Translations under genes and position numbers: made by a program
In this document: piece by piece, positions 1 through 64,000 of the stretch
How positions within the stretch are numbered: position 1 is the first letter of the stretch
Layout: each line of letters opens with the position of its first letter
IMG/VR virus record: IMGVR_UViG_3300042448_002155
Span: 49,715-113,714 of that record
Length of the DNA stretch: 64,000 bases
Direction: 5' to 3' (one strand)
Source of the DNA: a virus
Notes under the pieces: generated by a model
Databases searched by the model: none
What the model was told of the DNA's origin: nothing
The model's input: the letters and a program-made list of their open reading frames with translations, nothing else

Positions 1-1778
1 AAGAATGGCTTGTGATTAAAGTGCACCATTTCCAAATCAATAACTAGAGCGAATGGATAATTTGGAACTGTTGATACTGACATATTAGAAAGTCCAACGG
101 CAGTGATTCCATGTATTGAGTTAAGGTATTGATTCTTTACTGGTAGTATTGGCGAATATTTAAATGCTGCGACTAGACCTCTAAGGGAAGAAAGAAATTT
201 ATCTATTTTCTCTTCGTCATGTCCACCTTTTTTGAAGTCAATCTTAAAGCTTTCGTCTAGATTTATTGACGCTGCGTCATCTATGGATAAGCCCCATATC
301 TCTTCATAGTTAGGAAAGAAGAGCCGCATAGAAATAATGGTTTCTTTGTAACCTGCGTTAAACTTAGGAGTATTTTTTTGTCTAATGGCTCCACCAGTTA
401 ATGATCCTGTTTTGTAATTAGAATTAACACTAATTGAAATCGGAGGAACGTAGAAGTTTGCTGCACCCAATCGAAGATGGAACATGTCTGGTTTTCTAGG
501 TGGAATGTTTTCTCTAAAGGGAAAATCTTCAATTGCCTTTTTAATTTGTTGTGCGGTATTTTTTATCTGAAAAGCCAAGGTAAATATTGGCCTATTATCT
601 TTGGTGACTCCAAAAGCTCTTTCCAATGATATAATTGCATCAGCCTCATTGTTTAGCGTGTCTTCTGCTCCACCGCCTTGACCATTATTGGAATAGTCCC
701 CGACTACTGCTAGAGCATCAAAGACAAAGGTAACTAGGCTCGGAAAATAATAATTAATTATTGAAAATGATATTGGATCTCTTTGAAGGTTGTAAACTAC
801 TTCACTCAATATTGTTAACCACGGCGTATCTATTGCCGGATCAATATATTCATCCATTGATGTTTTAGCTGTTGCAACACTCTGCAGTCTTTTTTTTGCA
901 AAGTTGCTAATTTCGTACGCGAATGACGCTAGGTACAGAAGTCCACTAGACTCTAGCTTAGCATAAACTGATTTAGAAGATGCCTCATCCAAGCTTGAGG
1001 CAAGAGAGTTTAAGGAAAATACCCTACTAGTCGTCCCTTGAGCGTTGGCATCTGACACATAATCTTGACCTCTAGTCTCAGTAAAGTATCTACCTATTAC
1101 TCCATTGATATCATTAGTCTCATTTACTGGATCGCTCCCGTATACATTATGTAAAAATATTTTAAATTCCGCTAAATATTCTAAGGTCAATTCGCCTTCA
1201 GTGTTGCCATCACTTAGTTCTTCATCTTTTTCTGATGTATTTATTTTTTCCGTTTGCTCAAGAGCAGCTAATTCCTCATCAGTTATTCCGTCTTCACCTA
1301 TATAACTTTTCCAGATATTAAGCCTGTCAAGAATAATTGACTTAGCTGTTTGCATTGTGATTTTTTTTGGAGAATTGTTAGGTAAGTAGGCGTAAAAAAA
1401 CCAACTTAATGCTTCAGATAGTGTTGGAACATTTATGGTAGCATACCCGAAATTAACTGCCCATGTCTGAAATGTTTCAAGTACAAATTCTAAATTTGAA
1501 TCTTTATCTAAAACTTCGCAGTTTGCCAAACGAAGTATTGACAAATAGGCGTACTGGTCGCCTGTGCTTTTGAAGTCATCATCAATTGCATAAATAAGGG
1601 CTTTTCCAGCTTGATTGTTATCGTAACCAATTATATCCGGATAATATCCTGGCAAAATTAAGAACGCGTACATATCGTTTTCATCGAAGCCCGTAATATC
1701 TTCAATTATTGAATTAATACGATCTTCATCTTCAGATAGATACTTTAAAAGATCTTTTGCTATTGGATTAATTGCCAT
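1..1778 (-). CDS. Large virion/baseplate-region protein, runs off the left edge (absent from ORF track)
   Basis: Hand translation from ATG at 1778 (MAINPIAKDLL...) stays open to base 1. It includes LRLGAANFYVPPISISV...MRLFFP and lies downstream of the tail genes. Confidence 0.7.
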   Translation of the reverse strand, partial: MAINPIAKDLLKYLSEDEDRINSIIEDITGFDENDMYAFLILPGYYPDIIGYDNNQAGKALIYAIDDDFKSTGDQYAYLSILRLANCEVLDKDSNLEFVLETFQTWAVNFGYATINVPTLSEALSWFFYAYLPNNSPKKITMQTAKSIILDRLNIWKSYIGEDGITDEELAALEQTEKINTSEKDEELSDGNTEGELTLEYLAEFKIFLHNVYGSDPVNETNDINGVIGRYFTETRGQDYVSDANAQGTTSRVFSLNSLASSLDEASSKSVYAKLESSGLLYLASFAYEISNFAKKRLQSVATAKTSMDEYIDPAIDTPWLTILSEVVYNLQRDPISFSIINYYFPSLVTFVFDALAVVGDYSNNGQGGGAEDTLNNEADAIISLERAFGVTKDNRPIFTLAFQIKNTAQQIKKAIEDFPFRENIPPRKPDMFHLRLGAANFYVPPISISVNSNYKTGSLTGGAIRQKNTPKFNAGYKETIISMRLFFPNYEEIWGLSIDDAASINLDESFKIDFKKGGHDEEKIDKFLSSLRGLVAAFKYSPILPVKNQYLNSIHGITAVGLSNMSVSTVPNYPFALVIDLEMVHFNHKPF

Positions 1779-1787
1779 TGCGCTTTC

Positions 1788-2237
1788 CTATTTAAACATC
1801 ATATTGTTACGAATAATAGTTCTAAGTCTATCACTTGAAGAATCTTTCATAGTAATAGAACTATAGTTATCTATTATACTAGACTTTGTTTCTCTTTTGA
1901 ATGAATCTAGAGTAAAACTTTGTTTTTTTGTTTGCAGGTCTTTATTGTATCTGGCTTGCTGATGTCTTTTTCCGCTATATCCACTGCCATTCATCTGGAT
2001 ATGCGTACTTGGAGCATTGTCTAGCCCCTCTTTGGAGTACTTGATTTTGTCAGATTTTCCTGATGACTCCATTTTTTGGCGCGATTCACCAACAACATTT
2101 TGCGATGGAGTTTTGCTTGAGACTATCTTTGCTGCGTACTTACTTGCCGTTAAGGATCTATGAGACGTATCTTTGGGTTGTTTAGCAGCAGCACTTAATG
2201 CTTTATTTTGGTCCTTGACATTTAAAATCATATACAT
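1788..2237 (-). CDS. Hypothetical basic protein (149 aa)
   Basis: ORF tightly packed between co-oriented genes. Confidence 0.6.
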   Translation of the reverse strand: MYMILNVKDQNKALSAAAKQPKDTSHRSLTASKYAAKIVSSKTPSQNVVGESRQKMESSGKSDKIKYSKEGLDNAPSTHIQMNGSGYSGKRHQQARYNKDLQTKKQSFTLDSFKRETKSSIIDNYSSITMKDSSSDRLRTIIRNNMMFK

Positions 2238-2243
2238 TTAACC

Positions 2244-5200
2244 TTAATAAGATCGGGCTATCGATTGATATGGGTCTCTTGCCACATCCGGGATTCTATT
2301 ATACATAGTACTGTTAATACTCCCATTAGTGAGTCCCGATGCTGCTGCACTAAATTTTTGTATTTGGTCCCTATCGCCAAATAGGGAGACCTTATAATTC
2401 ATGCCCGCAGTAAAGCCTTGACCTCGTGCCTGTGGAATTTCTGACATTCTCTTTGGATAGTCGGACTCATAAGCTGATCCTCCTGGCAAAAGGGGTGGGC
2501 CGGACATGGCTTCCTGAGTGTGATCTTTTTTGTTTTGATATAAAAAGCTAGCTGCTATAGCTATTCCAGCACCTATGGCTGCATTGCGGACTCCGGGTTT
2601 GGCGAACTGCTCTGCTAGATATTGTTTGTTCATTCTTTTGTACATCGATTGTGAGGCAGTTGATTTCTTTACCTGCGACAGGTCCCTAAGGGTGTCTGCA
2701 ACAACTCCTGGAGTTGTTTCTGTTATATCATCTGCGGAAGAAAGAATTCTACTTGAAGCTAAATCTCCATTTAAGAAGGCTGCAGCTTCCTTGTCTGCCT
2801 GTGCATTCAATTCAAAGGCAGTTTTATTTCTTAGCGCTCTAGCTATTTGCTGTTCTTCCATAGTGCCTGCCCCTTCCTCGGCCTGGCCTTTTATGATTGA
2901 TGAAATAACAGAAGAAGTTTTGCCTGTTCCAAAAAAGTCATCTGCAAAATCTAAGTCCAGCGCATCATCCATGATGCCTGCCTTTTGAGTATCGGACATA
3001 TTGCCAAAAATGTCATCGACGTATTGTCTTAGTTGAAGGTTCTTAGTTGACTTTTCGTATATAGCCTTTTGATCTGACATTTGCATATACCTATGAAAGA
3101 GATTAAGGCTCTCATTGTCTATGTTTGTTGATGAGTCTGGAAGTTTTGTAAAAAACTCTGGAGCTATTTTTCTTCTTAATCCGCCATATTGAAGGGCGCT
3201 AGTTAGTTCATACCCAGATATGCCCATTGATTTTTGCACGTCTTGAAGATTTCTTAGTAAATTATCTCCCAGTTCTATTTTTTTTATCTCTAATGCTATT
3301 TTTGATGATTCTGCAAAAGAGCCACTTTGTATTTCGTCAGCTAAACTTTGTACTGCTTTTATTCTTTCTTGATTTTCGTCTAATATTTTTTCTGCTGCAA
3401 TTCGTGATCTTTCGCTTGTCCTGGAGACTAGCTCTTGTTCTTGACTGATTTGCGCATTTCTTCCCAGTTTTGCCATGGCTTCTAGGTAATAGTTTGAAGT
3501 ATTAGCTACGTCTACTATCTCAGAGAGTGATCCTTTTGCTATAATTCCTCTGGCCCTTAAAACTTTTTCTACTTCGTCATATTGTTGAGATTCTACGGCT
3601 TTATTAATGTCAGTTACATCTGCAGCGTTGTCTGCCTCCAACATCCCTGCTGATAAACTTCTTGCAAAATTTATAAGATCATTCTTATTCATTTTTTTAC
3701 TAGTTAAGAAAGCTTCATCGAGTACAAGGGCCTTACGTGGATCCATTGGATCCATTCCATCAAGTTTGTGTTTTTGCCTTAAGTAACCAAACATTTTTCC
3801 ATACTGTTGCATTGTTTTGTCGCCAAAATCATTTAGGTTAGTTTCTTTTCCGTATAATTCTTTTAGTACTTTTACTCCCAAGTTTGGATCTCCATTTGCA
3901 AGCTTAGTAGTTTGCCCCAACAGCATTCGTCCAGATGTAAAAGTTTGCGTCATGTCAATGACGGTTTCAGCTGGAGTAAAAGCTAACATTAGCTTCTTAT
4001 TTATCAAGTCCTCTTGTATGCCAGGAATTGTCCCCAGCATGTCTTCCATCTGCCTTAGGCCATGTCCAACCACAGTAGCTCTATTAATGTACTGTCCAAG
4101 GATGTTTGTATTTTCTATTGCTGAGTCAATACTCTTATTTATGAAAGATTTTCCTAGTGCAATACTTTTTTGTTCAGGGCTAATATTTAACGCATTGACT
4201 GTCTTATAAAACTTATCTGATAAACTTTGTATTTCCCTATCGGCGTCTTCAAGATCAACTCCGCCTAAATTTAAACGATTTTTTCTTTGATCTTTTAATT
4301 CTTTCGTCATCTGTTGAAGTTGACTTTTTTGCGATCTACTTATCAGGCTCATGCTATCTAGACTTGATAAGACTTCTTGTTCGAGTGGCATTTCTGCCAC
4401 TTCTGCCACTAGCCTCTGGAACCCAAGTGACATTAGTCCTGGATCTTGGTCACCTAAAGCGATTAATTTTGTTGCAGAGAAATGAGTAACTCCTTCTGTG
4501 CCATCGTCTAAAGTTCCAAAAACTCCTAATTTTTTAAAAAAGTTTTTATTAAAATCTCGCATTCCGCCAGTTCTAACACCATTGTCGAACTTAGCGCCGC
4601 TTAAGATGTCATTAACCTCAATGGTTAATTGTTCAATTGTACCCATCATTGAACTATTTATGACATCATCTGAAACTCCAGATCCGTCAAATGCCATTTT
4701 TAATCCAAGAAATTTAGAATCTCCTTTAGCCATCTCATCCAAAGTCTTCATAAAGAATCTATTGCCACCAAAAATTTCACGATAGCTTTCTATGTCCTCA
4801 AACCTAGTAAGGCCAATAACTTCGCCCATTGAAGTAGGCTGACGGACCATGGCGGCACCTAGTCTGCGCTTACCTTCAGACATATAGGTTCCAAGTATAG
4901 GCAATCCCTTATCGTCTAAGTCGAAACCTCCTAGTGCATGATAGAACTTTCTAATGTCATCTTCATGAAATAAAATATTATGATTAGAAACTCTGAACTG
5001 CGCAATCTGTGCGGAAATTTCATCGCCAGCTTCACCTATCGTTACCTTAATCGGCTTTCCTGATAATATCTTTGTTGGGTCAATGTCAATTGACTTTCCT
5101 GATAGCGTCTTTCTTCCAGTAGTTCCAGTCATTGCATTTGCTTCCGAGTTAAGAGCAAATCTATATACATCACCAACCACTGGAAGTCTCTGCCCATTTT

Positions 5201-7097
5201 TTGTTTTATACAACTCAGCTTCATAGTATTTTTTTAACAGATTTAAATATTCTGGAGAATCATTAATGCTTATACCACTTCTATGCAGATCTAAGATTCT
5301 TTGCGCAAAGTCTCTATTTAACATTTTTGAAAATTGCTGAGGTTCCGCAAACTGTTCAATATCTTGTTGTGCAAGTTTTTTAATCCCCTGCAAAACTTCA
5401 CTGTTATCGGTTAAGCGCCCACTTTCCAATATCCCCTTAAATTCATCTAACACATTTCTTGAGTACTTGCTGGATATTGCTATATCTTCTGTGTTTCCAA
5501 ATATTGCGTCATGGAAAGAAGCCAACATTGGGTCCGTGTACACTCTAGAAGTGGATTCAGCTAGTCCGCTTAGATTTAATACAGGAGTACCTGCTGCTAT
5601 TCCTGTTTCTTTCTTTAATCCACTAATTGATGTTATGATTCCATACTTCTCAAATCTTTTTGAAAAATTTTTAAATTGAGCCGCTGACTTATAAGAGTAA
5701 TCAACACCGCCAATTCGCACAGAACCTCTAACCGTACCCTGAGATAAACCTATGGCCTCTCCGTCTTTTATATTTAGCTCAGATAACTGCCTTCTTAATT
5801 CAACCTTACGAATCATTGATTGTTCATCCCTATTTTGGGTTAGACTCCCCAATTCTTGGTGCAAGGTTTTTCTTAATTCACTTGCAAATTTTGTATTGAT
5901 TAACGATGAACCATCTCGACCTTTCTCCAACTCATCTAGCAGGCTCTTAATAACTCCGCTTGTTTCATCATCAATTAAACTTGAATTGTTAGGGTCGTTT
6001 AGGAACTTTTTTATTTCATTGGTGCCGAATATGCCCTTATCGGAGTCATTCTTTCCGTCTCTAATAATATCTTTTACGAGATTTTCTAGTGAATTAAGTA
6101 TTTTTGTTTTATCTAAATTTGACGTCGGTGTTGTCCGAGATTTAATTATTTCATCTAATACATTATTAACATAACTGCTTGCTTCTTCAACCGCTGTTCC
6201 GCCACCCTTATACTGAAAAGATTCTTCCATAAATGCTCTTACGTCAAATTGCTTTGTGCCTAGGGCAAAGTTCTTAGCGGTGTCCTGATCAAAGCCTAAG
6301 GCTATTGTCTCAAACACATTGTCCATAGCAAGAGTGGCTTGTGATAATTCATCCATTATTCCTTTAGGCCCAAAAACTGTAGGCTTGCTCAGGAACGATT
6401 TCATGAGGTCTCCGGATATGGAAATATCTCTTGGAGAAAGAACACCTTTTAATCTTTTTGGAAGCTTTGCAAATAATTTAGATAAGCCTTCGTTTCCACC
6501 TTTTAATGCTTTATCTAATTCGTCTGGAGTGAACAAAGGTCTTCCGCCTTTGGACATTGCCTCTAGGGTTTCCTCCATTGACAATACTCGATCACCTTGG
6601 CGAAGACTAAGAGCCATTCCACCCTCATCGGTAGGAAATATTAATCCAGCCTTTTGATTTTTCATGTCCTGAAGGAATTTTCCAATACTTTCAGAGCCAG
6701 CTTCTGCTTTATGAATTTTGATTTGAGCACCGTATTGCTGATCTCCAGTCAACCCTAATGCTTCATTAATATCCATGAGCACCTGCCCGTAACCCCTGTA
6801 CGTGGAAGGGCCAAGAGTTCCTGGCTCGATATTTACTAGCTCAGTCAATCCAAAGCTAGATACATGCTGCGCAACCTCTTCTATTGAATCGGATACGAAC
6901 TGTGCTGATTGGCCTGCCTTTAGCCTTAGGGGGTCAATGTAGGTTGATTTAAATTTTAATTTTCCGTCAACATCAACAACTTCTATCAATCCTTTTTGGC
7001 CAAGATAGCTTTTACTTAAAGCCTGTTTGGCTAAAAGTAATCGTCTCTCCCTTGGCATGGGAGATAGGTATGACTGAATATAATCAGATACAGACAT
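2244..7097 (-). CDS. Putative virion-associated single-chain two-barrel RNA polymerase-like protein (1617 aa) with a C-terminal hydrophobic segment
   Basis: Ordered motifs KLPKRL, RDGSSLI, GTVRG...YKS, GGFDLDD (4911-4931), VRQPTSMGE and LGQYIN. These parallel YonO/RdRP motifs and the ORF at 60553. Confidence 0.6.
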   Translation of the reverse strand: MSVSDYIQSYLSPMPRERRLLLAKQALSKSYLGQKGLIEVVDVDGKLKFKSTYIDPLRLKAGQSAQFVSDSIEEVAQHVSSFGLTELVNIEPGTLGPSTYRGYGQVLMDINEALGLTGDQQYGAQIKIHKAEAGSESIGKFLQDMKNQKAGLIFPTDEGGMALSLRQGDRVLSMEETLEAMSKGGRPLFTPDELDKALKGGNEGLSKLFAKLPKRLKGVLSPRDISISGDLMKSFLSKPTVFGPKGIMDELSQATLAMDNVFETIALGFDQDTAKNFALGTKQFDVRAFMEESFQYKGGGTAVEEASSYVNNVLDEIIKSRTTPTSNLDKTKILNSLENLVKDIIRDGKNDSDKGIFGTNEIKKFLNDPNNSSLIDDETSGVIKSLLDELEKGRDGSSLINTKFASELRKTLHQELGSLTQNRDEQSMIRKVELRRQLSELNIKDGEAIGLSQGTVRGSVRIGGVDYSYKSAAQFKNFSKRFEKYGIITSISGLKKETGIAAGTPVLNLSGLAESTSRVYTDPMLASFHDAIFGNTEDIAISSKYSRNVLDEFKGILESGRLTDNSEVLQGIKKLAQQDIEQFAEPQQFSKMLNRDFAQRILDLHRSGISINDSPEYLNLLKKYYEAELYKTKNGQRLPVVGDVYRFALNSEANAMTGTTGRKTLSGKSIDIDPTKILSGKPIKVTIGEAGDEISAQIAQFRVSNHNILFHEDDIRKFYHALGGFDLDDKGLPILGTYMSEGKRRLGAAMVRQPTSMGEVIGLTRFEDIESYREIFGGNRFFMKTLDEMAKGDSKFLGLKMAFDGSGVSDDVINSSMMGTIEQLTIEVNDILSGAKFDNGVRTGGMRDFNKNFFKKLGVFGTLDDGTEGVTHFSATKLIALGDQDPGLMSLGFQRLVAEVAEMPLEQEVLSSLDSMSLISRSQKSQLQQMTKELKDQRKNRLNLGGVDLEDADREIQSLSDKFYKTVNALNISPEQKSIALGKSFINKSIDSAIENTNILGQYINRATVVGHGLRQMEDMLGTIPGIQEDLINKKLMLAFTPAETVIDMTQTFTSGRMLLGQTTKLANGDPNLGVKVLKELYGKETNLNDFGDKTMQQYGKMFGYLRQKHKLDGMDPMDPRKALVLDEAFLTSKKMNKNDLINFARSLSAGMLEADNAADVTDINKAVESQQYDEVEKVLRARGIIAKGSLSEIVDVANTSNYYLEAMAKLGRNAQISQEQELVSRTSERSRIAAEKILDENQERIKAVQSLADEIQSGSFAESSKIALEIKKIELGDNLLRNLQDVQKSMGISGYELTSALQYGGLRRKIAPEFFTKLPDSSTNIDNESLNLFHRYMQMSDQKAIYEKSTKNLQLRQYVDDIFGNMSDTQKAGIMDDALDLDFADDFFGTGKTSSVISSIIKGQAEEGAGTMEEQQIARALRNKTAFELNAQADKEAAAFLNGDLASSRILSSADDITETTPGVVADTLRDLSQVKKSTASQSMYKRMNKQYLAEQFAKPGVRNAAIGAGIAIAASFLYQNKKDHTQEAMSGPPLLPGGSAYESDYPKRMSEIPQARGQGFTAGMNYKVSLFGDRDQIQKFSAAASGLTNGSINSTMYNRIPDVARDPYQSIARSY

Positions 7098-10000
7098 TAT
7101 CTAACACCGGCATTAATATCAATTTGCTCCGATCCAAAAGGATTCATAACTGGGATAACAGACCCTGATACTCCCATGCCACTCATGAGTGATCTCAATC
7201 TTGATGCGGTGTCCGTTTGAGATCCAGATCCACCACCAAATCTAGGATAGCTAGGATTAGATAAACTAGCTTCCTGTAGCTGTTGAGGATAGTAACCCAT
7301 CTGCGACATTTCTAGACCCATGCTTTGACCAATTTTTATTTTAACTTGATCCATACTAGTGTTTGGGTGCCAACCCTCCCAGCTTTCATCTGGTAGTTCG
7401 TGTCTAGCAAAGTAGTCAGTTAACTCTGGCCTCTTCTCTACATCCATACCCCAGGCTGCTTCATATATTCTTCTTTCAAGCCTTCCTGCTGTATCTAATA
7501 TTCTTTTTCTTTCCTCTACGGGAGCATTAATCATGGCTTTAAAATGTTCTCTTTTTCTTTTGGGTATAGATAGAGAAAGCGATTCTACATCAGTTCCATA
7601 TTTTCCTGAATTTATATCTTCTATTGGAGCGCCGTACATTGTTCTCTTAGCCGCCGATTCATACTGGAAAGCTGCTCCCTTATCTCCAGCCATGTTAGCC
7701 ATCTTAGCTAATCTAGTATTTTTAGTATAATTTAAAATGTCTGCATATTCTTCTAACGCAAGTTCTTTCTTTCTCGTTCTTGGTATAAACTTTTCTCCAG
7801 TAATGGCCTCATTGGCCGAATGCAATGATGAGACGGTAAGCCCTGTTATTGCTCCTAATGTGGACATCACCAATTTACCCTTAGAGGTTTCTCCGAAAAA
7901 TGAACCAGCTACTGCTAATGCAGCTGTTGCAGATATAGGATCTCTATTGCCAGCCTTATTTATCATTGGGGCTATGAAACTTTCAAAAGGTCTTTGCCAT
8001 TCTGGGAAGGTTGCCCCGTATACGTTATTTCTTTCCCAATCCTCAGTTGCAGTTTGTTTGTTTACAAACTTCTTATTAATAAAAGTGTCTTTATGGGCCA
8101 GCATTTCGCCCATTCTGCCAAGAGCATGTACATTTGGATTAACGCCCATTTGCTCTGGAGTACTATTCTTGTATTTATATTCAGTAAATTCTTTTTTCTG
8201 TTGTAATGACGCTGATCGTTCTCTGAGTTCTTGAACTTTTAATTTATCTGCGGGGCCGTTCACCATCGAGTCTATGGTTTTATCTAGCGATCTGAATTGC
8301 TTTGAATACGGGGCAACATCGCCAAGTATCTTATATTGATCCATAACCCCATAGCGACCAGAGGCATCGGAGCTGAGTCTATTTAGTCTTTCATAGGCTA
8401 CTCCTGGTAGTCTAAGTTCTCCTTCTGGGACTTTTGCAAACGGGTCACCCGTGGTAAAGTCAGTAAAGTATTCTGACCCAGGAAGAAATGGATACTGTCT
8501 TCCCATTGTATTCTTAATTGGGTTTATATAATCAACGCCAGATCTTTCTTTGGGTATAAATCTTCTTGTTATTTCGGAAAACTCGATAGAACCTATTTGG
8601 CCTCCGCCTAACATAGGCACGTCCCCCAGGCCTCCTAGGTTCAGATCCCAAAATTGTCTTCCAGTTCCATACGCTTTAGAGGCTGATTGTAATACTGATC
8701 TTTGAGGTGCAAAATCTCTTTGGCCTAATCCAAAACTTTCTCGCACACTGCTTGCTGCGAAACCATAAATTCCTAACATTTCTTGAGCCCTATATCCAAA
8801 TTCTTGTGCTTGGATTTGTGGGTTACCAACACTCAATGGACTGCCAGCAGGTACGATTCGTTGGGGCATAATTCCAGATACTTTAGGTGGGCCATAAGCC
8901 ATCTGCATGTATTGATTATTTATACCTGATATTGTATTTCTAGTTTCATTTCTTGCGGTGTTAAGGGATCCAGCCCTTCCTGCTAACATTGCGTTAGAAG
9001 ACGCCTGTGCGCCGTTTGGAGGGCCTCCAAAGCCTCCCATGGTCATTCCACCAGCAACTCCGCCCATACCGCCAAAAACGCCACCTCTGCCGTTAATGTA
9101 TGGGTCTGCATTATATGCTCCAGACTGACCAGCCGGTGCATAGTTAGCTAGGCCTGCTGCCACTTCCTGTTGGTGCATCATCGTTTGAGGTTTCAGTATT
9201 TTACCGACAGTAGCATTTAAGGCTGGAACAAGAGGTCCGAATGGTCCACTGAAATATTCGCCAGATACAGGATATGGCCTATCTTCAAAATGCTTTCGCT
9301 CATAGCGATATGGATCAAATGGCCTAAGCGGAGAAATATCAGTATGGAACAATGCTCTTTCTATTGGGCTCCCCATATTATCTGAGGTAAACATTGCTCC
9401 AGCTTCTAATTTTCTGTATATACTTGGGCGGTAGTACATAATTTTTCCACCCATAAATGGAGTATTGCCTAACGGCCAAAACCGGCCTTGCCTAATAGCA
9501 ACTTCGCCCTCAAATAATTGTTCTTTCTTTTCTTGAAAATTCATTCCACCGGGAGTAATGCCAGAACCAAGAGCTTGCAGATTTCCTACTGCTTTAGCAG
9601 CTCCGCCGATAAAGAATGGCGAGTAAACCCTTTCTCCCCTATCGTCCTTTTCATTGACCATGCCACCGATAGTTCTATCGACGGTCATTACTCCTAAGCC
9701 AGCGCCATAAAGTGGTAGAACTCTTTTGCCCACCATTCCACTTGTAAATAGACCTATGGGAGAACCATATTGTGAGACATTAAGCTGTAAGCCAATAGTT
9801 CCAAAATATTTATTTAATCTTTCAATGCTATGCGACATTGCCGTAGATGCGCTGGAGTAGCTTTCTACGCTACTGTAGGTATTAATTCCTAGTGCGCTTT
9901 TAACAGCGCCATATGGATTTTTGGCAAAGACGGTTCCAAAGGTTGGAACTAGAAGAGTGTCAGTTGCTGGACCCATAGCTGACCCAAGAGCATCACTAGA

Positions 10001-13000
10001 TGATTCCGATATTCGGTAGGGGGCTGTGCTAAGTCTTGGATAAAGTGCTTTTTTGATTAATCCAGACTTTCCTACTTCTCCTATTCTTTGTGAGGTTCCA
10101 GTGACAAAAGGATCCAGTAAACCTTCAGCGCCCTTAAGAGTCTCTGCAGTGTTTCTTAACGCTCCTCTCTGTACTGCCAATTCGCTCAGTCCAGCTTTAT
10201 TTGCTCTCATGGAACTTATATTGAATAGCGTAGCGAGTCCGGCGGCTTGTGCTTCTGCTAGCTGGCCAGGTGGCAGTTCTTTAGCCATTGCGGTAAGAAC
10301 ATTGTTTAGCTCAATGAAAGTATTGGAGAAATTTTTTCCAGCTGCCCCAGCTGAGCTCGATGCTAGTAGCTCATTTCTTTGAATTAAATATTTATATAAC
10401 TCGTCCTTGAGTGCATCTTCTCTTGTTAAGATTGTCGGGCTTGTAGATCTAATATGAGATCCTGAAAGTAGGTCATCTTTTTGTAGCAGATTTTGGATCC
10501 TGCTACCCGCCTGCTCCAGCGTCTGAGTTTCGTATCCCATTTGTCTTATTCTTGAAGCGTCGTGAAACCTTGCCTGAAGAACGTCGTTAGCAAATTGCTG
10601 AGTATCTTGAACATTATTAAGAGAAGAAACTCTTCTACCATTAAATAATCCTATGCCAGAATCCTCAAGGCGCGTCATTACTCTTCTTGGGAATGGATTT
10701 TTGAAGGATTGATTTCTGAAGTTTTCAAATGCACGCAACATTTGGCCTTCAGTAATCATTTCCTGTCCAGTGCCGGGAGATATACCTGTAACTGCGCCAG
10801 TATCATCTGCGAAGTTTAATTTGAACTGCTTACCCTTGGCTTCGACTGTTTCATTCTTAAGAAGACGCGCAAAAAAGGCTGGGTTTTCTGGATCAGTTTT
10901 TCTTTTTGCAAATCTTGACAACATGCGCCCAATTGAATTGGGTTGCTCATAATCAACGTCAAACTTCTGCCTGAGGGCCAGTTCTCTTTCTGGACTAACT
11001 CCAAGCCTCTTTAATAGATTTGATCTATTTTTACCATCAGCAAATTCTAATTCATTAAGCGATTTAGCCTTACCCTCTGAGGCTGCGTTTCTAGCAGACC
11101 TTGAGAGCATTTCGTTACTTCTTCTTGAGAGTGGCCTATAAAAACCTTGTAGTTCTTTTGCTTCGAATTCACCCGTAAGCGATCCCTGCTTAAAAGCCAT
11201 TACATTGCTTTTACTTTTACCTCCACCATATGATAGATAAAAATCTGCGCCTTGTTCTCCCTTGGGAAGGAATGGTTGAGATATCTTGCCCTGTTGTATT
11301 TGAAAAAATGTACTTCCTGACATTTCATCAAATGAACCCTTTCCAAGCATTCGTGCTGGGTTGAAGTTGACTATGGGAATTTTTAAATCATTAGCTAAAA
11401 AGTTACCAATGTTTGATACAGATTGTTTTAGTCCAGAAAAATCTAATACATTTCCAGATCGAGTAGTGTACATACCTTTCATTACGGAAACGCTAGATGA
11501 TGTAGTGGTCGGGTCTGCTAACGCCATCCTCTTAGAGATTTCACCAAGTGCGACTCGTTCGTCTGCCCCAAGCCCCGCAAACAGACCTTTGCTAACTCCT
11601 TCATCTAGGGTCATAGCTTTTAGTCCGAATACATTAAAGCCACCACTAAATATACCCGTACCTATTTGTTTTTCTCTAACTAAGAAACTTCTTAGGCTGT
11701 CTAAATTGTCGGTATCTAAACCTCTTTTTCCTAACCTTTCAGCCAGTACTGCATTAGATACTTCTCTGCCGTTTGCATCTTTTAGATTAATGCCTAATCT
11801 CTGTGCTGATCTTTTAATTAAAAAATCTTTTTTAGAAACTGATAAATTATTTAAATCTGCAAAGTCTTCAAAGTTTGCTTTTTTAGTTTTTAGAACTTTT
11901 GACGCTGCTCGAGGAATTCCATTCTCTAGTACAGAGTTCCATCCCTTTTCTGCCTTTGACATTATCGCGGCTTGAAATTCTTTTCCTTCAAATATTCTAT
12001 TAGTATTTTCTATAGATGTTTTCAGGGCGTCCGTACTAAGAAAGCCTCCCTCAATCGGATCATCTACTGTTGTTGAAAATCTTTTTAATATTTCATCAAA
12101 AGCGTCGTCGCCCTCTTTTATGATTTTAGTTTTGCCAATAGTTATTTTTCTGCTAGTTTCCGTAGCTGAACTACTAACACTTATATCATCTATGAATTTT
12201 CCTAACGTTTCAGAAAATCCCTGTCGGCTAGAGTTAGGTGTTAAATCTAATATTTGCTTTTGAAGTAGCTTCTTATATTCTACCTGCTCTATTGATCTAT
12301 GGAATTCTGAACCACTAAACGACTTACTTCCAACTCCTCCGCCTCCAGTATTAGCTATCTTATTAGCTAGCCTAGATGTACCGCTAGAAAAGTTTGCTTG
12401 CACAGACTTAACTATGCCGACTAGGTCATCGGATGTCATTCCATCTTTACGTAGTGCCCCGCCCTTACGTAGTGCTGCATCAAAGCTTAACGCTTTATTT
12501 ACTACGTCATATCCAATTCCAGTTTCTTTGAATTTGTTTACACCCTGATTGACTGCTCCGCCGACTCCCCTTAGTCCGGGTATTAGATCTACATAACCAA
12601 AATTACCATCTGCCCCATCACCAAACGCTAACCTTCGACCAAATATAGCAGCCCTCTTTAAGGTATTATCATCTGCAGAGTTCGCTAAAGCCTGTCTAGC
12701 GTTGGTATTTCTTACGCTATGCAGGACTTCAGTTATGTTTGGACGGTTTTCGTAATACTTAGTCGTTGCTGCTCTAATGCCCGCTGAGGTTTGAGAGGAA
12801 ACTTTTAAAGCCTGGTTTGTTATTTTACCTAAGTCATGACCTACTTCTCCAAGAATATCATCTAAGTCAGTGAATCGCTGAGCTGCTTTTGTCTTAAAGG
12901 AACTAACCCCAGACGACCTTGCAACGTCTCCCATTGATTGCCTGAAGTTATGAAGAGATGATCTTGCATTGCCTGCTGCTGCCCCAGCTAACTCAAATGG

Positions 13001-13720
13001 CAGGATCATAGTAGCTAAAGCTATTGATGATTCTTTAATAAAATCTGTAACAACATCTACTGGATTGTACCAATTAACCTTAGGCTTATCTTCTCTTCCT
13101 CCAAAAATTGGATCCACTAAGGCTTTTTGTCCAACATACAATGCTGGCAGTTCGTATGGCATTCGTCTTGCGGACGCAACCATTCTGGTCTGAATGGAGT
13201 CTCTACGCGCCCAGATTGCTGCTGGCTCATTTTCAATGCCTTTGCCCGCCTGATTGAGTTCTGCGGTAGTGAAATAATCACCCTTATCAGTCAACTTTGT
13301 TTGACCTGCGGTTAACCTGCCATTGCTTTCAAAAACTAGATTACTATATGGGTCTAGCTGATCTGGATCCGCTCCGTCTATGGCTCTATTGACGCCACCT
13401 AGTTGGTCCATCTCTTTTCTGAGGCCAGTAAGACTTTTTACTGTCCTTGAAGAGAAACCTTCTGGATTAATGGAAGCCTGATCCTGAAGGGTTTTAGCTA
13501 GCTTCAGTCCACCTTCTCTAGTGATCTTACTAAGGACAAACATGGCGCCTAAAGTGGCTGCGCTCGTTGCAAAGAACCTTAGTACTGGATGGCCATTTAA
13601 GGCCTTGCTTACAAAGCCAGAGTTAGGAGCGTCACCTCGCTCCTCATCATTCATTGTCGGTAGGTCTCTAGACGTTACATTATAACCTAAGTTTTGTATG
13701 GGTCCTGGATCTCTTACCAC
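7097..13720 (-). CDS. Tape-measure-like large virion protein (2207 aa)
   Basis: Very long, directly downstream of two tail-chaperone-like genes, rich in Ala/Gly/Ser/Lys, with hydrophobic patches. Confidence 0.6.
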   Translation of the reverse strand: MVRDPGPIQNLGYNVTSRDLPTMNDEERGDAPNSGFVSKALNGHPVLRFFATSAATLGAMFVLSKITREGGLKLAKTLQDQASINPEGFSSRTVKSLTGLRKEMDQLGGVNRAIDGADPDQLDPYSNLVFESNGRLTAGQTKLTDKGDYFTTAELNQAGKGIENEPAAIWARRDSIQTRMVASARRMPYELPALYVGQKALVDPIFGGREDKPKVNWYNPVDVVTDFIKESSIALATMILPFELAGAAAGNARSSLHNFRQSMGDVARSSGVSSFKTKAAQRFTDLDDILGEVGHDLGKITNQALKVSSQTSAGIRAATTKYYENRPNITEVLHSVRNTNARQALANSADDNTLKRAAIFGRRLAFGDGADGNFGYVDLIPGLRGVGGAVNQGVNKFKETGIGYDVVNKALSFDAALRKGGALRKDGMTSDDLVGIVKSVQANFSSGTSRLANKIANTGGGGVGSKSFSGSEFHRSIEQVEYKKLLQKQILDLTPNSSRQGFSETLGKFIDDISVSSSATETSRKITIGKTKIIKEGDDAFDEILKRFSTTVDDPIEGGFLSTDALKTSIENTNRIFEGKEFQAAIMSKAEKGWNSVLENGIPRAASKVLKTKKANFEDFADLNNLSVSKKDFLIKRSAQRLGINLKDANGREVSNAVLAERLGKRGLDTDNLDSLRSFLVREKQIGTGIFSGGFNVFGLKAMTLDEGVSKGLFAGLGADERVALGEISKRMALADPTTTSSSVSVMKGMYTTRSGNVLDFSGLKQSVSNIGNFLANDLKIPIVNFNPARMLGKGSFDEMSGSTFFQIQQGKISQPFLPKGEQGADFYLSYGGGKSKSNVMAFKQGSLTGEFEAKELQGFYRPLSRRSNEMLSRSARNAASEGKAKSLNELEFADGKNRSNLLKRLGVSPERELALRQKFDVDYEQPNSIGRMLSRFAKRKTDPENPAFFARLLKNETVEAKGKQFKLNFADDTGAVTGISPGTGQEMITEGQMLRAFENFRNQSFKNPFPRRVMTRLEDSGIGLFNGRRVSSLNNVQDTQQFANDVLQARFHDASRIRQMGYETQTLEQAGSRIQNLLQKDDLLSGSHIRSTSPTILTREDALKDELYKYLIQRNELLASSSAGAAGKNFSNTFIELNNVLTAMAKELPPGQLAEAQAAGLATLFNISSMRANKAGLSELAVQRGALRNTAETLKGAEGLLDPFVTGTSQRIGEVGKSGLIKKALYPRLSTAPYRISESSSDALGSAMGPATDTLLVPTFGTVFAKNPYGAVKSALGINTYSSVESYSSASTAMSHSIERLNKYFGTIGLQLNVSQYGSPIGLFTSGMVGKRVLPLYGAGLGVMTVDRTIGGMVNEKDDRGERVYSPFFIGGAAKAVGNLQALGSGITPGGMNFQEKKEQLFEGEVAIRQGRFWPLGNTPFMGGKIMYYRPSIYRKLEAGAMFTSDNMGSPIERALFHTDISPLRPFDPYRYERKHFEDRPYPVSGEYFSGPFGPLVPALNATVGKILKPQTMMHQQEVAAGLANYAPAGQSGAYNADPYINGRGGVFGGMGGVAGGMTMGGFGGPPNGAQASSNAMLAGRAGSLNTARNETRNTISGINNQYMQMAYGPPKVSGIMPQRIVPAGSPLSVGNPQIQAQEFGYRAQEMLGIYGFAASSVRESFGLGQRDFAPQRSVLQSASKAYGTGRQFWDLNLGGLGDVPMLGGGQIGSIEFSEITRRFIPKERSGVDYINPIKNTMGRQYPFLPGSEYFTDFTTGDPFAKVPEGELRLPGVAYERLNRLSSDASGRYGVMDQYKILGDVAPYSKQFRSLDKTIDSMVNGPADKLKVQELRERSASLQQKKEFTEYKYKNSTPEQMGVNPNVHALGRMGEMLAHKDTFINKKFVNKQTATEDWERNNVYGATFPEWQRPFESFIAPMINKAGNRDPISATAALAVAGSFFGETSKGKLVMSTLGAITGLTVSSLHSANEAITGEKFIPRTRKKELALEEYADILNYTKNTRLAKMANMAGDKGAAFQYESAAKRTMYGAPIEDINSGKYGTDVESLSLSIPKRKREHFKAMINAPVEERKRILDTAGRLERRIYEAAWGMDVEKRPELTDYFARHELPDESWEGWHPNTSMDQVKIKIGQSMGLEMSQMGYYPQQLQEASLSNPSYPRFGGGSGSQTDTASRLRSLMSGMGVSGSVIPVMNPFGSEQIDINAGVR

Positions 13721-13734
13721 GTTTTTTCCTTAGT

Positions 13735-14364
13735 TCAGCCTGAACCCCACAGCTTTTGAGCAATGGGGTCTTGATAAGCTGCTTCTCCTTCTTTCTTAGA
13801 AAGATTATGACGAGCAGCTGAAACTTTTTGTTTTTGCACTTCTTCTTCAGGATCAATTAATTGAAGCGTTAAATTGGTTGCTTCCATGCCGTTCATGTTT
13901 TGCTTTATTTCAATTATTTTTTCTGAAAGAGCTACATTTTCAGCTAATTCAGAGAATGTCATATTCTCTAAATCATCTGGAGTATATGTAGATATAGTAG
14001 CGAGAACAAAGGCTTTCATTAAATTCTTAACTTCTGTAGCTTGATATCTTTTTTCTTCAAGAACGCTTTTAGCTAAGGATACGGTAAAGAAACCTGATAT
14101 ATCTAATATCTCTTGAGACAATGAAGAAACTGCCCCAGGAGGTATTGACATTAGGTCAAAATCTTCTGGATGGATAATAGCGTATGACAAGATTAAGTCT
14201 TCCATATCTGCGGAAGAAAAACCATCCAAACCTTGTAGGTATAATATTTTATTATATTCTTTAAAGGTTAGTTCTCTAAAAACTAAAGATTGACCTTTAA
14301 CGTCAACGCTGTAGATATTTCCATATTTACTTTTTAAAGTAAATACTAACTCTGGATCTATCAT
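13735..14364 (-). CDS. Tail assembly chaperone-like protein 2
   Basis: LKSKYGNIY...VFRELTFKEY motif; position before the tape-measure-like gene; paralogous to 14368-14922. Confidence 0.6.
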   Translation of the reverse strand: MIDPELVFTLKSKYGNIYSVDVKGQSLVFRELTFKEYNKILYLQGLDGFSSADMEDLILSYAIIHPEDFDLMSIPPGAVSSLSQEILDISGFFTVSLAKSVLEEKRYQATEVKNLMKAFVLATISTYTPDDLENMTFSELAENVALSEKIIEIKQNMNGMEATNLTLQLIDPEEEVQKQKVSAARHNLSKKEGEAAYQDPIAQKLWGSG

Positions 14365-14367
14365 ATG

Positions 14368-14922
14368 TTACAGCTGTCTTACCTCTAGCGCCACGAAGCC
14401 TGAAGCCTCTAGTACCTCTTGAGCAATCAGGGATGGAAGGCCAGCCATAAATCCAACAGCGTTGTTCTTATCAAACTTTGGATAAAGCATACACAGTTCA
14501 GATATGGTCTCTTCATTCCAGAGATTAGCTTCTGCTGTGGTTAATTGTCCTGCCTGAACTAACTGTTCCATTTTTTTAACAATCTGCTTATATTCAGCGC
14601 GATTCAAAACTCTCCACACGATATGCTTATCGTAGGTAATGGAAGTGACATAGATATCGCCGTACTGCTTTTTCCAGTCTTTGACTGTGCCAGCTAATGG
14701 CCCACCATTCCAGATTGCTTCTTCGTCCGGAACATCTTCTATATCTTGATAATCAACATTTACTTCTGGATCTTCTGTGTCTTCTAAGCCGGTAGAATAT
14801 CCCGATAAAAGGTCACTTGCCTTTGGGTCATCCGATAACTCTAAGTCTACAGTAGTAGTTTCAAAGTCTTCTCCAGATTCAATATCTAAATTTTTAATAA
14901 CAACTTTTCTCTTGGAATCCAT
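14368..14922 (-). CDS. Tail assembly chaperone-like protein 1
   Basis: WKKQYGDIY...VWRVLNRAEY motif; position after the tube genes. Confidence 0.6.
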   Translation of the reverse strand: MDSKRKVVIKNLDIESGEDFETTTVDLELSDDPKASDLLSGYSTGLEDTEDPEVNVDYQDIEDVPDEEAIWNGGPLAGTVKDWKKQYGDIYVTSITYDKHIVWRVLNRAEYKQIVKKMEQLVQAGQLTTAEANLWNEETISELCMLYPKFDKNNAVGFMAGLPSLIAQEVLEASGFVALEVRQL

Positions 14923-14950
14923 AATTACTCTCTTTCATTTCAATTAATTC

Positions 14951-14979
14951 ATTATATCATATAATACTTATTTGAGCAA
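14951..14979 (-). promoter_or_regulatory. Sigma70/SigA-type promoter
   Basis: Minus strand TTGCTC-17 nt-TATAAT with extended -10 TG, about 30 nt upstream of ATG 14922. Confidence 0.6.
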
Positions 14980-15023
14980 GCGCTTTAAGAGGTTAAAAAC
15001 TGAGTCGTATTCCTTATTGACTC

Positions 15024-15959
15024 CTACCCTCTCTGTAAATTGCCCACTGTAGATGTCGTTGTTGCCGCAGCTGCAGCTGCTTCTGCTGTTGCAGAAAGGT
15101 TAGAGGCTACGCCAGACTTAATGAACGAAAGGTCACCTTCAGTGAAATAGTGATCTCTTGCCATGAATTGGTAGCTTTCGCCAATAGGTTGACCACCCGG
15201 CCCGTATGCTATTGACATATTTGTCAAATTTATTTCCTGTATCACTATTTTCATGGGATTGACAATTCCATCTGACTTGATAGTTCTTTGGTTGACGTCA
15301 GAAATCATCATTCTGTCTATATTGTCGGAAATATTAATATCTTCAGATTGATATAAATTTAATGGAGACAATGCTACTTCTTCCAACCCATATACTATAA
15401 TTAAATTAAATGGTGGATGAGCGCTAAAAATATTTCTATTGGAATTTTCTATATTCTTAGCGAAGGGATCATCTGTTATTCTGTCAAGCTGACCTCTAGC
15501 CCAATACTTCTCTACTAACTTTTCTTCTTCTTCTGTTTCAAAACTAGATCTTAAATCAGATATCGTTCCATTAGTTGAACGGTTTTTTCTTTCTGTGCGA
15601 GCCCTAACAGCGGCTGCTTTTTCTAAAAGCTCTGTCATTCGTCTCGGATACTTAGAAAACATTGTCATTTCTCCGGTAATAATTCTAGTACCGTACATCA
15701 TGGCATCATAGTTATAGGACCAGAATCCATATAGCGGCTGCTTTTCTTGTCTTACGTTAAAGGCAAAGCTGGCAATATCTAGTTCATCTTCAGGAGAGAA
15801 TAATCCGTCTATATATATTCGGATATCTTCTCCGCTGAAATAATAATCATAATAATTACTAAAGCGTAGATCGTCCTTTTTACCACCGCTCCACAAGGAG
15901 TCTATTGTTTCATGGAGAGGATCGTACTCTCTCATGTTATTTGTGTTTCTAATTGTCAT
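15024..15959 (-). CDS. Tail tube-like protein (tube initiator/baseplate hub paralog)
   Basis: YFSGEDI...QEKQPLYGFWS...GTRIITGEM, similar to the adjacent tube proteins. Confidence 0.6.
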   Translation of the reverse strand: MTIRNTNNMREYDPLHETIDSLWSGGKKDDLRFSNYYDYYFSGEDIRIYIDGLFSPEDELDIASFAFNVRQEKQPLYGFWSYNYDAMMYGTRIITGEMTMFSKYPRRMTELLEKAAAVRARTERKNRSTNGTISDLRSSFETEEEEKLVEKYWARGQLDRITDDPFAKNIENSNRNIFSAHPPFNLIIVYGLEEVALSPLNLYQSEDINISDNIDRMMISDVNQRTIKSDGIVNPMKIVIQEINLTNMSIAYGPGGQPIGESYQFMARDHYFTEGDLSFIKSGVASNLSATAEAAAAAATTTSTVGNLQRG

Positions 15960-16741
15960 GCTGGAGGCTTCACCTGAGTTGTATTATTTTCGTTCTTTTT
16001 AGGATTATATTTCTTTTCATAGTATTCTTCTTCATTCAAGGAAGCTAGCTCTTCCACTATAAGATCGCCAAATATATTTGAACCAATATTTAAATCTCTT
16101 GATTTCATTGCCTGTGTATATGTCGGATCAGTGGGCACTAAACTATCATTCGGCATCTTGATAAGTGGCTGGATTCCTCTTGCCATATATGTATATGTCT
16201 GCTCTGTTATCAAGTCATCTATGGATAATGTTTGACCTTCGTCAACTATAGTAACTCCAAAAATTTTCATCTTAGCCCCAATTCCATATTCATTAAAAAA
16301 TGTAATGACAATATCAAATGGTGGCAACATATCTGCAAGCGGAGCAAAAAAGCCTTGCTTCCTGGCTAGGTATTCTCTAAACTGCTTTATTCTGTAGAAA
16401 GCATACTCATTAAAAACGGTAAATATTAAACTTCCAGCAATAGTTCTTCCACCCTTAACAAAACCCCTGACATTTACATGGCCCAATGTTCTTATGGGGG
16501 AGTTCTCTCTGTGTATCGAGTATGAAATTGTTTGAAGTTCTCCAAGCGTTATTATGTCGCCCTGTGCTTCAACGTTGCCTGTTTTACCTATCACTGGAAC
16601 TATCATAGTCGCTACTGCGTCTGCTCCAGAGAAGGACATATTTGACATGTATTTATCAAAGTCGAATAAGTCAGTACCAGCGTTTTCTTTATTCTCTTCT
16701 TTTTTTGTCAACTTAAAAGGGAATGTTTGCCCTCGTGTCAT
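15956..16741 (-). CDS. Tail tube-like protein paralog
   Basis: SFSGAD, LQTISYSIHRE, RTIAGSLIFTVF, LPPFDIVITFFNEYG shared with 16814-17476. Confidence 0.7.
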   Translation of the reverse strand: MTRGQTFPFKLTKKEENKENAGTDLFDFDKYMSNMSFSGADAVATMIVPVIGKTGNVEAQGDIITLGELQTISYSIHRENSPIRTLGHVNVRGFVKGGRTIAGSLIFTVFNEYAFYRIKQFREYLARKQGFFAPLADMLPPFDIVITFFNEYGIGAKMKIFGVTIVDEGQTLSIDDLITEQTYTYMARGIQPLIKMPNDSLVPTDPTYTQAMKSRDLNIGSNIFGDLIVEELASLNEEEYYEKKYNPKKNENNTTQVKPPA

Positions 16742-16752
16742 ATGTTTCTCCT

Positions 16753-16794
16753 AAAAATAAAAAGGTGCATGGAAGAAGCCTCCCATGCACCTTT
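16753..16794 (-). terminator. Intrinsic terminator after the tail tube gene
   Basis: AAAGGTGCATGG/CCATGCACCTTT inverted repeat followed by a U-rich tract on the minus strand. Confidence 0.75.
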
Positions 16795-16813
16795 CACATA
16801 AAATTACACTCTA

Positions 16814-17476
16814 TCAGGGTCTGATAATTGTGGTGTTCAATCCTTCAGGCGGAATGCCTACCAGATTAGTCGGATCGACAAGAGTATCATTTCTGATGAC
16901 ATACATGGGACCAAGCTCACGAGCTACATAGGTCATTGTTTCTTCAATAACGATATCGTCCATTGATGCGCCCGAACCTTCGTTCAAAAGTTCGCAACCA
17001 TAGATTGATCTTACTGCAGCTTGACCGTATTCGTTAGCAAAAGTCACGGTAATGTCAAATGGCGGAATCTGATCAGCGTAGTAAGGAACTTTTCTTACGA
17101 CGCCAGTCTTCTGCTCGTTGACATCAGCAATACCTCGTCTGTGACCATTGTCGCCAGGTAATGTATTGTGGCTTCTTGTGTAGAAGTCCATGGGTCTGTT
17201 TTGTGTATAGTTTTGTTCCAACATCTTATAAAGCGCGGGACGATCAAACACTGTAAAGATTAAAGAGCCAGCTATTCCTCTTTTGCCTCTTGAGAAAGAG
17301 CGAGGATTAGGTGAACCCATAGTATAGATTGGAGCCTTTTCTCTAGTGACAGAGAACGTAATGCCTGATAAGGCACCGATCTCTACTCCACCAAATGTGG
17401 CTACAATGTCCGCTCCTGAGAACGTGGTGTAAGTATTGAGATACTTATTAACTGATGTATATTCTTCTGCTGCCAT
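16814..17476 (-). CDS. Major tail tube protein
   Basis: TFSGADIVATF...TREKAPIYTMGS...RGKRGIAGSLIF; directly after the sheath gene and followed by a terminator. Confidence 0.75.
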   Translation of the reverse strand: MAAEEYTSVNKYLNTYTTFSGADIVATFGGVEIGALSGITFSVTREKAPIYTMGSPNPRSFSRGKRGIAGSLIFTVFDRPALYKMLEQNYTQNRPMDFYTRSHNTLPGDNGHRRGIADVNEQKTGVVRKVPYYADQIPPFDITVTFANEYGQAAVRSIYGCELLNEGSGASMDDIVIEETMTYVARELGPMYVIRNDTLVDPTNLVGIPPEGLNTTIIRP

Positions 17477-17502
17477 TTAAGTTACCCTCCTAGTCGGTAA
17501 AT

Positions 17503-18741
17503 TTATAGACTAATGGCCACTCTGACTTCGATCTCTTTGAGTTCGAAGGCAGGTGTTAAAATAAGGTCTACAACCGCCTTGTTTTCGTTCGGGATATAAG
17601 AGACCGTGAAGTCACTACCGAGCAAGGCTCCTACTATTTGCATACCTCTCAAGCCAGAAGTAATTGCTGTTTCCATCGAATTTCTTGTTTGAATATTTGA
17701 TGGCTCACCAACGAATCTCTGGCAGGCTTGTCTAACAACTGAAGTAGCATCGTTGATGATTCTCTTGGTTGATAGTCGAGTGTAATCTGATGTGGACCAT
17801 GCAAAGGTTAGTCCATCTCCGAATACTGGGATCTTGTTAAAGTTAATAACAACAGTGTTAATACCCTTAGCTGATAAAGCTGTTTGCTGTGTTCTCGTAG
17901 GCGAGTATCTTACTGATTCAACATTATAAACAGCCTTGTTAACGATTGAGCTGTACGAAGGCAATATGCTCATTGTAGCAGCGAGGTGTGCTGCGCCGTT
18001 TGCATAGCCAAAGTCAGTTGTTCCAGAAACGTAATTAACTGGCTTGATTTCTGCAGCAACGACGACTACATACGGTCCAGTCTCCTTCAACAGGTCGCTG
18101 GCGTCTCTGTCGGGAAGATTGGTAAGAGCCAAATGCGTGTTTGTGTTTCCTGGAGTCATCGTTTCCGAAGCTCCATTGTAAGACTTGACGCCCATAACTG
18201 CTATGCAAGGATTAATATTTTCCGAAATATCTTTAACTTTTACCGAAACCTTATATGCCCAGTTATAGTCTACAGTAGCAGAGTTATCTGCGTAGAAGGC
18301 ACGGGTTGAGTCATCGGGTGAATCCGGCGTTGCTGCCCATTCGCTAGGGCGACCACCACGACCCCAAGGGACAATAATGTCTGGGATGCATGATTCTGCT
18401 GCAATAAAAATATCATTAAAAATGTCTACTCCGCCACTGGTGACGGCACCGGTAGCTGGGACAAATGTGGTATTGCTTGGCAACGGGACGATATAAATTC
18501 TTCCCGCTCCACCAATAATAAGCTCAAGAAACGCTCTGTGTGCATCTGAGCCATTACCAAAAGCTGTGATAACGTCTGCTTCATTGGAGGCCCGGACAAC
18601 ATCAAGATCTGATATTCCACCAGTTCCACTAGCTGTACTCCGCTTTGCTATTGCAACAATTCTAGGACCAGCTGGCGTGTCCTGACGTGAGACGCTATAA
18701 AAGCGATCTCTGATTAAAGTTCTTACTCCAGGTATAGCCAT
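17503..18741 (-). CDS. Tail sheath protein
   Basis: N-terminal MAIPGV; C-terminal sheath-like segment DYTRLSTKRII...FVGEP...LTPAFELKEIEV; precedes the tube gene. Confidence 0.8.
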   Translation of the reverse strand: MAIPGVRTLIRDRFYSVSRQDTPAGPRIVAIAKRSTASGTGGISDLDVVRASNEADVITAFGNGSDAHRAFLELIIGGAGRIYIVPLPSNTTFVPATGAVTSGGVDIFNDIFIAAESCIPDIIVPWGRGGRPSEWAATPDSPDDSTRAFYADNSATVDYNWAYKVSVKVKDISENINPCIAVMGVKSYNGASETMTPGNTNTHLALTNLPDRDASDLLKETGPYVVVVAAEIKPVNYVSGTTDFGYANGAAHLAATMSILPSYSSIVNKAVYNVESVRYSPTRTQQTALSAKGINTVVINFNKIPVFGDGLTFAWSTSDYTRLSTKRIINDATSVVRQACQRFVGEPSNIQTRNSMETAITSGLRGMQIVGALLGSDFTVSYIPNENKAVVDLILTPAFELKEIEVRVAISL

Positions 18742-18855
18742 TTTATTTTTTATCCTCCAAATTTCAAAACTCTATTTGAATCTTTCTTTATAGTAACACA
18801 TAACTTATAAAAACAACTACAAACTTAATTTTGGCAGAGATTAATATATACCATA

Positions 18856-19719
18856 TTAGATATTGGGTGTTGCACCCTGGAAAAGGTCTATTATATTCAC
18901 TTCTGTTCCAGCGTAGTTTGGTGTTGCTAGTTGATTCCTAATAAGATCTTTTTCATAGGCCATCCATGTTCTTGCGTCAACGACAATTTTTTCAATTCTA
19001 TTATTAGCTATTGCAAACGTTTTTTCAGTAGTTAACATATATGTGACGGTTCTTTTGTGTATATCCTTGCCGTCTCTGTTTATTTCTGAATCTGATAATC
19101 TTCTAGAATATACTAATTCAGATGCGCCTGCGGCTTTAAAAATTGAAGTATATTCCAGCATAAAGTCTTCAAAAGCTTCCATGACCTGATCACATAAAAC
19201 CGCTGCGTCAAGATCATCTCTGGTTGTCGTACTATTTGCCCCTTGGAAAGTTCCGACCTTACTCATGACCGTAAAACCTACGACGTTTTGGAATTTCTGA
19301 CCATAGATTGTTACCGAATTAGAAAGTACATTTTGACGCATTCTTGGCTTTGGCTCTGTGGTGTGGGATTTTCTTAGCTCTAAATGATAACCAATTATTG
19401 CTGGAAAGTCATCTAGTCCAACACTCGTAGAAGACGGGGCTGATGAAAGATCTCTTGTGGAGTTTTCAATACCTCCAGAGTCACTATACGTGACGGATGA
19501 TTCTCTATTTATACTTAATGGCAGTATTGGTATTGTTGGATAGCTTTCTTCCCATATTTTTTTAACTAAACTAACAAACTCTAGGTAATTTAGATTTCCA
19601 GTGTATACCTCTTCGATTCCATCGCTATCTAACCTGCGATAGCCAGGAGCCTGTAGAGCCGGTAAACCGTATCTTGCATTTTCAGAAAAGTGAGGAAAAT
19701 CTCTATTTAAATAACTCAT
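18856..19719 (-). CDS. Neck/tail-terminator-like structural protein
   Basis: Position between the head-joining genes and the sheath gene. Confidence 0.45.
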   Translation of the reverse strand: MSYLNRDFPHFSENARYGLPALQAPGYRRLDSDGIEEVYTGNLNYLEFVSLVKKIWEESYPTIPILPLSINRESSVTYSDSGGIENSTRDLSSAPSSTSVGLDDFPAIIGYHLELRKSHTTEPKPRMRQNVLSNSVTIYGQKFQNVVGFTVMSKVGTFQGANSTTTRDDLDAAVLCDQVMEAFEDFMLEYTSIFKAAGASELVYSRRLSDSEINRDGKDIHKRTVTYMLTTEKTFAIANNRIEKIVVDARTWMAYEKDLIRNQLATPNYAGTEVNIIDLFQGATPNI

Positions 19720-19720
19720 A

Positions 19721-21319
19721 TTATGCTCCTGGTCCAGCTGCTAGTGAAAAGTCTATTCTTTTTAGCCCAAAGGATGAAAGCAATTCGACCTCAAAAATAA
19801 AAACACCTCTTTGTGTTTCTGATATCTGAACGTTAAATGAGAAGTCATTTATGACTGAATTTCTTTTAAGTAGCTGTAAAAATTCTCTAGTTTCAGAAAC
19901 TATTTGATCAAAAGCCATAATATCGAAATGTGATAATGCTATTCCTTTTATTTCGCTAACGACTAAAGAGACTAATCTCATTTGCGCTAGTTTCGTAAAG
20001 GTTGAATACTGATTGGCCATCGTGTATTCGTTAGTCAAATACACCTCAAAAGGTACTGCTCTTCTCGTTTTCTTGCCACGATATAATGTATTAATTCCAA
20101 TATTTTCTAATCTCTGGTATTCTGCCTGAGTAAGATCGTTACCAAATAAAGACATGGCGCCTGGAACTCGACTTCTAATCAAAGCCTTATTGAGCGGAGA
20201 ATCTGATACCATTCCAGCTACCGCCGCTGCAGCGCCAGAGACATAGCTTAGCTTTATCTGAGGATGCTGGAAAACCATTTCTCCATAGACTGGCACTATG
20301 TATCTGCCTTTATCTGAGGATATTTGACCTGTAGCCTGATTGTATACAGTAAATTTATCAGTAAATATAGGATTCTGCTCAAGTATATCTATGTCTGATG
20401 ACTTTATTCCATTAGTTTTAGATCCTATAATTCCTATCTGTACATTTCCTGTACTATTGTGGAAATCTGAACAATAATTTGCTAGCTGCGTAACAAAGTC
20501 TACTGAACCCGTTTCGATAATAGATGTTTCCAGTGGGACTATTATATCTACAAAATCCAAATCTATTATATCTTCATAGGTTTGTTCAAGTCTTTCATAA
20601 TATTTTTCATAAAAAGTTTGAGAACTAGGAGTTGCTTGATCTCGATTAAATACTGTAGTAGATATGAATCTTCCCTCATAACTTTGAACATACTCTATCA
20701 TTGGCGCAGATGCGCATATCATTATGTCTCTTGCCCCGCAGGAGTATGCGTCTAAAACTCCTCGCAAAAGTGGACTGTCAAGATCTGCTTGGAGCAAATC
20801 TACTGCCTGCTGTATGGAGTTAATTTTTACTGGATAGTTTAATTGCACACCATCAGCGTGCCCTATTAGTAGAATCGTGCTCGTATTATTTCTATTTAAT
20901 TGCTGATATGTCGGCTTATAGTTTATAACGCTAGACTTAGGGGAGGTTATAGTTGCCGGAGATAATGTATTGGTAGATTGTTTTACCTGAAAAACTGAGC
21001 CTATATTAATGTCTCTTGCTGAACTGTTAGTTCTCGCTAAAACTGTGTAGTTATATTCATATAGGTTTTGAGGAACAGTATAATGGAATGTATATTCTCC
21101 ATTGGAGATTTTTTCGATTCTATTGCCGGTAGCTTCTGGATCTTGATCTAAATAAAGATATGGACCATCAATTATTGGCCCCGCTCCGTTGTCGCCTCTA
21201 ACGACATATACACTTATGTCTACTGGGGTAGCCAAACTCGTTGGATCATAAATTGTTCCATCAAAATCTGTAAACACAAATTTAAATTGGGCTGTCTGCC
21301 CCTTGGATAAAACTAACAT
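19721..21319 (-). CDS. Second sheath-family protein with an N-terminal Ig-like domain
   Basis: C-terminus LENIGINTL...FTKLAQMRLV...FEVELLSSFGLKRID parallels the sheath; start placed at MLVLSKG (21319). Confidence 0.6.
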   Translation of the reverse strand: MLVLSKGQTAQFKFVFTDFDGTIYDPTSLATPVDISVYVVRGDNGAGPIIDGPYLYLDQDPEATGNRIEKISNGEYTFHYTVPQNLYEYNYTVLARTNSSARDINIGSVFQVKQSTNTLSPATITSPKSSVINYKPTYQQLNRNNTSTILLIGHADGVQLNYPVKINSIQQAVDLLQADLDSPLLRGVLDAYSCGARDIMICASAPMIEYVQSYEGRFISTTVFNRDQATPSSQTFYEKYYERLEQTYEDIIDLDFVDIIVPLETSIIETGSVDFVTQLANYCSDFHNSTGNVQIGIIGSKTNGIKSSDIDILEQNPIFTDKFTVYNQATGQISSDKGRYIVPVYGEMVFQHPQIKLSYVSGAAAAVAGMVSDSPLNKALIRSRVPGAMSLFGNDLTQAEYQRLENIGINTLYRGKKTRRAVPFEVYLTNEYTMANQYSTFTKLAQMRLVSLVVSEIKGIALSHFDIMAFDQIVSETREFLQLLKRNSVINDFSFNVQISETQRGVFIFEVELLSSFGLKRIDFSLAAGPGA

Positions 21320-21321
21320 TT

Positions 21322-21693
21322 TTACTTCTCTCTTGTGGCTCCGACAGTCCAATAGTTTATTTTGCCGAACCTACCTCTAACTGCAGTGACCGCAGCTATG
21401 CTGAACATCGTATAATTTTTACTTGATTTTAAAGAATAATTTTCATATATTCTATCCCCTTCTTTAGGGAAGATATTTTCTTCAAAATAGTATACTGCGT
21501 CGTAGTTGGTTAAAATTCCTTGTTGAGTTTCAGTAGAAGAATTTGCATTGGTTATACCAGACTGACCAACCTGACGTGTTGTTACTCTTTCAAAGTGATC
21601 AGAATGATTTCCATTTGATAGTATTCTTTGCACATAAACGTCGTGTCCCCATTGCCTAAGTATGCGATTAAAGGATTTCTTTGCATCAATCAT
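21322..21693 (-). CDS. Head-closure/stopper-like protein
   Basis: Small beta-rich protein (PKEGDRI) in the neck region; start placed at MIDAKK. Confidence 0.5.
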   Translation of the reverse strand: MIDAKKSFNRILRQWGHDVYVQRILSNGNHSDHFERVTTRQVGQSGITNANSSTETQQGILTNYDAVYYFEENIFPKEGDRIYENYSLKSSKNYTMFSIAAVTAVRGRFGKINYWTVGATREK

Positions 21694-22570
21694 AACTTCT
21701 GAGGCCTCTCTTCGGCATCGGGTCATCATTTATATTAGTTGTTCCATTTGGATCATACAATTCTCTGCCAGACGGATATACAATTTTATCACTTAATTTG
21801 CTGTCATACATAGACAGGCCTGGTAGATTTTTGGGCTGGAATCCTCTTGGGCCAACTTTTGCTGCTAGCATTTCTTTTCTTAGTGCGGCAGCTATCTGAC
21901 ACCATGTCGTGGCATTGTCTCTGGTTACTCTATTCCTTGGTATGGATTTATTGGTAATGCTTAAATCGCCAAGTGTTAAGGACATTTCGTCGTCACCACC
22001 TAGTCCATAGGTTCTCGAAAGCTCACAGGCTGTTGCAGCCTTTATGTATTCAAGAACTGTAAATGACAGATTCGATCCATCTTCTGCGTCTAAAAGATTA
22101 TAAATAGCCTTTACTTCTGTTGAATAATTATAAATTATTTCACCTATCTCAAGAAGCGAGGCATCTGGGAAGTAAGCCAAAAGAGACTCAGGATCCAAAT
22201 ATAAAGGAGTAACATCTGGCGCAAAAGTTATGCTCTCGTCACTTTTTAATATAATGGTAGGCTGATATTCTTCTACTGTAGAACTAACATATAGTTTTTG
22301 TTCTACTACTACAGTATTAGAGTTAGCTAATAAGCCAGTAAATTTAACAGTATATGCGCCAGCTATAGTGGGAGTGTAATCGTAATAGAAAACTGAACTA
22401 GATACCTGGGTAGAGGTGCCTGAGTTTACGGTTACATTAGAGGAATCTTTTATTATTACTTGTGGATTTGATAAAGGGGATAATGCTACTTCGTTTCCAT
22501 CTGCATCAATGTCTTTAAACTTTACAGTTATTCTAACTGTATCACTGACCACAACTCTATCTGTTGACAT
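21686..22570 (-). CDS. Head-tail adaptor-like protein with an N-terminal Ig-like domain
   Basis: Neck position; YIKAATACEL...LGDLSI adaptor-like segment. Confidence 0.5.
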   Translation of the reverse strand: MSTDRVVVSDTVRITVKFKDIDADGNEVALSPLSNPQVIIKDSSNVTVNSGTSTQVSSSVFYYDYTPTIAGAYTVKFTGLLANSNTVVVEQKLYVSSTVEEYQPTIILKSDESITFAPDVTPLYLDPESLLAYFPDASLLEIGEIIYNYSTEVKAIYNLLDAEDGSNLSFTVLEYIKAATACELSRTYGLGGDDEMSLTLGDLSITNKSIPRNRVTRDNATTWCQIAAALRKEMLAAKVGPRGFQPKNLPGLSMYDSKLSDKIVYPSGRELYDPNGTTNINDDPMPKRGLRSYD

Positions 22571-22585
22571 CTTTTACCTCTTAGT

Positions 22586-23038
22586 TTAAGCGTTAGACAT
22601 AATAGTAACGTTAATTGTTCCAGCTGAGTTGTCCTCTAGAATAATACTTTCTGCACTGGAGATAGCATAGGCTTCATTCTTGTTTATCGACACTGCTATA
22701 TATCCGGAGCTATGTATTTCTTCATTATTCAGAGTTGAAATAGCATAGGCGTCTGCATTTATCTTAGTTATCTCTGAGGATCCGTAACCATCAAACATTG
22801 CAAATGTCATGAAAGATGAGGTTTCTGTATTTTCTATTACTCCACTTGGAGTGATAATAGAATGACTATTGACAAAAACTAATGTGCTATTTACAGACGG
22901 TGGTGATATGACGATAACGCCTAATACTTTTAGGCCACCAAAATTAGTAGTTATTCCAAAGGACTCAGGAGAAACTACATATACGCCACTGTAATTGAAA
23001 TGGGCTTGATTATAGGCTATATCTCCATTGTAGAGCAT
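22586..23038 (-). CDS. Virion structural protein (150 aa)
   Basis: ORF within the structural operon. Confidence 0.55.
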   Translation of the reverse strand: MLYNGDIAYNQAHFNYSGVYVVSPESFGITTNFGGLKVLGVIVISPPSVNSTLVFVNSHSIITPSGVIENTETSSFMTFAMFDGYGSSEITKINADAYAISTLNNEEIHSSGYIAVSINKNEAYAISSAESIILEDNSAGTINVTIMSNA

Positions 23039-23051
23039 TTACATCCTTTTA

Positions 23052-25238
23052 TTAGAATGTTCCACAATCAATGGAGAAACCACTTAATGTACTGCCATTT
23101 CCGTATAATGCGCCTGAGACTCCGATTCCACCAGTTACGACTAAAGTGCCAGTTGTGTAAGATGATGACGCGGTTGCTGCAGTAAATGTTGTAGCACCGT
23201 TTGAGGTTAAGGTAGTGAAAGCTCCTGTGCCTTTGGTTGTTGCGCCTATATTGGACGAATCAATTGTCTTATTTGTAAGACTTTCAGATCCAGCTAAAGT
23301 AGCAAGAGTTCCAGTTGTTGGAAGAGTTACGGACGTTGTTCCAGTTGAAGTGAAAGTTACCGCATTAGCACCCGACGTTGTTAGGTTACCGCCAAGGGTA
23401 ATTGTCTTACCAGTGTTTGCAACACCAGTACCGCCGTATTGACCAGCGACAGCTGTACCATTCCAGGTACCAGCTGCAATAGTTCCTACAGTCGTAATGC
23501 TGTCATCACCAGAATAGGTTCCGCCAGCCACTGCAGCGAGCGTAGCATTGTACGCTTGAACATCAGAGCCAATAGCTAGGCCAAGAGCAGTTCTAGCTGC
23601 TCCAGCATCTGTAGCTCCAGTTCCACCATTGGCTATTGCTATAGCTGTACCATTCCAAACACCAGTTGCAATCGTTCCAACCGAAGTAAGGCTTGAGGCA
23701 GTGACTCCTGAGCCAAGAGTTGAGCCAGAAAGTACAGACGTTCCAGCAATTAACAATGACTTGCCCGTCAGAAGATTAAGATTTTCTGAAGACGTCCATG
23801 CGTCAGTTGCATCAACCCAGTTAAAAGTCTTGTCTGTATCACCCTTAAGAGTGATGCCACCACCATCGGCACCTGCGTCTGTCGGAGAAGCGCTTGAGCC
23901 AAGTTCAAGATTCTTATCGTCAACAGTTACGGTAGTTGAATTGATTGTAGTTGTTGTACCATTGACTGTTAAGTCGCCGGAAAGGACAAGGGAGGTACCG
24001 GTGGCAGCACCGATGTTTGGCGTTACAAGCGTTGGCGTGTTAGCAAATACAAGTGCTCCAGTACCAGTTTCATCCGATATAATTCCAGCAAGTTCTGCTG
24101 AGGAAGTTGCTGCAAAATCCGAAAGCTTATTATTAGTAAGTGCAACCGTACCTGTTGCATCTGGCAGAGTGATAGTGCGGTCTGCAGTTGGATCTGTGAC
24201 TGCAAGAGTTGTTTCAAAGTCATTTGCAGTTGCACCTTCAAAAACCATGCTTCCACTATTGAGTGTAAGCCCTGCAAATGTTACACTTGCAGAGGTTGCT
24301 ACATCTTGACCAATAGATAATGTGTGAGTTGTTCCCTCACCTGTTGTTGCTGCAGAAGAAGTAACGCCAGTTCCACCAGTTATTGTTGCCACATAACTTC
24401 CTGAGGTATTAGTTCCAAGCGCAATTTCTATAGTTGTAGAACTTGCTGCGGTTAAACGACCCTGGTCGTCAACTGTGAAGCTACCGACTGACGCAGCACC
24501 GCCGTATGAGCCAGCTGTTACTGCAGTGTTGTCAAGGTTTAAGGTAAGCGTGTCAGTTGCAGAGGCCACCGATGTTAGGCCTATGCCACCAACTATAGTG
24601 AAGGTATCCCCACCAGCAATTGTTAAATTGTCACCGTTGTCTGCATCTACTGTAAATGAAGTAGAAATAGAAGCTGTCCCTGCTGCAGTCAAACGGCCTT
24701 GAGGGTCAACTGTGAAAGTTGGGATTGCACTAGCTGAACCATATGAACCAGCAGTAACTGTTGTATTGTCAAGATTTAGGGTTATGGTATTTGTAGATGA
24801 TGCTAATGATGAAAGCCCAATTCCACCAGATATAGTTACGGTTTCTGCGTCATCGATTGTTTGTGATGTTCCAGAATCGCCTGCTAAAGTAAAGTTATAT
24901 GTAGCAGCAGTTACGGCAGAATCTACATAACCGGTTGTTGCGACTTTTGTGCTATTATCTCCTGCTGTTTGTGTTGTTGCAGTTGCAGAAGATCCTAAGG
25001 CTACTGTTCCAGAAAATGTTTTATTTCCAGAAATAGTTTGAGTACTAGTTAATGTAGTAAATGCGCCAGGGCCAGCAATAGCTATGGGAGTACCTGTTCC
25101 TCCAGCTCCTGAGGTTCCTTTTCCATAATAGAGTACGTCGTCTACTTCTGTAAAAGCTAATTCTGCGTTTTCTAAAGATCCTGGAGCTCCAGATATTCCT
25201 CCAACCGCTCTTCTTTTAATTCTGATTGTATTAGCCAT
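23052..25238 (-). CDS. Fibre/whisker protein, Thr/Gly/Ala-rich with internal repeats
   Basis: Start [10 protein letters not shown] (25238); two copies of LNLDNTxVTAGSYG...FTVDxQGRLTAA. Confidence 0.75.
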
Positions 25239-25240
25239 GA

Positions 25241-25579
25241 TTAAAAATTTCCTCCATCGGTAAGATTTTCTTCGGGGTGGTTCACCCAAGCTGAACCGTT
25301 GTAACGCAAAATATTACCTGAGTTCACTGTGGTAATAGTAACGTCAGTCAATCCATTTAAAACTGATTGAGTAGTAATTGCAGTTTCTGCAGATATTATT
25401 CTATCTTTTACTGTTAAATGACTGCCTGCTGGATTTAATCCAATAACCGTTTGTATGGCTTCAATGGCGTCATTTGCGTTAGCGTGTTGTTGATGGTGGG
25501 GTACTGTTGCTGAATTGAGTGGGTCAGACGATGTCGGATTGATCAACACGTCCAACGCTGCGGGATACTGGGTGCTCAT
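25241..25579 (-). CDS. Virion structural protein (112 aa)
   Basis: LNGLTDV...[11 protein letters not shown] fibre-type motif. Confidence 0.6.
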
Positions 25580-25588
25580 TATTTTCCT

Positions 25589-25999
25589 TTACAATGAAAA
25601 AATTTTATATTGGTCGTTACTCCAATTAATCGTTACTGAAATAGGATCAGTGGTAGCTGATATTGGAAGCCCAGTAGCTGTATCTATATAGGCTAAAAGT
25701 CTTGACGTAGCTCTAACTCCAGTATCCTTGTATAAAACCAGGTAGGCAAAACCGCTATTTCCATAATTTTCCACTGTAATATTATCAGCGTCAAAAATAC
25801 CAGAAGCTGTTGTTTTTCCGCTTAACAAACTAGTAGTTGCTGCGACTGAATCTTCACTAATGCTTGACAAGAATTCATGTGTACTTAAATTTACTGTATA
25901 AGTATTTTTTACTAATGCAATTTTTAAATTGTTGTCAGTTAGATCGAATACACCCTCCAATAAGCCTTCTTTACCCTTTGTGTATAGTGCATTTGCCAT
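25589..25999 (-). CDS. Virion structural protein (136 aa)
   Basis: MANALY...KIALV...LLAYID pattern typical of small phage structural proteins. Confidence 0.6.
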   Translation of the reverse strand: MANALYTKGKEGLLEGVFDLTDNNLKIALVKNTYTVNLSTHEFLSSISEDSVAATTSLLSGKTTASGIFDADNITVENYGNSGFAYLVLYKDTGVRATSRLLAYIDTATGLPISATTDPISVTINWSNDQYKIFSL

Positions 26000-26772
26000 T
26001 ACAGGCCCACCTCAGCCGATACGATTACTCTGTATTTATAGCCTGATTCAAAGTAATTTTTTCCATCAACATAGTAAACCGGAGTAGCATCGTCTGACGG
26101 GAAGTCAATGTATACATCTGGCTTCCATGAGTGCATGGAGACTTCTGATGATACATTTTCCCATCTTGAGGGAGTCTTTTGGATTTTCTTACGTTGAGCT
26201 TTAAAGTACTTTAATGTCAAAAAGTTTGATGCTGGACGAGAACTAAATACAACTGTTACTCTTCCATTGTTCTCATCATTATTTAAATAAAAGTCACCAT
26301 TAGAAGGATTGGTTGATTCTATATAGAAATTAGGATTCTTTGCTAGTATCTGATATCCAGTTTCTATATCAGCTCTTACTGATTTATCCTCTATAAGCAC
26401 TTCGTTGAGTACTGTTGCTTGGCTCTCTTGCAGAATTGAAGGAGTTGCCGAATTGGTTTGGCTGGTAAAGCTAACTTTTTCCTCAGCCACCGTTAGCCCA
26501 GATGAGTCAACTAAGTTAGTGACCCTAACAATATAGTCGGTATTAGAGCTTAATACTACATCCCAATATAAAGTTAAAGTTCTACTAATCTGATTATAAT
26601 CAGTAATTGTATTTATTGTTCTAAATGGAGAAATTGTCTGAACAGGTGTAGCTGAATCTGTTTGTACAATAAAATTAGCATTTATTAATGATGCTATCTT
26701 GATTGTCCTGCCAAATTTAATATTTACTGTATTAACAGTAACTGTAGCACTATCTATCAAATATAAAGCCAC
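25999..26772 (-). CDS. Ig-like virion protein (257 aa)
   Basis: Beta-rich; follows the major capsid gene; GTG start with GGAG RBS. Confidence 0.55.
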   Translation of the reverse strand: MALYLIDSATVTVNTVNIKFGRTIKIASLINANFIVQTDSATPVQTISPFRTINTITDYNQISRTLTLYWDVVLSSNTDYIVRVTNLVDSSGLTVAEEKVSFTSQTNSATPSILQESQATVLNEVLIEDKSVRADIETGYQILAKNPNFYIESTNPSNGDFYLNNDENNGRVTVVFSSRPASNFLTLKYFKAQRKKIQKTPSRWENVSSEVSMHSWKPDVYIDFPSDDATPVYYVDGKNYFESGYKYRVIVSAEVGL

Positions 26773-26825
26773 TCAACACACTCCATAATTATAATCCTGA
26801 ACTAATAGTAATAAATTAATTCAAT

Positions 26826-26862
26826 AAAAAGCAAAGGGGCAGTAGATTTCTCTACCGCCCCC
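26826..26862 (-). terminator. Intrinsic terminator after the major capsid gene
   Basis: Minus strand GGGGCGGTAGA-GAAA-TCTACTGCCCC followed by TTTGCTTTTT. Confidence 0.8.
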
Positions 26863-26878
26863 AGCTTTAGGGTAATTT

Positions 26879-26900
26879 GTAACTATAACGACCCTAAGGT
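26879..26900 (-). other. 22-nt element complementary to 23S rRNA helix 69 in the capsid mRNA 3' UTR
   Basis: Plus strand GTAACTATAACGACCCTAAGGT versus conserved 23S GTAACTATAACGGTCCTAAGGT (20/22). Confidence 0.65.
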
Positions 26901-26906
26901 TTTTTA

Positions 26907-27971
26907 TCAGCTTAAGGCTACGTCGTTTGTAACTTGAACTTCGTAGTTACGGCTGAGTCTGACGTTCTTAGCAACTGTAATGCCCTCACCGTCGCCCAGC
27001 ATTACGATGTCGTAACGCTCCTTCATCTTGAGTGCACGAAGATCGCGACTCGGATCGTCGAACTGATCAGTGCTCATATCGTCCTTGACGAGAAGAGTAC
27101 CGACTTCATTACGGTCGATGAGGAAAAGGTCTGACTTAGCTGCTGTTCCGCCACTCTTAGCTGTGAAGCTAACAAAAGGCGAAACAAGAACATTCAAGCC
27201 CATCGGAGCCGTCGAGTTCAGTGCGCCTTCTGGCGACTGAGGACGATATCCCCAACTTGTACCTACAGAAGATGCTGCGCCACCAGCGTGGAAGATGGAA
27301 TCCTTGAGGAAGACCGACCACATTAATGGGTGCAGAATGAAATCTGTTGGGATATGATTTTCAGCCATAAGGATAGCGGCCATGTCCACAATGTCATCCC
27401 AGGTAATTGTCAAGTTGGCTGCGCCATCAATATTGCGACCTGTTGTGTCATCATAACTACCACTATCGTTATCGAATGCAATTGTAGCTGCATCCTTGAA
27501 ACGGCTAAGAGCAATCTGCTCTTTCAAACGAGCCATAGCACGGCCGGCTGCGCGAACATGTAAACCAACAATGTCCCAAAGTGAATCAGCGATGACTTCC
27601 TCCGTAAAGGATAGCTTAACGCCCTTCTTTGAAACTTTGCCTTCTACCTGCTTTGCGAAAGCGAGTGCTTGCTCTGGATACTCTTGTCCTTCTGGGATCT
27701 CTGCTGCTTGAATAGCGTTGACTGCGGGGAACTCCAAAGAGCGTCCCTTACCGAGACGAACAGTGGAAAGCAATGGAGTCACAAGTAGTTGTGGCTCTGC
27801 TGCTTCTTTAAGCGTACGCGAAAGAACTTTGGGGAAAAGTGCTGCTGCGTCTGGTGACGCAAAAGCTTCCTTAATTGTTACTCTGTTGTCTGCATCTATG
27901 TACCCGTCCTCAGTCAATACTGCTTCCCAAGCTGGGAGACCCGAGAGGAGCTCTTGGATTGTCTTACTCAT
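26907..27971 (-). CDS. Major capsid protein (HK97 fold)
   Basis: 354 aa; AAEIPEGQEYP, KKGVKLSFTEEVIADS; follows protease and decoration genes; strong RBS and terminator. Confidence 0.85.
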   Translation of the reverse strand: MSKTIQELLSGLPAWEAVLTEDGYIDADNRVTIKEAFASPDAAALFPKVLSRTLKEAAEPQLLVTPLLSTVRLGKGRSLEFPAVNAIQAAEIPEGQEYPEQALAFAKQVEGKVSKKGVKLSFTEEVIADSLWDIVGLHVRAAGRAMARLKEQIALSRFKDAATIAFDNDSGSYDDTTGRNIDGAANLTITWDDIVDMAAILMAENHIPTDFILHPLMWSVFLKDSIFHAGGAASSVGTSWGYRPQSPEGALNSTAPMGLNVLVSPFVSFTAKSGGTAAKSDLFLIDRNEVGTLLVKDDMSTDQFDDPSRDLRALKMKERYDIVMLGDGEGITVAKNVRLSRNYEVQVTNDVALS

Positions 27972-28021
27972 CGTAGGATTATTCCTCCTGTGTTAATGTT
28001 TCTTTTGTATTAATATTAATA

Positions 28022-28786
28022 TTAGAGTGTCAGATTGACGCGGAAAGCACCAATGACATTGTGTACGTCCAGGTTGGCCCGGATACCTAACTTACCACTG
28101 TAGGTGCCTGCACGAGTAAGCTCGTAAACAGTCTTTAATGCACCCGGATCAGAGGGAAGTTGCATATAGCTGAGTAAGCCATCATCGAAGTTGGTAGCGA
28201 ACTGCTCAACCTCAACAACTTTACCCACTTGCAACCATGGATAAGCACCAGCAGCAGTTGTTGATGCTGCAAATGCCACCGGACGACCCATGTGATCGGC
28301 TCGGATTAATGAACCAACTGTTACGTCGGCATTGACGCCTGTAACCATTGGGTACTCTACGTAACCATGTGTAATGAAGCCAGCGCCTTGCGAGGTGCCT
28401 TTGTCAAATGGTCTGTAAAGATCATATTGTGCGCAGCCAATCGGAACTGAATGGGCGCCCACAGAAACTGTATCAACTGAACCAGTAGTCGAGCTGGGGG
28501 TAGCGCCATCAAGCGGATCCCAACTGGGCATAACGTCGCCCCATGATTGGCTTGCAGCGGTTCCGTTAGCGGGAACGATGCGAGCATCGCCGTTTGCATC
28601 TGCTACTACTGAAAGAATGGTACCCTTGGTGACAACGATCTCAAAACGATCATCTTCACTATCATTGTACCATGTCGGAAGACCGGGATGGGGCAGTAAA
28701 TAGGCTGCGGGAGCGATACCCTCAGAAACTACAAACCGGCCTGCACCAGTCTTACTATGAACCTTGCGGAACTTTGCTAAACTCAT
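28022..28786 (-). CDS. Capsid decoration/cement protein
   Basis: Lies between the protease/scaffold and major capsid genes; beta-rich. Confidence 0.6.
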   Translation of the reverse strand: MSLAKFRKVHSKTGAGRFVVSEGIAPAAYLLPHPGLPTWYNDSEDDRFEIVVTKGTILSVVADANGDARIVPANGTAASQSWGDVMPSWDPLDGATPSSTTGSVDTVSVGAHSVPIGCAQYDLYRPFDKGTSQGAGFITHGYVEYPMVTGVNADVTVGSLIRADHMGRPVAFAASTTAAGAYPWLQVGKVVEVEQFATNFDDGLLSYMQLPSDPGALKTVYELTRAGTYSGKLGIRANLDVHNVIGAFRVNLTL

Positions 28787-28804
28787 TTTTTATCTCCTTA
28801 AATA

Positions 28805-30439
28805 TTAAAGTTTACGTCTACCCATAAGGGCATCTACTAGTACTTGTTCAAAAGATTCGTTAGGATCCGTAGAAGTCTTTGTATTTTCCTCTTTATCAAG
28901 AGTCAATACATTCTCTTCAGAACTAACTTCAGCTTCAGATGTTACTTGCGGCATTGTCATATAATCAGAAATGCGCTTGTTAGCCTTTGCTGGAGCCTTA
29001 GCCAGATCTCTCAAAGAGTCTGCTAATGAGGCAGCTGTGCGTGAAGCATGCTCGCCTATCAGGTTTTCTCTTTCATCTGCGGATTCGAAACCAAGACCAA
29101 TCTTGGTGTCGACAACTCTTTCTACTAGAGTTCTATGCAATGCGCTTTTGAGCTTTGCATTTTCTTCTTCAAGAGACTTGATAGATGCCTTCAAGAGGTC
29201 AATATCTTGCTCAACGCCCTCTTTGTTGTCGCTGAGATTATTTTCCTCTTCAGCGGTCTCTTGATCCTCATTGTCCTTAGACAATGACTCTTCCGGCTTT
29301 TCAGCATTTTCGGAATCAGCGTCTTGCACATCCGCCTTTTCTGAATCGTCAGATGAGTTCTTTTCTTCTTCTGAATCTGCGTCTGCATCTCCTTCGGAAA
29401 CTTCTTTTTGCTCTTCTTCTGCAGAAGTGCTTTCTTCAGTCTTCTCTTCTTCTGAAGTCACTTTGACTTCTTCTGAAGCTTCGCCTATGGCGGAAGCTGA
29501 TATATTGGAAAGATCTTCGCTTAAGCCTTCAGCTACAGCTAAAATGTCTTCACTCTTGTTAACATCTGTCATGTTACGAGTCTCCTCAGAATTATTGTTT
29601 TCAGAATCTTCATTAGATAGTAATGATTCTGTTTTATTTATATAACTTTCGCTTTCTTGAAAAGCTAAAGCTGTTAAAAAAGCGCCTTTTAGATGTAAAT
29701 AAATTGGCTTAGATTCTTTTTTCTTCATATTTGAAAGAATAGATCTATTTTCTTCAATGGAAATAATATCTTCATTATCCATGTTAAGAACAAATGCTGC
29801 GCTTCTAGCTATCCAACCTTCTGAATCGGACAGTTCGGCTTTACCGTCAGTAGTCTTAAGTGATCTGACTCCAGACTTTTGATCTGCTGGCTGATTCACG
29901 AAAGAATATTCTTTAAAGCCTATATCTTGCATGTCTATGAATGCTAGCTTGCCCTTATAGACTTGGCCTCTTTTATACTTCGGGGCCTTGGGCCTTCCAG
30001 ATGCATCTTCTACAGCGAGGTCGTCTCCTGTAATGCTACAGATTGCTTTTCCAGCTCTACCGCCGACTGAACCTGTTAGGTATCTTTTATCTAATACTTT
30101 TTGTGCAGCGACTGGATCTGTTATTGCAATTTGCAGTCTGACGAATGATGAGCCGTCGGCTTCTTTATCCATTCTAGCCGCCATAACTCTACCTATTGGC
30201 TCAGTATTTAAATCGTGATTTAAGATAATGGGCTTAGGGTAAGGGTCTACCCAAGATTGAAGGGCTTGTTCTAAAGCTTCAGCAGAATAATTATTGTAAT
30301 TAGCCGTAAGGCCTTCATGAATAGCTGCGACTTCAATAATGAGTCCATGCCTTGAATTAAATGATTCTGAAAAATCTAGATCTGACTTAGAAAGGTCAGG
30401 AAGTTCTAGAGTAAAATTTTCAACAAAGTCAAATGACAT
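28805..30439 (-). CDS. Prohead protease fused to an acidic scaffold domain
   Basis: PIILNHD...PIGRV, YLTGSVG, EYSFVNQPAD, then an E/S/D-rich coiled-coil C-terminus. Confidence 0.8.
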   Translation of the reverse strand: MSFDFVENFTLELPDLSKSDLDFSESFNSRHGLIIEVAAIHEGLTANYNNYSAEALEQALQSWVDPYPKPIILNHDLNTEPIGRVMAARMDKEADGSSFVRLQIAITDPVAAQKVLDKRYLTGSVGGRAGKAICSITGDDLAVEDASGRPKAPKYKRGQVYKGKLAFIDMQDIGFKEYSFVNQPADQKSGVRSLKTTDGKAELSDSEGWIARSAAFVLNMDNEDIISIEENRSILSNMKKKESKPIYLHLKGAFLTALAFQESESYINKTESLLSNEDSENNNSEETRNMTDVNKSEDILAVAEGLSEDLSNISASAIGEASEEVKVTSEEEKTEESTSAEEEQKEVSEGDADADSEEEKNSSDDSEKADVQDADSENAEKPEESLSKDNEDQETAEEENNLSDNKEGVEQDIDLLKASIKSLEEENAKLKSALHRTLVERVVDTKIGLGFESADERENLIGEHASRTAASLADSLRDLAKAPAKANKRISDYMTMPQVTSEAEVSSEENVLTLDKEENTKTSTDPNESFEQVLVDALMGRRKL

Positions 30440-30520
30440 TTGAATCCCCTGTTAGATAGTTATTTCTGTTTTATATAGTAAGTTTATTTTTATAACATTG
30501 AACAATTTTATATAAATATA

Positions 30521-31300
30521 TCACACTTTAGCATAGCTGCTCATTAAGAGCTCTTGCCTATTGTCTCCATTAGCTAAGAATGATTGATACATTACTTCGG
30601 ACATTATATGTGGTGCATATATATACGAGGCACTGTATAGTTTGAATCCAGCTTTTTTACATTCCAAAGACCAGCCGACATCTTCACCCTGTTCATGCAG
30701 TGTGTAATTAATATTATTATATACATCCTTAGACATCATCTTTGCAGCCATGATTACATCTGACTGAAAGTAATGTCCTAATTCGTACTTTTCTTTTCTG
30801 AATGCTTTAGCTGGAACATCTAATCTCCAGTCCATAACACTTGGATACATTGTTCCAAATGGAGTCATAAACATCAGAGGATTAACTGCGTCAGCTCCAG
30901 ATTTAATGTGCGCTATTAATAATTCTATGGTATTTGTATTCGTCAGCAAGATGTCAGAATCAAGACTAAAATAATATTCTGGCTGTATTTTTCTAACGGA
31001 TTCCAACAATGAATTTCGCAGAGATACCATATTTACATACTTTGACATACTCCATTGTCTGCCATTATTTTCGTGCTCAAAATGCGGAATATCTTCTCTA
31101 ATCTTAATCTCAAAATAAGGTATTCTTTTATCGAATTTTTTCCAAGATTCAAGAGCCTGAATGGTCGCCGTATCATCTGGAGATACCTCAAATATAAAGC
31201 CTATATCATTAACCGGAATTGATTGCGATATTATGCTCTTAATCCAATGATGGAGAATCCAACTTCTCTTATACATTGGGCATCCTATAATGAGTTTCAT
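30521..31300 (-). CDS. GT-A fold (GT2-like) glycosyltransferase
   Basis: IIGCPMY N-terminus, LRNSLL, SLDSDIL (DxD), GEDVGW. Confidence 0.75.
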   Translation of the reverse strand: MKLIIGCPMYKRSWILHHWIKSIISQSIPVNDIGFIFEVSPDDTATIQALESWKKFDKRIPYFEIKIREDIPHFEHENNGRQWSMSKYVNMVSLRNSLLESVRKIQPEYYFSLDSDILLTNTNTIELLIAHIKSGADAVNPLMFMTPFGTMYPSVMDWRLDVPAKAFRKEKYELGHYFQSDVIMAAKMMSKDVYNNINYTLHEQGEDVGWSLECKKAGFKLYSASYIYAPHIMSEVMYQSFLANGDNRQELLMSSYAKV

Positions 31301-31307
31301 TCGGAAA

Positions 31308-31637
31308 TTACTTCTTCTTTTCTTCGATCATCGAAGAGTTTGCAGGCGCTTCATCTGGAGCGGTGCTTGTTGTTTTGCTTTTTTGAATAGAATCTTTTTG
31401 CTCTATAACAATCTCTTCCTGAGCGGAAGGAATGTCTTCTTCTGCGGAATCTTCTTCAATAAAACTTTCTAAGAAAGAAACTCTATCAACTAGTTGTTCG
31501 ATAACTTCTACTAAAACCTGAAGTGCTAAACGAGTTTGCCCGTTATCTACGGCCTTAGTGAAACCTATTAGGCCATCATCAGTATTTAGATAGGTAGAAA
31601 TTGTATCATTCTTTATTATTATCTTCTCTGACATCAT
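31308..31637 (-). CDS. Hypothetical protein (109 aa)
   Basis: ORF overlapping the end of the portal gene. Confidence 0.55.
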   Translation of the reverse strand: MMSEKIIIKNDTISTYLNTDDGLIGFTKAVDNGQTRLALQVLVEVIEQLVDRVSFLESFIEEDSAEEDIPSAQEEIVIEQKDSIQKSKTTSTAPDEAPANSSMIEEKKK

Positions 31638-33270
31638 CTATGCCTTTCTCATCATTAGTGTAAACGATAGTATACTCTGATTCTAGAGCATTTTCAACTA
31701 ATGTGAGCCATGAATTATCAGATCTTCTAATATTTGGTGAAGTTTTTCTTCCTTGTTGATTTGCTGGTCGGATAGTATTGCCAGATCCTCTTTTGGTATT
31801 GGGAAGATTTCTTTGCCCTTTTGTGGCGGGCGTTTGCTTATCTCCATCCCGCTGAACATCTACGGCTTTTGTACCTGAGGTAATTTCAGCTTGATTCTTA
31901 GCCATTTCCATTTGGATCTTAGCTTGAATTGATGCGTAAAGATCTTCTTCGTCGTATTCTGGATCAAGGCCAAGTTCCAATCTAGCTTCCTTAAGGCCAA
32001 TTATATTATTGGCATACTTTTGGATAACATGAGTTTCTTTCTTAACCTGAGTGTCTACGTCTATTTCGTTAAACTTGAAATAGCAACGATCTGATATACC
32101 AGACTCTATAGGATTAGATATGGGATCAAATCCGCCCTCCATTAAAATTTCGTTAAAGATATGAACTCTGACCATATCAGAAAACAGCTTTTGATATTGC
32201 TTTACCTTATCGTACAGGGCAGTATCTAAGCGATCTGTCACTGATCTATTTCCGCCATTCATCATCATTCCCAAATGGTGCGGAGCGACTCCTAGTCCAA
32301 CTGCTACTCTTTCTTTGAAGTGTTGCAGATATGCCGTTGCGTCCAGTGCTGCGTTGTTTGCCCCGATGACATCTATTGAATGACGATAAGGAAGTATTAA
32401 GCCACCCTCTGCTCTAAGGTTTTCGATTTCTATGGCAGCCTTGTCTATTTCATCGGGCTCTGCTGGTTGGTCTGCGGTTCCTATTGTATATCTATACAGA
32501 GGGAATAGTTCTCTGTGAACTAAGTTTTGAATATCCTCTTCCATCTGTCTAAGTGCAACAACATCGTCAAGCACGGTCCCCATGAAGGGTGTCCCAAAAG
32601 CTCTACCAGTCTTCTTATCGGTGTGCATATGGATAACGCGGTCAGCTGACCAAACCGGATCACGCTCTGTTGGAGCGTACGTCAGAGGGTCCGAAGCCTG
32701 CTGATATGACCTAGGTCTATTGAACTTATCTCTCAATATTCTTACTTGTTCAGTGGGAATTAAATAGTATCCTACGACCGGAAGCTCCGCATTGACCCCT
32801 GATATTTCAGTGGGAAAGTACTCCGAAATATCTCCTCTAGCCTTGACTATGAAAACATTTCCATACTTGAAAAGGTGATCAGTAACCTCTATCAGGAAGT
32901 CTAGAAATGGGCGCTTCATTGCCATTTCCATAAAATCTATTCTTTGATAAAGATAAGAAACTGCTTCTGGATTTTCGCCAACAATGTTCCAGCTTTCTTT
33001 CCAGAAGAGTTCCTTATGCTTATTCAACGCCTGCTTGACGTAAGAGTCAGTATCTGCCGCCTGCATAATCCGATCAAAGTCATACGGAGAAGGCTCAAAT
33101 GTAGCCCTATTGTTATAATAAAATGTATTACCCTGAAAGCCGAGTGCCAAGGCAGCGACTTTCATAGCTCTGCCTACTGATTTAATTTCATCAGGTTGCA
33201 ATGCCTTAGCAATAACATTATTTTGTGATTTATCTCTTTGCCTAAAGGGCAAAAAATCAAAAGCTGCCAT
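31606..33270 (-). CDS. Portal protein
   Basis: LFKYGNVFI, VIHM...AFGTP, helical core, EARLELG; position upstream of the protease; start placed at MAAFDF. Confidence 0.85.
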   Translation of the reverse strand: MAAFDFLPFRQRDKSQNNVIAKALQPDEIKSVGRAMKVAALALGFQGNTFYYNNRATFEPSPYDFDRIMQAADTDSYVKQALNKHKELFWKESWNIVGENPEAVSYLYQRIDFMEMAMKRPFLDFLIEVTDHLFKYGNVFIVKARGDISEYFPTEISGVNAELPVVGYYLIPTEQVRILRDKFNRPRSYQQASDPLTYAPTERDPVWSADRVIHMHTDKKTGRAFGTPFMGTVLDDVVALRQMEEDIQNLVHRELFPLYRYTIGTADQPAEPDEIDKAAIEIENLRAEGGLILPYRHSIDVIGANNAALDATAYLQHFKERVAVGLGVAPHHLGMMMNGGNRSVTDRLDTALYDKVKQYQKLFSDMVRVHIFNEILMEGGFDPISNPIESGISDRCYFKFNEIDVDTQVKKETHVIQKYANNIIGLKEARLELGLDPEYDEEDLYASIQAKIQMEMAKNQAEITSGTKAVDVQRDGDKQTPATKGQRNLPNTKRGSGNTIRPANQQGRKTSPNIRRSDNSWLTLVENALESEYTIVYTNDEKGIDDVREDNNKE

Positions 33271-33329
33271 CTTCTTCTCCACTTTAAAAACTACTAGTAA
33301 TAGTAGTTATAATGACTTTTTTATATCAG

Positions 33330-33557
33330 TTACTCAGATGGAGTCTGATTAACCTTATCAAAGGCGTTTTTTAAGATTAATGTCTTAACTGATTCCATCC
33401 AAAAGACTGTTTCAGCTTCATTAAAATCGCTCTTGTATTGAAGGTTTGCGTTTGAAATTTTGATTTCAATAACAAATTCTTTATTTTCTACGGGTTGACT
33501 TGCTTCACTTATTTCAATTATTTCTTCTGACATTTTATTTACCTCACTCAAAATCAT
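33330..33557 (-). CDS. Small hypothetical protein
   Basis: ORF; the real start is probably MSEEII. Confidence 0.5.
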   Translation of the reverse strand: MILSEVNKMSEEIIEISEASQPVENKEFVIEIKISNANLQYKSDFNEAETVFWMESVKTLILKNAFDKVNQTPSE

Positions 33558-33726
33558 CTGTTTTTGTTTTTGTTGTTTTTACTGTTTTTTGCTGTGCTGT
33601 CAATTGTTCAATCTGAGCGGTCAGCTGTTTAATTGTAGCTTCTTTGATTATAATTTCTGTCATCATTTGAGCCATTCTTTCATTAAAAGTTTGAACTAAT
33701 ATATTTACATCAATATCATTATTCAT
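33544..33726 (-). CDS. Small coiled-coil hypothetical protein
   Basis: AAGGAG RBS; upstream TGATATAAT extended -10 boxes at about 33751-33777. Confidence 0.6.
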   Translation of the reverse strand: MNNDIDVNILVQTFNERMAQMMTEIIIKEATIKQLTAQIEQLTAQQKTVKTTKTKTDDFE

Positions 33727-33774
33727 TTTTTTCTCCTTATGCGCACTTGCATTATATCATAATATCTAATTATA

Positions 33775-35724
33775 TCATAACATCTGATTATTTTTCATTA
33801 TCTTCAATATATCTTTGATTGCAGCAACACATACTGCAATCATAGCTGATTCTGACCAGTAGCTTGGAATCCATGATTCTAAATCTTTCATCTGTGCAAT
33901 TTTATCCTCTTCAGTCATAGCGTCCGATGACACTGGTTCCCATACTGCTAGCTGAGCATCTACTTCAGCTACCTCTTCTGCGATAAATCCGTAATCAGTA
34001 ACGAATTCTCGCAGACTAGCTTTCAAATCGTCATCATCAGGCATTCTATTCCATTTAAATGTAGATGGTTTTAATTTATCAATTATTGATAATGAGTTAG
34101 ATATTTCATTAATATTATTTTTATATTTTCTTTTAGATGATGGATAGCCTAACCATGTATATCCGCTGTAATGAAGAAAAGATCTAACCGTTGTTGAATT
34201 ACTGGTGAGCGGAGTCCTGGCTATCACGTATGGATCAGAGGTGAAAAAGATTGGAACCTCTCCCCCTGCTGCGACTCCAAATTGGTTGGCATCTACTTGA
34301 TAAAATCCCGTATCATCATCACCCGCAAAGCCAATAGCGGGCGATGCCTGACTGCCACCATTTACCCTTATGGTTGAACCAACCATTATAATGTTATTGG
34401 AATTTAAAGCTGTGCCAGCTTTAAAGCCACTGGAATCTACCTCCCAATATATCACTCCATCATTGCCTCTAATCTTTCCGCTGTTTACCTGGATAATTGC
34501 GCTAGCAGATCCAAACGTTAAAGTTGAGTTTAACGTTGTTGCCCCACTGACGGTTAAGCCACCGCTAATTGTTGTTGTACTTCCAACGTTTAATGTACCA
34601 GCAATTGTAGTTGTGCTAGATGCTCCGCCTATGCCAATAGTTGTACCATTTACTGTTAAATTTCCAGAAACTGTTGTTGAGCTTGAAACGCTTAATGTAC
34701 CAGTTACATAGGTTGTTCCAGCTAACACAGTTGTACCATTTACCCTAAGAAGCTCACTATGGGGAGCGAGACCAGCGTTAGTTCCGGAACCAATTGTAGT
34801 ATTACCTGTTACACTTAATGCACCAGAAATAGTTCCCGTACCTGTTGCTGTAAAGTTACCTGTATTTGTAATTTTAAATTTTGCGCTTGCAAAAGCTCTA
34901 TTTCCGATCCAGAAATTACCATCGGTATCAACCTGCAGAGAATCGTTATCTGTACCATCTCCACCACCTATGTCCAATGCCCCCTTGAAAGTTCCAGCCG
35001 TCGCTTCTACTGTTCCTCTTACAGTTATGTTATTAAATTCTGCTTGACCATCACCTCTAATCAACCAGCCAGTTGAACCAGATTGATAATTAGAAGTTCT
35101 TATTACTGCCATATTAGCTGGAGGAGTATAAGAATATGCTGTTCCTGGTTGAGTTAATATTATTTCATGTGCGCCAATTGTTCCAGCAGTTATTTTTGCT
35201 GCCGTCAAAGAACCAATAAAATCTTCATCAATCAGTGGAGTATCGCCAGATGCAACTATAGATGTCCATCCGCTAATATTGCCAGCTGTATCAATTGTCC
35301 TTACTCTTCCATAATACTTAACGGGATTAGTTGTGGAAGAGGTACTTGTTGTTGTGCTGTTATCATCTACTGAAACGACAAAAACATTTGTTTGAACATA
35401 TCCAGTTCTATGAGGTGTTTCACCAGAAATAACCTGGTATTGTGCACTAATTAATTGTACTTGATCTTCTTTATATAATTCATATTCATATTTTGCCGTA
35501 TCTTCATCAATGCTGTCTGTGTATTGAAATAACACATTAAGGAAAGATGCTGCGAGTACAAGTCCTGTTGGAGCTTCTGGAATTGTTGAATCTGTTGGAG
35601 TTCTAAATCTTACTGAATCTGTGTAGCCTGACAAAACATTAATGTCATTATTTTTTGCGCGAACAGTAACAATATACTCTTTATTTGGTTTTAAGTTTTC
35701 TATATTTTTAGATATAATACTCAT
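33775..35724 (-). CDS. Tail fibre/spike with FN3-like N-terminus and C-terminal intramolecular chaperone (peptidase S74-like)
   Basis: NLKPNKEYIVTVRAKN; SSKRKYKNNI...LKPSTFKW...YGFIAEEV. Confidence 0.8.
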   Translation of the reverse strand: MSIISKNIENLKPNKEYIVTVRAKNNDINVLSGYTDSVRFRTPTDSTIPEAPTGLVLAASFLNVLFQYTDSIDEDTAKYEYELYKEDQVQLISAQYQVISGETPHRTGYVQTNVFVVSVDDNSTTTSTSSTTNPVKYYGRVRTIDTAGNISGWTSIVASGDTPLIDEDFIGSLTAAKITAGTIGAHEIILTQPGTAYSYTPPANMAVIRTSNYQSGSTGWLIRGDGQAEFNNITVRGTVEATAGTFKGALDIGGGDGTDNDSLQVDTDGNFWIGNRAFASAKFKITNTGNFTATGTGTISGALSVTGNTTIGSGTNAGLAPHSELLRVNGTTVLAGTTYVTGTLSVSSSTTVSGNLTVNGTTIGIGGASSTTTIAGTLNVGSTTTISGGLTVSGATTLNSTLTFGSASAIIQVNSGKIRGNDGVIYWEVDSSGFKAGTALNSNNIIMVGSTIRVNGGSQASPAIGFAGDDDTGFYQVDANQFGVAAGGEVPIFFTSDPYVIARTPLTSNSTTVRSFLHYSGYTWLGYPSSKRKYKNNINEISNSLSIIDKLKPSTFKWNRMPDDDDLKASLREFVTDYGFIAEEVAEVDAQLAVWEPVSSDAMTEEDKIAQMKDLESWIPSYWSESAMIAVCVAAIKDILKIMKNNQML

Positions 35725-36257
35725 TATCTTATGCCACCTATCAGCGTAAATGTATTATTAGATTGATTAACTAGTTCATTTCCAATTTGTAAATATAGAT
35801 TATAACTAAATGAGTAAGAAGTTATTTTAATATTATTTCCATTAGATAAAACATTTTTATCATATAATGTTTCTATTTCGACAAAATAATCTCTTTCTTC
35901 AAAATCTGTCTTTGCAAAAAGCTGTTGATTATCAGAGTAAGTTCTAGCAAATGAATCAATTGTTTGCCAATCTAAAGCTAAAGAATTATTCGTATTTACA
36001 TTATCGGAAAGTGCCGTAAATTTAATTCTAAATTTTCCATAATTAGGACCCTTACCTCCGTATAATGTAAACTTTGGGCCAGTAAAATTCATATATAGCT
36101 TAGATGCTGGTTTTGTAGATAACCCATTATTCCAATCTGTCATTGGATTAATAAATGAAAAATTATATGATGAATCTGAATTTAGATCAACTAAATATTG
36201 ATCAGTATTTACATTGGAATAAAATTCATAATATGGATTGGTATATAATATTGTCAT
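35724..36257 (-). CDS. Tail-associated beta-sandwich protein
   Basis: FTGPKFTLYGGKGPNYGKF motif; lies between fibre genes. Confidence 0.5.
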   Translation of the reverse strand: MTILYTNPYYEFYSNVNTDQYLVDLNSDSSYNFSFINPMTDWNNGLSTKPASKLYMNFTGPKFTLYGGKGPNYGKFRIKFTALSDNVNTNNSLALDWQTIDSFARTYSDNQQLFAKTDFEERDYFVEIETLYDKNVLSNGNNIKITSYSFSYNLYLQIGNELVNQSNNTFTLIGGIR

Positions 36258-36277
36258 AAGAATCCCTTAATCAAATC

Positions 36278-36595
36278 CTAAGATTCAGTTTCTTCTTCTT
36301 CAACTATGTCCCATTGACATGTTGTTTCGTTCAAAACCCATTCGTGTTCTTCGGGCTTAGGTGGGATGAAGGCATCCCGAGTTTCGTCGTAAGTGTATCC
36401 AATACCAGCGTAGTTAAATCTTACTGGTTCTTTACCTTGCGAGTGTTCTCCAGCAAAAGTATTGACAGATGTCTTAATCCAACGCCCACCAAGGTTGTCA
36501 ATTAACCATTGATAGCCTTCGTCGGGTTCGTCATTATTACCTACTGTAATATTGATAACAATATTGTTTTCGTCTATTTGTGCCCAATGACTCAT
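36278..36595 (-). CDS. Fibre-associated small protein
   Basis: MSHWAQIDENNIV...RFNYAGIGYTYD...AFIPPKP; follows the Gly-rich fibre gene. Confidence 0.6.
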   Translation of the reverse strand: MSHWAQIDENNIVINITVGNNDEPDEGYQWLIDNLGGRWIKTSVNTFAGEHSQGKEPVRFNYAGIGYTYDETRDAFIPPKPEEHEWVLNETTCQWDIVEEEETES

Positions 36596-39500
36596 GTTAA
36601 CCACCTTAAGAAAACTACTCCAGCCCTACCCTCAGATGCTGTGGCCCCACCGCTTCCGGTTCCTCCTCCACCAGAGCCTAAATTAGTGGATGTAGTTCCG
36701 GCCGTAGAGGCGCCTCCGCTTCCGCCTTGACCGACAGTAAATGTTGAGGCTATGGTTGGATTTAATGCTACTCCGCCCGCGCCACGAGTATTTAATGATG
36801 CGGCTTCACCACTGCCGCCAATTCCTGCACCTCCGCCACCAGCCCTAAAGATGCCACTGCCTGAAGCGCTGGCTCCAGCACCTCCCAAATAATGATTATT
36901 AGAAGAACCATTACCGCCACTAGCGCCCCAGGCCCCGGCCCCTCCTGGGGACCCACCACTAGGCCCTGAACTGCTGACTATGGTGGAACCTGAATAAACT
37001 ATTGAAGTGGTACCACCACTACTGCCGCCGGTGCCAGCATAGGTAAAACCAGTATTACTACCAGAAACATATGTACCACGGCTTCCACCGCCACCAATAG
37101 TAATTACGTAATCACCCGTGCTGCTACTTGTTCGTGTTCCAGATGTGTAGTTTCCACCCGCTCCTCCTCCACCGCCACCACGGTTAGCGAGACCAGTGTT
37201 ATTACCTGCGCCTCCACCTCCTGAACCACCACTCAAAGCAAAATATTCAATATCTTTAGCGCCAGTTGAAATTGTAAAAGTACCGTTAGCAGTAAAGTAC
37301 ACACCTGTATATCCAGCACCAGCATCATATGAAGTGCCACCTGAGGTCGTAAAAGGAATCGCTATTGACCAAGTAAATTCTTTAGTGACATTACCCGCGG
37401 TATTTTCTGCCCTAACAGTAAATGTATAGGAAAAAGAAGAGCCATTAACAGGTGTTGTATACGTCCCAGTAATTGCTCCAGTAGAAGAATTAATACTGAA
37501 TCCACTAGGTAGTGATCCCGCACTAATGCTATACGTTACTGCAGAATAAGAGGCATTGCTTGATACTCCATCGGAATAAGCGGTGTTGTATGTTGGAGTT
37601 GCTAATGTTTCGTCATTCCATGTTGGAGGAGTATTTACGTTAAGGCTAAAACTTTTACTTATACTACCAACCGTATTAGTTGCCGTTATAGTGAAAGTGC
37701 TGGCATCAGCCGATAGTGGGGTTCCGGTTACTGCTCCAGTAGAAGAATTCAGAGAAAGTCCGCTTGGCAAAGATCCAGACGTAATAGAAAACGTTACACT
37801 AGGGTATCCTATAGCCGTTACTCCATCGGAATATATTAAAGATAAATTTGCATCCGCTAAAGTTTCATCAACCCATGTTGGAGCCCTATTAATTGCGCCA
37901 GAAAATGATTGTGTGACAGATCCAGTTTCATTAGCTGCCTGAATAGTGAAGGAGTATGCTCCATAATATGTTGGAGTGCCAGTAACCGCTACAGCACTTG
38001 CAGTAAAAGCCCTCACAGGACGCACGGAGTTCGTGCTCGGCTTGCTGTCCGGGTTCGGATTGGGTTCGTTGAAATGCTGGTACCATGCGGCTGCAGTCGA
38101 GCGCTCAGTAGAACTCCAATAGAGAACAACCGTCGAAAAACCTGCGTTCAAAGCAACTCTGTTGACATACATTTGGGTTAGTTCGTCTTTTGATGGCAAA
38201 AACCAGTCAGAATAACCACCATAAGTTAACTCACTACAATACACGGCAGCCGATGTTGCTGCCACATTTCCTGATTGAGCAACAATATCAATAGTGTTTT
38301 GCGCACCCGTACCTATTGCAGTACCATCAGCGCCAGAAACTAATGCTGACTGGTTCGCCCCAGTAGACCAAGTTCTTTGAACTTCAACGGCGACAGGTGC
38401 TACCTCAAAATATTTACCTGTGGAGTTCCCCACTGTAGAGGGAGTAATAAATATTTTTCCTCCACCAGGACCAGTATCACCAATACTAAATGTCGGACTT
38501 AAAGAAGTCGGACTTAAAGAAAGCCCCGTTGGTAAAGTTCCAGAACTAATTGTATATGTTGGACTTCCCGTAGCGACTACTTCATCCGAATAAGCTGTAT
38601 TGTAAGTGAATGTTGCCAGTGTATTATCCGTCCATGCAGGCGTTACATATAGGTCATCGGTGAATAGCTGAGTAACATTCCCGGCTGCATTTTCAGCCTT
38701 GACAGTAAAGGAATATGATCCAGCTGTTGTTGAAGTTCCAGTAATTGCACCAGTCGAAGAATTTAGAGTTATTCCAGATGGAAGTGCTCCGGCAGAAATA
38801 GAATATGTCACTGCGGGATAACCTGAAGCTGCAACTGCGTCACTATAAGCCTGCCCGTAAATCATATTTGCAATTGCTGAATCAGTCCACGCTGGAGCTG
38901 TGTATATCGTTCCGCTAAAAGCTTTTTCAATATAGCCCCAAGAGTTTGTTGCGCGAATTATAAAACTATAAGATCCGGTAGAACCAGTATTTCCAGTTAT
39001 AGCACCAGTTGACGAGTTGAGCGATAAGCCAGTTGGAAGAGAGCCAGAATAGATAGAGTAAACTATGGTTGCTGTACCTGCCGCTGAAACGCCATCACTA
39101 TATGCTACGCCTTGGGTAATGGCGCCGAGTGCTTGATCAGACCAAGATGGCGGAGATTGTACTGTGCCGGTAAATGATTGAGTTATTGAACTAGATAAAT
39201 TTTGTGCTTTAATCGTAAATGAATATGATCCACTAGATGTTGTCAAGCCGCTAAGTAGCCCAGTTGTTGCGTTCAATGTTATTCCACCTGGTAAGGCTCC
39301 AGAAGAAATAGAATAAGTTGGACTAGGAACTCCGTATGCCAAAATAGAATCTGAGTAAGATGAGTTATAATTTATATTTGCTAACGTATTATCAATCCAT
39401 GATGTTATTTCATTTATTACTCCAGAAAAGCTGGCTTCATTATAATATTTTCCATCATCGGTTGTTGCTCGAATCGAGAAAGAATAGTTACCAGTTTCAC

Positions 39501-40077
39501 TGACCGTACCAGTTATCCGTCCAGTAGATGAATTAATCGAAAGCCCTGCTGGTAAAGCTCCAGAAGAAACAGAATATATAGTTCCAACTGCGGAAATTAA
39601 ATCATCATAAGTTCGGCCATATACAAATAAATCTAATTCGATTGATTTCCAAACCGGAGCTAGATTAACTTGATAATCATCTATTCCAGCATTATCTACT
39701 TCGTTTAATTTTCTTAAATTTGGCGTATTATAATAGACGGCGTATTGTCCAACTATTTCTTCTGCTGCCGTATGCAATTCATATGTTTTAAAATAAATAT
39801 AGTCGCCTTCTATTACAGTTTGAACTGGATATGCATTGTCGCCCTTTTCATAAGTCACAATATATGATGCTTCATCTGTTTGATCTTCTAGAGAGGTATC
39901 TTTATATGTATTAATGTTGACATCTGATATATTAGCAAATATCCAAGTTCCAGAATTTATTGTATCCCTTGGCGTAAATCTACCTATAAACCTCTTGCAA
40001 TAGGGGTATGAGTAGACAGTGTTGGGTGTAGCCAAGTTTAAATTTTCAGTAGATTTAAAATATTTAAACCAAGCCAT
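36592..40077 (-). CDS. Receptor-binding/fibre protein: tandem putative Ig (He_PIG-like) repeats, an inserted C-type-lectin-like (DUF1566/Lcl-like) domain and a Gly-rich C-terminus
   Basis: Repeated YSISSGxLPxGLSLNSSTGAITGT units; DWFLPSKDEL...YWSSTE...VRPVRAF. Confidence 0.8.
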   Translation of the reverse strand: MAWFKYFKSTENLNLATPNTVYSYPYCKRFIGRFTPRDTINSGTWIFANISDVNINTYKDTSLEDQTDEASYIVTYEKGDNAYPVQTVIEGDYIYFKTYELHTAAEEIVGQYAVYYNTPNLRKLNEVDNAGIDDYQVNLAPVWKSIELDLFVYGRTYDDLISAVGTIYSVSSGALPAGLSINSSTGRITGTVSETGNYSFSIRATTDDGKYYNEASFSGVINEITSWIDNTLANINYNSSYSDSILAYGVPSPTYSISSGALPGGITLNATTGLLSGLTTSSGSYSFTIKAQNLSSSITQSFTGTVQSPPSWSDQALGAITQGVAYSDGVSAAGTATIVYSIYSGSLPTGLSLNSSTGAITGNTGSTGSYSFIIRATNSWGYIEKAFSGTIYTAPAWTDSAIANMIYGQAYSDAVAASGYPAVTYSISAGALPSGITLNSSTGAITGTSTTAGSYSFTVKAENAAGNVTQLFTDDLYVTPAWTDNTLATFTYNTAYSDEVVATGSPTYTISSGTLPTGLSLSPTSLSPTFSIGDTGPGGGKIFITPSTVGNSTGKYFEVAPVAVEVQRTWSTGANQSALVSGADGTAIGTGAQNTIDIVAQSGNVAATSAAVYCSELTYGGYSDWFLPSKDELTQMYVNRVALNAGFSTVVLYWSSTERSTAAAWYQHFNEPNPNPDSKPSTNSVRPVRAFTASAVAVTGTPTYYGAYSFTIQAANETGSVTQSFSGAINRAPTWVDETLADANLSLIYSDGVTAIGYPSVTFSITSGSLPSGLSLNSSTGAVTGTPLSADASTFTITATNTVGSISKSFSLNVNTPPTWNDETLATPTYNTAYSDGVSSNASYSAVTYSISAGSLPSGFSINSSTGAITGTYTTPVNGSSFSYTFTVRAENTAGNVTKEFTWSIAIPFTTSGGTSYDAGAGYTGVYFTANGTFTISTGAKDIEYFALSGGSGGGGAGNNTGLANRGGGGGGAGGNYTSGTRTSSSTGDYVITIGGGGSRGTYVSGSNTGFTYAGTGGSSGGTTSIVYSGSTIVSSSGPSGGSPGGAGAWGASGGNGSSNNHYLGGAGASASGSGIFRAGGGGAGIGGSGEAASLNTRGAGGVALNPTIASTFTVGQGGSGGASTAGTTSTNLGSGGGGTGSGGATASEGRAGVVFLRWLT

Positions 40078-40078
40078 G

Positions 40079-41881
40079 TCATGTTACTTCCGTATATATT
40101 ATTTCATATTCATGATTATCTAAAATGTTATCATTAATTTCTATATTAACCACTGCATCGCATCTAGGTACACTATTTACGATATCAACATTAAATTGTG
40201 CAATAGATATTGATATAGGGGCGGTTACAGCTTCTTTCATTATATCAGAATTTCTTGCTGTTTCATAGTCTATATCAAGGGAAGAAATTTTAATAGATCC
40301 ATCCGTGCCAGTATGCTTATGCTGATTAAGATCTACTCCATCTATAGTAACACCTTCAGCCACAAGAATATCCCCTATTATTCTCCCGCCATCCTTTAAT
40401 AAGTACTGAGGATGGTGATCTTCCTCTAGATCTTGCAGTAGGCTATGGCTGGACTTTAAATCATCTTTTCTAGTGGGACTTATTACTATCTGCCTAAATA
40501 AAGAGGATGCCCAATCATCAGATACTGGTAGCAGAACATTTGGTTTTTGCACACCCTTAAAAGACATCTGCGCAATAAAGTTTGCATACTTTCTTTTTTC
40601 ATGAATTAATCTCAATAGTGCATCCGTCTTACCTATTACGATATTGTGTCTATCAATAATATCGGCAACTACTGAAGTAAAATTACCCTTCATCAACACT
40701 GACGCTATCAGCAGTTCTTCAGCTAGAAATGGAATACTTTTTCCTACTGATGTAGTTTGATAATCTAATTCTAAGGGGTTTGAAATCTCCGAAGAAAATT
40801 TTAAAGCTGGATTAATATATCTTGTATAAAATATTTCAGAGTTATCATGTAGGTCCCTCTTGAGGGAGCTAAGGATATCTTCAATCTCAGAGTTTACAGC
40901 GTTTAGTTTAATCGCAAAAAAAGCTTGAAATTTAGAGGCTTGTTCTTTTGAGATTTGATCCAATTCGGTTCCGGGAATTTCTCCCGGCTTTGATATGATC
41001 GTCTTTGCAATCCTGCTCGTATAGTGCAGGGCCGTTTTCCCCCACGAGTCATAATGGACTGCGATTTTTTGCTGTAACTCATTTTCATAGGCGTCTCCAA
41101 AGTCTGTGCGTAGTGATATTTGTATTGATTTAACTTCATTTAATAAATAGTTTAAAACTTTTCTAAATTGAAAAAAATAAGAAAATGTTGAGTGAGCTAT
41201 TGACTGTTCATATTCCTGTAAAAATTTACGGGAAATTGTTGAATTCATTCTTTCTGCAAAAGAAACTTCGTCGTAACAAATATAAAATGGAATAGATATT
41301 TTAATGTTTGATGGCTTACTAGACTCTGGAGGATAGGGTTGGATCGTCATAAATTCGTCGTCTTCAGATGATGGATCATCATTAATAATTTTTGGAAAGT
41401 CCTCTAGATAAGGGTCCTCTTTGGGATCGATTAAACCAAAGCTAATGTCTATGTTTTTATCTTCCTCTTTTGAGACCGTAGAATAAGAACTATTATTTAT
41501 CTTTTTATTAAAAAATTCAATAGTTTCTGGAGATTCTATTCTTAAAGTTTTGTTTAATTCATTCCATAAATTTTGATGAGAAATTAATAAATCTGTACTT
41601 AAACTTGGATTTATAAAAACTTTTTTCATTAGATCTTCAATATCTTTTATCGTATCCATTATTACTTTTTCAGCCAAAGATATCTGTCTTCTTATGAAAT
41701 CAAGTGGAATTGAATATGTTTCCATTACAGAACTATTGGAATTCTTTCCAATATTATTCATCATTTCTCTTGCATAAGCTTGATTGTCTGAAGTATTTAC
41801 AAAAGATGAATCAGAAAATTTATAATCTCCATGAATTTCATTATTAACTTCTGTATACTGATTGCTATTATTTACCGACAT
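40079..41881 (-). CDS. Virion structural protein (600 aa)
   Basis: C-terminal DHHPQYL...IDGVDL.HKH fibre-like motif. Confidence 0.5.
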   Translation of the reverse strand: MSVNNSNQYTEVNNEIHGDYKFSDSSFVNTSDNQAYAREMMNNIGKNSNSSVMETYSIPLDFIRRQISLAEKVIMDTIKDIEDLMKKVFINPSLSTDLLISHQNLWNELNKTLRIESPETIEFFNKKINNSSYSTVSKEEDKNIDISFGLIDPKEDPYLEDFPKIINDDPSSEDDEFMTIQPYPPESSKPSNIKISIPFYICYDEVSFAERMNSTISRKFLQEYEQSIAHSTFSYFFQFRKVLNYLLNEVKSIQISLRTDFGDAYENELQQKIAVHYDSWGKTALHYTSRIAKTIISKPGEIPGTELDQISKEQASKFQAFFAIKLNAVNSEIEDILSSLKRDLHDNSEIFYTRYINPALKFSSEISNPLELDYQTTSVGKSIPFLAEELLIASVLMKGNFTSVVADIIDRHNIVIGKTDALLRLIHEKRKYANFIAQMSFKGVQKPNVLLPVSDDWASSLFRQIVISPTRKDDLKSSHSLLQDLEEDHHPQYLLKDGGRIIGDILVAEGVTIDGVDLNQHKHTGTDGSIKISSLDIDYETARNSDIMKEAVTAPISISIAQFNVDIVNSVPRCDAVVNIEINDNILDNHEYEIIYTEVT

Positions 41882-41887
41882 TTTTTC

Positions 41888-43747
41888 CTAAAACATTTTT
41901 CTAGTTTTTTTGGAGCTAGTTGATCTTTTAAAGCTTCCAGTTGAATTCAAACCATTTGTTCTCCCAGTGATTACAAATTTTGGCTTTTCATCTTCCGAAT
42001 CTGAATTATTTTGTTTGGGCATAAAAAACTCATTGGAAAAACTTTCTGTTCTGGTAGCGTAGTTACCCTGTGAAAATTCTCCATAGTTTTGCGTTATTGC
42101 CAATAGTGCCAACATCAATGCATCGTGTGCGTGATCCATTGCGGAACCAGCAGCTTCGAATACTGGCCGACCAGTTTGAGTTGTTCTAATAACAACATAT
42201 GAAATTAGCTGCATATAGATTTCTTCATCTGACTCTGGAATAAGTATTCTTTCTTTTTCCAAGAACTGCCTAAGATTGTCAACCATAAAAGGTTTCATTT
42301 CTTTCTTAATCATTAACTTGGTATATGGATCTCTAACATCAATGCTTTCACCAAAGCTAATGCCCTTAACTTTATCCCTAAGACCAGAATATGGATTTTC
42401 TACTCCATGCTTCTTCAGTAGCTCCACTTGCACTTCTCCATATCCTCTGTCAACATAAATGTGCTTAGGATTAAATGCCCGATTTAATTCAATAATTCTA
42501 TCTACAGCTTTTGTTAAGGTATATTCTGATCTGGGTATTTCTTCTCTATAACAGATTCTACTCTTGCCTCTAAATCTAGTATCTTCATAATTCTCTGCAC
42601 ATGTTTCTACTATGACTATATTTGTTCCCGCACCATACTTATCCCAGTCAACTCCAATTGTATGGAAAGATCTAGCTGAAGTAATTTCAGGAGTGTAATC
42701 CCATGATGGCGAAATGAAAGCTCTGTCAACAAACTTTCTGGGATAAACACCTTCAGAGTCTTCACCCCAGTCAGCTTCTATTTCATGACGATATCCACTT
42801 GGGGAATATTGTTCTCTAAATTCTTCTTCTTGTTCTTTAGAAAAATATGGATTGCAATAGCTGGGAAACCAAAACTCTGTAAATCTAGGAGATCTACACC
42901 ATTCCCAAAAACGTTCTCTACGACCAGTAGGAGTAGAGGCGCCAATCATGACTTTATCAGGCTGATCTTCTGCCGTCTTCTGAAGCATGGCGTACAGTGC
43001 ATCAAGGTCGTCTGCATGCATGTAATCCATTTCGTCAAGGACAATCAAGTGCGCTTCCTGACCACGAGCAACGTCGCTCTTTCCGCCTGACTTCATTCCT
43101 GAAGTAAAGAACCTGATTGTTGATCCATTAGAAAACTGAATCATAAACTGCGGACTTGTGACTTTTCTAGTAATTGAATTTGTGACTACTTCGTTCTTAG
43201 AAGCTATTCGTAATATTTCCTGATAGATAAGTTCTACTTGAGTTTTCATTGGCGCAATAACCAATGATCTTCCATCCTTATGCGTATAGCTATAGTGTAA
43301 CAACATTATTGCTAAACTAAATGTTTTACCTAAGCGACGACCAGCTCTAAGAACTTTTCTTAATCCTGGATCTCTTAATATTAGTATTTGATATACTCTA
43401 AGTTCAGCTCCAAGGAATTGCTTAGCCCATACTACTGGATCTTTTGAAATATGCAATTGCCTTTGATGTTCGGTGCTAACGCCTGCTGCCAATAAATCAA
43501 GATCCATTTCGAATGGCTCATCAACAAGTAAAGCTAATTCTTTATTAGTTAACTTTCTTTCAATTACCGGAGTTCCGTCGCTCCATGAAATATGATTTAG
43601 CTTGTTTTCAAAAACCCATTCAATTCTATTTATTTGCTTTATGAGTTCGGGATCTTGATCTTTTATTATCTCAAATAAATCTTCTCTTGAAAGACCTTCT
43701 AGTGCTTCTCTGAATTTTTGCGTTTTATTAAAAATACCCATAATCAC
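41888..43747 (-). CDS. terL: Terminase large subunit
   Basis: Walker A AGRRLGKT, Walker B LIVLDE, ASTP coupling motif, nuclease IGVDW and DHAHDA. Confidence 0.9.
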   Translation of the reverse strand: MIMGIFNKTQKFREALEGLSREDLFEIIKDQDPELIKQINRIEWVFENKLNHISWSDGTPVIERKLTNKELALLVDEPFEMDLDLLAAGVSTEHQRQLHISKDPVVWAKQFLGAELRVYQILILRDPGLRKVLRAGRRLGKTFSLAIMLLHYSYTHKDGRSLVIAPMKTQVELIYQEILRIASKNEVVTNSITRKVTSPQFMIQFSNGSTIRFFTSGMKSGGKSDVARGQEAHLIVLDEMDYMHADDLDALYAMLQKTAEDQPDKVMIGASTPTGRRERFWEWCRSPRFTEFWFPSYCNPYFSKEQEEEFREQYSPSGYRHEIEADWGEDSEGVYPRKFVDRAFISPSWDYTPEITSARSFHTIGVDWDKYGAGTNIVIVETCAENYEDTRFRGKSRICYREEIPRSEYTLTKAVDRIIELNRAFNPKHIYVDRGYGEVQVELLKKHGVENPYSGLRDKVKGISFGESIDVRDPYTKLMIKKEMKPFMVDNLRQFLEKERILIPESDEEIYMQLISYVVIRTTQTGRPVFEAAGSAMDHAHDALMLALLAITQNYGEFSQGNYATRTESFSNEFFMPKQNNSDSEDEKPKFVITGRTNGLNSTGSFKRSTSSKKTRKMF

Positions 43748-45246
43748 CCATAGTGCGCTGCCATCATTGCACCCTCTGTTCCAAGGGCGCTTCTTGCGTT
43801 AAGTCTGGAATTTTGAATTGCCTGGACTCCTCTAGCTCTAGAAGTTGCTGCCGCTTCTGTGTCCTTATATCCCATTCCAAAAGTAGGTTTAGCTATTGAA
43901 CCTTGAAGAGACTTGTTTGCGTCTTTGGCTAAGTTTATACCACTTTTCACTACTTCGCCAGCCATTTGACCAATATCATATATAAAGGATGCTGCCGCTA
44001 CTAGTTGAACGCCCGGAAGGAGCATGGCTGCACCTCTCATTGCTAACATTTTTCCAGCGCCAGCAGCTGCTAATTTCTTTGTAGCAACGGATCCGAGTGG
44101 CCTAAAAAACTGCTTGCCCTTGCCTCCAGTGCTTCTTAGGAAGTCTATAGCTCCGTCACTGCCCTTTATTAACTTGCCTCCAATTTCCAAACCATCATCA
44201 CCAAATGCTTTTGCAAATGCATCCCCGAAAGCTTTTTCTGCGCTCCGAGCACCTTCCAATGCCCTGCCCCTTAACGCGCCTTTTCCAGTCAAACCACCAA
44301 AGCCTAACGAACCTCTGGCATACCCTGCCATATATCCGACACCAGCTGAGCCCATTGCCGAAGCATACATGTTTCCTCTCACTCCGACTTGTCCTGCCAT
44401 AGCTCCGGGCGTTCCAGATACTGCACCAGAAAGTGCGGATTGAAATCCTGCTTGCGTAAAGCCAACTGCTCTAGCTTGTGCAAGTCTCTGCTGAGCAGTT
44501 AACATATGAGGGCCAGCGTATCGAGCATTCTGTCTTGCCATTTGAACTGCGTTAAAATTTGTATTATTCATTTTAGCTAACATACCTAGGGCATCATCTG
44601 CTTTAGCCAATTTTTTAGCTGCTCTTCTACTACCCTTAAGGGCTCTACTCTCTAAAAGGTCAACTCTTCTGCCTGCACTAATTCCTGATACCATTCCTGG
44701 ACCAAAAGCTGTCTCTCCTTCTTTAAGTGTTATACCCATTCCTTCTAATGCTTTTTGGCCAAGTTTAGTTTTACCCAAAAAACCAGAAGCTCCAAATGGT
44801 GTGTATGCGTTCTCGGAAGGGTTTGCAAAAACGCTGAGAGAATGAAACCCAGTGAGATTTCTTGGCCTTAAGCTAACATTGTTTAATCTGGATGATCTAA
44901 GGAACGGAGTTTTTCTTGCGCTTCCCGTAGCAGCTCCAAGAGTTTGGTTTCTTTGTGCTCCACCAAGAAATTGTTTCGTAGCAGAACCATAACTATTTAG
45001 TGTGCCACCCTGTAGGGTTCTGAATTTAGCTGCTCTGCTGGCATCTATTTTTTGCCCTAGTCCTCTATACCCCGGAATTCTCTTGCCTAATTTGCCGGTA
45101 CCTCGTTTTGATGCACTGTCCATGTATCCGCCACGCAATAGCGTGTTGGAGCCCCTCGTGGTACTAAGGCCTATTGACGCAGCTATTCCCGGAAATGTTT
45201 CCAATATGCGAGCATATAGCGGTGCCTCCATTTGATCTATAGGCAT
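43744..45246 (-). CDS. Gly/Ala-rich basic protein, putative internal virion protein
   Basis: Composition and hydrophobic segment near the C-terminus; start placed at MPIDQ after GAGGGGG. Confidence 0.55.
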   Translation of the reverse strand: MPIDQMEAPLYARILETFPGIAASIGLSTTRGSNTLLRGGYMDSASKRGTGKLGKRIPGYRGLGQKIDASRAAKFRTLQGGTLNSYGSATKQFLGGAQRNQTLGAATGSARKTPFLRSSRLNNVSLRPRNLTGFHSLSVFANPSENAYTPFGASGFLGKTKLGQKALEGMGITLKEGETAFGPGMVSGISAGRRVDLLESRALKGSRRAAKKLAKADDALGMLAKMNNTNFNAVQMARQNARYAGPHMLTAQQRLAQARAVGFTQAGFQSALSGAVSGTPGAMAGQVGVRGNMYASAMGSAGVGYMAGYARGSLGFGGLTGKGALRGRALEGARSAEKAFGDAFAKAFGDDGLEIGGKLIKGSDGAIDFLRSTGGKGKQFFRPLGSVATKKLAAAGAGKMLAMRGAAMLLPGVQLVAAASFIYDIGQMAGEVVKSGINLAKDANKSLQGSIAKPTFGMGYKDTEAAATSRARGVQAIQNSRLNARSALGTEGAMMAAHYG

Positions 45247-45265
45247 ATCCCCCTCGAGCATATTA

Positions 45266-45970
45266 TTAATATCCTCTTCTAGAGTTGTGCATTCCGAGAA
45301 CAATATCTCCAGATGCGCTTAATTGACTTGCTGTTGAAGATGACGATGTATAGGGGGACTGTCTATAGAATTCTTGATTTCTATTAATATGCCCTCCTAT
45401 GGTAGCTGCTGCAGGTAGGGCTACTCCCATTGAACCACCAATAGCACCACCAATGCCGGCACCAGCGATAGCGCCCATTGCACCCATTCCCATTGCCGCT
45501 ATTCCTTTTCCAATATAGCCACCCTTTGGAATCTTACCAGCTAAACCTACCCCAGCCTTTGCCCCTAATGGACCTCCAAATATTCCTGCGCCGATACCTG
45601 CTCCGATGACTCCACCAGCCATAGCTTCCCCCGCGCCCATAGTTACCAAACCCGGATTTGCAGCCAATGCATCACCTGGAGCAGTTGCTCTCATCAATCC
45701 CCCAGCGAGTCCGCCAGTCATACTTCCTAGCAAAAATCTAGAATCTAAATCTCTTCCAGTAAAGTATTGGTCGGCATTTTCGTCCCCGAAAGCTGCTCCT
45801 AGTGCTGCGTCTTTGGTTGCCGGACCAACTCTTGACCCAAAGCCAAGAGCAAGAGCACCAACGCCTATGGCGCCCATTGCTGCCTTACTAGACATGATTG
45901 AAGCTGGAGCTCTGCCCAGTCTTTCCGCAGCACCTACTCCTACTCTTTTTCCAAAATTTAATATCCCCAT
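45266..45970 (-). CDS. Gly/Ala-rich protein with glycine-zipper-like hydrophobic segments
   Basis: GxxxG repeats (GAIAGAGIGGAIGG). Confidence 0.6.
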   Translation of the reverse strand: MGILNFGKRVGVGAAERLGRAPASIMSSKAAMGAIGVGALALGFGSRVGPATKDAALGAAFGDENADQYFTGRDLDSRFLLGSMTGGLAGGLMRATAPGDALAANPGLVTMGAGEAMAGGVIGAGIGAGIFGGPLGAKAGVGLAGKIPKGGYIGKGIAAMGMGAMGAIAGAGIGGAIGGSMGVALPAAATIGGHINRNQEFYRQSPYTSSSSTASQLSASGDIVLGMHNSRRGY

Positions 45971-45972
45971 TG

Positions 45973-48900
45973 TCACCCTCCGTATAGGTGATTGTATTTA
46001 TTATTGCCCATTTGCGTATGGCCTATTTTTCTATTGTCAAGATTTCCTACTACTCCAGCTGTCACTAAAGGATCTCTTCTAACAGAGTTTAAAGATGTCA
46101 CTGGAGAGTTAAAGCTATTAGGTCTATTCTGGCGAAAAGATTCAGTTGGCTGTTGATCTAGCGTCTCATCATATAAGTTTGTTTCTTGTTTTCTCTTACC
46201 TATATAGTAACCTCCAGCGAGTGCTGTTAAACCTAATGCTGCTATTCCTACTGGGCCCTTAAATTTATTATAATTTTCTACTGCTGTGGATAATCCTGTT
46301 TTCTTTCTTGAGGAACCTAAATTTGTTACAGCCCTTCTTAAAAGGTTTGGATCATTAGATAAGTCTGCTCCAACTTTTGAGGCGTCTGCAAGTGCTGATT
46401 CATTAGCACTTGCCAGCCTAGCACTAGCATTCGGCCCACCCGCATCAATTACCTTCTTATCGTATACGTGACCAAGAGTAACATTATCTCCTGCTGCGTC
46501 ATCAATAATAGTTGCCTGCATAGTAGAGGCATGGGCAGCGTTATCGTTGGCGATGTCCATTCCATTCCTACTTAAACCTTCTATTATGTTATCAACGGCC
46601 ATCTGTGATTCTTTTGTCTTGTCTCCAAAGCTAGCAATGCCCACCCCACGCTCTTCTATGGATGTTGTTATTTCTGCAATTGCCCTTTCCTTGTTTTCTG
46701 CTACTGTCAATCCCTTTTTGGGCTTATAGGCTTCATCAAATGCTGCCTTTTGAATTTCCATATCCCTAAGTGCTTCCTGAGAATGCACTTGCCCCATGCC
46801 GCTACTTAACTTATTTTTATAATTATCTGTTTCTATAAAGTCTTCATACAGATTTTCTGCAATGGTTCTAGCAGTTAGCTTCGATTCATCTCGGCCAGCT
46901 CTCCAGAAGACATTTATTGTCTTATACATTTCCCCATCATCGATTCTTTCTGCAACGCTGAAGGCGGTAGATACCTTACCCTGAGCAATCTGATCTCCAA
47001 CCGTTAAAGGTGAAGTTTTGTCAATCGTTAAGCTTTTGAAATAATCATAATTTAGAAGAATTTTCTTAGCTTGTCCGCCATCTTGTCCAGTTAATCTAAA
47101 TGTAGACTGCTTTGTATAAGTATGGATTCCAAATTGGGAAGTTACATCAGCTATTGCATCACTCGAGGCAAAGGCAAACTTTTTAGATATATCTTGACTC
47201 AAGTCGCCAAAGCCACCAATCATTGCTTTGTCATGTATTCCTCGAGATAATGAAGATGTGCCACTAGATAGTATGTTGCTAATGACAGTCTCTTTAACTC
47301 CTAGGAATCCATATTTATTTCCAGCAGCAAGTGATGACTGTGCGTGCGATACAAGTTGTGCTTCAACCTCAAGGGCACCACGTCTACCCATATTTAATCC
47401 TGAACTGAAGTTCTGTTTAGCTTCAAAAGATCCATTATTTCTCATGATATCTCTTATGTGCATTTTGTCTGGGGAGTCTGAAAAGTTCTTATATAAATTT
47501 CCAACATTTTCTACATATTTTTCAGAATCTATATCTGCCGCTGCGGTTTTCATCGCTCTGCTCATGATTTCCATTGCAGAGCTTTGCTCAAAACTAACAC
47601 CAAGAGACATTATTAGTTTTTCCGCTGGATTATACGAAAGAGTTTTTCCACCAAAGTTAATTGATTCCGAATTAGATTCATCTAAAGCGCCCTTTATTAG
47701 TCCCCTTAGATGCTCTTTTGCATTTTGCTGTTGTAATATTATTCCTTCTTTTTCTGCTCCTGTAAATAATTTAAATGAACCTTTATCAAATTTTATGAAT
47801 GCTTGTTCACTAAGTTGATTGGGAGTTAGGGTATTAATTAAGCCCTTATCAACAGCCTCTTGCCCCGTTATGATAGCCTTGACGCCCTTTAGTCCTTCAT
47901 CTTCCTGAACAAAATTCAAAGCTGTATTTGTTAGGTGTCGTGGATCTGCAATATTTGTTACCGCAGTTGTAGCAGCAGATTTGAAAACTGTTCTTCTTGC
48001 CAGTTCCAGCAATTTAGCAGGTGCTTGAGCGGATGCGTTATTTGCATCACGAAAGTCTAATTTGCCTGTGTGCATATACTTTAAGATATGCTCCTGAAGC
48101 ATTGTGTCAGTTTCGGCAATGTGTGATCCTCGGAATATATTTTCAAATATTTTAGGGGCGTGTTGCTCATCTGCCATTAAATCCAATAGGTTAGTATTCA
48201 TGACAAAGTTTTCTACACCGGCGTATGTCGATTTGCCACCAGTTGCAACATCAGCCAAAGATTCTGTTGAAAAGAATTTTTTGATATATTCTTCTCCACG
48301 AACAACTGAATCTGTGTTTCCGGATATAACGTCTTGAGCTTTTCCAGTTATGTATGCTCTACCTAATTCTAGGGTATCCATTACAAACATGTTATTATTT
48401 TTTTTCTTGTCTATAAATTGACCCACTAAGCCTTGCAGTTCTTCGTCTGCTTGATAACCTTTCATTCCACTCATAGTTCTTAACATCTGTGTTATGTCGA
48501 AGTTAACATTGTGTCCTGTTACCTGATCAGCCTCAACTAGATCTTTAAGAACCCCTTTCATATTTTTAAGAAAACCTGCTTCATCGGTAACTATGTTGGA
48601 AAGTTTTTCTCCCTTAGATATAAAACCGCTTAATGTATCACTAAGGCCAGGACCGACTAATATTCCGCCTAATCTTGGGGAATCGTAACCGAAGGATGTA
48701 CTGAGGGTTTTACCCATTTCATCTAAGCTAGTTTTGCTAGATAAGGATACGGATCTTACCTGCGAACCAGAACCAAGTCCAGTCGTTTCAACGTCAAAAG
48801 TTATTACCTTTTTTGCACTTCCGTCTGCGTTAGGAGTAAAATCTAATAACTTACTACCATTGGGATCTCTCATTTTTTGTATCTGGAAAAGATTTCTTTC

Positions 48901-49512
48901 AAGATCATCTGCGGACGCAATATTTGTTGATCCGAATCTAACGTCGGCAATGCTGCTGGACGTTGGGTCAATGTTAAATATCATCTTATTTAACATAACT
49001 TGAGCCGGATGCTCTAGTCCTTGATCGACTTCAAACATTGTAGGTATTCTGTATGGACTGGCTGATGGTAGCTGCTTTGTGGGCATTCCTGCGTTTGAGA
49101 ATAAATCTTCTATTTTAAGAACTGAACCAGCAAATACGCTCTCAAGCTTTTTCCTTGAGTCTAAATTCAAAATACTTAAATCTATTGACCCGACTTTGCG
49201 CATCAAGTCAACATCTAATCCTTTGGCAAATGATTTTCTGACGTTTTTTATATCAGATAATTCTTCATAATATAGTTTTTCAAATTCCCTATATTTTGTC
49301 ATAAAGGGTGATTTTTTCCAAGTGCCCTGCGCGTCCCTACCGCCGTACAGTTGCTCAGCAAACGTACTGTCAATTATTCTTTCGCCAATTCCCACATCTT
49401 TCGGTCTACCTGCGGCTAAATGAGTTGATCCAAATACATTCTTTCTAATACTTTCGATTAAATTAGAAAAATTTTTAAATGCGGGATTGACACTTTCGGG
49501 ATCTATTGCCAT
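45973..49512 (-). CDS. Large protein (1179 aa) with a DEDDh 3'-5' exonuclease domain and C-terminal hydrophobic helix
   Basis: TFDVETTG, GHNVNFD, SHIAETD; C-terminal VGIAALGLTALAGGYYIGKRK. Confidence 0.7.
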   Translation of the reverse strand: MAIDPESVNPAFKNFSNLIESIRKNVFGSTHLAAGRPKDVGIGERIIDSTFAEQLYGGRDAQGTWKKSPFMTKYREFEKLYYEELSDIKNVRKSFAKGLDVDLMRKVGSIDLSILNLDSRKKLESVFAGSVLKIEDLFSNAGMPTKQLPSASPYRIPTMFEVDQGLEHPAQVMLNKMIFNIDPTSSSIADVRFGSTNIASADDLERNLFQIQKMRDPNGSKLLDFTPNADGSAKKVITFDVETTGLGSGSQVRSVSLSSKTSLDEMGKTLSTSFGYDSPRLGGILVGPGLSDTLSGFISKGEKLSNIVTDEAGFLKNMKGVLKDLVEADQVTGHNVNFDITQMLRTMSGMKGYQADEELQGLVGQFIDKKKNNNMFVMDTLELGRAYITGKAQDVISGNTDSVVRGEEYIKKFFSTESLADVATGGKSTYAGVENFVMNTNLLDLMADEQHAPKIFENIFRGSHIAETDTMLQEHILKYMHTGKLDFRDANNASAQAPAKLLELARRTVFKSAATTAVTNIADPRHLTNTALNFVQEDEGLKGVKAIITGQEAVDKGLINTLTPNQLSEQAFIKFDKGSFKLFTGAEKEGIILQQQNAKEHLRGLIKGALDESNSESINFGGKTLSYNPAEKLIMSLGVSFEQSSAMEIMSRAMKTAAADIDSEKYVENVGNLYKNFSDSPDKMHIRDIMRNNGSFEAKQNFSSGLNMGRRGALEVEAQLVSHAQSSLAAGNKYGFLGVKETVISNILSSGTSSLSRGIHDKAMIGGFGDLSQDISKKFAFASSDAIADVTSQFGIHTYTKQSTFRLTGQDGGQAKKILLNYDYFKSLTIDKTSPLTVGDQIAQGKVSTAFSVAERIDDGEMYKTINVFWRAGRDESKLTARTIAENLYEDFIETDNYKNKLSSGMGQVHSQEALRDMEIQKAAFDEAYKPKKGLTVAENKERAIAEITTSIEERGVGIASFGDKTKESQMAVDNIIEGLSRNGMDIANDNAAHASTMQATIIDDAAGDNVTLGHVYDKKVIDAGGPNASARLASANESALADASKVGADLSNDPNLLRRAVTNLGSSRKKTGLSTAVENYNKFKGPVGIAALGLTALAGGYYIGKRKQETNLYDETLDQQPTESFRQNRPNSFNSPVTSLNSVRRDPLVTAGVVGNLDNRKIGHTQMGNNKYNHLYGG

Positions 49513-50228
49513 TATTCTTTAATTTCTGAACTCGGTATTTCTATATAATCATCTTTGTCATAAATTCCAAGTTTTTGCTTTAAGAGCTTTTCTCTTTGAT
49601 TCTCTAGTGATTGAACCTTGAACAATATGTCAGATATGGCTTGTGCGCTGTCGAGTTGAGTTTGGCCAACCTTGGCTTTAGCTTCTCTAGTTGCAAGTAA
49701 TTGATTTCTTAAATCTTTTCTGCGTCGATGAAGTCTATCTTCAAGTTCTACAGCTAAGTGAAGTTCTTTTTTTAGAATTGGCATTCCGTCATTGTCAACG
49801 CCAATAATGTTCTCTTGAATGAAATGCTCTTTAGCTAGAAGTTTGGTCTTGCGAATATACTGAACTTCTTGATCTACTAGATCTCTAATCATAGAAACCT
49901 CTACAAGATTATCTGGGTGGACGTCTAGTTGTTCCATATACTCTGCTGTAAATTGTGAAACGATTGACATTTCTATTGGGCATGGCTTTCCCCGAGGAGC
50001 TAGGTTTTCCTTTAGCAGTGGGCAAGTATCAGCAAACGTACATTTAGATGCTTCGCAGTTCATGGGGATTGAAGAAAACATTGATGTCCTAGTTTTCTGT
50101 GGCCGGACTAAATCAACAGCCTTTTCTCTTTGTTCATCAGTCCATGTTTCAGGGAAAAATAAATCTGGTCTCAAAGACTCAAAATTATTTAAAAATTTAC
50201 TTTTATCATTTTTTTCAATATTACCCAT
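49512..50228 (-). CDS. Cys-motif helical protein, possibly the terminase small subunit
   Basis: CEASKC...CP...CP followed by a coiled coil; the TerS role is positional inference only. Confidence 0.4.
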   Translation of the reverse strand: MGNIEKNDKSKFLNNFESLRPDLFFPETWTDEQREKAVDLVRPQKTRTSMFSSIPMNCEASKCTFADTCPLLKENLAPRGKPCPIEMSIVSQFTAEYMEQLDVHPDNLVEVSMIRDLVDQEVQYIRKTKLLAKEHFIQENIIGVDNDGMPILKKELHLAVELEDRLHRRRKDLRNQLLATREAKAKVGQTQLDSAQAISDILFKVQSLENQREKLLKQKLGIYDKDDYIEIPSSEIKE

Positions 50229-50391
50229 TTAAATCTATCCATTCAGTACTGTAAGAGCTATCGGAATAAAACTTTTGTATAGTTGCACTTTTACAATAGC
50301 TGCAATATCTATCTCTAATTAGGCAGTCGTTGCTAAAGTCAAAATACTCGCTAATTACTTCAGTTTTCTTGTCACATCTCGGACAGTTCAT
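50221..50391 (-). CDS. Small zinc-ribbon protein (56 aa, below the ORF-track cutoff)
   Basis: Hand translation MNCPRCDKKTEV...RYCSYC; overlaps both neighbouring genes. Confidence 0.6.
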   Translation of the reverse strand: MNCPRCDKKTEVISEYFDFSNDCLIRDRYCSYCKSATIQKFYSDSSYSTEWIDLNG

Positions 50392-50794
50392 CTAAGGCTT
50401 TCATTAAGCTCTTTTGAATCTTCCCTGCTAGATCCGCATTTTGTGCAGCGTTGAAAAATATGCCAACTTCTCTAATTTCATCCGAAGTTAAGTATGAAGA
50501 TAACTTGTATCTTGACCCCTTGCAAACCTCGCAATAAAAGTCTCTCTCTTCGGTGAAGCACATACATTTTTCAATAATATCAAAAAACTCTAATGAGTCT
50601 GCAAGTTCGAACCATTTGTTTTTAAAAAGCTTTTTTATTTGTTCTTTATATGCTCTTAGTTTTTGCTGATCATTGGATAAGAGTGTTCCCATATCTAGCG
50701 ATTGCTTCATTAAATCATTTATACTTTTATACAGAAAATTTGCTAGCTGAAAATCTCCATTAACATCTGTAAATTTCTTCCAATCATTCATCAT
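50372..50794 (-). CDS. Hypothetical protein with a CxC...CxxC motif
   Basis: CMC...CEVCKG. Confidence 0.6.
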   Translation of the reverse strand: MMNDWKKFTDVNGDFQLANFLYKSINDLMKQSLDMGTLLSNDQQKLRAYKEQIKKLFKNKWFELADSLEFFDIIEKCMCFTEERDFYCEVCKGSRYKLSSYLTSDEIREVGIFFNAAQNADLAGKIQKSLMKALDELSEM

Positions 50795-50815
50795 TCATCC
50801 TAACTCGTATCTTAT

Positions 50816-51328
50816 TTAATATCTAGCGTTTGATTGCCTTCCGGGAGAAACTCCTTCTCCCCTTCTATTCATAGCGACACCTGCTGCGACACCAAGCCCA
50901 AGGCCGATTCCTATTTTCTTTCGTGGAGTCATGTTACCAAACATTGACATTAAGGGTTTTTTACCTTTTGGAAAGCTGTCTTCGGTAAGGTTTCCAGCAA
51001 AACGACTTAAGTCTATTCCGCTTCCGCTTCTTGGAACATTAGAAACAGCCCTGGCTGCGCCACCTGTGCGCCCCATGCCTACGCCAACAGTTCCTGGCCT
51101 TCCGCTTCTTACAGCTAGTCCTCTTCCCGTACTTGGCCCTGGCCCAAGGGCTCCTCTGACTGGCAATCTTGCTGGAGCTTTAGCGCCACTTCCTATTGCT
51201 CCTCTTATCGGACTGCTTCGCATGGTAGATTGCCTTGCAAGCATGGCTGCTGCGGTCTGTGATTCTGGGCCACTACCCATATTTGCCATATTTTGTAGAG
51301 CTGCGTAACGTCTTGGTGACATCGCCAT
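50816..51328 (-). CDS. Basic Gly/Arg-rich protein with a C-terminal hydrophobic helix
   Basis: GGAG RBS; KKIGIGLGLGVAAGVAMNRR. Confidence 0.6.
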   Translation of the reverse strand: MAMSPRRYAALQNMANMGSGPESQTAAAMLARQSTMRSSPIRGAIGSGAKAPARLPVRGALGPGPSTGRGLAVRSGRPGTVGVGMGRTGGAARAVSNVPRSGSGIDLSRFAGNLTEDSFPKGKKPLMSMFGNMTPRKKIGIGLGLGVAAGVAMNRRGEGVSPGRQSNARY

Positions 51329-51339
51329 ATTTATACTCC

Positions 51340-52743
51340 CTATTCTATATTGATCTTTTTCTTTATTGGTTTTTGAAAATCAAAAGTAAAGTTATCATTG
51401 AGATAATCTATATAGAATATAGTACCTTTTGGAATATTGCTATTAACAATTGTTTTAGCAAGTGGCGTTTCTATGACGTCTCTTCTAACTTGAGAGATGC
51501 CTCTTGCGCCCTTTATGGTATCTACACCCTTCTCTATCAGGGCATTTATAACATTGTCAGTATATGCCATTGATAGCCCTCTTTTGGAAAGTTTTTCTGC
51601 TATAACTGACATTTCTATTTCTGCGATCTTTTCACAATCTCCTTGATTGAGGTGGTTGAATACAACTATTTTATCTAATCTATTGATAAATTCCGGCTTA
51701 AAGTACTTATTGATAGCTTCGTGAGTATTTTTCTCAACCATCGATCTCAGTGGTGTTTCTTTTGTGTCTCGCTTAAAAGTAATATTTTTAGTAAAACCTG
51801 TACCGGTAGCAATCATATGATCAACTGTTTTGTCATTTCCTAGGTTAGTTGTTAAAATTACTATTGTATTTCTAAAACTAATATGATCCCCTTTTGAGTC
51901 GGTAACTATGCCATCGTCAAATATTCTTAGAAAGGTGTTCCAAATGTCCTGATGAGCTTTTTCCACTTCATCGATTAGAACTACCGTATATGGATTCTTT
52001 TTTACCTGATTAGTTAGTTGCCCACCCTCGTCATGGCCAACGTATCCTGGAGGAGATCCTAACAGCTTGGCATTTTCGTGTTTATGTTGAAACTCTCCGC
52101 AGTCGATTCTAACCATCGGAGAGTCATCGCCAAAGAGGTATGTATGAAGTGTGTTTGCTAGGTGGGTTTTGCCAACACCAGAACTTCCGGCAAAAAGAAA
52201 AACACCTAAAGGACGGTTTGGATCATTTAGATCGGCTTGTGATCTAAAGAGTGCAGCATTTATTTCTTCAATTGCTTCATCCTGTCCAATAATATTATTT
52301 TTTAAATGATCTTCTAGTCCAAGAAATTTTTGTTTAGTAAGTTTTTTACTCTTTGGTAAGGGCTTTGTCTGTTTTGTTTGGGCTTGCTTTAAAAATTCTT
52401 TAACTCTTTTAATATCATTATCTACCTCAGAGTTGAAATCATTCTTAGTAGGATTCGTTGAATAGGCGATATTCAACCAGTAGTCTATATCCAAGCCAGG
52501 GTTGAGCATCACACAGCCCGCGTATACGGCCTCCAGGGCTCGCTCAGCGCCCTCTCTTGACATGGATGACAGCGCAGCCGCAACATCGGTATTTAGGTTG
52601 TAAACGACGTACTGAAGAATTCTCTTACGAAGGTCCTTCGCAGACTTATTCTTCTTGAGAAATTCTTCCACATCGGAAACCGCAAGAACTTTAAATTTAA
52701 CACTAGTGCCGAGCTCAGGTACAAAGATTTGATATATATTCAT
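51340..52743 (-). CDS. ClpA/ClpB-family AAA+ ATPase (single D2-type module)
   Basis: IIGQDEA, RPLGVFLFAGSSGVGKT, GSPPGYVG, LIDEVEKAH, FKPEFINRLD, GAR; likely start MNIY. Confidence 0.85.
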   Translation of the reverse strand: MNIYQIFVPELGTSVKFKVLAVSDVEEFLKKNKSAKDLRKRILQYVVYNLNTDVAAALSSMSREGAERALEAVYAGCVMLNPGLDIDYWLNIAYSTNPTKNDFNSEVDNDIKRVKEFLKQAQTKQTKPLPKSKKLTKQKFLGLEDHLKNNIIGQDEAIEEINAALFRSQADLNDPNRPLGVFLFAGSSGVGKTHLANTLHTYLFGDDSPMVRIDCGEFQHKHENAKLLGSPPGYVGHDEGGQLTNQVKKNPYTVVLIDEVEKAHQDIWNTFLRIFDDGIVTDSKGDHISFRNTIVILTTNLGNDKTVDHMIATGTGFTKNITFKRDTKETPLRSMVEKNTHEAINKYFKPEFINRLDKIVVFNHLNQGDCEKIAEIEMSVIAEKLSKRGLSMAYTDNVINALIEKGVDTIKGARGISQVRRDVIETPLAKTIVNSNIPKGTIFYIDYLNDNFTFDFQKPIKKKINIE

Positions 52744-52783
52744 AAAATGCCTTTCTGACGACACGTTCCCTTATATAGAATAT

Positions 52784-52866
52784 TATAAGTATACGTTGCT
52801 ATATAAGTATACAGGATATAGTTGCTATATAAGTATATAGTAAAGGGGGGAAGGGGGGAAGGGGGG
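52784..52866. repeat. TATAAGTATA x3 (GTTGCTATATAAGTATA x2) followed by three G6 tracts
   Basis: Direct repeats at 52795 and 52821; G6 tracts at 52845, 52853 and 52861 separated by AA. Confidence 0.75.
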
Positions 52867-52875
52867 ATCATGGCT

Positions 52876-52905
52876 AGCTTATCACAGCGTGTCAACTTTT
52901 GTCAA
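52876..52905 (-). promoter_or_regulatory. SigA-type promoter for the leftward operon
   Basis: TTGACA-18 nt-TAAGCT with extended -10 TG. Confidence 0.5.
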
Positions 52906-53063
52906 CGCGATTTTGGATTATAATCCTCGATGCTAGGATGTGGTTCGATGCAAGGGCCGGAAAATGCCCAATACTTAAGTAAGTCCATGGGTGTTTGAAA
53001 TCTATTGCTTAATAGGTATAATGCTAAATGAAGTTCTTCATTTTTAGTTACTCGCTTGCTCAT
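52902..53063 (-). CDS. Small hypothetical protein (53 aa)
   Basis: Hand translation MSKRVTKNEELHL...; AGGAG RBS; upstream TGATATAAT. Confidence 0.5.
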   Translation of the reverse strand: MSKRVTKNEELHLALYLLSNRFQTPMDLLKYWAFSGPCIEPHPSIEDYNPKSR

Positions 53064-53085
53064 TAATACTCCTAGGTGTTATAAT
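53056..53085 (+). promoter_or_regulatory. SigA-type promoter for the recA operon
   Basis: TTGCTC-18 nt-TATAAT with extended -10 TG. Confidence 0.55.
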
Positions 53086-53135
53086 ACTCTTAAAATATAT
53101 AAACAATATTATATCACCCCTGGAAGGGATACGTA

Positions 53136-53369
53136 ATGCTGCAGAAGTCCGACCTTATTGGCATTGTTGATCAGAATTTACAACTGCAACATCAAAAAAT
53201 TCTAACTGCTTTAAATCGAGCAGAGTGCTCATCATCTCAATACGAAATCTTAAAAAAGAATCTCTTACTAGAGATGCGTCGTTTTGAGGCAGAAGCTGAT
53301 ATAATAATAAGTGACGCTGAGTGCAGAAGCACAGATGAACACACACAAGGAAAGCTTTTTGATGACTGA
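53136..53369 (+). CDS. Hypothetical protein (77 aa)
   Basis: ORF coupled to recA through an ATGACTGA overlap. Confidence 0.55.
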   Translation: MLQKSDLIGIVDQNLQLQHQKILTALNRAECSSSQYEILKKNLLLEMRRFEAEADIIISDAECRSTDEHTQGKLFDD

Positions 53370-54408
53370 GGATTTAGAGCCCGCTGTAAAAAATGTTGAA
53401 TTTGATAAATCAACTGGAGAAATACTTCCTTCCGCAAAGAAAGTTCTTAAGGAAGAGTCTAAGACACTTGAGATAGCAATAGCTCAACTTCAGAAGCAGT
53501 ATGGTGCTGGCTCAGTTGTGCGACTTGGATCCACTAATATTAAACCATGGGACTCAATTTCAACTGGAGCACTCACGCTAGATAATGCTCTTGGAATTGG
53601 TGGTTTCCCGCGCGGGCGCGTAGTTGAAATCTACGGACCTGAATCATCAGGTAAGTCCACCATAGCTTTGGCCACAGTAGCCAAGGCTCAGCAAATGGGC
53701 ATCACGTGCGCTTACATCGACGCAGAGCACGCACTTGATCCAGTATACATGCAGGCTGTAGGCATTGACCTAGACAATCTCTTGTTGGCACAGCCAGATT
53801 ATGGCGAGCAAGGTTTTGATATTGCAGATAGACTTTTGCGCACTGGAGAAGTCGGATTAATTATTATTGACTCAGTTGCAGCACTTGTTCCTAAGGCAGA
53901 GCTTGATGGCGAAATGGAACAGGCTCACATGGGCTTGCAAGCACGCATGATGGCAAAAGCTATGCGTAAGATTACTGGACTCGCTGCTCAGCACAATACT
54001 CTTATTATATTCATTAACCAATTGCGAAACAAAATTGGAGTTATGTTTGGTAATCCTGAAACCACTCCTGGTGGATTTGCTCTCAAGTTTGCAGCGTCTG
54101 TTCGTATCGACGTCCGCAAGAAGGAAGACTTGAAGGATAAGATGGGCAATCCAATCGGAGTAAAGATTAAAGCTAAGGTTATCAAGAATAAGATGGCACC
54201 CCCAATGAAAATTGTAGAGTTTGATATTATCTATGCTCAGGGCATTGATGAGTTTGGTTGTATCTTTGATCTAGGGATAGACAAGGGTGTTCTCGCACAA
54301 AAGGGCGCATGGGTTTATTATAACAATGAAAACTTTGCGCAGGGCAGAGATAACGCTATTGAAAAGCTTAAGTCAAATCCTGAGATTGTCGCTGCAATCA
54401 AGAAGTAG
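53362..54408 (+). CDS. recA: RecA recombinase
   Basis: GRVVEIYGPESSGKST, IDAEHALDP, IIDSVAALVP, INQLR, FGNPETTPGG; start placed at ATG 53362. Confidence 0.95.
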   Translation: MTEDLEPAVKNVEFDKSTGEILPSAKKVLKEESKTLEIAIAQLQKQYGAGSVVRLGSTNIKPWDSISTGALTLDNALGIGGFPRGRVVEIYGPESSGKSTIALATVAKAQQMGITCAYIDAEHALDPVYMQAVGIDLDNLLLAQPDYGEQGFDIADRLLRTGEVGLIIIDSVAALVPKAELDGEMEQAHMGLQARMMAKAMRKITGLAAQHNTLIIFINQLRNKIGVMFGNPETTPGGFALKFAASVRIDVRKKEDLKDKMGNPIGVKIKAKVIKNKMAPPMKIVEFDIIYAQGIDEFGCIFDLGIDKGVLAQKGAWVYYNNENFAQGRDNAIEKLKSNPEIVAAIKK

Positions 54409-54410
54409 TT

Positions 54411-54584
54411 ATGGACTTCAATCCAACAATATGTGACGATTGTCAATATCCACCAAATTTCATCATCACACCTTTGCCTCGAAAAAATAACCGACAATTT
54501 TTTTCTGTGAAGTGCAGAGATTGTGGTGACTCATGGAACGAATCCCCTGATAGCGACATCAATAACTTTGATGAAGAAATATAA
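54411..54584 (+). CDS. Small zinc-ribbon protein (57 aa)
   Basis: Hand translation MDFNPTICDDC...VKCRDCGDSW. Confidence 0.6.
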   Translation: MDFNPTICDDCQYPPNFIITPLPRKNNRQFFSVKCRDCGDSWNESPDSDINNFDEEI

Positions 54585-54638
54585 CTTATATCTTAAATAA
54601 CAAGTACTATTTCCATATGTGCTACTCAGGGTGGGTTT

Positions 54639-54929
54639 ATGGATTTTGTTCGACGGATATTGAATCTTTTTAAAAAAGAGCAGATGGCTGGAACTAGTCA
54701 ATTTACTTCCTTCATTCATGTTTCTGATGTTACTAGTTCTGAATTTGTCGTCACGGTTCACACAGATGAAACTGGGTATTTAATATTCTCTATCTTTAGC
54801 CCCGATGAGTGGGCCATGATTGTAGATGTCTGTGAATTGACTTCCCGCGATATTGAAGAGGTTGTCCGTGAGATTTCGGATGATGAAAACATTACCAGCG
54901 TAGCCATTGATCCCAGGGATATAGATTAA
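54639..54929 (+). CDS. Hypothetical protein (96 aa)
   Basis: ORF coupled to the next gene. Confidence 0.55.
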   Translation: MDFVRRILNLFKKEQMAGTSQFTSFIHVSDVTSSEFVVTVHTDETGYLIFSIFSPDEWAMIVDVCELTSRDIEEVVREISDDENITSVAIDPRDID

Positions 54930-56746
54930 TGGAGATGAACATTCCAGGTCACGATCAAGTGACCGATCCAATCATACTGGATAGAATCCGCGCACGGAGA
55001 CAGGCCGACTTGGATCTTGCATTTAATTCAACGAATCCTGATTATCCTAATCGCAAAACAGCAAGTATGGGTTTAGATGAACTCAGAGCAGCAATTGTTC
55101 AGGCCAATGGTGGCGTTGTGCCCGATTCAGAAAGTAGTAGACCTCTAACTGCTGCGCAATCCTCATTCCTGGAGACAGGACGGCAAGAAAAACTTGCTAG
55201 AGATGCGCTAGCTCGAGCTGCAACCTCAGAGACAATGAAGAGTGTTGAAGAACACGGATACCTATATCACTATGCCCCAAGAGATGCCAGAGAAAGTATC
55301 CTAAAAGAAGGTATGCGCCCCTCTCAAGCAAGGACCGCCATAGGTGATATAAAGGGGCCAATGGCTCACCATGCAACTCATGTTCCAGAAAATTCTTTAT
55401 ACTTCTTTACTGATCCTAATTATGCGCCATCTGCTGAGATGCTTTTTGATGGTGATACACCAGACATGTATAGGATAAAAATTGAACCCGGAATGCTAGA
55501 TAATATGGCTGTAGATCCTAGGGTGCCTATTGTAGGCGGTCGCGGTTCTGCAGTAATACTTCCCATAAAAGGTGATTCAATACTTGCTGAATTGTTTGCA
55601 GTGGATGTGGAGTTTGACTATGGTGCCGAGTCCGGAACAATTAAAGGTCGTACTTTTCTTTCAGATTCTCAAAGAGCAAGAGTTCAACCTGTCGTAAAAG
55701 CAGCTACCCATGGTGAAGCAGTAGACCCAAGATCAGTTGCTCCAGTTCAAAAAGCAAAGCCCCAAGCTGTATTGCCGGTGACTCAACAGGGTAAACCGGT
55801 AATGAACATTCCAGGTCACGGCCAAGTTATTGATCCGAAGACTGTTTCTTCTTCTGGTGCTGCAAAAACTCAGAGTACTTTAAAGGCTGGTAAACAAAAA
55901 ACAAGATGGAAGCCCGTTTATGAAAACGGTAAGTTAATTGGCCATCAGCAAACTATAGATGGAGTCAAAAAAGCTTATCTTCCTTTTGACGCAGATGTGG
56001 CCTCTATGCCAAGATCCCCATCTTATGACGCAGCGTTTAACGTTGAATCAACTCCTGGAAAGTCAAAACTCAATATACACTTTCAGAATGTTGAAGGGCC
56101 TAATCAATTTAGGGTTAAAGCTGGTAGGACTGTAGAGTTTGGCGGAAAAACATATAAGGGTGGACAGTTTGTTCCAACTCAAGCAGGATTAGTGGATAGC
56201 ATCATTGGAAGGGCCTCACAGGGAGCGAAACTATTTCCTTCAGAAAAATCTTTTCTTGAAGAAAACTACCCAGAAAACTTTTTGGATAACGAATTAAGAA
56301 AGCGAATGCCATCAGCTCCAAAAGGCGCTAAGCCTAGTGTGACTTTTCAAATTGGACAATCAATCAAACAAGATCAAGAAGAAGCTCGCAAAGCTGCTAG
56401 ATTAGCTAAGGGAGAACAAAGGATTGCTGATCGTGCAAGAAACAGAGAAAGTGCTCAAGCTGTTGAATCAGCCGAGAATCTAGCTAAAGCAGAACGAAAA
56501 ACAGCTGAAAGAGTTCAGGCTGTCATTAGTAGAGGTAGTTCTGAAGTGGGCGAAACAATTATTCCTTCTCGACTCGCACCTGCTGCTGAACAGGCTGAGG
56601 AAGTTGTTCGTAAGGCTCCTATCTCTAAAAGAACAATGGAAAAGATGATGTCTTCTAACATGCTTGCAGCAGGAGTTGCTGCGGGTGGTTTGGGGCTTCT
56701 TTATGCTTCAAACAAGATGAGAGGCGAAAGAGAAGTTGGGCGTTAA
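54929..56746 (+). CDS. Protein with a putative ADP-ribosyltransferase-like domain and a C-terminal hydrophobic helix
   Basis: YLYHYA...ESILKEGMRP...SLYFFTDP...MYRIKI; C-terminal MLAAGVAAGGLGLLY. Confidence 0.55.
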   Translation: MEMNIPGHDQVTDPIILDRIRARRQADLDLAFNSTNPDYPNRKTASMGLDELRAAIVQANGGVVPDSESSRPLTAAQSSFLETGRQEKLARDALARAATSETMKSVEEHGYLYHYAPRDARESILKEGMRPSQARTAIGDIKGPMAHHATHVPENSLYFFTDPNYAPSAEMLFDGDTPDMYRIKIEPGMLDNMAVDPRVPIVGGRGSAVILPIKGDSILAELFAVDVEFDYGAESGTIKGRTFLSDSQRARVQPVVKAATHGEAVDPRSVAPVQKAKPQAVLPVTQQGKPVMNIPGHGQVIDPKTVSSSGAAKTQSTLKAGKQKTRWKPVYENGKLIGHQQTIDGVKKAYLPFDADVASMPRSPSYDAAFNVESTPGKSKLNIHFQNVEGPNQFRVKAGRTVEFGGKTYKGGQFVPTQAGLVDSIIGRASQGAKLFPSEKSFLEENYPENFLDNELRKRMPSAPKGAKPSVTFQIGQSIKQDQEEARKAARLAKGEQRIADRARNRESAQAVESAENLAKAERKTAERVQAVISRGSSEVGETIIPSRLAPAAEQAEEVVRKAPISKRTMEKMMSSNMLAAGVAAGGLGLLYASNKMRGEREVGR

Positions 56747-56788
56747 TACTTAACGACATTTTTTTTTCAAACTCGCCCGTATAAAAAC

Positions 56789-56833
56789 AAAAGAGACGCT
56801 TCCTGCCTGATGAGCAGAGAGCGTCTCTTTTTT
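56789..56833. terminator. Bidirectional intrinsic terminator
   Basis: AAAAGAGACGCT...AGCGTCTCTTTT between convergent genes. Confidence 0.75.
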
Positions 56834-56847
56834 CGTTTGGTTAACGA

Positions 56848-57066
56848 TCAGTAGTCGTAACCCGATTCCCAACCTATTTCATCATAGGATTCATTTGAAG
56901 ATGAAAAGGACATTTCGAACTCCGTTCCTTCGAGACTGGTATAGGCCATGCCACCGAAGGGGTTAACCCACTGGAAGCAGTCTGGACATCTCATGTTGGA
57001 ACCAAGAAGTTCCTCAGCAACGATAAATTCTGATGCACAGTGTGGACACTCTATAAATGAATTCAT
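56848..57066 (-). CDS. Zinc-ribbon protein (72 aa)
   Basis: CPHC...CPDC; AAGGA RBS. Confidence 0.65.
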   Translation of the reverse strand: MNSFIECPHCASEFIVAEELLGSNMRCPDCFQWVNPFGGMAYTSLEGTEFEMSFSSSNESYDEIGWESGYDY

Positions 57067-57498
57067 TTTTTATCCTTTGATGTGTTAAGCATTAGCTGGT
57101 ATGGGTTGATGTGACCCTTGGGGATCACGTCATTGACTATATCCATTGCGGGCGGGTTGATGCAACTCGTAGGTAGTTATTTTAGAAAAAAAATTTCTTA
57201 CGGGCGATTCTGTATAGGAAAAAATTTTGGACTGAAATGGATGAAAGGTGTTGCGAGTTTTTCTAAATTCGAGGGGCAAACGTTTCTAATCTCGAGGGGG
57301 TATAAACGTATATAGAATCTATATAAGAGAAAATATAGAAAAAAATTATAGGGAAAATATATAACCTTATATAGGTTTAATATATGGTAAAAATTAAGGA
57401 AAATTTATGAGGGGGAGATAGTGAGTATATGTGTACTCTTTAGACTTTTAACATGCCCACCCGGGTATGGGGTCTATTCCTTTGAAAGGGGAACTATT

Positions 57499-58164
57499 AT
57501 GTTGAAGAAAATTATCCGTTGGAGTCCTATTGTAACTGTTGTACTTGGCATCATGATGTGGTTAGGTTTGCACCTAGCTACTGATGGCAGTGGTGACATT
57601 GACAACTACTCATTTGTTAGCAATAGTTCTGCCTTTGCTATGAGTGACATACTGTCTATGTTTGGTCACTCAAGTAATGACCACTTATTTACTAACCTAT
57701 TGGTATTGATACTCTATTGTACAATAGGGGAATTGCTATTAGGTAGTAAGAAGTTCCTGCTAGGGATAGTAGCTATTATGACTGCACAGGTAGTCATTCA
57801 GGAAGTCATCGGTGACTTCTATGGCATAGGTGCATCAGGGTGGCTAGCTGCTACTCCAGGACTCATGCTCTTGGGTGCAATACTCAAGGTGCGTCAGACA
57901 GGTGAGGGCGTTGGTTGTATGGGCTTCCCATACATGATCTACGTTCCCATGCTAGCTATGGTTGTATGGGATATCCAGCACCTGAACAGTGGTGATGGAA
58001 CCGGCCATGATTCCCACTTGATAGGTCACGCAGTAGGAGGTGTCTTTGCAGTAGTTGCGGTAGTACTTAGTGTTATTACTGCAATTGCAGAAGTCAAGGA
58101 GTGGCTACGTCAAAGAGCTCACCGTAAGGCGTGGGCTGCGAGGCGTGCACTTATATCAGTATGA
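57499..58164 (+). CDS. Rhomboid-family intramembrane serine protease
   Basis: SMFGH...HLFTN, GASG (catalytic Ser), HLIG (catalytic His), several TM helices; GAAAGGGG RBS before ATG 57499. Confidence 0.8.
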   Translation: MLKKIIRWSPIVTVVLGIMMWLGLHLATDGSGDIDNYSFVSNSSAFAMSDILSMFGHSSNDHLFTNLLVLILYCTIGELLLGSKKFLLGIVAIMTAQVVIQEVIGDFYGIGASGWLAATPGLMLLGAILKVRQTGEGVGCMGFPYMIYVPMLAMVVWDIQHLNSGDGTGHDSHLIGHAVGGVFAVVAVVLSVITAIAEVKEWLRQRAHRKAWAARRALISV

Positions 58165-58260
58165 CAAAGTTAGTTTCCCCTGGGGTCTTCGGATCCTGGG
58201 GGAAACTTCTTTTTTGAGGATAGGCCGCCGGTCTAACTCATTCTCTGAAAGGGGATTGTT

Positions 58261-58359
58261 ATGTCAAACATGACATTTATTTTAGTTGGTAATGCCGTAT
58301 TTGCTGTTTTGTGCACAATGGCTATATTGCCGTTGTTCTTCTATAACAAGAAGAAGTAA
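58261..58359 (+). CDS. Small single-TM protein (32 aa)
   Basis: MSNMTFILVGNAVFAVLCTMAILPLFFYNKKK; GAAAGGGG RBS. Confidence 0.55.
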   Translation: MSNMTFILVGNAVFAVLCTMAILPLFFYNKKK

Positions 58360-58608
58360 GTAGATAAAGGGTAGTGTCTTACCTTGCGCACTAGCAAAGA
58401 CACACTATAGAAGAAGTTGTTTCCCCTGGGGCATTTGCCTTGGGGGAAACTTCTTTTTTGAGGATAGGTCATTGTCCTTTAGTAAGGTTCGCCATGGGCC
58501 AACGGATTCACTCGCGTTAAAGAGTAGACATGGAAGATGGTTTTACCATTCGTAATAATCACGTTCAGTACGTTAAGTTGAACAAAGGCATGTTTCTTGG
58601 AGGAAATC

Positions 58609-58836
58609 ATGTTGCAATTCATTAAGAACAATAAGTACTTCGCACTAGTTCTCTTGTTGGTATTCACGCCAACGAGTAAATTAGTGTTCGGGCTATTCGG
58701 CATTGCTGCTGGATTCATCAACTGGGGTCTTTTGATCCTGGTTGGCATCGTTGTGTTGGGTGTTAAGCTCAACAACAAGTTTGACTTTAGTGGGTTTAAC
58801 CCATTTAAGTCAGACGAAGAGGATGACGACCTCTAG
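58609..58836 (+). CDS. Small membrane protein, paralog of 59055-59324
   Basis: GGAGG RBS; hydrophobic; PT...INW motif. Confidence 0.7.
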   Translation: MLQFIKNNKYFALVLLLVFTPTSKLVFGLFGIAAGFINWGLLILVGIVVLGVKLNNKFDFSGFNPFKSDEEDDDL

Positions 58837-59054
58837 TTAATTAGGTAGGATGATGACCCATCCTGCCTGAAAGAAGTTGTTTCCCCTGGGGCATTTGCCT
58901 TGGGGGAAACTTCTTTTTTGAGGATAGACCATTGTCCTTACTGGTAGCCAGAATGCAGGCATAAAACCAGTCCGGGTGACGCCGGTTCATCAGTCAACGT
59001 AATAATCACGTTCAGTACGTTAAGCTGAACAAAGGCATGTTTCTTGGAGGAATC

Positions 59055-59324
59055 ATGTTGTCATTCATTAATAAGAAGGTCATCTTTGCGGTGGCAGTAG
59101 CAGTAGCAGTGTTGTTGGTATTGGAGCCAACAACCGATATCACAATGGCGGTATTGCGCTTGCCAAGTAAGGCTGCTTGGATGATCTTGGGCTTTGTGTT
59201 CAGTATCATCAACTGGCCAGTGCTTATTATGATGGTCATTGGTTTTGCCGTGGCTTTTGTAGTAAAGACCAGGTCAGTTGACTGGTCAGAGGTAAAGTCC
59301 TTCTTTAATAAAGAAGAGGCTTAA
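59055..59324 (+). CDS. Small membrane protein, paralog of 58609-58836
   Basis: GGAGG RBS; hydrophobic; PT...INW motif. Confidence 0.7.
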   Translation: MLSFINKKVIFAVAVAVAVLLVLEPTTDITMAVLRLPSKAAWMILGFVFSIINWPVLIMMVIGFAVAFVVKTRSVDWSEVKSFFNKEEA

Positions 59325-59485
59325 TCAAGAGGGGTGATGGTCCACCTCTTTAATAGAGAAGAAGTTGTTTCCCCTGGGGTCTTCGGATCCTGGGGGAAAC
59401 TTCTTTTTTGAGGATAGACCCATGGTCTTTCTCTAGGCTTAAGCCACAGCCTAGCCATCCCGGCGAAGTGGCAAAGGGGGTCGAG

Positions 59486-59776
59486 ATGAAGCTCGACATC
59501 CAATGGTGGGCAACCACTCAAGACGCCATCGTGGGGTTAATTCCCCTCGACGGCAAAACCCTCGTGATCAAAAGCGATCATGATGGCAACTTCATTGGCT
59601 ACAAGGCCGATGAAGTTACCCTTGAACACCTCGCAATTGCGGGCGAGACATTTCGCCTGTATGCGGTGTGCAGGAGGGGCAGAAGGGTTGAGGAGATTCG
59701 TCTCCTTAATCCTGTCCTTATGGACTTGTTGGGGATTGACCCTAACGAGATCATGAGGTCCACTACCTTTAGTTGA
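59486..59776 (+). CDS. Hypothetical protein (96 aa)
   Basis: Start MKLDIQWW after AAAGGGGG. Confidence 0.6.
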   Translation: MKLDIQWWATTQDAIVGLIPLDGKTLVIKSDHDGNFIGYKADEVTLEHLAIAGETFRLYAVCRRGRRVEEIRLLNPVLMDLLGIDPNEIMRSTTFS

Positions 59777-59882
59777 GGTGGTGGAGCAAAAAGGTTGTTT
59801 CCCCTGGGGTCTTCGGACTCTGGGGGAAACACCTTTTTTGATTATAGACCCCCGAACAACTGAAGGGGTTGGAAAGGTAATC

Positions 59883-60026
59883 ATGAGCGAGCCATACGAG
59901 TGTTTAGACGGAGTGTGCCGGGACGTAGTGTCATGGACACCCATGGGTGTGCTTGCAGCCGTCGTCATAACGGCTATATCGGTACTTGCCATTGTTCGCG
60001 TCATTGAGCAAATCCGACGCAAGTAA
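59883..60026 (+). CDS. Small single-TM protein (47 aa)
   Basis: Start MSEPYEC after GAAAGG. Confidence 0.55.
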   Translation: MSEPYECLDGVCRDVVSWTPMGVLAAVVITAISVLAIVRVIEQIRRK

Positions 60027-60144
60027 TTGGTAATTATTAGTAATTGAGTTGTTCCCCGGGGATTGGCAGAAATGCTGGTCCTCGGGGAAACTTCTTTTTT
60101 GAGTATAGGCCGTTGGTCTACTCTAATCCTGAAAGGGGATTGTT

Positions 60145-60429
60145 ATGAGTATGTTTGCAAAATATTGTACCCTCTGTGTCAAGAGGGGACGCAAGAATCC
60201 ACCTGCTCCAGTACATCGGAGTAAGGTCTGGGCATATTGCCATGACTGCTATGTAGAGCAGTTTCCAGCAATGGCCATCAAGCGGGGTTATATCGAAGCT
60301 CCGCCTAAGGCACCCCAACAGCCCAAGGAAAGGGTTATGGAAGTGTTTGTTCAGACTTCTCTCTTCGAGAAGGAGGAGAAGTTTAATATCCGCAAATTCG
60401 GTTGTGGATGTCAGGGTCTTCTGCCATAA
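60145..60429 (+). CDS. Zinc-finger-like protein (94 aa)
   Basis: CTLC...CHDC; GAAAGGGG RBS. Confidence 0.65.
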   Translation: MSMFAKYCTLCVKRGRKNPPAPVHRSKVWAYCHDCYVEQFPAMAIKRGYIEAPPKAPQQPKERVMEVFVQTSLFEKEEKFNIRKFGCGCQGLLP

Positions 60430-60552
60430 CGGTGGGAGATGCAAAGAGGCCTCAGATCCAGGGTAGCACCTGGGTCTGGGGTCTTTTTTATTATCAAAGT
60501 TTCTTTTTTGAGTATAGACCTCCGAACAACCGAAGAGGTCAGAAAGGTAATC

Positions 60553-63500
60553 ATGAAAGTTTCAACCACCACCAATAACAGTCCAAAGGAGGACGCCATG
60601 AAGCAAGCAAGAACTACTGGCAAGATCTACGCGGGTTCAGGCTCACGTAGCCTAAAGCTAGATGCGGAAATGTTCACTCGGGTGTTTAATCGCCTAATTG
60701 AAATGATTCGCGAAACCAAGCCAGCCATGCTTATCACAGGTATGGCTGAAGGTTTTGACGAAGCTCTGGCATTGGCAGCCATGGCTACCCAAACGCCATT
60801 GAAGGCCATGATCCCCTATAAGGGCTATGGCAATCACTATTGGGGTAAGGCATCCATTACTGGTCAGAGCCGTTTAACTGAGTACAGGGACATCCTTACC
60901 TATGCCCAGTCTACGGGAGGAGTGGAGTACATCTGCTCAGATAAGAAAGGCCCTGACGGTCGTTGGGCTATGACTCATCGCAATGAAGCCATGGCTAATG
61001 CTTGCCATAAGGCTTGGGTCTACAACCCTACTACGGCCGGGACAAAGCAGTTCCATGACTATTGCGTGGCCAACCAAATTCCGCACTACATCATCAAATT
61101 CAACGATGGGGAAGGCCCTGGGGATACACCTCAGACGCCAACCCCAGAAGGTCCAAAGGAGGACAAAGCAATGAAGAAATACCTAGTTAAGTACACAGAC
61201 GGCACTGAAGAGGTGATCGTCACGGACAAGGGAATCCTTGGATTAACCCAAGACCTCAAAGATGCAGGAAAGGGTTGTTCTATCAAAACCTATAAGGAGG
61301 AAGTTATGGAAATGACTCAGATCAAAACTGAGAAGCAAGTTACACCAGAGGCAGCTCTTATCAAGCGAGAACTGCTTAGCCCTGAAACTCAGGAGTGGTT
61401 ACTCTCCGTCTTGGAGAACGAGATTGCTCCAATGCTGGTCAAGGACATCAGTTCTTATGCGCCTGGTCGTATGCGGACCTGGATGCCGTACGAAGCTCCC
61501 CTTGATACGTCCGCTAGCAAGAACAAGCCATTCGTGCCCGGAGTCCTGCACGATGAGCTCTGGCAGTTCATCGTTGACCTATGCCACAAGCATGGGATGA
61601 AAGCGCAAACCTGTCTCATCTCAAAGGGTGGGAACATCAAACCTCACCGAGACACCACTTATGCTGATGCCTGGGCCATGGGCATAAATCTGGGTGTCTG
61701 CAACTGGCACATCAGCTCTACCCGAGATGGAGCCAAGCCGGACTTCACCATGAACCTTAAAGGAGGGGAAGTGTTTGCATTTAATAGTAAGCACGTACAT
61801 GCAGTGACAGACGCTGCATCAGACCGATGGGCAATCAATGTGTGGGCAATTGCTGACACAAAGGCAGCTCAGACCGCTCAAATTCATGAGCGAATCACTC
61901 AGATGCTTGAGGACAATCCTCGGGTAGCTGAATTCATCGACCATCACCAACCAGGTGCTGGCAAAACAGAAAGGGAGGAAGTCGTGGAGACACCTCAGAT
62001 CAAGGCCGTAGACGCATCCATTCAAGAAGTCATTGAACCAAATAAGGAGCAGAAAGTTATGGACACACCTCAGATCAAAGGAGATATGAATATGTACAGC
62101 TGGATTGAACAGCCAGATATGACTACCCATACCGGTTGGGATAAGGACCGCAAACAGGTCGACGCAATGTTCGGAGAGCAAATCCGGACAGTGTTGACCA
62201 ACAATCCAACGCCTAAGCAGCGTCAGGACATGGCAAACGCCACACTGGGCACTGGTGCAACGATCATTGATGCAGTCAAGGGACTGTGGATGATGCCTGT
62301 CAAGATGGGCGAATACATCTTCCCAATGCTTGAGCGTCTGGGCAATGCGGGAGTTAGGTTCACCCTAGAGGTGCACCCGCTCAAGTACGCAGCCCTCTGG
62401 TACGATGCCAGAACCGGATTCGAGACTCGCTTTGGGGACATCTGGTCCAACGGTGCAAACCTCAAATGGGTTGACGCAGCCCACCTCTACACCATTCGAC
62501 TGGAGGGCATTCCGGTTGGAACTGAGTTCGACTGGACTCAAGTAGGTCTAGAAGTAAAGGATGCAAAGAAGATGGGTAAGCGCCTTGCAGAGCTCACTCG
62601 TCTTGTGCATAAAGATGCATGGACATGGTTTCAGCACAAGGCTGTAATCATCAAGCCCGAGGTTGGGGCACTGGATCCTGCGTTCGAGATCATCAAGCAC
62701 GATGGCCTCAATGCCGTAAAGCGTTCTGCCCTACCTAAGGGTGTTCGCAAGTATGACCGAATCATGGGTCGTGTATTTTGCTCCATCGTTGTGGACGGAA
62801 AGACTGTCCCCGTACTCGTCAAGGGTGACTACTTGGTGGTCAATGATGACATGTGGATCCATGGACATGCTCATTTGGCTATCCACATGGAGAACGCTAA
62901 GACCGAGGTCACACTTGCTGCTGGCCAGAAAGATCTTGCTACCTGGTGGAATCATGAGCCTTTGCACGTGACCACATGGGATCAGCAAACTCTCATCAAC
63001 TACCCCAACATTCTGACCGTTGAGGATATGGAAGCTGACTACCTCCATGAGATGAATGGAATTGACGAGGCACTTAAGCAGGGACGTCTCCCAGGTCAGA
63101 CAGAAGTTGAGGACATAGAAGTCCATACCGATGCATTCGAGGTCGCACCTAAGGCTGACGAAATCGAAAAGCGTGAGTCTTTGGCAAAGTACGCCAAGGA
63201 TGCAGGTTTCGATCCTCGGATGTTTGAGAACCTCATCGGTATGTCACTGATGGGCTTCGTAGATAGCAAGTCACGTGAACTCCGCTTTGATGGAAACATG
63301 AAAGGCTTCCATGGTAAGCACATGGTGACCATGCGTAACTCATTCCGTGCAGGGTGCGTTACTCGCGAATTCCTAGAAGCTTTTGTTGGTGACGGAGCTT
63401 TTGCAGGAGTTTCCACGCCTACCTCACACGCTTATTATGATGAGCGTTGGGGCATGGTTTGGAATGGTGATCACTTCGCACGTTCCTTTGAACTGCACGG

Positions 63501-64000
63501 CACTCATGATGGTGACGATGTTCACTTCGTGTTGCCGATCAAGGTTTGGTCGAAAGATCCGACTACGATTGCTGCGCTTAAGGCTGCGGGAGTTCTTCTT
63601 CCGGGAGTATCTATCCCTAGCGTAGAGGCAAAGGCCAAAATGCTTCTCATTGTCTTCCGCATCCCCAATGGTGCTGGAGAGTACTCCTTAATGGAGTTTG
63701 ACTTTGCCACATGGCCTCAGACCATTGATTTCGACGAGTCTCTTGTCAAGACTCATGAGTTGAGCTTCCTCAGCGGTTGGGTCAAGCCTCAGTCAATGCT
63801 GATCCCGATCAATATGCCAGGACTTACCACTAGTCGTGTGTACAGCAAGACTGCTTATACCAAGGCAGATTTTGCCATGGACTTCAATGCACAGGTAGTC
63901 AATCCTGGCTTTGGTCAGTTGTGCAATGCTTTGGCTGCGTACAGTCACTTGACTCATGGGGATATCCCAACCTGCATGCCTGATAGCCTGGGCAACTGTG
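60553..64000 (+). CDS. Multidomain protein running off the right edge: YspA-like SLOG domain, 2OG-Fe(II) oxygenase domain and two-barrel RNA polymerase-like region (absent from ORF track)
   Basis: Hand translation has no stop codon up to 64000. SLOG: AGSGSR, ITGMAEGFD, RNEAM, AGT. 2OG: IKPHRD, HVHAV, RWAINVW. Polymerase-like: KKMGKRL, HDGLN, GRV...VKGD, HGTHDGDD, FRIPNGAGE, FGQLCN. Confidence 0.75.
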   Translation, partial: MKVSTTTNNSPKEDAMKQARTTGKIYAGSGSRSLKLDAEMFTRVFNRLIEMIRETKPAMLITGMAEGFDEALALAAMATQTPLKAMIPYKGYGNHYWGKASITGQSRLTEYRDILTYAQSTGGVEYICSDKKGPDGRWAMTHRNEAMANACHKAWVYNPTTAGTKQFHDYCVANQIPHYIIKFNDGEGPGDTPQTPTPEGPKEDKAMKKYLVKYTDGTEEVIVTDKGILGLTQDLKDAGKGCSIKTYKEEVMEMTQIKTEKQVTPEAALIKRELLSPETQEWLLSVLENEIAPMLVKDISSYAPGRMRTWMPYEAPLDTSASKNKPFVPGVLHDELWQFIVDLCHKHGMKAQTCLISKGGNIKPHRDTTYADAWAMGINLGVCNWHISSTRDGAKPDFTMNLKGGEVFAFNSKHVHAVTDAASDRWAINVWAIADTKAAQTAQIHERITQMLEDNPRVAEFIDHHQPGAGKTEREEVVETPQIKAVDASIQEVIEPNKEQKVMDTPQIKGDMNMYSWIEQPDMTTHTGWDKDRKQVDAMFGEQIRTVLTNNPTPKQRQDMANATLGTGATIIDAVKGLWMMPVKMGEYIFPMLERLGNAGVRFTLEVHPLKYAALWYDARTGFETRFGDIWSNGANLKWVDAAHLYTIRLEGIPVGTEFDWTQVGLEVKDAKKMGKRLAELTRLVHKDAWTWFQHKAVIIKPEVGALDPAFEIIKHDGLNAVKRSALPKGVRKYDRIMGRVFCSIVVDGKTVPVLVKGDYLVVNDDMWIHGHAHLAIHMENAKTEVTLAAGQKDLATWWNHEPLHVTTWDQQTLINYPNILTVEDMEADYLHEMNGIDEALKQGRLPGQTEVEDIEVHTDAFEVAPKADEIEKRESLAKYAKDAGFDPRMFENLIGMSLMGFVDSKSRELRFDGNMKGFHGKHMVTMRNSFRAGCVTREFLEAFVGDGAFAGVSTPTSHAYYDERWGMVWNGDHFARSFELHGTHDGDDVHFVLPIKVWSKDPTTIAALKAAGVLLPGVSIPSVEAKAKMLLIVFRIPNGAGEYSLMEFDFATWPQTIDFDESLVKTHELSFLSGWVKPQSMLIPINMPGLTTSRVYSKTAYTKADFAMDFNAQVVNPGFGQLCNALAAYSHLTHGDIPTCMPDSLGNC

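What the first reader, a model, noticed from the sequence alone, without database searches (positions are those of the whole stretch)
26867..26909. Anti-23S rRNA helix-69 sequence displayed in a hairpin 6 nt after the major capsid stop codon
Seen: the mRNA reads UGA-UAAAAA-ACCUUAGGGUCGUUAUAGUUAC. Established: the conserved 23S segment GUAACUAUAACGGUCCUAAGGU (H69/H70, overlapping the I-CeuI site) forms intersubunit bridge B2a and contacts release and recycling factors. The phage element can pair with all 22 nt, and both differences from the perfect complement are G-U wobbles. UUAGGGU also pairs with a downstream ACCCUAA, leaving the part complementary to the H69 loop (CGUUAUAGUUAC) in the hairpin loop, just before the terminator. 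Inference: a cis element on a very abundant late mRNA that engages the 50S subunit (termination, recycling or ribosome capture), or a processed antisense RNA. Alternatives are an rDNA-derived att core or a nuclease-site remnant.
Basis: partly seen in the sequence, partly recalled or inferred. Interest (0 to 1): 0.82.

Follow-up and report, generated by a model that had tools for sequence, protein, structure and literature searches.

The report
Phage hairpin antisense to ribosomal helix-69
Just after its major capsid gene, this large uncultured freshwater phage of actinobacteria carries a small, strictly conserved RNA hairpin whose loop and 5' arm are the mirror image of helix 69-70 of 23S ribosomal RNA; the same module sits in at least three unrelated phage lineages, so these phages probably pair an RNA with the host's large ribosomal subunit, which I found described in no paper.

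Summary
On the minus (mRNA) strand, 6 nt after the capsid stop codon, 26900-26879 is complementary to 23S rRNA 1910-1931 at 20 of 22 positions. It lies in a hairpin directly before a strong intrinsic terminator.

It is not chance. All 149 capsid relatives with enough downstream sequence carry it in the same place and orientation. The 7-nt loop UAUAGUU (the complement of the H69 loop) never changes among them, the 5' block CUUAGG almost never, and the stem between them covaries. The same module follows an unrelated capsid gene (family F2, up to 20/20 antisense to 23S). It also lies in a 125-150-nt structured RNA beside terL or in tRNA arrays (F3), and after nrdA. The phages tested encode WhiB, so they are actinophages. 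The sampled Actinomycetes lack RlmH, whose methylation of psi1915 would block this pairing. F3 matches the Actinomycetes-specific 23S variant.

My best reading, at about 45%, is a loop-displayed antisense RNA that pairs with H69 of free or nascent 50S subunits. A role tied to translation termination in cis is not supported. The att-core and nuclease-site readings are not supported either. The closest natural look-alike is the guide sequence of group I introns inserted in H69. An earlier agent of this scan reached a similar reading on another genome.

The parts
26907..27971 (-). Major capsid protein gene; stop codon TGA at 26909-26907.
   Evidence: Pfam PF25209 and PF05065. tblastn to annotated major head proteins of Bacillus phages 0305phi8-36 and KLEB27-3. 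Held as RNA contigs in river and lake metatranscriptomes of 19 studies.
26879..26900 (-). 22-nt stretch antisense to 23S rRNA 1910-1931 (H69 loop, H69 3' strand, start of H70).
   Evidence: 2 mismatches, unique in the window, none in shuffles. Alignment A1 with Salmonella 23S.
26893..26898 (-). 5' block CUUAGG, complementary to 23S 1925-1930. It also forms the base of the hairpin's 5' arm.
   Evidence: Identical in 73 of 78 unique elements of families F1 and F2, while its 3' partner takes at least 19 forms.
26879..26889 (-). Conserved 11-mer GUUAUAGUUAC. Its core UAUAGUU (26887-26881) is the exact complement of the H69 loop AACUAUA.
   Evidence: The core is invariant in 59 unique F1 elements. 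The only recurrent change elsewhere is A to G opposite U1917, in F2 and again in F3. One copy per complete genome apart from one stray 11-mer in G003; a single strong covariance-model hit in the window's own genome.
26867..26897 (-). Hairpin 1: stem UUAGGGU / ACCCUAA enclosing a 17-nt loop.
   Evidence: Fold. Compensatory stem changes in relatives. The mRNA-sense strand folds better than its complement in 50 of 65 unique elements, with 86 G-U pairs against 4 C-A appositions.
26825..26862 (-). Intrinsic terminator: 12-bp G+C-rich stem, loop GAAA within GAGAAAUC, then a U tract.
   Evidence: Present after the hairpin in F1 and F2 relatives. RNA contigs of the runs laid do not continue through it.
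26804..26812 (-). ATTACTATT, a GTTACTA-type motif before the next gene; a candidate phage promoter and not part of the hairpin.
Evidence: Kept 15-25 nt after the terminator in F1 relatives.
25999..26772 (-). Next gene downstream: Ig-like (Big_5) protein, probably a head decoration protein.
   Evidence: Pfam PF13205, E 1.8e-4, just under the curated cut-off.

Best explanation
The element is an RNA-level antisense module, displayed in a hairpin loop, directed against helix 69-70 of the host's 23S rRNA. It rides on abundant phage transcripts; here that is the 3' end of the major capsid mRNA of a roughly 200-kb jumbo actinophage.

Shown:
- It is a hairpin on the mRNA strand.
- Its 7-nt loop core UAUAGUU and its 5' block CUUAGG are held constant, while the stem between them and the 3' arm change freely.
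- Both constant blocks are the exact complement of 23S 1912-1918 and 1925-1930, at the right spacing.

Inferred:
- The loop makes a first kissing contact with the exposed H69 loop of a free or still-assembling 50S subunit.
- Pairing can then extend to 11 bp (1910-1920) and, after the hairpin opens, to CCUAAG.
- This is feasible in Actinomycetes because they lack RlmH, so psi1915 in the middle of the H69 loop keeps its Watson-Crick face.
- By analogy with synthetic anti-H69 PNA, the bound subunit could not form bridge B2a, so it would be kept out of translation or out of late maturation.

Whether the phage gains by holding 50S subunits on its RNA, by throttling host ribosome production, or by shielding the mRNA 3' end is not known.
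For: 1. Universality and fixed orientation in F1: 149 of 149 loci, 59 unique versions. There is one copy per complete 194-268-kb genome, apart from one stray 11-mer.
2. The conserved positions are the 23S-complementary ones. The loop core is invariant and CUUAGG is kept in 73 of 78 unique elements; the spacing is 3 nt in 59 of 78, as in 23S.
3. The same module sits after an unrelated capsid gene (F2) with 20/20 identity to the antisense of annotated 23S rRNA. It also occurs in F3 RNAs near terL and tRNA arrays, after nrdA (L104, 21 nt exact) and after terL (L148). There is no flanking homology between these contexts, which fits convergence on a fixed target.
4. It is RNA rather than DNA: G-U pairs and strand asymmetry.
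5. The 5' block is kept even where its 3' partner is replaced by wobble pairs, bulges or an inserted hairpin.
6. Host link: WhiB is encoded in 5 of 5 complete F1 genomes, in an F2 record and in two F3 records. RlmH was found in 0 of 201 genomes of the class of Nocardia and not in C. glutamicum, while 8 control genomes have it.
7. F3 carries AUGG next to the loop block. It fits the Actinomycetes 23S (CCAU) better in 31 of 38 unique elements, and F2 fits the GGU type in 19 of 19. Both 23S types exist in the phylum.
8. The only recurrent loop change, A to G, arose in both F2 and F3 and keeps a wobble pair with U1917.
9. H69 is reachable by antisense: an anti-H69 PNA blocks translation and E. coli growth (Kulik 2017, as cited in PMC12828698).
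10. The sequence of H69 can be bound by a natural RNA guide: the group I intron guide sequence reads GGACCGUUGUAGUUAC.
Against: - No experiment or chimeric read shows the pairing.
- The middle 2-4 nt of the F1 element vary with transversions (GAA, AAA, ACA), so a continuous 22-bp duplex is not selected there.
- Duplex energy against the whole 23S is not exceptional: -34.3 kcal/mol against a mean of -29.3 (sd 5.9) for random 41-mers, z -0.9.
- The H69 stem and CCUAAG are buried or paired in mature 50S (own knowledge).
- Hosts are not assigned, so the F2/F3 covariation is unproven. The AUG of F3 also pairs inside its own hairpin.
- Some flank variants break pairing: G1 to A and U2 to C.
- Cultured relatives that infect Bacillus and Streptomyces lack the element. 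About 43% of the sampled F2 loci lack it.
- A benefit to the phage from blocking 50S while its own late proteins are being made is not obvious.
Confidence: 0.45

Rival explanations
1. The hairpin is a binding or processing site for a protein, either an actinobacterial host factor or a phage protein, or it is a plain stabiliser of the mRNA 3' end. It would set the 3' end, the stability or the partial read-through of highly expressed transcripts. The likeness to the antisense of 23S would then be a by-product of its origin or of mimicry.
For: It always lies between a highly expressed gene and a terminator. It is restricted to aquatic actinophages and absent from cultured relatives, which would fit a lineage-specific factor. 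The middle of the stem is free to vary, as in protein-bound hairpins. RNA contigs of three studies stop inside the hairpin at 26891, 26878 and 26873, which is only a weak hint.
Against: This reading does not explain why 17-20 conserved positions equal the antisense of 23S: the chance for a two-block 17-mer against about 4.5 kb of rRNA is about 1e-6 by my own arithmetic. It does not explain why F3 carries the Actinomycetes-specific AUGG, or why unrelated phages with no flanking homology share the element. The contexts have no shared neighbouring gene. The stem is too short for RNase III, and no RNase III gene lies in the held half of the genome.
Confidence: 0.3
2. The element is related to group I introns. 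It would be a guide sequence (P1/P10 strand) for the U1917 site of 23S, either a relic of an rRNA intron's 5' end or the guide of a small trans-acting RNA. The 125-150-nt F3 form would be the full version, acting on 23S at H69.
For: Seven bacterial 23S genes carry a group I intron in the H69 loop whose 5' end reads GGACCGUUGUAGUUAC. This is the F2/F3 variant, including the G opposite U1917. The contexts (capsid, terL, nrdA, tRNA clusters) are classic homes of phage introns (own knowledge). F3 is a compact structured RNA with a well-supported closing helix.
Against: Any RNA that pairs with H69 must look like that guide, so the likeness may be trivial. Rfam Intron_gpI and every ribozyme family failed to match the window, L156 and other loci. 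None of five complete F1 genomes has a group I intron over threshold. In F1 and F2 only a hairpin and a terminator are present. Most elements have A, not G, opposite U1917. The sampled Actinomycetes 23S genes are uninterrupted at this site.
Confidence: 0.08
3. The element acts at the DNA level: an rDNA-derived att core, or the remnant or decoy of a site for an rDNA-specific homing endonuclease of the I-CeuI type.
For: The plus strand resembles the left and central part of the I-CeuI site, and H69 rDNA is a hot spot for introns.
Against: The stem covaries with many G-U pairs on one strand only. The right half of the I-CeuI site (AGCGA) is absent. Five complete relatives have no tyrosine integrase and no LAGLIDADG_1 gene, and two of them have direct terminal repeats. 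The orientation relative to transcription is fixed in every case.
Confidence: 0.04
4. The match between an ordinary terminator-proximal hairpin and a famous rRNA sequence is chance.
For: A single 20/22 match is expected a few times in a scan of this size. Duplex energy is unremarkable.
Against: Conservation falls on exactly the complementary blocks. The identity is 20/20 and 21/21 in other lineages, and the element recurs in at least three unrelated phage families.
Confidence: 0.02

Closest known systems
Internal guide sequence (P1/P10 strands) of group I introns inserted in the H69 loop of 23S rRNA (L1917-type). Seen here in WOR-3, Omnitrophota and Acidobacteriota MAGs.
   Same: Nearly the same sequence: GGACCGUUGUAGUUAC, antisense to both sides of U1917, with a G-U wobble at U1917 as in the F2/F3 variant. 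It is a natural RNA that pairs with the H69 sequence.
   Different: It acts in cis inside the rRNA precursor and is part of a 250-nt ribozyme. The phage element has no intron core, lies in phage transcripts, and mostly has A opposite U1917.
Loop-displayed antisense RNAs that start pairing by a kissing complex (CopA/CopT of R1, RNA I/RNA II of ColE1); own knowledge.
   Same: A 6-7-nt hairpin loop fully complementary to a target hairpin loop, with more complementarity in the stem for later extension. The action is independent of Hfq, which actinobacteria lack.
   Different: The targets there are mRNAs or primers, not rRNA. No YUNR U-turn motif is present in this loop. This element is attached to an mRNA 3' end or to a tRNA-array RNA.
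Synthetic anti-H69 peptide nucleic acids (Kulik et al. 2017, as cited in PMC12828698).
   Same: The same target helix. They show that H69 can be invaded by an antisense strand and that this blocks translation and growth.
   Different: They are artificial, uncharged backbones tested in E. coli. They say nothing about a natural RNA or about benefit to a phage.
Viral mRNA elements with rRNA complementarity: calicivirus TURBS (18S), the T7 gene 10 epsilon and downstream-box ideas (16S), and the turnip crinkle virus 3' T-shaped structure that binds 60S; own knowledge.
   Same: A virus places a ribosome-directed RNA element on a structural-gene mRNA. The TCV element is in the 3' UTR and binds the large subunit.
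   Different: Those elements act on the small-subunit rRNA or by tRNA mimicry and promote initiation or re-initiation. None pairs with H69, and none is known in phages for 23S.
The H. pylori antisense RNA that pairs with the 23S precursor leader and directs RNase III processing (PMC6582327).
   Same: A small antisense RNA pairs with the 23S precursor in trans.
   Different: It is host-encoded, targets the leader rather than a functional helix, and serves maturation.
Pistol self-cleaving ribozyme (a look-alike recalled from memory).
   Same: A UUAGGG...CCCUAA helix and a GUUAAAUAGUUGC-like stretch; common in phage metagenomes.
   Different: The Rfam Pistol model does not match even at E 10. There is no P1 hairpin and no 3' strand for P2.

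Membership tests
Any Rfam 15 family | Score at or above the family's gathering threshold. | tested here: not met
   Window 26600-27000 scanned at E up to 10. The best match is BjrC68 at 26.5 bits against a threshold of 39, an architecture match of two hairpins only. Seven other loci and L156 8100-8300 gave only tRNAs.
Group I intron | A guide sequence complementary to the exon flanks. | tested here: met
   The element equals the guide of the H69-inserted introns in L283, L289 and others. However, this follows from any antisense to H69.
Group I intron | The catalytic core P3-P9 (Rfam RF00028). | tested here: not met
   No match in the window, in L156 or in the other loci. None over threshold in five complete F1 genomes.
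Pistol ribozyme | Covariance-model match with P1, pseudoknot, P2 and P3. | tested here: not met
   No Pistol match at E up to 10.
Intrinsic (Rho-independent) terminator | A G+C-rich stem-loop directly followed by a U tract. | tested here: met
   Met by hairpin 2 at 26862-26825. Hairpin 1, the element itself, has no U tract on the mRNA strand and is not the terminator.
I-CeuI / LAGLIDADG homing site | The full 26-bp site including the right half GGTAGCGA, with a cognate nuclease gene. | tested here: not met
   The likeness ends at AAGGT and TTTTTAT follows. No LAGLIDADG_1 gene in five complete relatives.
Phage att core | An integrase gene and identity to a bacterial attachment site used for integration. 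| tested here: not met
   No PF00589 integrase in five complete relatives, two of which have direct terminal repeats.
Kissing-loop antisense RNA | A loop complementary to a loop of the target. | tested here: met
   UAUAGUU against the H69 loop AACUAUA, 7 of 7; the loop is invariant in F1.
Kissing-loop antisense RNA | Demonstrated pairing with the target and an effect on it. | not testable with these tools
   This needs binding assays or crosslink-ligation data.
3'-UTR-derived small RNA | A separate short transcript (hairpin plus terminator) that accumulates. | tested here: inconclusive
   Only assembled RNA contigs were available. They stop at 26891, 26878 and 26873 and do not cover the terminator.

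The most novel reading that the evidence does not exclude
Aquatic actinophages encode a family of anti-ribosome RNAs. A guide that mirrors H69-H70 is either appended to abundant mRNAs (F1, F2) or built into a processed 125-150-nt structured RNA released from tRNA arrays (F3). These RNAs dock on, and perhaps chemically act on, 23S rRNA at the U1917 site, which is the site used by group I introns. That would give the phage direct RNA-level control of the host's large ribosomal subunit. This would be possible only in hosts that, like the Actinomycetes, do not methylate psi1915.
Probability: 0.1. Interest if true: 0.95.

Novelty: categorically new. Interest (0 to 1): 0.8.

Why it matters
H69 forms bridge B2a and touches tRNAs, release factors and the recycling factor. 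No natural trans-acting RNA is known to pair with it, and phages are not known to address the 50S subunit by base pairing.

If the pairing is real, several things follow.
- It would be a new way for viruses to handle bacterial ribosomes.
- It would suggest a biological role for the m3-psi1915 methylation, as protection of the H69 loop against such RNAs.
- It would supply a natural template for antisense antibacterials against H69.
- It would add a widespread, expressed RNA family of abundant freshwater phages to a catalogue that now lacks it.

Even if the target is something else, this is a very strongly conserved, easily testable 35-nt element shared by unrelated phages.

Tried and rejected
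- **Cultured phages.** blastn of the capsid region found nothing. The F2 element matched only 23S rRNA contaminants, and the F3 RNA matched nothing.
- **Literature.** Searches for the 11-mer and for RNAs antisense to 23S found no phage case.
- **Phage promoter idea.** I tested whether GTTATAGTTAC is a repeated phage promoter. It occurs once in 113.7 kb, so the idea is rejected.
- **Recoding signal idea.** A read-through or frameshift signal is rejected because of double stop codons and variable spacing.
- **Host 23S with C1917.** I scanned for a 23S variant that would match the UGUAGUU loop. Of 34 hits, 27 are not in 23S genes and look like coding-sequence coincidences, and 7 are intron guide sequences, so no real 23S variant was found.
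- **Duplex energy** against the whole 23S is not exceptional.
- **RNase III and tRNAs.** No RNase III gene in the held half of the genome and no tRNAs in the window. WhiB is also not in the held half.
- **RNA contigs.** The parts without cover, namely the terminator and the downstream gene, prove nothing about transcript ends, because contig data cannot show ends.
- **Partner parse** of the 3' arm is noisy because the elements were cut 22 nt after the 11-mer.
- **G+C content** of the three families (42%, 43%, 36%) did not help to assign hosts.
- **preQ1-I riboswitch and RNase P guide sequence** were considered from memory and dropped. Rfam gave no match and there is no conserved RCCA.
Full report
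**What is there.** Genes in this part of the window run on the minus strand. ORF 26907-27971 is the major capsid protein: Pfam Phage_capsid_4, E 1.4e-16, and 38-42% identity to annotated major head proteins of Bacillus jumbo phages such as 0305phi8-36. After its stop codon (26909-26907) and six bases comes ACCUUAGGGUCGUUAUAGUUAC (26900-26879). Its plus-strand complement matches the 23S rRNA segment GTAACTATAACGGTCCTAAGGT with two mismatches. This is the only such site in the window, and none appeared in 100 shuffles. UUAGGGU pairs with ACCCUAA (26873-26867), which puts CGUUAUAGUUACAAAUU in the loop. Two bases later a 12-bp G+C-rich hairpin with a U tract forms a textbook intrinsic terminator. 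The window is the right-hand part of a 113.7-kb virus record that is 54% complete.

**Is it more than chance?** One 20/22 match proves little in a scan of this size, so I looked at relatives.
- The capsid has more than 500 relatives in IMG/VR. I call this family F1.
- All 149 F1 loci that hold enough downstream sequence carry the element, after the stop codon and in the same orientation. They give 59 different versions.
- The loop core UAUAGUU never changes within F1. The 11-mer GUUAUAGUUAC is exact in 49 of the 59 versions and varies only at its two outer positions on each side.
- The block CUUAGG is exact in 73 of 78 unique elements of F1 and F2 together.
- The 2-4 bases between the two blocks change freely, with compensating changes on the 3' arm. 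One example is UUAAGACUGU paired with ACAGUCUUAA.
- Complete relatives are 194-268 kb, two of them with terminal repeats. Each holds one element, apart from one stray copy of the 11-mer in one genome. A covariance model finds a single strong copy in the window's own genome.

The two constant blocks are exactly the parts complementary to 23S 1910-1920 and 1925-1930, and their usual spacing of three bases is that of 23S. By my own arithmetic, a two-block 17-mer would match about 4.5 kb of rRNA at the right spacing by chance with a probability near 1e-6.

**The element is not private to this phage family.** A pattern scan of viral contigs and two further protein-anchored samples gave these contexts.
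- F2: directly after an unrelated HK97-type capsid gene (PF05065; 54% identity to Streptomyces phages, no blastp likeness to the window's capsid). 45 loci have the element and 34 lack it. Some F2 members read CUUAGGACCGUUAUAGUUAC, which is 100% identical to the antisense of annotated 23S rRNA of Salmonella, Dickeya and Acinetobacter.
- F3: inside a 125-150-nt RNA that lies just after terL or between tRNA genes. It is closed by a 12-bp helix in which all 12 pairs show compensatory changes.
- After a ribonucleotide reductase gene (L104, 21 nt exact) and after another terL (L148).

These contexts share no flanking sequence. The cultured relatives Bacillus phages 0305phi8-36 and KLEB27-3 and Streptomyces phage Angela have only a terminator after the capsid gene. 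No Rfam family matches, and I found no paper that mentions the sequence in a phage.

**RNA or DNA, and which strand?** The mRNA-sense strand folds better than its complement in 50 of 65 unique elements (Wilcoxon p 1e-5; the sequences are related, so this is indicative only). The stems hold 86 G-U pairs against 4 C-A appositions. That points to an RNA hairpin on the transcribed strand. It argues against a cruciform and against a sense mimic of H69 made from the other strand.

The 5' block keeps its sequence even where its partner is replaced by GGGG wobbles, by a bulge, or by a 3' arm displaced by an inserted hairpin. There are 3 forms of the 5' block against at least 19 of the partner (the partner parse is rough). 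This asymmetry is what one expects if the 5' arm also has to read something else.

Metatranscriptomes of rivers and lakes from 19 studies hold the capsid RNA. In three studies the RNA contigs stop inside the hairpin (26891, 26878, 26873), and none runs through the terminator. With contigs this is only a weak hint about the 3' end.

**Host and target.**
- All five complete F1 genomes, an F2 record and two F3 records encode WhiB, a factor that among the 14 control genomes is found only in Corynebacterium. These are therefore actinophages. The held half of the window's own genome lacks whiB.
- RlmH, the enzyme that methylates N3 of psi1915 in the centre of the H69 loop (PMC5430550 abstract), was found in none of 201 genomes of the class of Nocardia and not in C. 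glutamicum. Eight other control bacteria have it.
- The methyl group would remove the Watson-Crick face of the central base (own knowledge). Its absence is what a 7-bp loop-loop contact needs.
- The Actinomycetes 23S differs from the E. coli type in the H69 stem: GGUGG/CCAUC instead of GGCCG/CGGUC. The loop and CCUAAGG are unchanged. Against this type the window's element has 20 Watson-Crick pairs, one G-U pair and one C-C mismatch.
- F3 elements carry AUGG or GUGG next to the loop block, the complement of the Actinomycetes-specific CCAU. They fit that type better in 31 of 38 unique sequences, which includes every genuine element. F2 fits the general GGU type in 19 of 19 and F1 is in between.
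- Both 23S types occur in the phylum: 97 of 301 sampled genomes have the exact GGU type. One of those 97, G320, is flagged unpublished; the claim does not depend on it.
- Because the hosts are not assigned, and because the AUG of F3 also pairs within its own hairpin, I count this as suggestive covariation, not proof.
- The only recurrent change in the loop, A to G opposite U1917, arose in F2 and again in F3. It keeps a wobble pair with U1917. No 23S gene with C1917 exists among about 185,000 species, so this change is tolerance of a wobble and not compensation for a host variant.

**An unexpected precedent.** The scan for C1917 turned up seven 23S genes (WOR-3, Omnitrophota, Acidobacteriota and others) that are interrupted in the H69 loop. 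The insert begins with GGACCGUUGUAGUUAC and is a group I intron by Rfam: 67.8 bits, E 1e-16, in L289. This is the intron's internal guide, which pairs with both exon flanks and places a G-U wobble at U1917. It is almost the same sequence as the phage element. It shows that nature already uses an RNA strand of this sequence to hold H69 RNA. It does not make the phage element an intron. No intron core is found in the window, in F3 or in five complete F1 genomes, and any antisense to H69 must resemble that guide.

**What it most likely does.** I commit to an antisense module that pairs with H69 of free or nascent 50S subunits. Pairing would start with a loop-loop contact and could extend into 1910-1920 and CCUAAG. 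The conservation, the strand, the display in a loop and the host's lack of RlmH are shown. The pairing itself and its outcome are inferred. By analogy with anti-H69 PNA, which blocks translation and growth of E. coli (Kulik 2017, cited in PMC12828698), a bound subunit could not form bridge B2a. I give this reading about 0.45.

Points against it:
- The middle of the element is not selected for 23S pairing in F1.
- The duplex energy is ordinary (z -0.9).
- The H69 stem and CCUAAG are not free in mature subunits.
- Part of F2 and all cultured relatives do without the element.
- The gain for the phage is unclear.

The 11-mer starts 12-36 nt after the first base of the stop codon, double stops are common, and the module also works without any stop codon in tRNA arrays.

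**Rivals.**
- A protein-binding or 3'-end stability hairpin (0.3) fits the position and the lineage restriction. It leaves the identity with the antisense of 23S and the F3 variant unexplained.
- A guide related to group I introns, perhaps with the F3 RNA as an active partner (0.08), is the most novel reading still open.
- DNA-level readings, att core or homing-site remnant (0.04), conflict with the G-U-rich covariation, with the missing right half of the I-CeuI site, and with the absence of integrase and LAGLIDADG genes in complete relatives.
- Pure chance (0.02) is excluded in practice by the family data.

**Verdict.** This is a new, widespread and expressed RNA element of aquatic actinophages that mirrors the functional tip of the large ribosomal subunit, with a clear set of bench tests. 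An earlier agent of this scan reached a similar reading on another genome. I treated that as a lead only and tested the claim independently here.

Noticed in passing
L410:5098-5244 and relatives L411-L488; also L156:8130-8290 (minus strand): A structured RNA family of 125-150 nt in whiB-encoding phages, lying just after terL or between tRNA genes. It is closed by a 12-bp helix in which all 12 pairs show compensatory changes. It has conserved inner blocks (UAAGAGUY, GGGCAG, CUGGAA) besides the anti-H69 block. No Rfam match.
   Followed up: partly
L289:3999-4281 and 3268-3946 (minus strand); also L283, L290, L299, L302, L308, L310: 23S rRNA genes of WOR-3, Omnitrophota, Acidobacteriota and related MAGs carry a group I intron inserted in the H69 loop. 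L289 holds a second group I intron close behind it.
   Followed up: partly
L407, L408, L409 (23S segments of Actinomycetes genomes G035, G085, G082): In the class of Nocardia the H69 stem reads GGUGG/CCAUC instead of GGCCG/CGGUC, and RlmH (PF02590) was found in none of 201 sampled genomes. Other classes of the phylum have the GGU type, and one Thermoleophilia MAG has RlmH.
   Followed up: partly
window 26804-26812 (minus strand); same place in L001-L080: A GTTACTA-type motif (ATTACTATT here) is kept 15-25 nt after the terminator and about 30-45 nt before the Ig-like gene. Similar copies lie at about 18797 and 22609 on the minus strand.
   Followed up: partly
window 26835-26862 (minus strand); L197-L236: Many terminators of the two unrelated capsid families share the loop GAGAAAUC. 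This could be a mark of a shared host lineage or of a shared module.
   Followed up: no
L237-L276 (part of family F2): 34 of 79 sampled F2 loci lack the hairpin and have only a terminator after the capsid gene, so the element has been gained or lost within one capsid family.
   Followed up: partly
G003:C1:34725-34735 (locus L404): A second exact copy of GTTATAGTTAC lies on the other strand, 4.4 kb from the capsid element, in one complete relative. Its context was not examined.
   Followed up: no
window 26873-26891: RNA contigs of three metatranscriptome studies end inside the hairpin (26891, 26878, 26873), and the terminator and the downstream gene have almost no cover. This is compatible with a 3' end at or near the element, but contigs cannot show ends.
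   Followed up: partly

What the first reader, a model, noticed from the sequence alone, without database searches (positions are those of the whole stretch)
62086..64000. Second (putative non-virion) RNA polymerase-like region missed by the ORF track
Seen: the frame starting at 60553 is open to the window end and carries DG (62701), KG (62821), HDGDD (63505-63519), RIPN (63658) and GQLCN (about 63913). It sits directly behind the last copy of the repeated early motif. Inference: a cascade in which the injected RNAP reads the repeated motif and makes this second RNAP, which then reads late promoters such as the TTACTAT boxes.
Basis: partly seen in the sequence, partly recalled or inferred. Interest (0 to 1): 0.85.

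Follow-up and report, generated by a model that had tools for sequence, protein, structure and literature searches.

The report
Early phage two-barrel RNA polymerase gene
The last 3.4 kb of this phage contig is the start of a large early gene whose main part is predicted to fold like the catalytic core of cellular and RNAi RNA polymerases. Its metal-binding loop is one residue shorter than the textbook one, so it is probably a second, non-virion polymerase of a family not described in the papers I could search.

Summary
Observation confirmed. A frame from ATG 60553 stays open to the contig end at 64000. A stand-alone homolog (48% identical) folds with pLDDT 93 and pTM 0.90. Its best structural matches, out of 48,161 chains, are the single-chain two-barrel RNA polymerases: maize RDR2 (Z 11.1), QDE-1 and P74-26 gp62 (Z 8.7), and P23-45 gp96 (Z 7.4). 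The acidic loop is DxDD in 107 of 107 sequences, not DxDxD. The gene lies 33 nt behind the seventh copy of a conserved early motif. The 1617-aa tail-module ORF is a remote homolog (hhalign 91%).

So "RNA-polymerase-like, probably non-virion" is supported. The cascade is plausible and has a precedent in P23-45 gp96 and gp64, but it is untested. The TTACTAT late-promoter idea is weak.

New here: the polymerase core is fused to SLOG-like and 2OG-oxygenase-like domains, and in relatives to PIF1 helicase, NADAR or DUF4326. This keeps a helicase-coupled or priming role open.

This scan has already flagged DxDD two-barrel polymerases on other DNA, in at least 24 genomes. The paper library held nothing on them. 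About 320 C-terminal residues are missing because the contig ends.

The parts
58173..60520 (+). Array of seven early cassettes. Each has a terminator-like hairpin with a T-run, followed by the conserved motif TTTTTTGAKKATAGRYC. Each precedes one gene, and the last precedes the polymerase gene.
   Evidence: 7 copies, all +, expected 0.39. None elsewhere in the 113.7-kb contig, and conserved upstream of the orthologous genes in L002, L007, L009 and L011-L013.
60453..60489 (+). Hairpin plus T-run (terminator-like) ending the upstream small gene. Here it is detached from the motif.
   Evidence: Read from the sequence.
60504..60520 (+). Seventh copy of the early motif (TTTTTTGAGTATAGACC), the candidate promoter of the polymerase gene.
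   Evidence: The equivalent copy lies upstream of the orthologs in L007 (6979) and L009 (8283).
60518..60552 (+). 5'UTR: a short hairpin (ACCTC...GAGGT) and an AAAGGTAATC ribosome-binding stretch, shared with the gene at 59883.
   Evidence: Repeat D5, 89% identity; sequence.
60553..63999 (+). Multidomain early gene, cut at its 3' end by the contig end. Full-length relatives have 1466-1487 aa, so about 320 aa are missing.
60634..61107 (+). N-terminal SLOG/YpsA-like Rossmann module (weak assignment).
   Evidence: phrog_289 E 1.8e-8. BLASTP to the SPbeta YpsA-like YoqJ gives E 0.019 over 146 aa. No Pfam or NCBIfam hit.
61552..61848 (+). 2OG-Fe(II) oxygenase-like module (weak, below the Pfam cut-off). 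An HxD...H pattern is visible.
   Evidence: PF13640 E 0.027 and PF13532 E 0.12; sequence.
62086..63999 (+). Two-barrel polymerase core: the first 638 of about 880 residues. It corresponds to residues 1-603 of the stand-alone homolog P0027.
62569..62601 (+). Basic helix KKxxKRxxExxR (K, K and R invariant), in the position of the duplex-binding helix that precedes the first barrel.
   Evidence: Position inferred from the domain order described in PMC10770324.
62608..62955 (+). First double-psi beta-barrel (beta-like, DPBB-B) with invariant DG (62701), KG (62821) and NxKxE (K at 62899).
   Evidence: Model residues 142-256 match isolated DPBB domains (VAT-N, designed DPBBs; Z about 4) and the RNAP chains. 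Conservation, mapping.
63343..63759 (+). Second double-psi beta-barrel (beta'-like, DPBB-A).
   Evidence: Secondary structure of the model, whole-chain matches, mapping.
63508..63519 (+). DxDD acidic loop (DGDD here), the predicted metal-binding triad. It lies between a helix and a strand, as NADFDGD-QMAVHVP does in E. coli beta'.
   Evidence: D 107/107 at all three positions. Helix-loop-strand in the model. Beta' sequence.
63658..63681 (+). RxPNGxGE motif (RIPNGAGE), colinear with SPANGEP of beta'.
   Evidence: R and P 108/108, G 106/108, E 98/108. Beta' PANGEP at 493, 29 residues after DFDGD.
63901..63927 (+). NPGxGxxxN kink between two long helices, the candidate bridge-helix region.
   Evidence: The assignment is an inference.
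2244..7097 (-). 1617-aa ORF in the tail/giant-protein block: a remote homolog carrying GGFDLDD and RQPTSMGE, and the candidate virion polymerase.
   Evidence: hhalign of family profiles A3 against A5: probability 90.9%, E 1.1e-6, 297 columns. Single-sequence hhalign E 0.0029. BLASTP negative. No DxDxD in it.

Best explanation
The region is the 5' three-quarters of an early phage gene of about 1,500 codons. Its product has an SLOG-like module, a 2OG-oxygenase-like module and, from about 62086 onward, a single-chain two-barrel nucleotidyl transferase of about 880 residues. This core is of the QDE-1 / RDR / P23-45 gp64 kind.

Predicted layout of the core: a basic helix and the first barrel supply invariant Lys/Arg. 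The second barrel supplies an invariant Asp-x-Asp-Asp loop that binds the catalytic magnesium. An RxPNGxGE element and long bridge-like helices complete the active centre.

Most likely function: it is the phage's non-virion DNA-dependent RNA polymerase. It would be made soon after infection from the last of seven terminator-plus-promoter cassettes, and it would then transcribe a later gene class independently of host RNAP. A very distant paralog in the tail module (1617 aa) is the candidate injected enzyme that reads the early cassettes.

Shown by computation: the open frame, family conservation, predicted fold, remote homology to the 1617-aa ORF, and the conserved position behind the cassette. 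Inferred: catalytic activity, DNA template, RNA product, timing, and which promoters each enzyme uses.
For: - AF2 model of homolog P0027 (48% identical to the window core; 108-sequence alignment): pLDDT 93.2, pTM 0.90.
- Foldseek against PDB: the top 20 hits are all QDE-1 or RDR2 (best E 2.9e-7, probability 1.0), followed by P74-26 gp62, P23-45 gp64, crAss gp66 and gp96.
- VIA-align against 48,161 chains: the six best entries are all two-barrel RNAPs (Z 11.1, 8.7, 8.7, 7.4, 7.4, 4.9). Residues 142-256 also match isolated DPBB domains.
- BFVD: P23-45 gp64 and phage proteins named RNA-dependent RNA polymerase appear among the hits.
- Invariant K/K/R, DG, KG, K, DxDD, RxP and G..N across 108 sequences, all present in the window protein.
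- Motif order [KR]xxxP, then DxDD, then PNG-E is colinear with E. coli beta' RAP425, DFDGD460, PANGEP493.
- The gene sits 33 nt behind a motif that is 18-fold over expectation, strand-specific, confined to the early block and conserved in relatives down to 39% protein identity.
- Remote homology to the tail-module 1617-aa ORF.
- A published precedent for a virion RNAP that makes a non-virion paralog: P23-45 gp96 and gp64 (PMC10770324).
Against: - No sequence-level link to any characterised polymerase: Pfam, PHROGs, NCBIfam and PDB profile searches are all negative for the core, and hhalign against YonO finds nothing.
- The acidic loop is DxDD, not the DxDxD regarded as universal. No enzyme with this loop has been assayed.
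- I had no model coordinates, so I could not check that the three Asp superpose on the QDE-1 triad.
- TM-scores to PDB chains are modest (0.33-0.40) with high rmsd.
- Recurrent fusions to PIF1 helicase, NADAR, DUF4326 and SLOG are unusual for a plain transcriptase and fit replication or conflict roles as well.
- The fold was predicted on a homolog, not on the window protein, whose last 320 or so residues are missing.
- Only about 54% of the phage genome is on the contig, so I could not check for other polymerases or primases.
Confidence: 0.55

Rival explanations
1. Helicase-coupled primer or ssDNA-templated polymerase for replication or recombination. The two-barrel core makes short RNAs on single-stranded DNA exposed by a helicase (fused PIF1 in relatives, a separate one here). 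It would act as a primase-like enzyme or as a replication-associated transcriptase, not as the general middle/late RNAP.
For: - At least 9 of 30 close homologs, and more distant ones, carry an N-terminal PIF1-type helicase on the same polypeptide.
- The gene lies in a conserved block with phage RecA.
- QDE-1 and crAss gp66 prefer ssDNA templates, and QDE-1 needs the QDE-3 helicase and RPA (bioRxiv 10.1101/2020.03.07.982082).
- Archaeal PolD shows that the two-barrel core can serve replication (PMC7708050 abstract).
Against: - The window protein itself has no helicase domain, and most of the 124 family clusters are stand-alone proteins of about 860-930 aa.
- The presence of a paralog in the tail module matches the known virion/non-virion transcription pairs.
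- No primase activity has been reported for any two-barrel enzyme in the papers read.
Confidence: 0.2
2. RNA-templated polymerase or conflict effector. The core copies RNA, like eukaryotic RDRs, or makes a nucleotide or RNA product used against host defence. It would act together with the fused SLOG, NADAR and 2OG-oxygenase modules, in the manner of phage 'polyvalent' proteins.
For: - The best structural matches are cellular RdRPs (RDR2 Z 11.1, QDE-1 Z 8.7).
- SLOG, NADAR and 2OG-oxygenase domains are typical of phage-host conflict proteins (PMC9503650 and PMC7824862, found; domains).
Against: - QDE-1-type enzymes transcribe ssDNA more robustly than RNA.
- No dsRNA or RNAi-like partner genes were seen.
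- The accessory domains vary between relatives while the core is constant, which suggests the core function does not depend on them.
- The SLOG and 2OG assignments here are weak.
Confidence: 0.1
3. Non-catalytic derivative. It would be a two-barrel scaffold that lost polymerase activity when the metal loop shrank to DxDD, and now serves as a DNA- or RNA-binding or regulatory protein.
For: The loop departs from the DxDxD found in every characterised member. The survey filter [RK]xPx{20,100}DxDxD of PMC10770324 reflects how constant that motif is.
Against: All three Asp, the two barrel Lys, the basic helix and RxP are invariant across 107-108 sequences that are only 17-28% identical to the reference at the distant end. 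That is the signature of a conserved active site, not of decay.
Confidence: 0.05

Closest known systems
Thermus phage P23-45 gp64 / P74-26 gp62 (non-virion single-chain two-barrel RNAP) with gp96 (tape-measure-fused virion RNAP); PMC10770324; PDB 8F72, 8F5M, 8H2M
   Same: - Single-chain two-barrel fold: VIA Z 8.7 to gp62 over 468 of 592 residues, Z 7.4 to gp96.
- Early phage gene.
- A second, very divergent paralog in the tail/virion gene block.
- A strongly conserved non-sigma70 motif in front of the early genes.
   Different: - gp64 and gp96 have canonical DxDxD (DFDGD in gp96), whereas this family has DxDD.
- No sequence similarity is detectable.
- Here the polymerase is the C-terminal module of a multidomain protein (SLOG-like, 2OG-oxygenase-like; PIF1, NADAR or DUF4326 in relatives).
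- The candidate virion paralog is a separate 1617-aa ORF, not fused to the tape measure.
- The host is a mesophile from freshwater-type metagenomes, and the genome is about 200 kb.
Cellular RNA-dependent RNA polymerases QDE-1 (Neurospora; PDB 2J7N, 7Y7P-T) and RDR2 (maize 7W84, Arabidopsis 7RQS)
   Same: - Best overall structural matches: Foldseek E 2.9e-7 to 1.2e-4, probability 1.0; VIA Z 11.1 and 8.7 over about 585 residues.
- One chain with both barrels.
- QDE-1 works with a helicase (QDE-3), which echoes the PIF1 fusions.
   Different: - 9-12% identity, and no hit to Pfam RdRP (PF05183).
- DxDD in place of DbDGD.
- Phage-encoded, with no RNAi context.
YonO of Bacillus prophage SPbeta (single-chain RNAP; PMC5467207)
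   Same: - A phage-encoded single polypeptide of about 840 aa with both barrels that transcribes late phage genes.
- SPbeta also encodes a YpsA-like SLOG protein (yoqJ).
   Different: - No similarity by profile-sequence comparison (hhalign E 0.55).
- YonO-type proteins carry DNDGD (supplementary table of PMC10770324).
crAss-like phage phi14:2 gp66 virion RNAP (PDB 6VR4)
   Same: Two-barrel single-chain phage RNAP, encoded among giant virion proteins. This parallels the 1617-aa paralog flanked by ORFs of 2207 and 3754 aa.
   Different: - Weak structural match (Z 4.9, Foldseek E 0.099).
- DFDxD motif.
- gp66 is virion-packaged, whereas the gene studied here lies in the early block.
E. coli RNAP beta' and beta catalytic barrels
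   Same: - Colinear motif order: RAP, then DFDGD followed by a strand, then PANGEP, against [KR]xxxP, then DxDD followed by a strand, then RxPNGxGE.
- A Lys-Gly in the other barrel (GNKG against KGD).
   Different: Multisubunit enzyme with many inserted domains. No sequence or direct structural hit appeared in the listed matches.

Membership tests
Two-barrel (double-psi beta-barrel) polymerase superfamily | Two DPBB domains forming one active centre, in the overall arrangement N-domain, DPBB-B, clamp connector, DPBB-A, bridge helix | tested here: met
   High-confidence model (pLDDT 93.2). The top PDB matches by two independent aligners are exclusively two-barrel RNAPs. Residues 142-256 match isolated DPBBs. 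This is a prediction on a 48%-identical homolog, not an experimental structure.
Two-barrel (double-psi beta-barrel) polymerase superfamily | DxDxD metal-binding triad in DPBB-A | tested here: not met
   The loop is D-x-D-D in 107/107 sequences, and DGDD in the window (63508-63519). Three Asp are present, but with a spacing one residue shorter.
Two-barrel (double-psi beta-barrel) polymerase superfamily | Two invariant basic residues supplied by the other barrel (DPBB-B) | tested here: met
   K214 (104/104) and K239 (104/105) lie in strands of the first barrel. Their spatial position at the cleft was not checked because no coordinates were available.
Two-barrel (double-psi beta-barrel) polymerase superfamily | [RK]xP 20-100 residues upstream of the Asp loop (survey filter of PMC10770324) | tested here: inconclusive
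   The family has [KR]-x-x-x-P (K/R 82 of 93, P 81 of 107) 55-59 residues upstream. In the window protein the Pro is Thr. The spacing is xxx, not x.
Two-barrel (double-psi beta-barrel) polymerase superfamily | Template-dependent nucleotide polymerisation | not testable with these tools
   Needs a biochemical assay.
Eukaryotic-type RdRP (Pfam PF05183; QDE-1/RDR) | Match to the family profile and a DbDGD loop | tested here: not met
   No Pfam hit for the core in the window protein or in six homologs. The loop is DxDD. Similarity is at the fold level only.
YonO-like phage RNAP | Sequence or profile similarity to SPbeta YonO | tested here: not met
   hhalign of the 71-sequence profile against YonO: probability 0.1%, E 0.55. 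A YonO family profile was not built.
P23-45 gp64/gp96-like phage RNAPs | Shared lineage-specific DPBB-B loops and N-domain helix (PMC10770324) | tested here: inconclusive
   Fold match Z 8.7 and 7.4. A residue-level comparison was not possible without coordinates.
T7-like single-subunit RNAP (right-hand fold) | Pfam RNA_pol (PF00940) / palm-fingers-thumb fold | tested here: not met
   No Pfam hit, and the structural matches are to two-barrel enzymes only.
Phage/plasmid 'polyvalent' multidomain proteins | Several unrelated enzymatic domains in one polypeptide that is delivered with the DNA | tested here: inconclusive
   The multidomain architecture is present. However, the gene sits in the early, promoter-cassette block, not in the virion module, and packaging cannot be tested here.

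The most novel reading that the evidence does not exclude
A metagenome-only lineage of phage two-barrel polymerases uses a shortened DxDD magnesium loop and is therefore invisible to DxDxD-based surveys. In roughly 200-kb freshwater phages it occurs as a pair: a tail-module (injected) form and an early non-virion form. The non-virion form is a modular platform fused to PIF1 helicase, NADAR, DUF4326, SLOG or 2OG-oxygenase domains. That would imply helicase-coupled transcription or priming on single-stranded DNA, a mode not described for any phage RNAP.
Probability: 0.45. Interest if true: 0.78.

Novelty: new variant of a known kind. Interest (0 to 1): 0.62.

Why it matters
Two-barrel polymerases are the oldest known transcription enzymes, and the DxDxD loop is treated as their universal signature. 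Published phage surveys filter on it. A conserved, evidently selected DxDD family would show that the metal site tolerates a different geometry. It would also enlarge the set of phages known to transcribe independently of the host.

Together with the tail-module paralog and the sharply defined cassette motif, it offers a compact system of two enzymes and two promoter classes. That system could be used to study how virion and non-virion polymerases diverge.

The helicase fusions suggest a testable link between transcription and DNA unwinding or priming. Small single-chain RNAPs with short, specific promoters are also useful as orthogonal expression tools.

Tried and rejected
- Sequence searches of the core were all negative: Pfam, PHROGs, NCBIfam and PDB profile searches.
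- megablast and tblastn against 50,697 phage records found no match.
- The ESM Atlas gave no usable hit.
- The first fold, with a 9-sequence alignment, was poor (pLDDT 57) and was discarded in favour of the 108-sequence run.
- The first representatives job failed because the profile had more than 1,200 positions. It was rerun with A2.
I therefore could not fetch the long contigs (69-203 kb) that carry full-length homologs, or test directly whether they also carry the 1617-aa family.
- IMG/VR held only one relative. GTDB genomes held none, so there is no prophage copy and no host assignment.
- No fused form longer than 2,078 aa was found (weak evidence).
- BLASTP of the 1617-aa and 2207-aa ORFs against the full-length homolog was negative. 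Only the profile-profile comparison found the 1617-aa link. The 2207-aa ORF and the 3754-aa giant ORF showed no link. The giant ORF carries a lysin/tail-type PHROG and one isolated DxDxD string that I did not pursue.
The motif order is colinear with beta'.
- The idea that the GC-richer early block is a chimeric or host fragment was rejected. The order RecA, rhomboid, cassettes, polymerase is conserved in independent metagenome contigs.


Full report
**Observation**

The window is the right-hand 64 kb of a 113,714-b linear viral record. CheckV estimates it as 54% complete, and the window end is the contig end.

The only long frame at the end is 60439..63999 (+), with no stop before the end. The functional start is most likely ATG 60553. 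It is preceded by the same 5'UTR hairpin and AGGTAATC-ATG as the small gene at 59883 (repeat D5, 89% identity). Gene callers start near-identical homologs at the next Met, 60598.

Full-length relatives (82-98% identical over the core) have 1466-1487 residues, so about 320 C-terminal residues are lost at the contig end.

**Family**

A word-indexed search found 30 homologs. A full HMMER scan of 1.84 billion cluster representatives found 124 clusters at E <= 1e-3, and 64 at E <= 1e-30. Most are stand-alone proteins of about 860-930 aa. None has a name or a Pfam domain on the core.

The family is absent from 50,697 deposited phage genomes and from GTDB genomes. It is present once more in IMG/VR and in nine JGI metagenome contigs.

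In a 108-sequence alignment the near-invariant columns are as follows (P0027 numbering):

| Element | Conserved residues |
|---|---|
| Basic helix | K129, K132, R133, E136, R139 |
| First barrel | D171-G172; K214-G215; N237-x-K239-x-E241 |
| Acidic loop region | H438-G439, then D442-x-D444-D445 |
| After the loop | R492-x-P494-N-G-x-G498-E499 |
| Helical region | N573-P-G-x-G577-x-x-x-N581; D607; Q611; D806 |

The window protein keeps every one that falls before its truncation. The glycine in HDGDD is variable, so the motif is DxDD.

**Fold**

With only 9 sequences the model was poor (pLDDT 57). With 108 sequences the stand-alone homolog P0027 (835 aa, 48% identical to the window core) gave pLDDT 93.2 and pTM 0.90.

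- Foldseek against PDB ranks QDE-1 (E 2.9e-7, probability 1.0), maize and Arabidopsis RDR2, then P74-26 gp62, P23-45 gp64, crAss phi14:2 gp66 and P23-45 gp96. Nothing unrelated scores below E 0.06.
- VIA-align, which does not depend on Foldseek, compared the model with 48,161 chains. Its six best entries are the same enzymes: ZmRDR2 Z 11.1 (587 residues), gp62 Z 8.7 (468 of 592), QDE-1 Z 8.7 (583), gp96 Z 7.4 in two crystal forms, and gp66 Z 4.9. The next rows are isolated double-psi barrels aligned to residues 142-256.
- BFVD adds two uncharacterised proteins from 'uncultured Caudovirales phage' as family members (E about 1e-33), plus P23-45 gp64.

**Anatomy**

Single-chain two-barrel RNAPs run in this order: N-domain, duplex-binding helix, DPBB-B, clamp connector, DPBB-A, bridge helix, trigger loop (PMC10770324). 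The conserved elements here follow it:

- basic helix (62569-62601);
- first barrel with DG, KG and K (62608-62955);
- a helical connector;
- second barrel (63343-63759) with DxDD between a helix and a strand, then RxPNGxGE;
- long helices kinked at NPGxGxxxN (63901-63927).

In E. coli beta' the same order is RAP425, then NADFDGD460-QMAVHVP, then SPANGEP493. In this family it is [KR]xxxP, then DxDD-(T/S)xxxVP-like strand, then RxPNGxGE. No permutation has to be assumed.

What departs from every characterised member is the spacing of the acidic triad. The published survey of phage RNAPs filtered on [RK]xPx{20,100}DxDxD and would not have retained this family. A search of the paper library for DxDD together with RNA polymerase and phage found nothing.

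**Context**

- The first 52.8 kb of the window are minus-strand virion genes. They include three consecutive giant ORFs of 2207, 1617 and 3754 aa. The 3754-aa ORF runs off the window start and carries a lysin/tail PHROG.
- From 53.3 kb the genes are on the plus strand: RecA, an unknown 605-aa protein, a rhomboid-like protein, then single small genes.
- Each small gene is preceded by a hairpin with a T-run and the motif TTTTTTGAKKATAGRYC. There are seven copies, all on the + strand, at 58210-60520, against 0.39 expected. There are none elsewhere on the contig.
- In the seventh copy the motif is detached from its hairpin and lies 33 nt before ATG 60553.
- The same cassette, and the same RecA / rhomboid / cassettes / polymerase order, recur in independent contigs. 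Their polymerases are 39-50% identical, and the most distant ones have a slightly shifted motif, CCCTTTTTG(Y)GGATAGRYC.
- The motif has no -35 partner, because the hairpin occupies that space, and it ends in ATAGR rather than a TAnnnT hexamer. It therefore does not look like a sigma70 promoter. Which polymerase reads it is unknown.

**The paralog**

BLASTP finds nothing between the 1617-aa ORF and this protein. A profile built from 17 homologs of the 1617-aa ORF aligns to the family profile with 90.9% probability and E 1.1e-6 over 297 columns. The alignment places DG on DG, the barrel Lys region, GGFDLDD on HGGxDxDD, and RQPTSMGE on RxPNGxGE.

The phage thus has two very divergent DxDD two-barrel genes, one in the tail block and one in the early block. 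This is the arrangement shown experimentally for P23-45, where the tape-measure-fused gp96 transcribes pre-early genes, including that of the non-virion gp64.

**Points against a simple transcriptase**

The core is the C-terminal module of a larger protein. In the window it follows an SLOG/YpsA-like module (phrog_289 E 1.8e-8; weak BLASTP to SPbeta YoqJ). It also follows a weak 2OG-Fe(II) oxygenase-like module.

In relatives the N-terminal partner is a PIF1-type helicase, NADAR, both together, or DUF4326. No forms longer than 2,078 aa were found.

Helicase fusions recall QDE-1's dependence on the QDE-3 helicase and its preference for ssDNA. They leave room for a replication-linked or priming role. 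The accessory domains are typical of phage-host conflict proteins.

**The TTACTAT proposal**

There are 19 hits against 13.1 expected, and 3 of 100 shuffles reach 19. Seven of the 15 minus-strand hits lie 32-73 nt upstream of minus-strand ORF starts. There is no extended consensus, and the box resembles an ordinary -10 hexamer. It may mark late promoters, but nothing ties it to this enzyme.

**Comparison, novelty and limits**

In fold and probable role the protein works like P23-45 gp64 or YonO. By the tests available it is not a member of the RdRP Pfam family, the YonO family or the T7-like RNAPs, and it fails the literal DxDxD criterion. I class it as a new variant of a known kind.

The scan has already reported DxDD two-barrel polymerases on other DNA: 35 notes in at least 24 genomes, covering both tail-module and non-virion forms. 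First-reader notes on this genome describe the 1617-aa ORF, the cassette array and in-frame ribosome-binding sites at the domain borders. I tested the first two here and agree with them. The third I only inspected.

Limits:
- The fold was predicted on a homolog.
- No coordinates were available for active-site superposition.
- The gene is truncated, and no biochemistry exists for any DxDD enzyme.

Noticed in passing
window 61290-61330 and 61984-62094: The domain linkers repeat a (D/E)TPQI(K) peptide. They also contain in-frame Shine-Dalgarno-like AAGGAG strings followed by ATG: TAAGGAG then ATG 62059, and AAAGGAG then ATG 62086 and 62092. The ATG at 62092 has ideal spacing. Internal initiation could produce a stand-alone polymerase core like the 835-aa homologs, or the strings may simply encode Lys-Glu.
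   Followed up: partly
window 3-1778 (-), continuing to G000:C1:40228: One 3754-aa ORF runs off the window start. It matches phrog_20474 (annotated endolysin, 402 bits) and tail PHROGs. It is the third of three consecutive giant ORFs (2207, 1617 and 3754 aa).
   Followed up: partly
window 53311-54408 (+) and 57421-58164 (+): A bacterial-type RecA (PF00154, 392 bits) and a rhomboid-domain protein are encoded in the early block. The same pair, in the same order, occurs next to the polymerase gene in unrelated metagenome contigs (L009, L007).
   Followed up: partly
window 52765-53310: The divergent intergenic region between the late (minus) and early (plus) modules holds tandem copies of GTTGCTATATAAGTATAYAG (52795-52840), further TATACTTATA repeats and a C-rich CCCCCCTT run. 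It is a possible origin or regulatory hub.
   Followed up: no
window 58000-64000: GC content rises from about 0.40 in the virion module to 0.47-0.50 in the early block.
   Followed up: no
window 51340-52764 (-): A ClpB/Cdc48-type AAA+ ATPase (PF07724 E 3e-53, with the ClpB D2-small domain) is the first gene of the minus-strand module.
   Followed up: no
L007 13522-13950; L009 13504-13950: Downstream of the polymerase gene in relatives, the cassette motif changes to TTTTTTGMTWATAG(A/T)(C/G)C variants followed by CAAAGTGGGG. This may be a second promoter class beginning right after the polymerase gene. In the window this region lies beyond the contig end.
   Followed up: no
L002 5373-6929; L007 5293-6849: In PIF1-fused relatives a PcfJ-like protein (PF14284, E 9e-8) is encoded immediately upstream of the polymerase gene.
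   Followed up: no

Follow-up and report, generated by a model that had tools for sequence, protein, structure and literature searches.

In-frame internal starts are known from T7 gene 4A/4B, from phiX174 A/A* and from the plasmid primases Sog (SogL/SogS) and TraC (TraC1/TraC2). Phage endolysin genes also give rise to two polypeptides by way of an in-frame internal start (PMC9430671), alternative start sites of E. coli have been mapped by retapamulin ribosome profiling (10.1101/520783), and the TraC1 and SogL forms are named in the account of polyvalent proteins by Iyer, Burroughs, Anand, de Souza and Aravind (2017, PMC5512222). Single-chain two-barrel RNA polymerases include those of Thermus phages, of which P23-45 gp64 and P74 gp62 are non-virion enzymes and gp96 is a virion enzyme (10.1101/2022.12.01.518664), and, further, Neurospora QDE-1, plant RDR2, gp66 of the crAss-like phage phi14:2 and YonO (PMC5467207). 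The gene described here lies near the end of the window, that is, the whole stretch of 64,000 nucleotides of viral DNA that was analysed, and joins a polymerase of this kind to several smaller modules. The initial annotation had listed Shine-Dalgarno (SD) sequences paired with start codons along its single frame, and had proposed that the polymerase gained domains on its 5′ side while the earlier starts were kept.

Module layout and putative initiation signals

The open reading frame begins on the + strand at 60553 or 60598, runs in one frame and stop-free to 63999, and continues past the contig end (Table 1). Its modules, in 5′ to 3′ order, are SLOG (YpsA-like), a small domain of 43 aa, a 2OG oxygenase resembling AlkB and a two-barrel RNA polymerase of the QDE-1/RDR-like type, for which about 321 more residues are expected beyond the contig end by comparison with P0010/L003. 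The gene is located in an early-looking + strand block with a UvsX-like recombinase, downstream of a promoter-like cassette. The hairpin and the GAGTATAGACC motif at 60450-60520 are probably a terminator/promoter cassette preceding the gene; L001 and L004 carry GACAATAGACC / GACGATAGACC at the corresponding position. Closure of a circular contig was considered and rejected: a terminal overlap is absent and, when the two ends are joined, the frame meets a stop after 9 codons; it is simply cut. A chimeric assembly behind the jump in GC content (38% to 50%) was also rejected, because the related loci L003 and L004 share the gene and both of its flanks, identically ordered.

Table 1. Features of the nested-start gene and its upstream region. 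Positions are those of the window; spacing is from the SD to the start codon, and energies are those of the anti-SD duplex.
Feature	Position	Strand	Details
Hairpin with T-run	~60450-60490	+	From sequence; same hairpin 5′ of the gene in L003
GAGTATAGACC motif	60510-60520	+	From sequence; same motif 5′ of the gene in L003
SD GAAAGG	60542-60547	+	Weak SD; ATG 60553; -6.5 kcal/mol
In-frame leader	60553-60597	+	15 codons; kept in L003, L001, L004
SD AAGGAGG	60586-60592	+	5 nt; ATG 60598, SLOG module start; -11.6 kcal/mol; inside 14-mer GTCCAAAGGAGGAC
SLOG (YpsA-like) module	60616-61107	+	AlphaFold model m67a1e2c21cef residues 7-170, pLDDT >90
Linker 1	61108-61170	+	Disordered (pLDDT <50); G-D-T-P-Q-T-P...P-K-E-D; second GTCCAAAGGAGGAC copy
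SD AAGGAGG	61156-61162	+	8 nt; ATG 61171 (then AAG AAA), small-domain start; -11.6 kcal/mol
Small beta-beta-alpha-beta domain	61171-61299	+	~43 aa; model residues 192-234, pLDDT ~90
Linker 2			Short, disordered; model residues 235-245; contains SD TAAGGAGG and ATG 61306
SD TAAGGAGG	61293-61300	+	5 nt; ATG 61306 (also ATG 61312), 2OG start; -12.2 kcal/mol
AlkB-like 2OG-Fe(II) oxygenase module	61333-61965	+	AlphaFold model and Foldseek
SD AAGGAGG with GTG	61760-61773	+	4 nt; GTG 61771; within folded 2OG core (beta strand)
Linker 3	61966-62091	+	Repeated 'TPQ' cassette; pLDDT ~31; three SD and start sites
SD GGGAGG	61973-61978	+	5 nt; GTG 61984; linker 3
SD TAAGGAG	62043-62049	+	9 nt; ATG 62059; linker 3
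SD AAAGGAG	62077-62083	+	8 nt; ATG 62092; linker 3; ATG 62086 only 2 nt from SD
QDE-1/RDR-like two-barrel RNA polymerase module	62092-63999	+	Cut by contig end

In Foldseek searches the SLOG module matched B. subtilis YpsA 2nx2 (E 8.5e-6, TMt 0.68); it also matched PHROG 289 (E 1.8e-8), and Pfam YpsA was above cut-off in the relatives P0003 and P0007, with no Pfam match for the window's own SLOG module. The small domain opens with M-K-K-Y-L-V-K-Y-T-D-G. The 2OG module matched ALKBH6, ABH2, AlkB and ALKBH5 in Foldseek (E about 1e-6, TMt about 0.6) and Pfam PF13640 weakly (15.9 bits against a cut-off of 27), and it has an H-R-D and a later H, the triad positions being read from sequence alone. 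The polymerase fold was read from a model of P0016 (pLDDT 85.7), a relative 45% identical to the window's own, truncated polymerase part. This model matched QDE-1 in Foldseek (E 4e-7) and aligned with it over 605 residues in VIA-align (Z 12.2, rmsd 5.9 A), which also returned RDR2, P74 gp62, P32 gp64, P23-45 gp96 and crAss gp66. By this model the polymerase has the overall two-DPBB fold of the QDE-1/RDR branch, in support of the label RNAP in the initial annotation. An invariant D-x-D-D loop is present in the family (H-D-G-D-D at 63505-63519), a candidate counterpart of the metal-binding Asp triad loop (D-x-D-x-D / D-x-D-G-D) of the QDE-1/RDR branch. By sequence, the polymerase part had no match in Pfam, PHROGs or PDB and was identified by fold search only; blastn and tblastn against GenBank phages returned distant matches to the SLOG and 2OG parts only. 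Homology of this polymerase to the 1617-aa reading frame at 2244-7097, earlier described as 'RNAP-like', was not supported (hhalign probability 0.6%).

Each of the listed SD and start pairs was found at its coordinate, in one stop-free frame. The six boundary pairs place the SD 5-9 nt before an in-frame ATG or GTG, with predicted anti-SD duplexes of -8.5 to -12.2 kcal/mol, and two or three such pairs are stacked in linker 3. The starts had been said to fall just before the SLOG domain, the small domain, the 2OG domain and the polymerase region; indeed, the AlphaFold model puts all pairs but one in disordered linkers directly 5′ of a folded module. The exception, the pair at GTG 61771, had been overlooked. 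Its SD is encoded by a conserved G-G-E-V-F protein motif, found also in L001, L003, L004 and L047, and it is probably a coincidence and not a start, which makes it an internal control: because this pair derives purely from a protein motif, SD and start pairs can be coincidental. The RNA around the starts is weakly structured (-4 to -12 kcal/mol; background -14.7 +/- 4.0), with a local 61-nt MFE of -5.4 at 61171; linker 1 contains a hairpin at ~61107-61146 (fold z-score -2.3). The repeats were as first described, GTCCAAAGGAGGAC occurring exactly twice (60581 and 61151; shuffles expect 0) and ACACCTCAGA three times (61126, 61990 and 62065; 0.11 expected).

Other products of this region were sought. 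The list of + strand reading frames has no out-of-frame small gene starting at the linkers, and the +1 frame 60983-61174 only ends at the ATGA of 61171. Frameshifting or termination at the TAA that TAAGGAGG contains out of frame was considered, and no slippery site was seen. No internal sigma-70 promoter was found 5′ of any boundary start, the sole + strand consensus match in the frame being at 63410-63438, deep inside the polymerase part.

Conservation and frequency of the signals

A lack of conservation of the internal SD/ATG pairs was part of what the initial annotation had named as a refutation of its reading, and the comparison shows the opposite: in relatives the pairs are kept at the same junctions, and at every junction, from 90% down to ~18% identity. 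Retention was seen at homologous junctions of L003 (90%), L001/L004 (57-58%) and L005/L008 (45-48%), and the small-domain start 61171 is kept in L001, L003, L004 and L005. For eight divergent, N-terminally extended loci (L041, L048, L049, L050, L052, L056, L058 and L062) the junction start ranked first to fourth among 50-95 in-frame starts by anti-SD pairing. The multi-module fusion L047 was less clear-cut (fifth to sixth of 122), and L060 has neither an extension nor a strong internal site. K-E-x(1-3)-M was found at most 16 residues from the core start in 16 of 38 family representatives (one per 50%-identity cluster, all N-terminally extended) against a background of 0.3% per sequence window, p about 6e-30; most of these junctions were read as protein, as were those of the ENA/Logan relatives P0003-P0009.

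The reading frame and the amino acids in which the SD is written vary among relatives (K-E-x, Q-G-G, T-G-G, S-G-G, R-G-G, K-G-A, N-G-E-V), and ATG and GTG are exchanged at the same site. After AAG-GAG the next codon always begins with G, whichever of D, E, G and V it specifies; after the GAG-GAG of the L001/L004 junction it is GCA (alanine). Because the SD is written in different frames and amino acids, these data point to selection on the nucleotides and not on the peptide. The caution that Lys-Glu and Lys-Asp codons can mimic an SD is answered by junctions that write the same GGAGG core with residues such as Q-G-G, T-G-G or K-G-A. Synonymous-codon identity to L004 and L001 was 0.9-1.0 in linker 1 versus ~0.5 in the domain bodies. 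The linkers within a single gene are alike and bear marks of gene conversion, such as the 'GIVNTPQ' that both linkers of L004 contain; recombination may therefore account for some of the conservation.

Among the 80 in-frame starts of the frame, the best nine by anti-SD duplex energy all lie within the first 514 codons, and the polymerase part (635 codons) has no strong SD and start pair. Six strong internal pairs occur in this frame against one in the other 31 reading frames of at least 300 aa (26,489 codons), which exceeds the frequency elsewhere in the genome by a factor of more than 100. The 113.7-kb genome has seven copies of AAGGAGG, all on the + strand, five of them inside 60370-61766. 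SD motifs are reported to be generally avoided in coding regions (PMC5100845). Against internal initiation, the SD is weak or absent in most other genes of the phage. All four K-E dipeptides of the frame are written AAG-GAG with a start 4-5 codons downstream, and a start follows 4-5 codons after each of the 17 in-frame AAG-GAG-Gnn of six loci.

It is very improbable that such pairs are a product of composition, Lys/Glu-rich linkers with a preference for AAG and GAG mimicking an SD that Met or Val then follows by accident. Codon use does lean this way (AAG for 61 of 82 Lys, 74%; GAG for 57% of Glu), and the pair at 61771 is clearly coincidental. Nevertheless, the counts observed were rarely or never reached by synonymous-codon shuffles of the window (p=0.006), L003 (<0.001) and L004 (0.001), in a test whose power is limited because AAG is already the preferred Lys codon; L001, L005 and L008 were each alone not significant. 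The enrichment over the remaining genome, the exact placement of all pairs but one at module boundaries and a family-wide p of about 1e-30 likewise count against accident.

Module exchange at the linkers and competing explanations

Most members of the polymerase family stand alone, at about 890 aa, and SLOG and 2OG also have genes to themselves, of about 170 and 200 aa respectively (P0088 and P0089 are stand-alone homologues for SLOG, P0083 and P0085 for 2OG). The small-domain ATG is a true gene start in L041 and in L008, where it opens a small-domain and polymerase gene behind the stop of an upstream reading frame; the 2OG ATG of L005 similarly opens a 2OG-small-domain-polymerase gene behind an upstream stop. 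Relatives thus do encode the domains separately, a point that the initial annotation had set down to be checked, and the proposed addition of modules ahead of the polymerase with their starts kept is borne out as far as sequence comparison goes. The small domain precedes the polymerase in L005, L008, L041 and L047 and is the usual N-terminal companion of the family, and the junction between it and the polymerase core was a fused one in all lineages seen. In L001 and L004 the 14-mer GTCCAAAGGAGGAC junction leads into a PIF1 helicase module instead of SLOG, and in L001, L003 and L004 the 2OG module is flanked on both sides by the 'TPQ' cassette. SLOG, AlkB-like 2OG, PIF1, NADAR and DUF4326 modules stand in differing orders around the polymerase of relatives. 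Viral contigs scanned with P0005 and P0008 gave no match, and with P0004 NADAR genes only. Flanking genes of the window and L003/L004 are 96-99% identical whereas the nested-start gene is only 58-88% identical, and because of this difference the gene is regarded as a recombination hot spot. These comparisons show that modules come and go at the linkers, which are repeated cassettes, a point that is new relative to the initial annotation.

The signals might be recombination joints or relics only, which mark splice points, are not usefully used by ribosomes in the fused gene, and persist through frequent moves between stand-alone and fused forms and through recombination that homogenises the cassettes. 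P0012 lacks the 2OG module exactly between two cassette copies while its polymerase is 97% identical to that of P0077, a clean loss or gain at the linker repeat, and module order varies from 2OG-small-pol (L005) to SLOG-small-2OG-pol (here) and PIF1 first (L001/L004). The divergence of the gene within well-conserved flanks, the near-1.0 synonymous identity over ~75 nt of linker 1, which exceeds what an SD needs, and lineage-specific residues common to the linkers of one genome also favor this explanation. However, the small domain-core junction, which is always fused, keeps an SD and start in varied frames at ~18-25% identity, where an unused relic would be expected to have decayed, and homology needs neither a start codon at 5-9 nt nor a G opening the third codon. 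As the whole explanation, joints or relics are thus unlikely, and recombination at the linkers is compatible with the preferred reading as a second role of the cassettes. A function in the protein or in elongation is considerably less probable still; the linker peptides (T-P-Q... and S-I-Q-E-V-I-E-P-K-E-E were considered) would be cleavage or docking sites, or the SD-like stretches would be pauses for module folding, and the starts would be incidental. Pausing at SD-like motifs has been proposed and is disputed, and can be counted in its favor. So can the recurrence and partial conservation of the linker peptides and the proteolytic processing proposed for polyvalent proteins in some systems (PMC5512222). 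Against it, a protease module is absent from the reading frame and the scanned relatives, distant lineages keep the SD and start and lack the TPQ peptide, the amino acids coding the SD vary while its nucleotides are constant, and a pause would work without an ATG/GTG 5-9 nt away and without a Lys codon after it.

The explanation preferred here, and in our judgement a rather probable one, is a modular in-frame fusion in which internal initiation sites were retained and selected and double as recombination joints. A phage QDE-1-like polymerase with its usual small N-terminal domain would have acquired SLOG and AlkB-like 2OG modules, and its relatives a module of the PIF1 helicase or NADAR kind, either by itself or besides SLOG/2OG, each spliced in via a short, repeated, disordered linker cassette. 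The cassette would be a complete translation-initiation region, with an SD of the GGAGG type, a spacer of 5-9 nt, a start codon (ATG or GTG) and, in many cases, AAG as second codon. Initiation at 60553/60598 and read-through would yield the full fusion, and the internal SDs for 61171, 61306, 61984/62059 and 62092 would yield a nested set of N-terminally shortened products, the smallest being the bare polymerase, with sizes for the whole series estimated by homology at about 1455, 1264, 1219, 993/968 and 957 aa. The gene would in effect be an operon without stop codons. Because relatives keep the SD and start signals too, a series of shorter proteins is probably made from the gene besides the full fusion. 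The same cassettes would supply the homology for gain, loss and reordering of modules between related phages.

It is possible, though we offer this only tentatively, that linker cassettes bearing translation-initiation regions are a general plug-and-play device. Any accessory gene could be added in-frame and stop-less ahead of the polymerase, and its enzyme be made from a single mRNA in tethered and shorter forms at ratios set by the strength of each internal SD; tethering could bring counter-defence or nucleic-acid-repair chemistry to where the phage transcribes, and reshuffling would be fast. The accessory enzymes in question are SLOG, the AlkB-like oxygenase, NADAR and the PIF1 helicase, and the shorter forms lack the upstream modules. 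If the internal starts are used, one gene, which standard annotation gives as one protein, would yield five or six, and the accessory enzymes would exist in forms attached to a non-canonical RNA polymerase and in forms free of it. Linker cassettes carrying ribosome-binding sites would then be a simple way to build and rebuild multi-domain 'polyvalent' phage proteins, which are regarded as weapons in conflicts between phage and host. For this uncharacterised family of phage polymerases resembling QDE-1, an internal start ahead of the core throughout the family is a prediction that can be tested directly, and, as a practical warning, such nested products would be missed by gene finders and proteomics databases.

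Comparison with known systems

The C-terminal polymerase module shares its fold with QDE-1 (Z 12.2 over ~600 residues), RDR2 and the Thermus phage enzymes (Z 7-9), while sequence similarity to the single-chain two-barrel polymerases is undetectable and the acidic loop is D-x-D-D here versus D-x-D-G-D or D-F-D-x-D in those enzymes. N-terminal accessory enzymes with nested starts are a feature of this gene and are not described for the QDE-1, RDR2, Thermus, crAss or YonO enzymes.

Polyvalent proteins resemble this gene product in uniting unrelated enzymatic modules in one phage polypeptide with variable architectures, and in having a polymerase as one module, as in the N4 vRNAP type (PMC5512222). 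SLOG/YpsA, NADAR, DUF4326 and 2OG modules each have 0 occurrences in the text of PMC5512222. Proteolytic release was proposed for the polyvalent proteins, whereas internal initiation is proposed here, and the gene context (an early-looking + strand block) gives no sign of virion packaging.

In genes of the endolysin, T7 4A/4B, phiX174 A/A*, Sog and TraC type, as here, an in-frame SD and start stand in an inter-domain linker, so that a full-length and a C-terminal protein share a stop. Those genes have one internal start, whereas here four boundaries carry six or seven pairs, whose shorter products are predicted from the sequence. Here, moreover, the arrangement is conserved family-wide and the cassettes double as module-swap joints.

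Setting and modules of the polymerase-fusion gene

The window is the terminal 64 kb of a phage-like contig of 113.7 kb that is not closed. The minus strand carries the majority of genes; one plus-strand block includes a UvsX-like recombinase along with several uncharacterized genes and is closed by the polymerase-fusion ORF. A hairpin with a T-run and then the GAGTATAGACC motif lie 5′ of this ORF, and its coding start is therefore most likely one of two ATG codons (see table). A relative 88% identical, P0010 (locus L003), is a complete protein of 1469 aa, so about 321 residues are absent from the window's copy.

Coordinates of features in the window and in loci of relatives
Feature	Location	Position
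Plus-strand block	window	about 53.1–64 kb
Elevated GC	window	about 59300–64000
Hairpin-motif cassette	window	59367–60520
94-aa ORF	window	60145–60429
Polymerase-fusion reading frame	window	60439 to contig end
Hairpin with T-run	window	about 60450–60490
GAGTATAGACC motif	window	60510–60520
Candidate coding starts (ATG)	window	60553; 60598
Region covered by AlphaFold model	window	60598–62085
Further in-frame SD+start pairs	window	61171; 61306; 61984; 62059; 62086/62092
Hairpin in linker 1	window	61107–61146
GTG inside oxygenase	window	61771
H-D-G-D-D loop	window	63505–63519
1617-aa ORF (minus strand)	window	2244–7097
98-aa-type ORF	L008	525–821
98-aa-type ORF	L005	about 40–360
Hairpin-motif cassette	L041	about 630–690

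GC content rises from about 38–42% to about 50% across the polymerase gene. Misassembly was ruled out as the source, the related loci L003 and L004 having the same flanking genes in the same order at 96–99% identity. The polymerase gene itself is just 58–88% identical to the copies in these loci and differs in module content, so it is a hypervariable spot, a diversification hot spot within an otherwise conserved phage lineage. The 94-aa ORF immediately upstream, which has no PHROG match, is kept in L001, L003 and L004 at 88–92% identity. Also ahead of the polymerase gene, a hairpin with a cUUCGg-type loop is followed by a T-run and a short ATAG- or TAG-containing motif (GAGTATAGACC in the window and L003, GACAATAGACC / GACGATAGACC in L001 and L004, GGATAGGGTAGAG in L041). 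The same arrangement was seen upstream in L050 and L060; it recurs in very distant phages bearing this polymerase family and could be a terminator-promoter cassette read by the family.

The AlphaFold model of the N-terminal region (pLDDT 83) contained three folded units with disordered stretches between them: a SLOG domain (Foldseek match YpsA 2nx2), a 43-aa beta-beta-alpha-beta domain and an AlkB-like 2OG oxygenase (matches to ALKBH6, ABH2 and AlkB). The family of the C-terminal part comprises 67 detectable cluster representatives, most of them free-standing proteins some 890 aa long, and is covered by no Pfam or PHROG model. For one member, which shares 45% identity with the polymerase part in the window, the predicted structure (pLDDT 85.7) matched the two-barrel RNA polymerases QDE-1, RDR2, those of Thermus phages and crAss-like gp66 (for QDE-1/RDR2, Foldseek E 4e-7 and VIA-align Z 12.2 across about 600 residues), upholding the RNAP label of the initial annotation at the level of fold. 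The invariant D-x-D-D loop of the family (H-D-G-D-D in the window), as against D-x-D-G-D in QDE-1 and D-F-D-x-D in gp66, may be a variant metal-binding loop. The 1617-aa ORF, which had also been called RNAP-like, had no profile similarity to the family (hhalign probability 0.6%).

Start signals at the module junctions

All SD+start pairs listed in the initial annotation were present in one frame, and the two repeats named there were confirmed and exceed chance expectation. As had been proposed, the pairs mark domain boundaries: in the AlphaFold model all but one lie in disordered linkers directly 5′ of a folded unit, the exception being a GTG inside the oxygenase, a product of the conserved G-G-E-V-F motif. 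By several independent measures these pairs are exceptional. Five of the seven genomic copies of AAGGAGG fall inside 1.4 kb here, and this ORF has six strong internal pairs, compared with one in the 31 other ORFs of at least 300 aa together (26,489 codons). The nine best predicted anti-SD pairings among 80 in-frame start codons all fall within the first 514 codons, and none in the polymerase part. Each of the four K-E dipeptides is encoded AAG-GAG, with a start 4–5 codons downstream. Synonymous-codon shuffles of the window, L003 and L004 rarely or never reached the observed count, though a gene that already favors AAG and GAG leaves this test little power.

The pattern among relatives points to selection on the junction signals at the nucleotide level. 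The codon after AAG-GAG always begins with G, though the residue is D, E, G or V; at the GAG-GAG junction of L001/L004 it is GCA (alanine). Across six loci, 17 of 17 in-frame AAG-GAG-Gnn were followed by a start, and AAG-GAG before a non-G codon often had none. The GGAGG core is encoded as Q-G-G (L041, L008), T-G-G and R-G-G (L056, L058), S-G-G (L047), or K-G-A and N-G-E-V (L049, L056), and ATG and GTG interchange at the same position. Among 50–95 in-frame starts per locus, the one at the junction ranked first to fourth by anti-SD pairing in eight divergent loci that carry an N-terminal extension; L047 was less clear-cut (fifth to sixth of 122), and L060, which has no extension, had no strong internal site. 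These nucleotide comparisons covered 17 distinct loci, six of the window's lineage and eleven divergent, the remaining members being assessed by protein-level patterns: K-E-x(1-3)-M occurred no more than 16 residues from where the core starts in 16 of 38 representatives with an extension (background 0.3%). The L041 polymerase aligns with the family by profile only (hhalign E 8e-28, 18% identity), and its core alignment begins exactly at the Met after an internal AAGGAGG.

Module shuffling and linker cassettes

Module combination and order vary: PIF1 helicase, SLOG, small domain, 2OG and polymerase in L001/L004; 2OG, small domain and polymerase in L005; small domain and polymerase in L008 and L041; 2OG and polymerase in L056; NADAR and polymerase in L058; and 2OG, small domain, SLOG, small domain and polymerase in L047. 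At every junction an SD-like motif stands 4–10 nt ahead of an in-frame start (ATG or GTG), and AAG is often the second codon. Wherever the upstream module is missing, the module-start ATG is a genuine gene start; that of the L008 small domain overlaps the stop of a 98-aa ORF (ATGA), and that of the L005 2OG module follows the stops of an ORF of the same kind. This conserved zinc-ribbon-like ORF, with two C-x-x-C pairs, adjoins the polymerase gene upstream. Stand-alone SLOG (about 170 aa) and 2OG (about 200 aa) proteins were found, with ends that fit the module limits. The proposed history, in which domains were added before the polymerase while earlier starts were kept, is thus well supported.

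The linkers are repeated cassettes (SD, GTG or ATG, x-T-P-Q, then ...I-Q-E-V-I-E-P-K-E-E-x-M), with copies on either side of the 2OG module. P0012, whose polymerase is 97% identical to that of the L001 protein, lacks this module exactly between the two cassette copies. Lineage-specific residues common to both L004 linkers suggest gene conversion between them, and identity at synonymous sites shared with L004 and L001 is highest in linker 1 (0.9–1.0; about 0.5 in the domains). Together these features indicate that the cassettes also serve, or at least get used, as recombination sites. Over about 75 nt of linker 1, synonymous sites are 90–100% identical to relatives 58% identical overall. A stable hairpin (z-score -2.3) just 5′ of the internal SD might gate SD access or be a processing site.

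Probable nested isoforms and known systems

The reading we favor, and consider probable, is a chain of modules without intervening stop codons, in which initiation at the conserved internal sites would give a nested series of isoforms, the shortest being the bare polymerase, while the linkers would double as joints for module swapping. The main rival, that the internal sites are joints or relics only, appears unlikely: an unused relic would not be expected to survive the divergence observed among the relatives, which is the chief argument for a functional start ahead of the polymerase core at least. That the linkers act as peptides or in pausing is less likely, and chance origin of the pairs is excluded.

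T7 gene 4 and the Sog/TraC primases have in-frame internal starts at domain linkers. Such starts are also known in endolysins (PMC9430671), and internal starts in E. coli (10.1101/520783), as are polyvalent phage proteins (PMC5512222) and two-barrel phage polymerases (10.1101/2022.12.01.518664). New relative to these is a multi-site, family-wide arrangement of predicted internal starts on a QDE-1-like polymerase.
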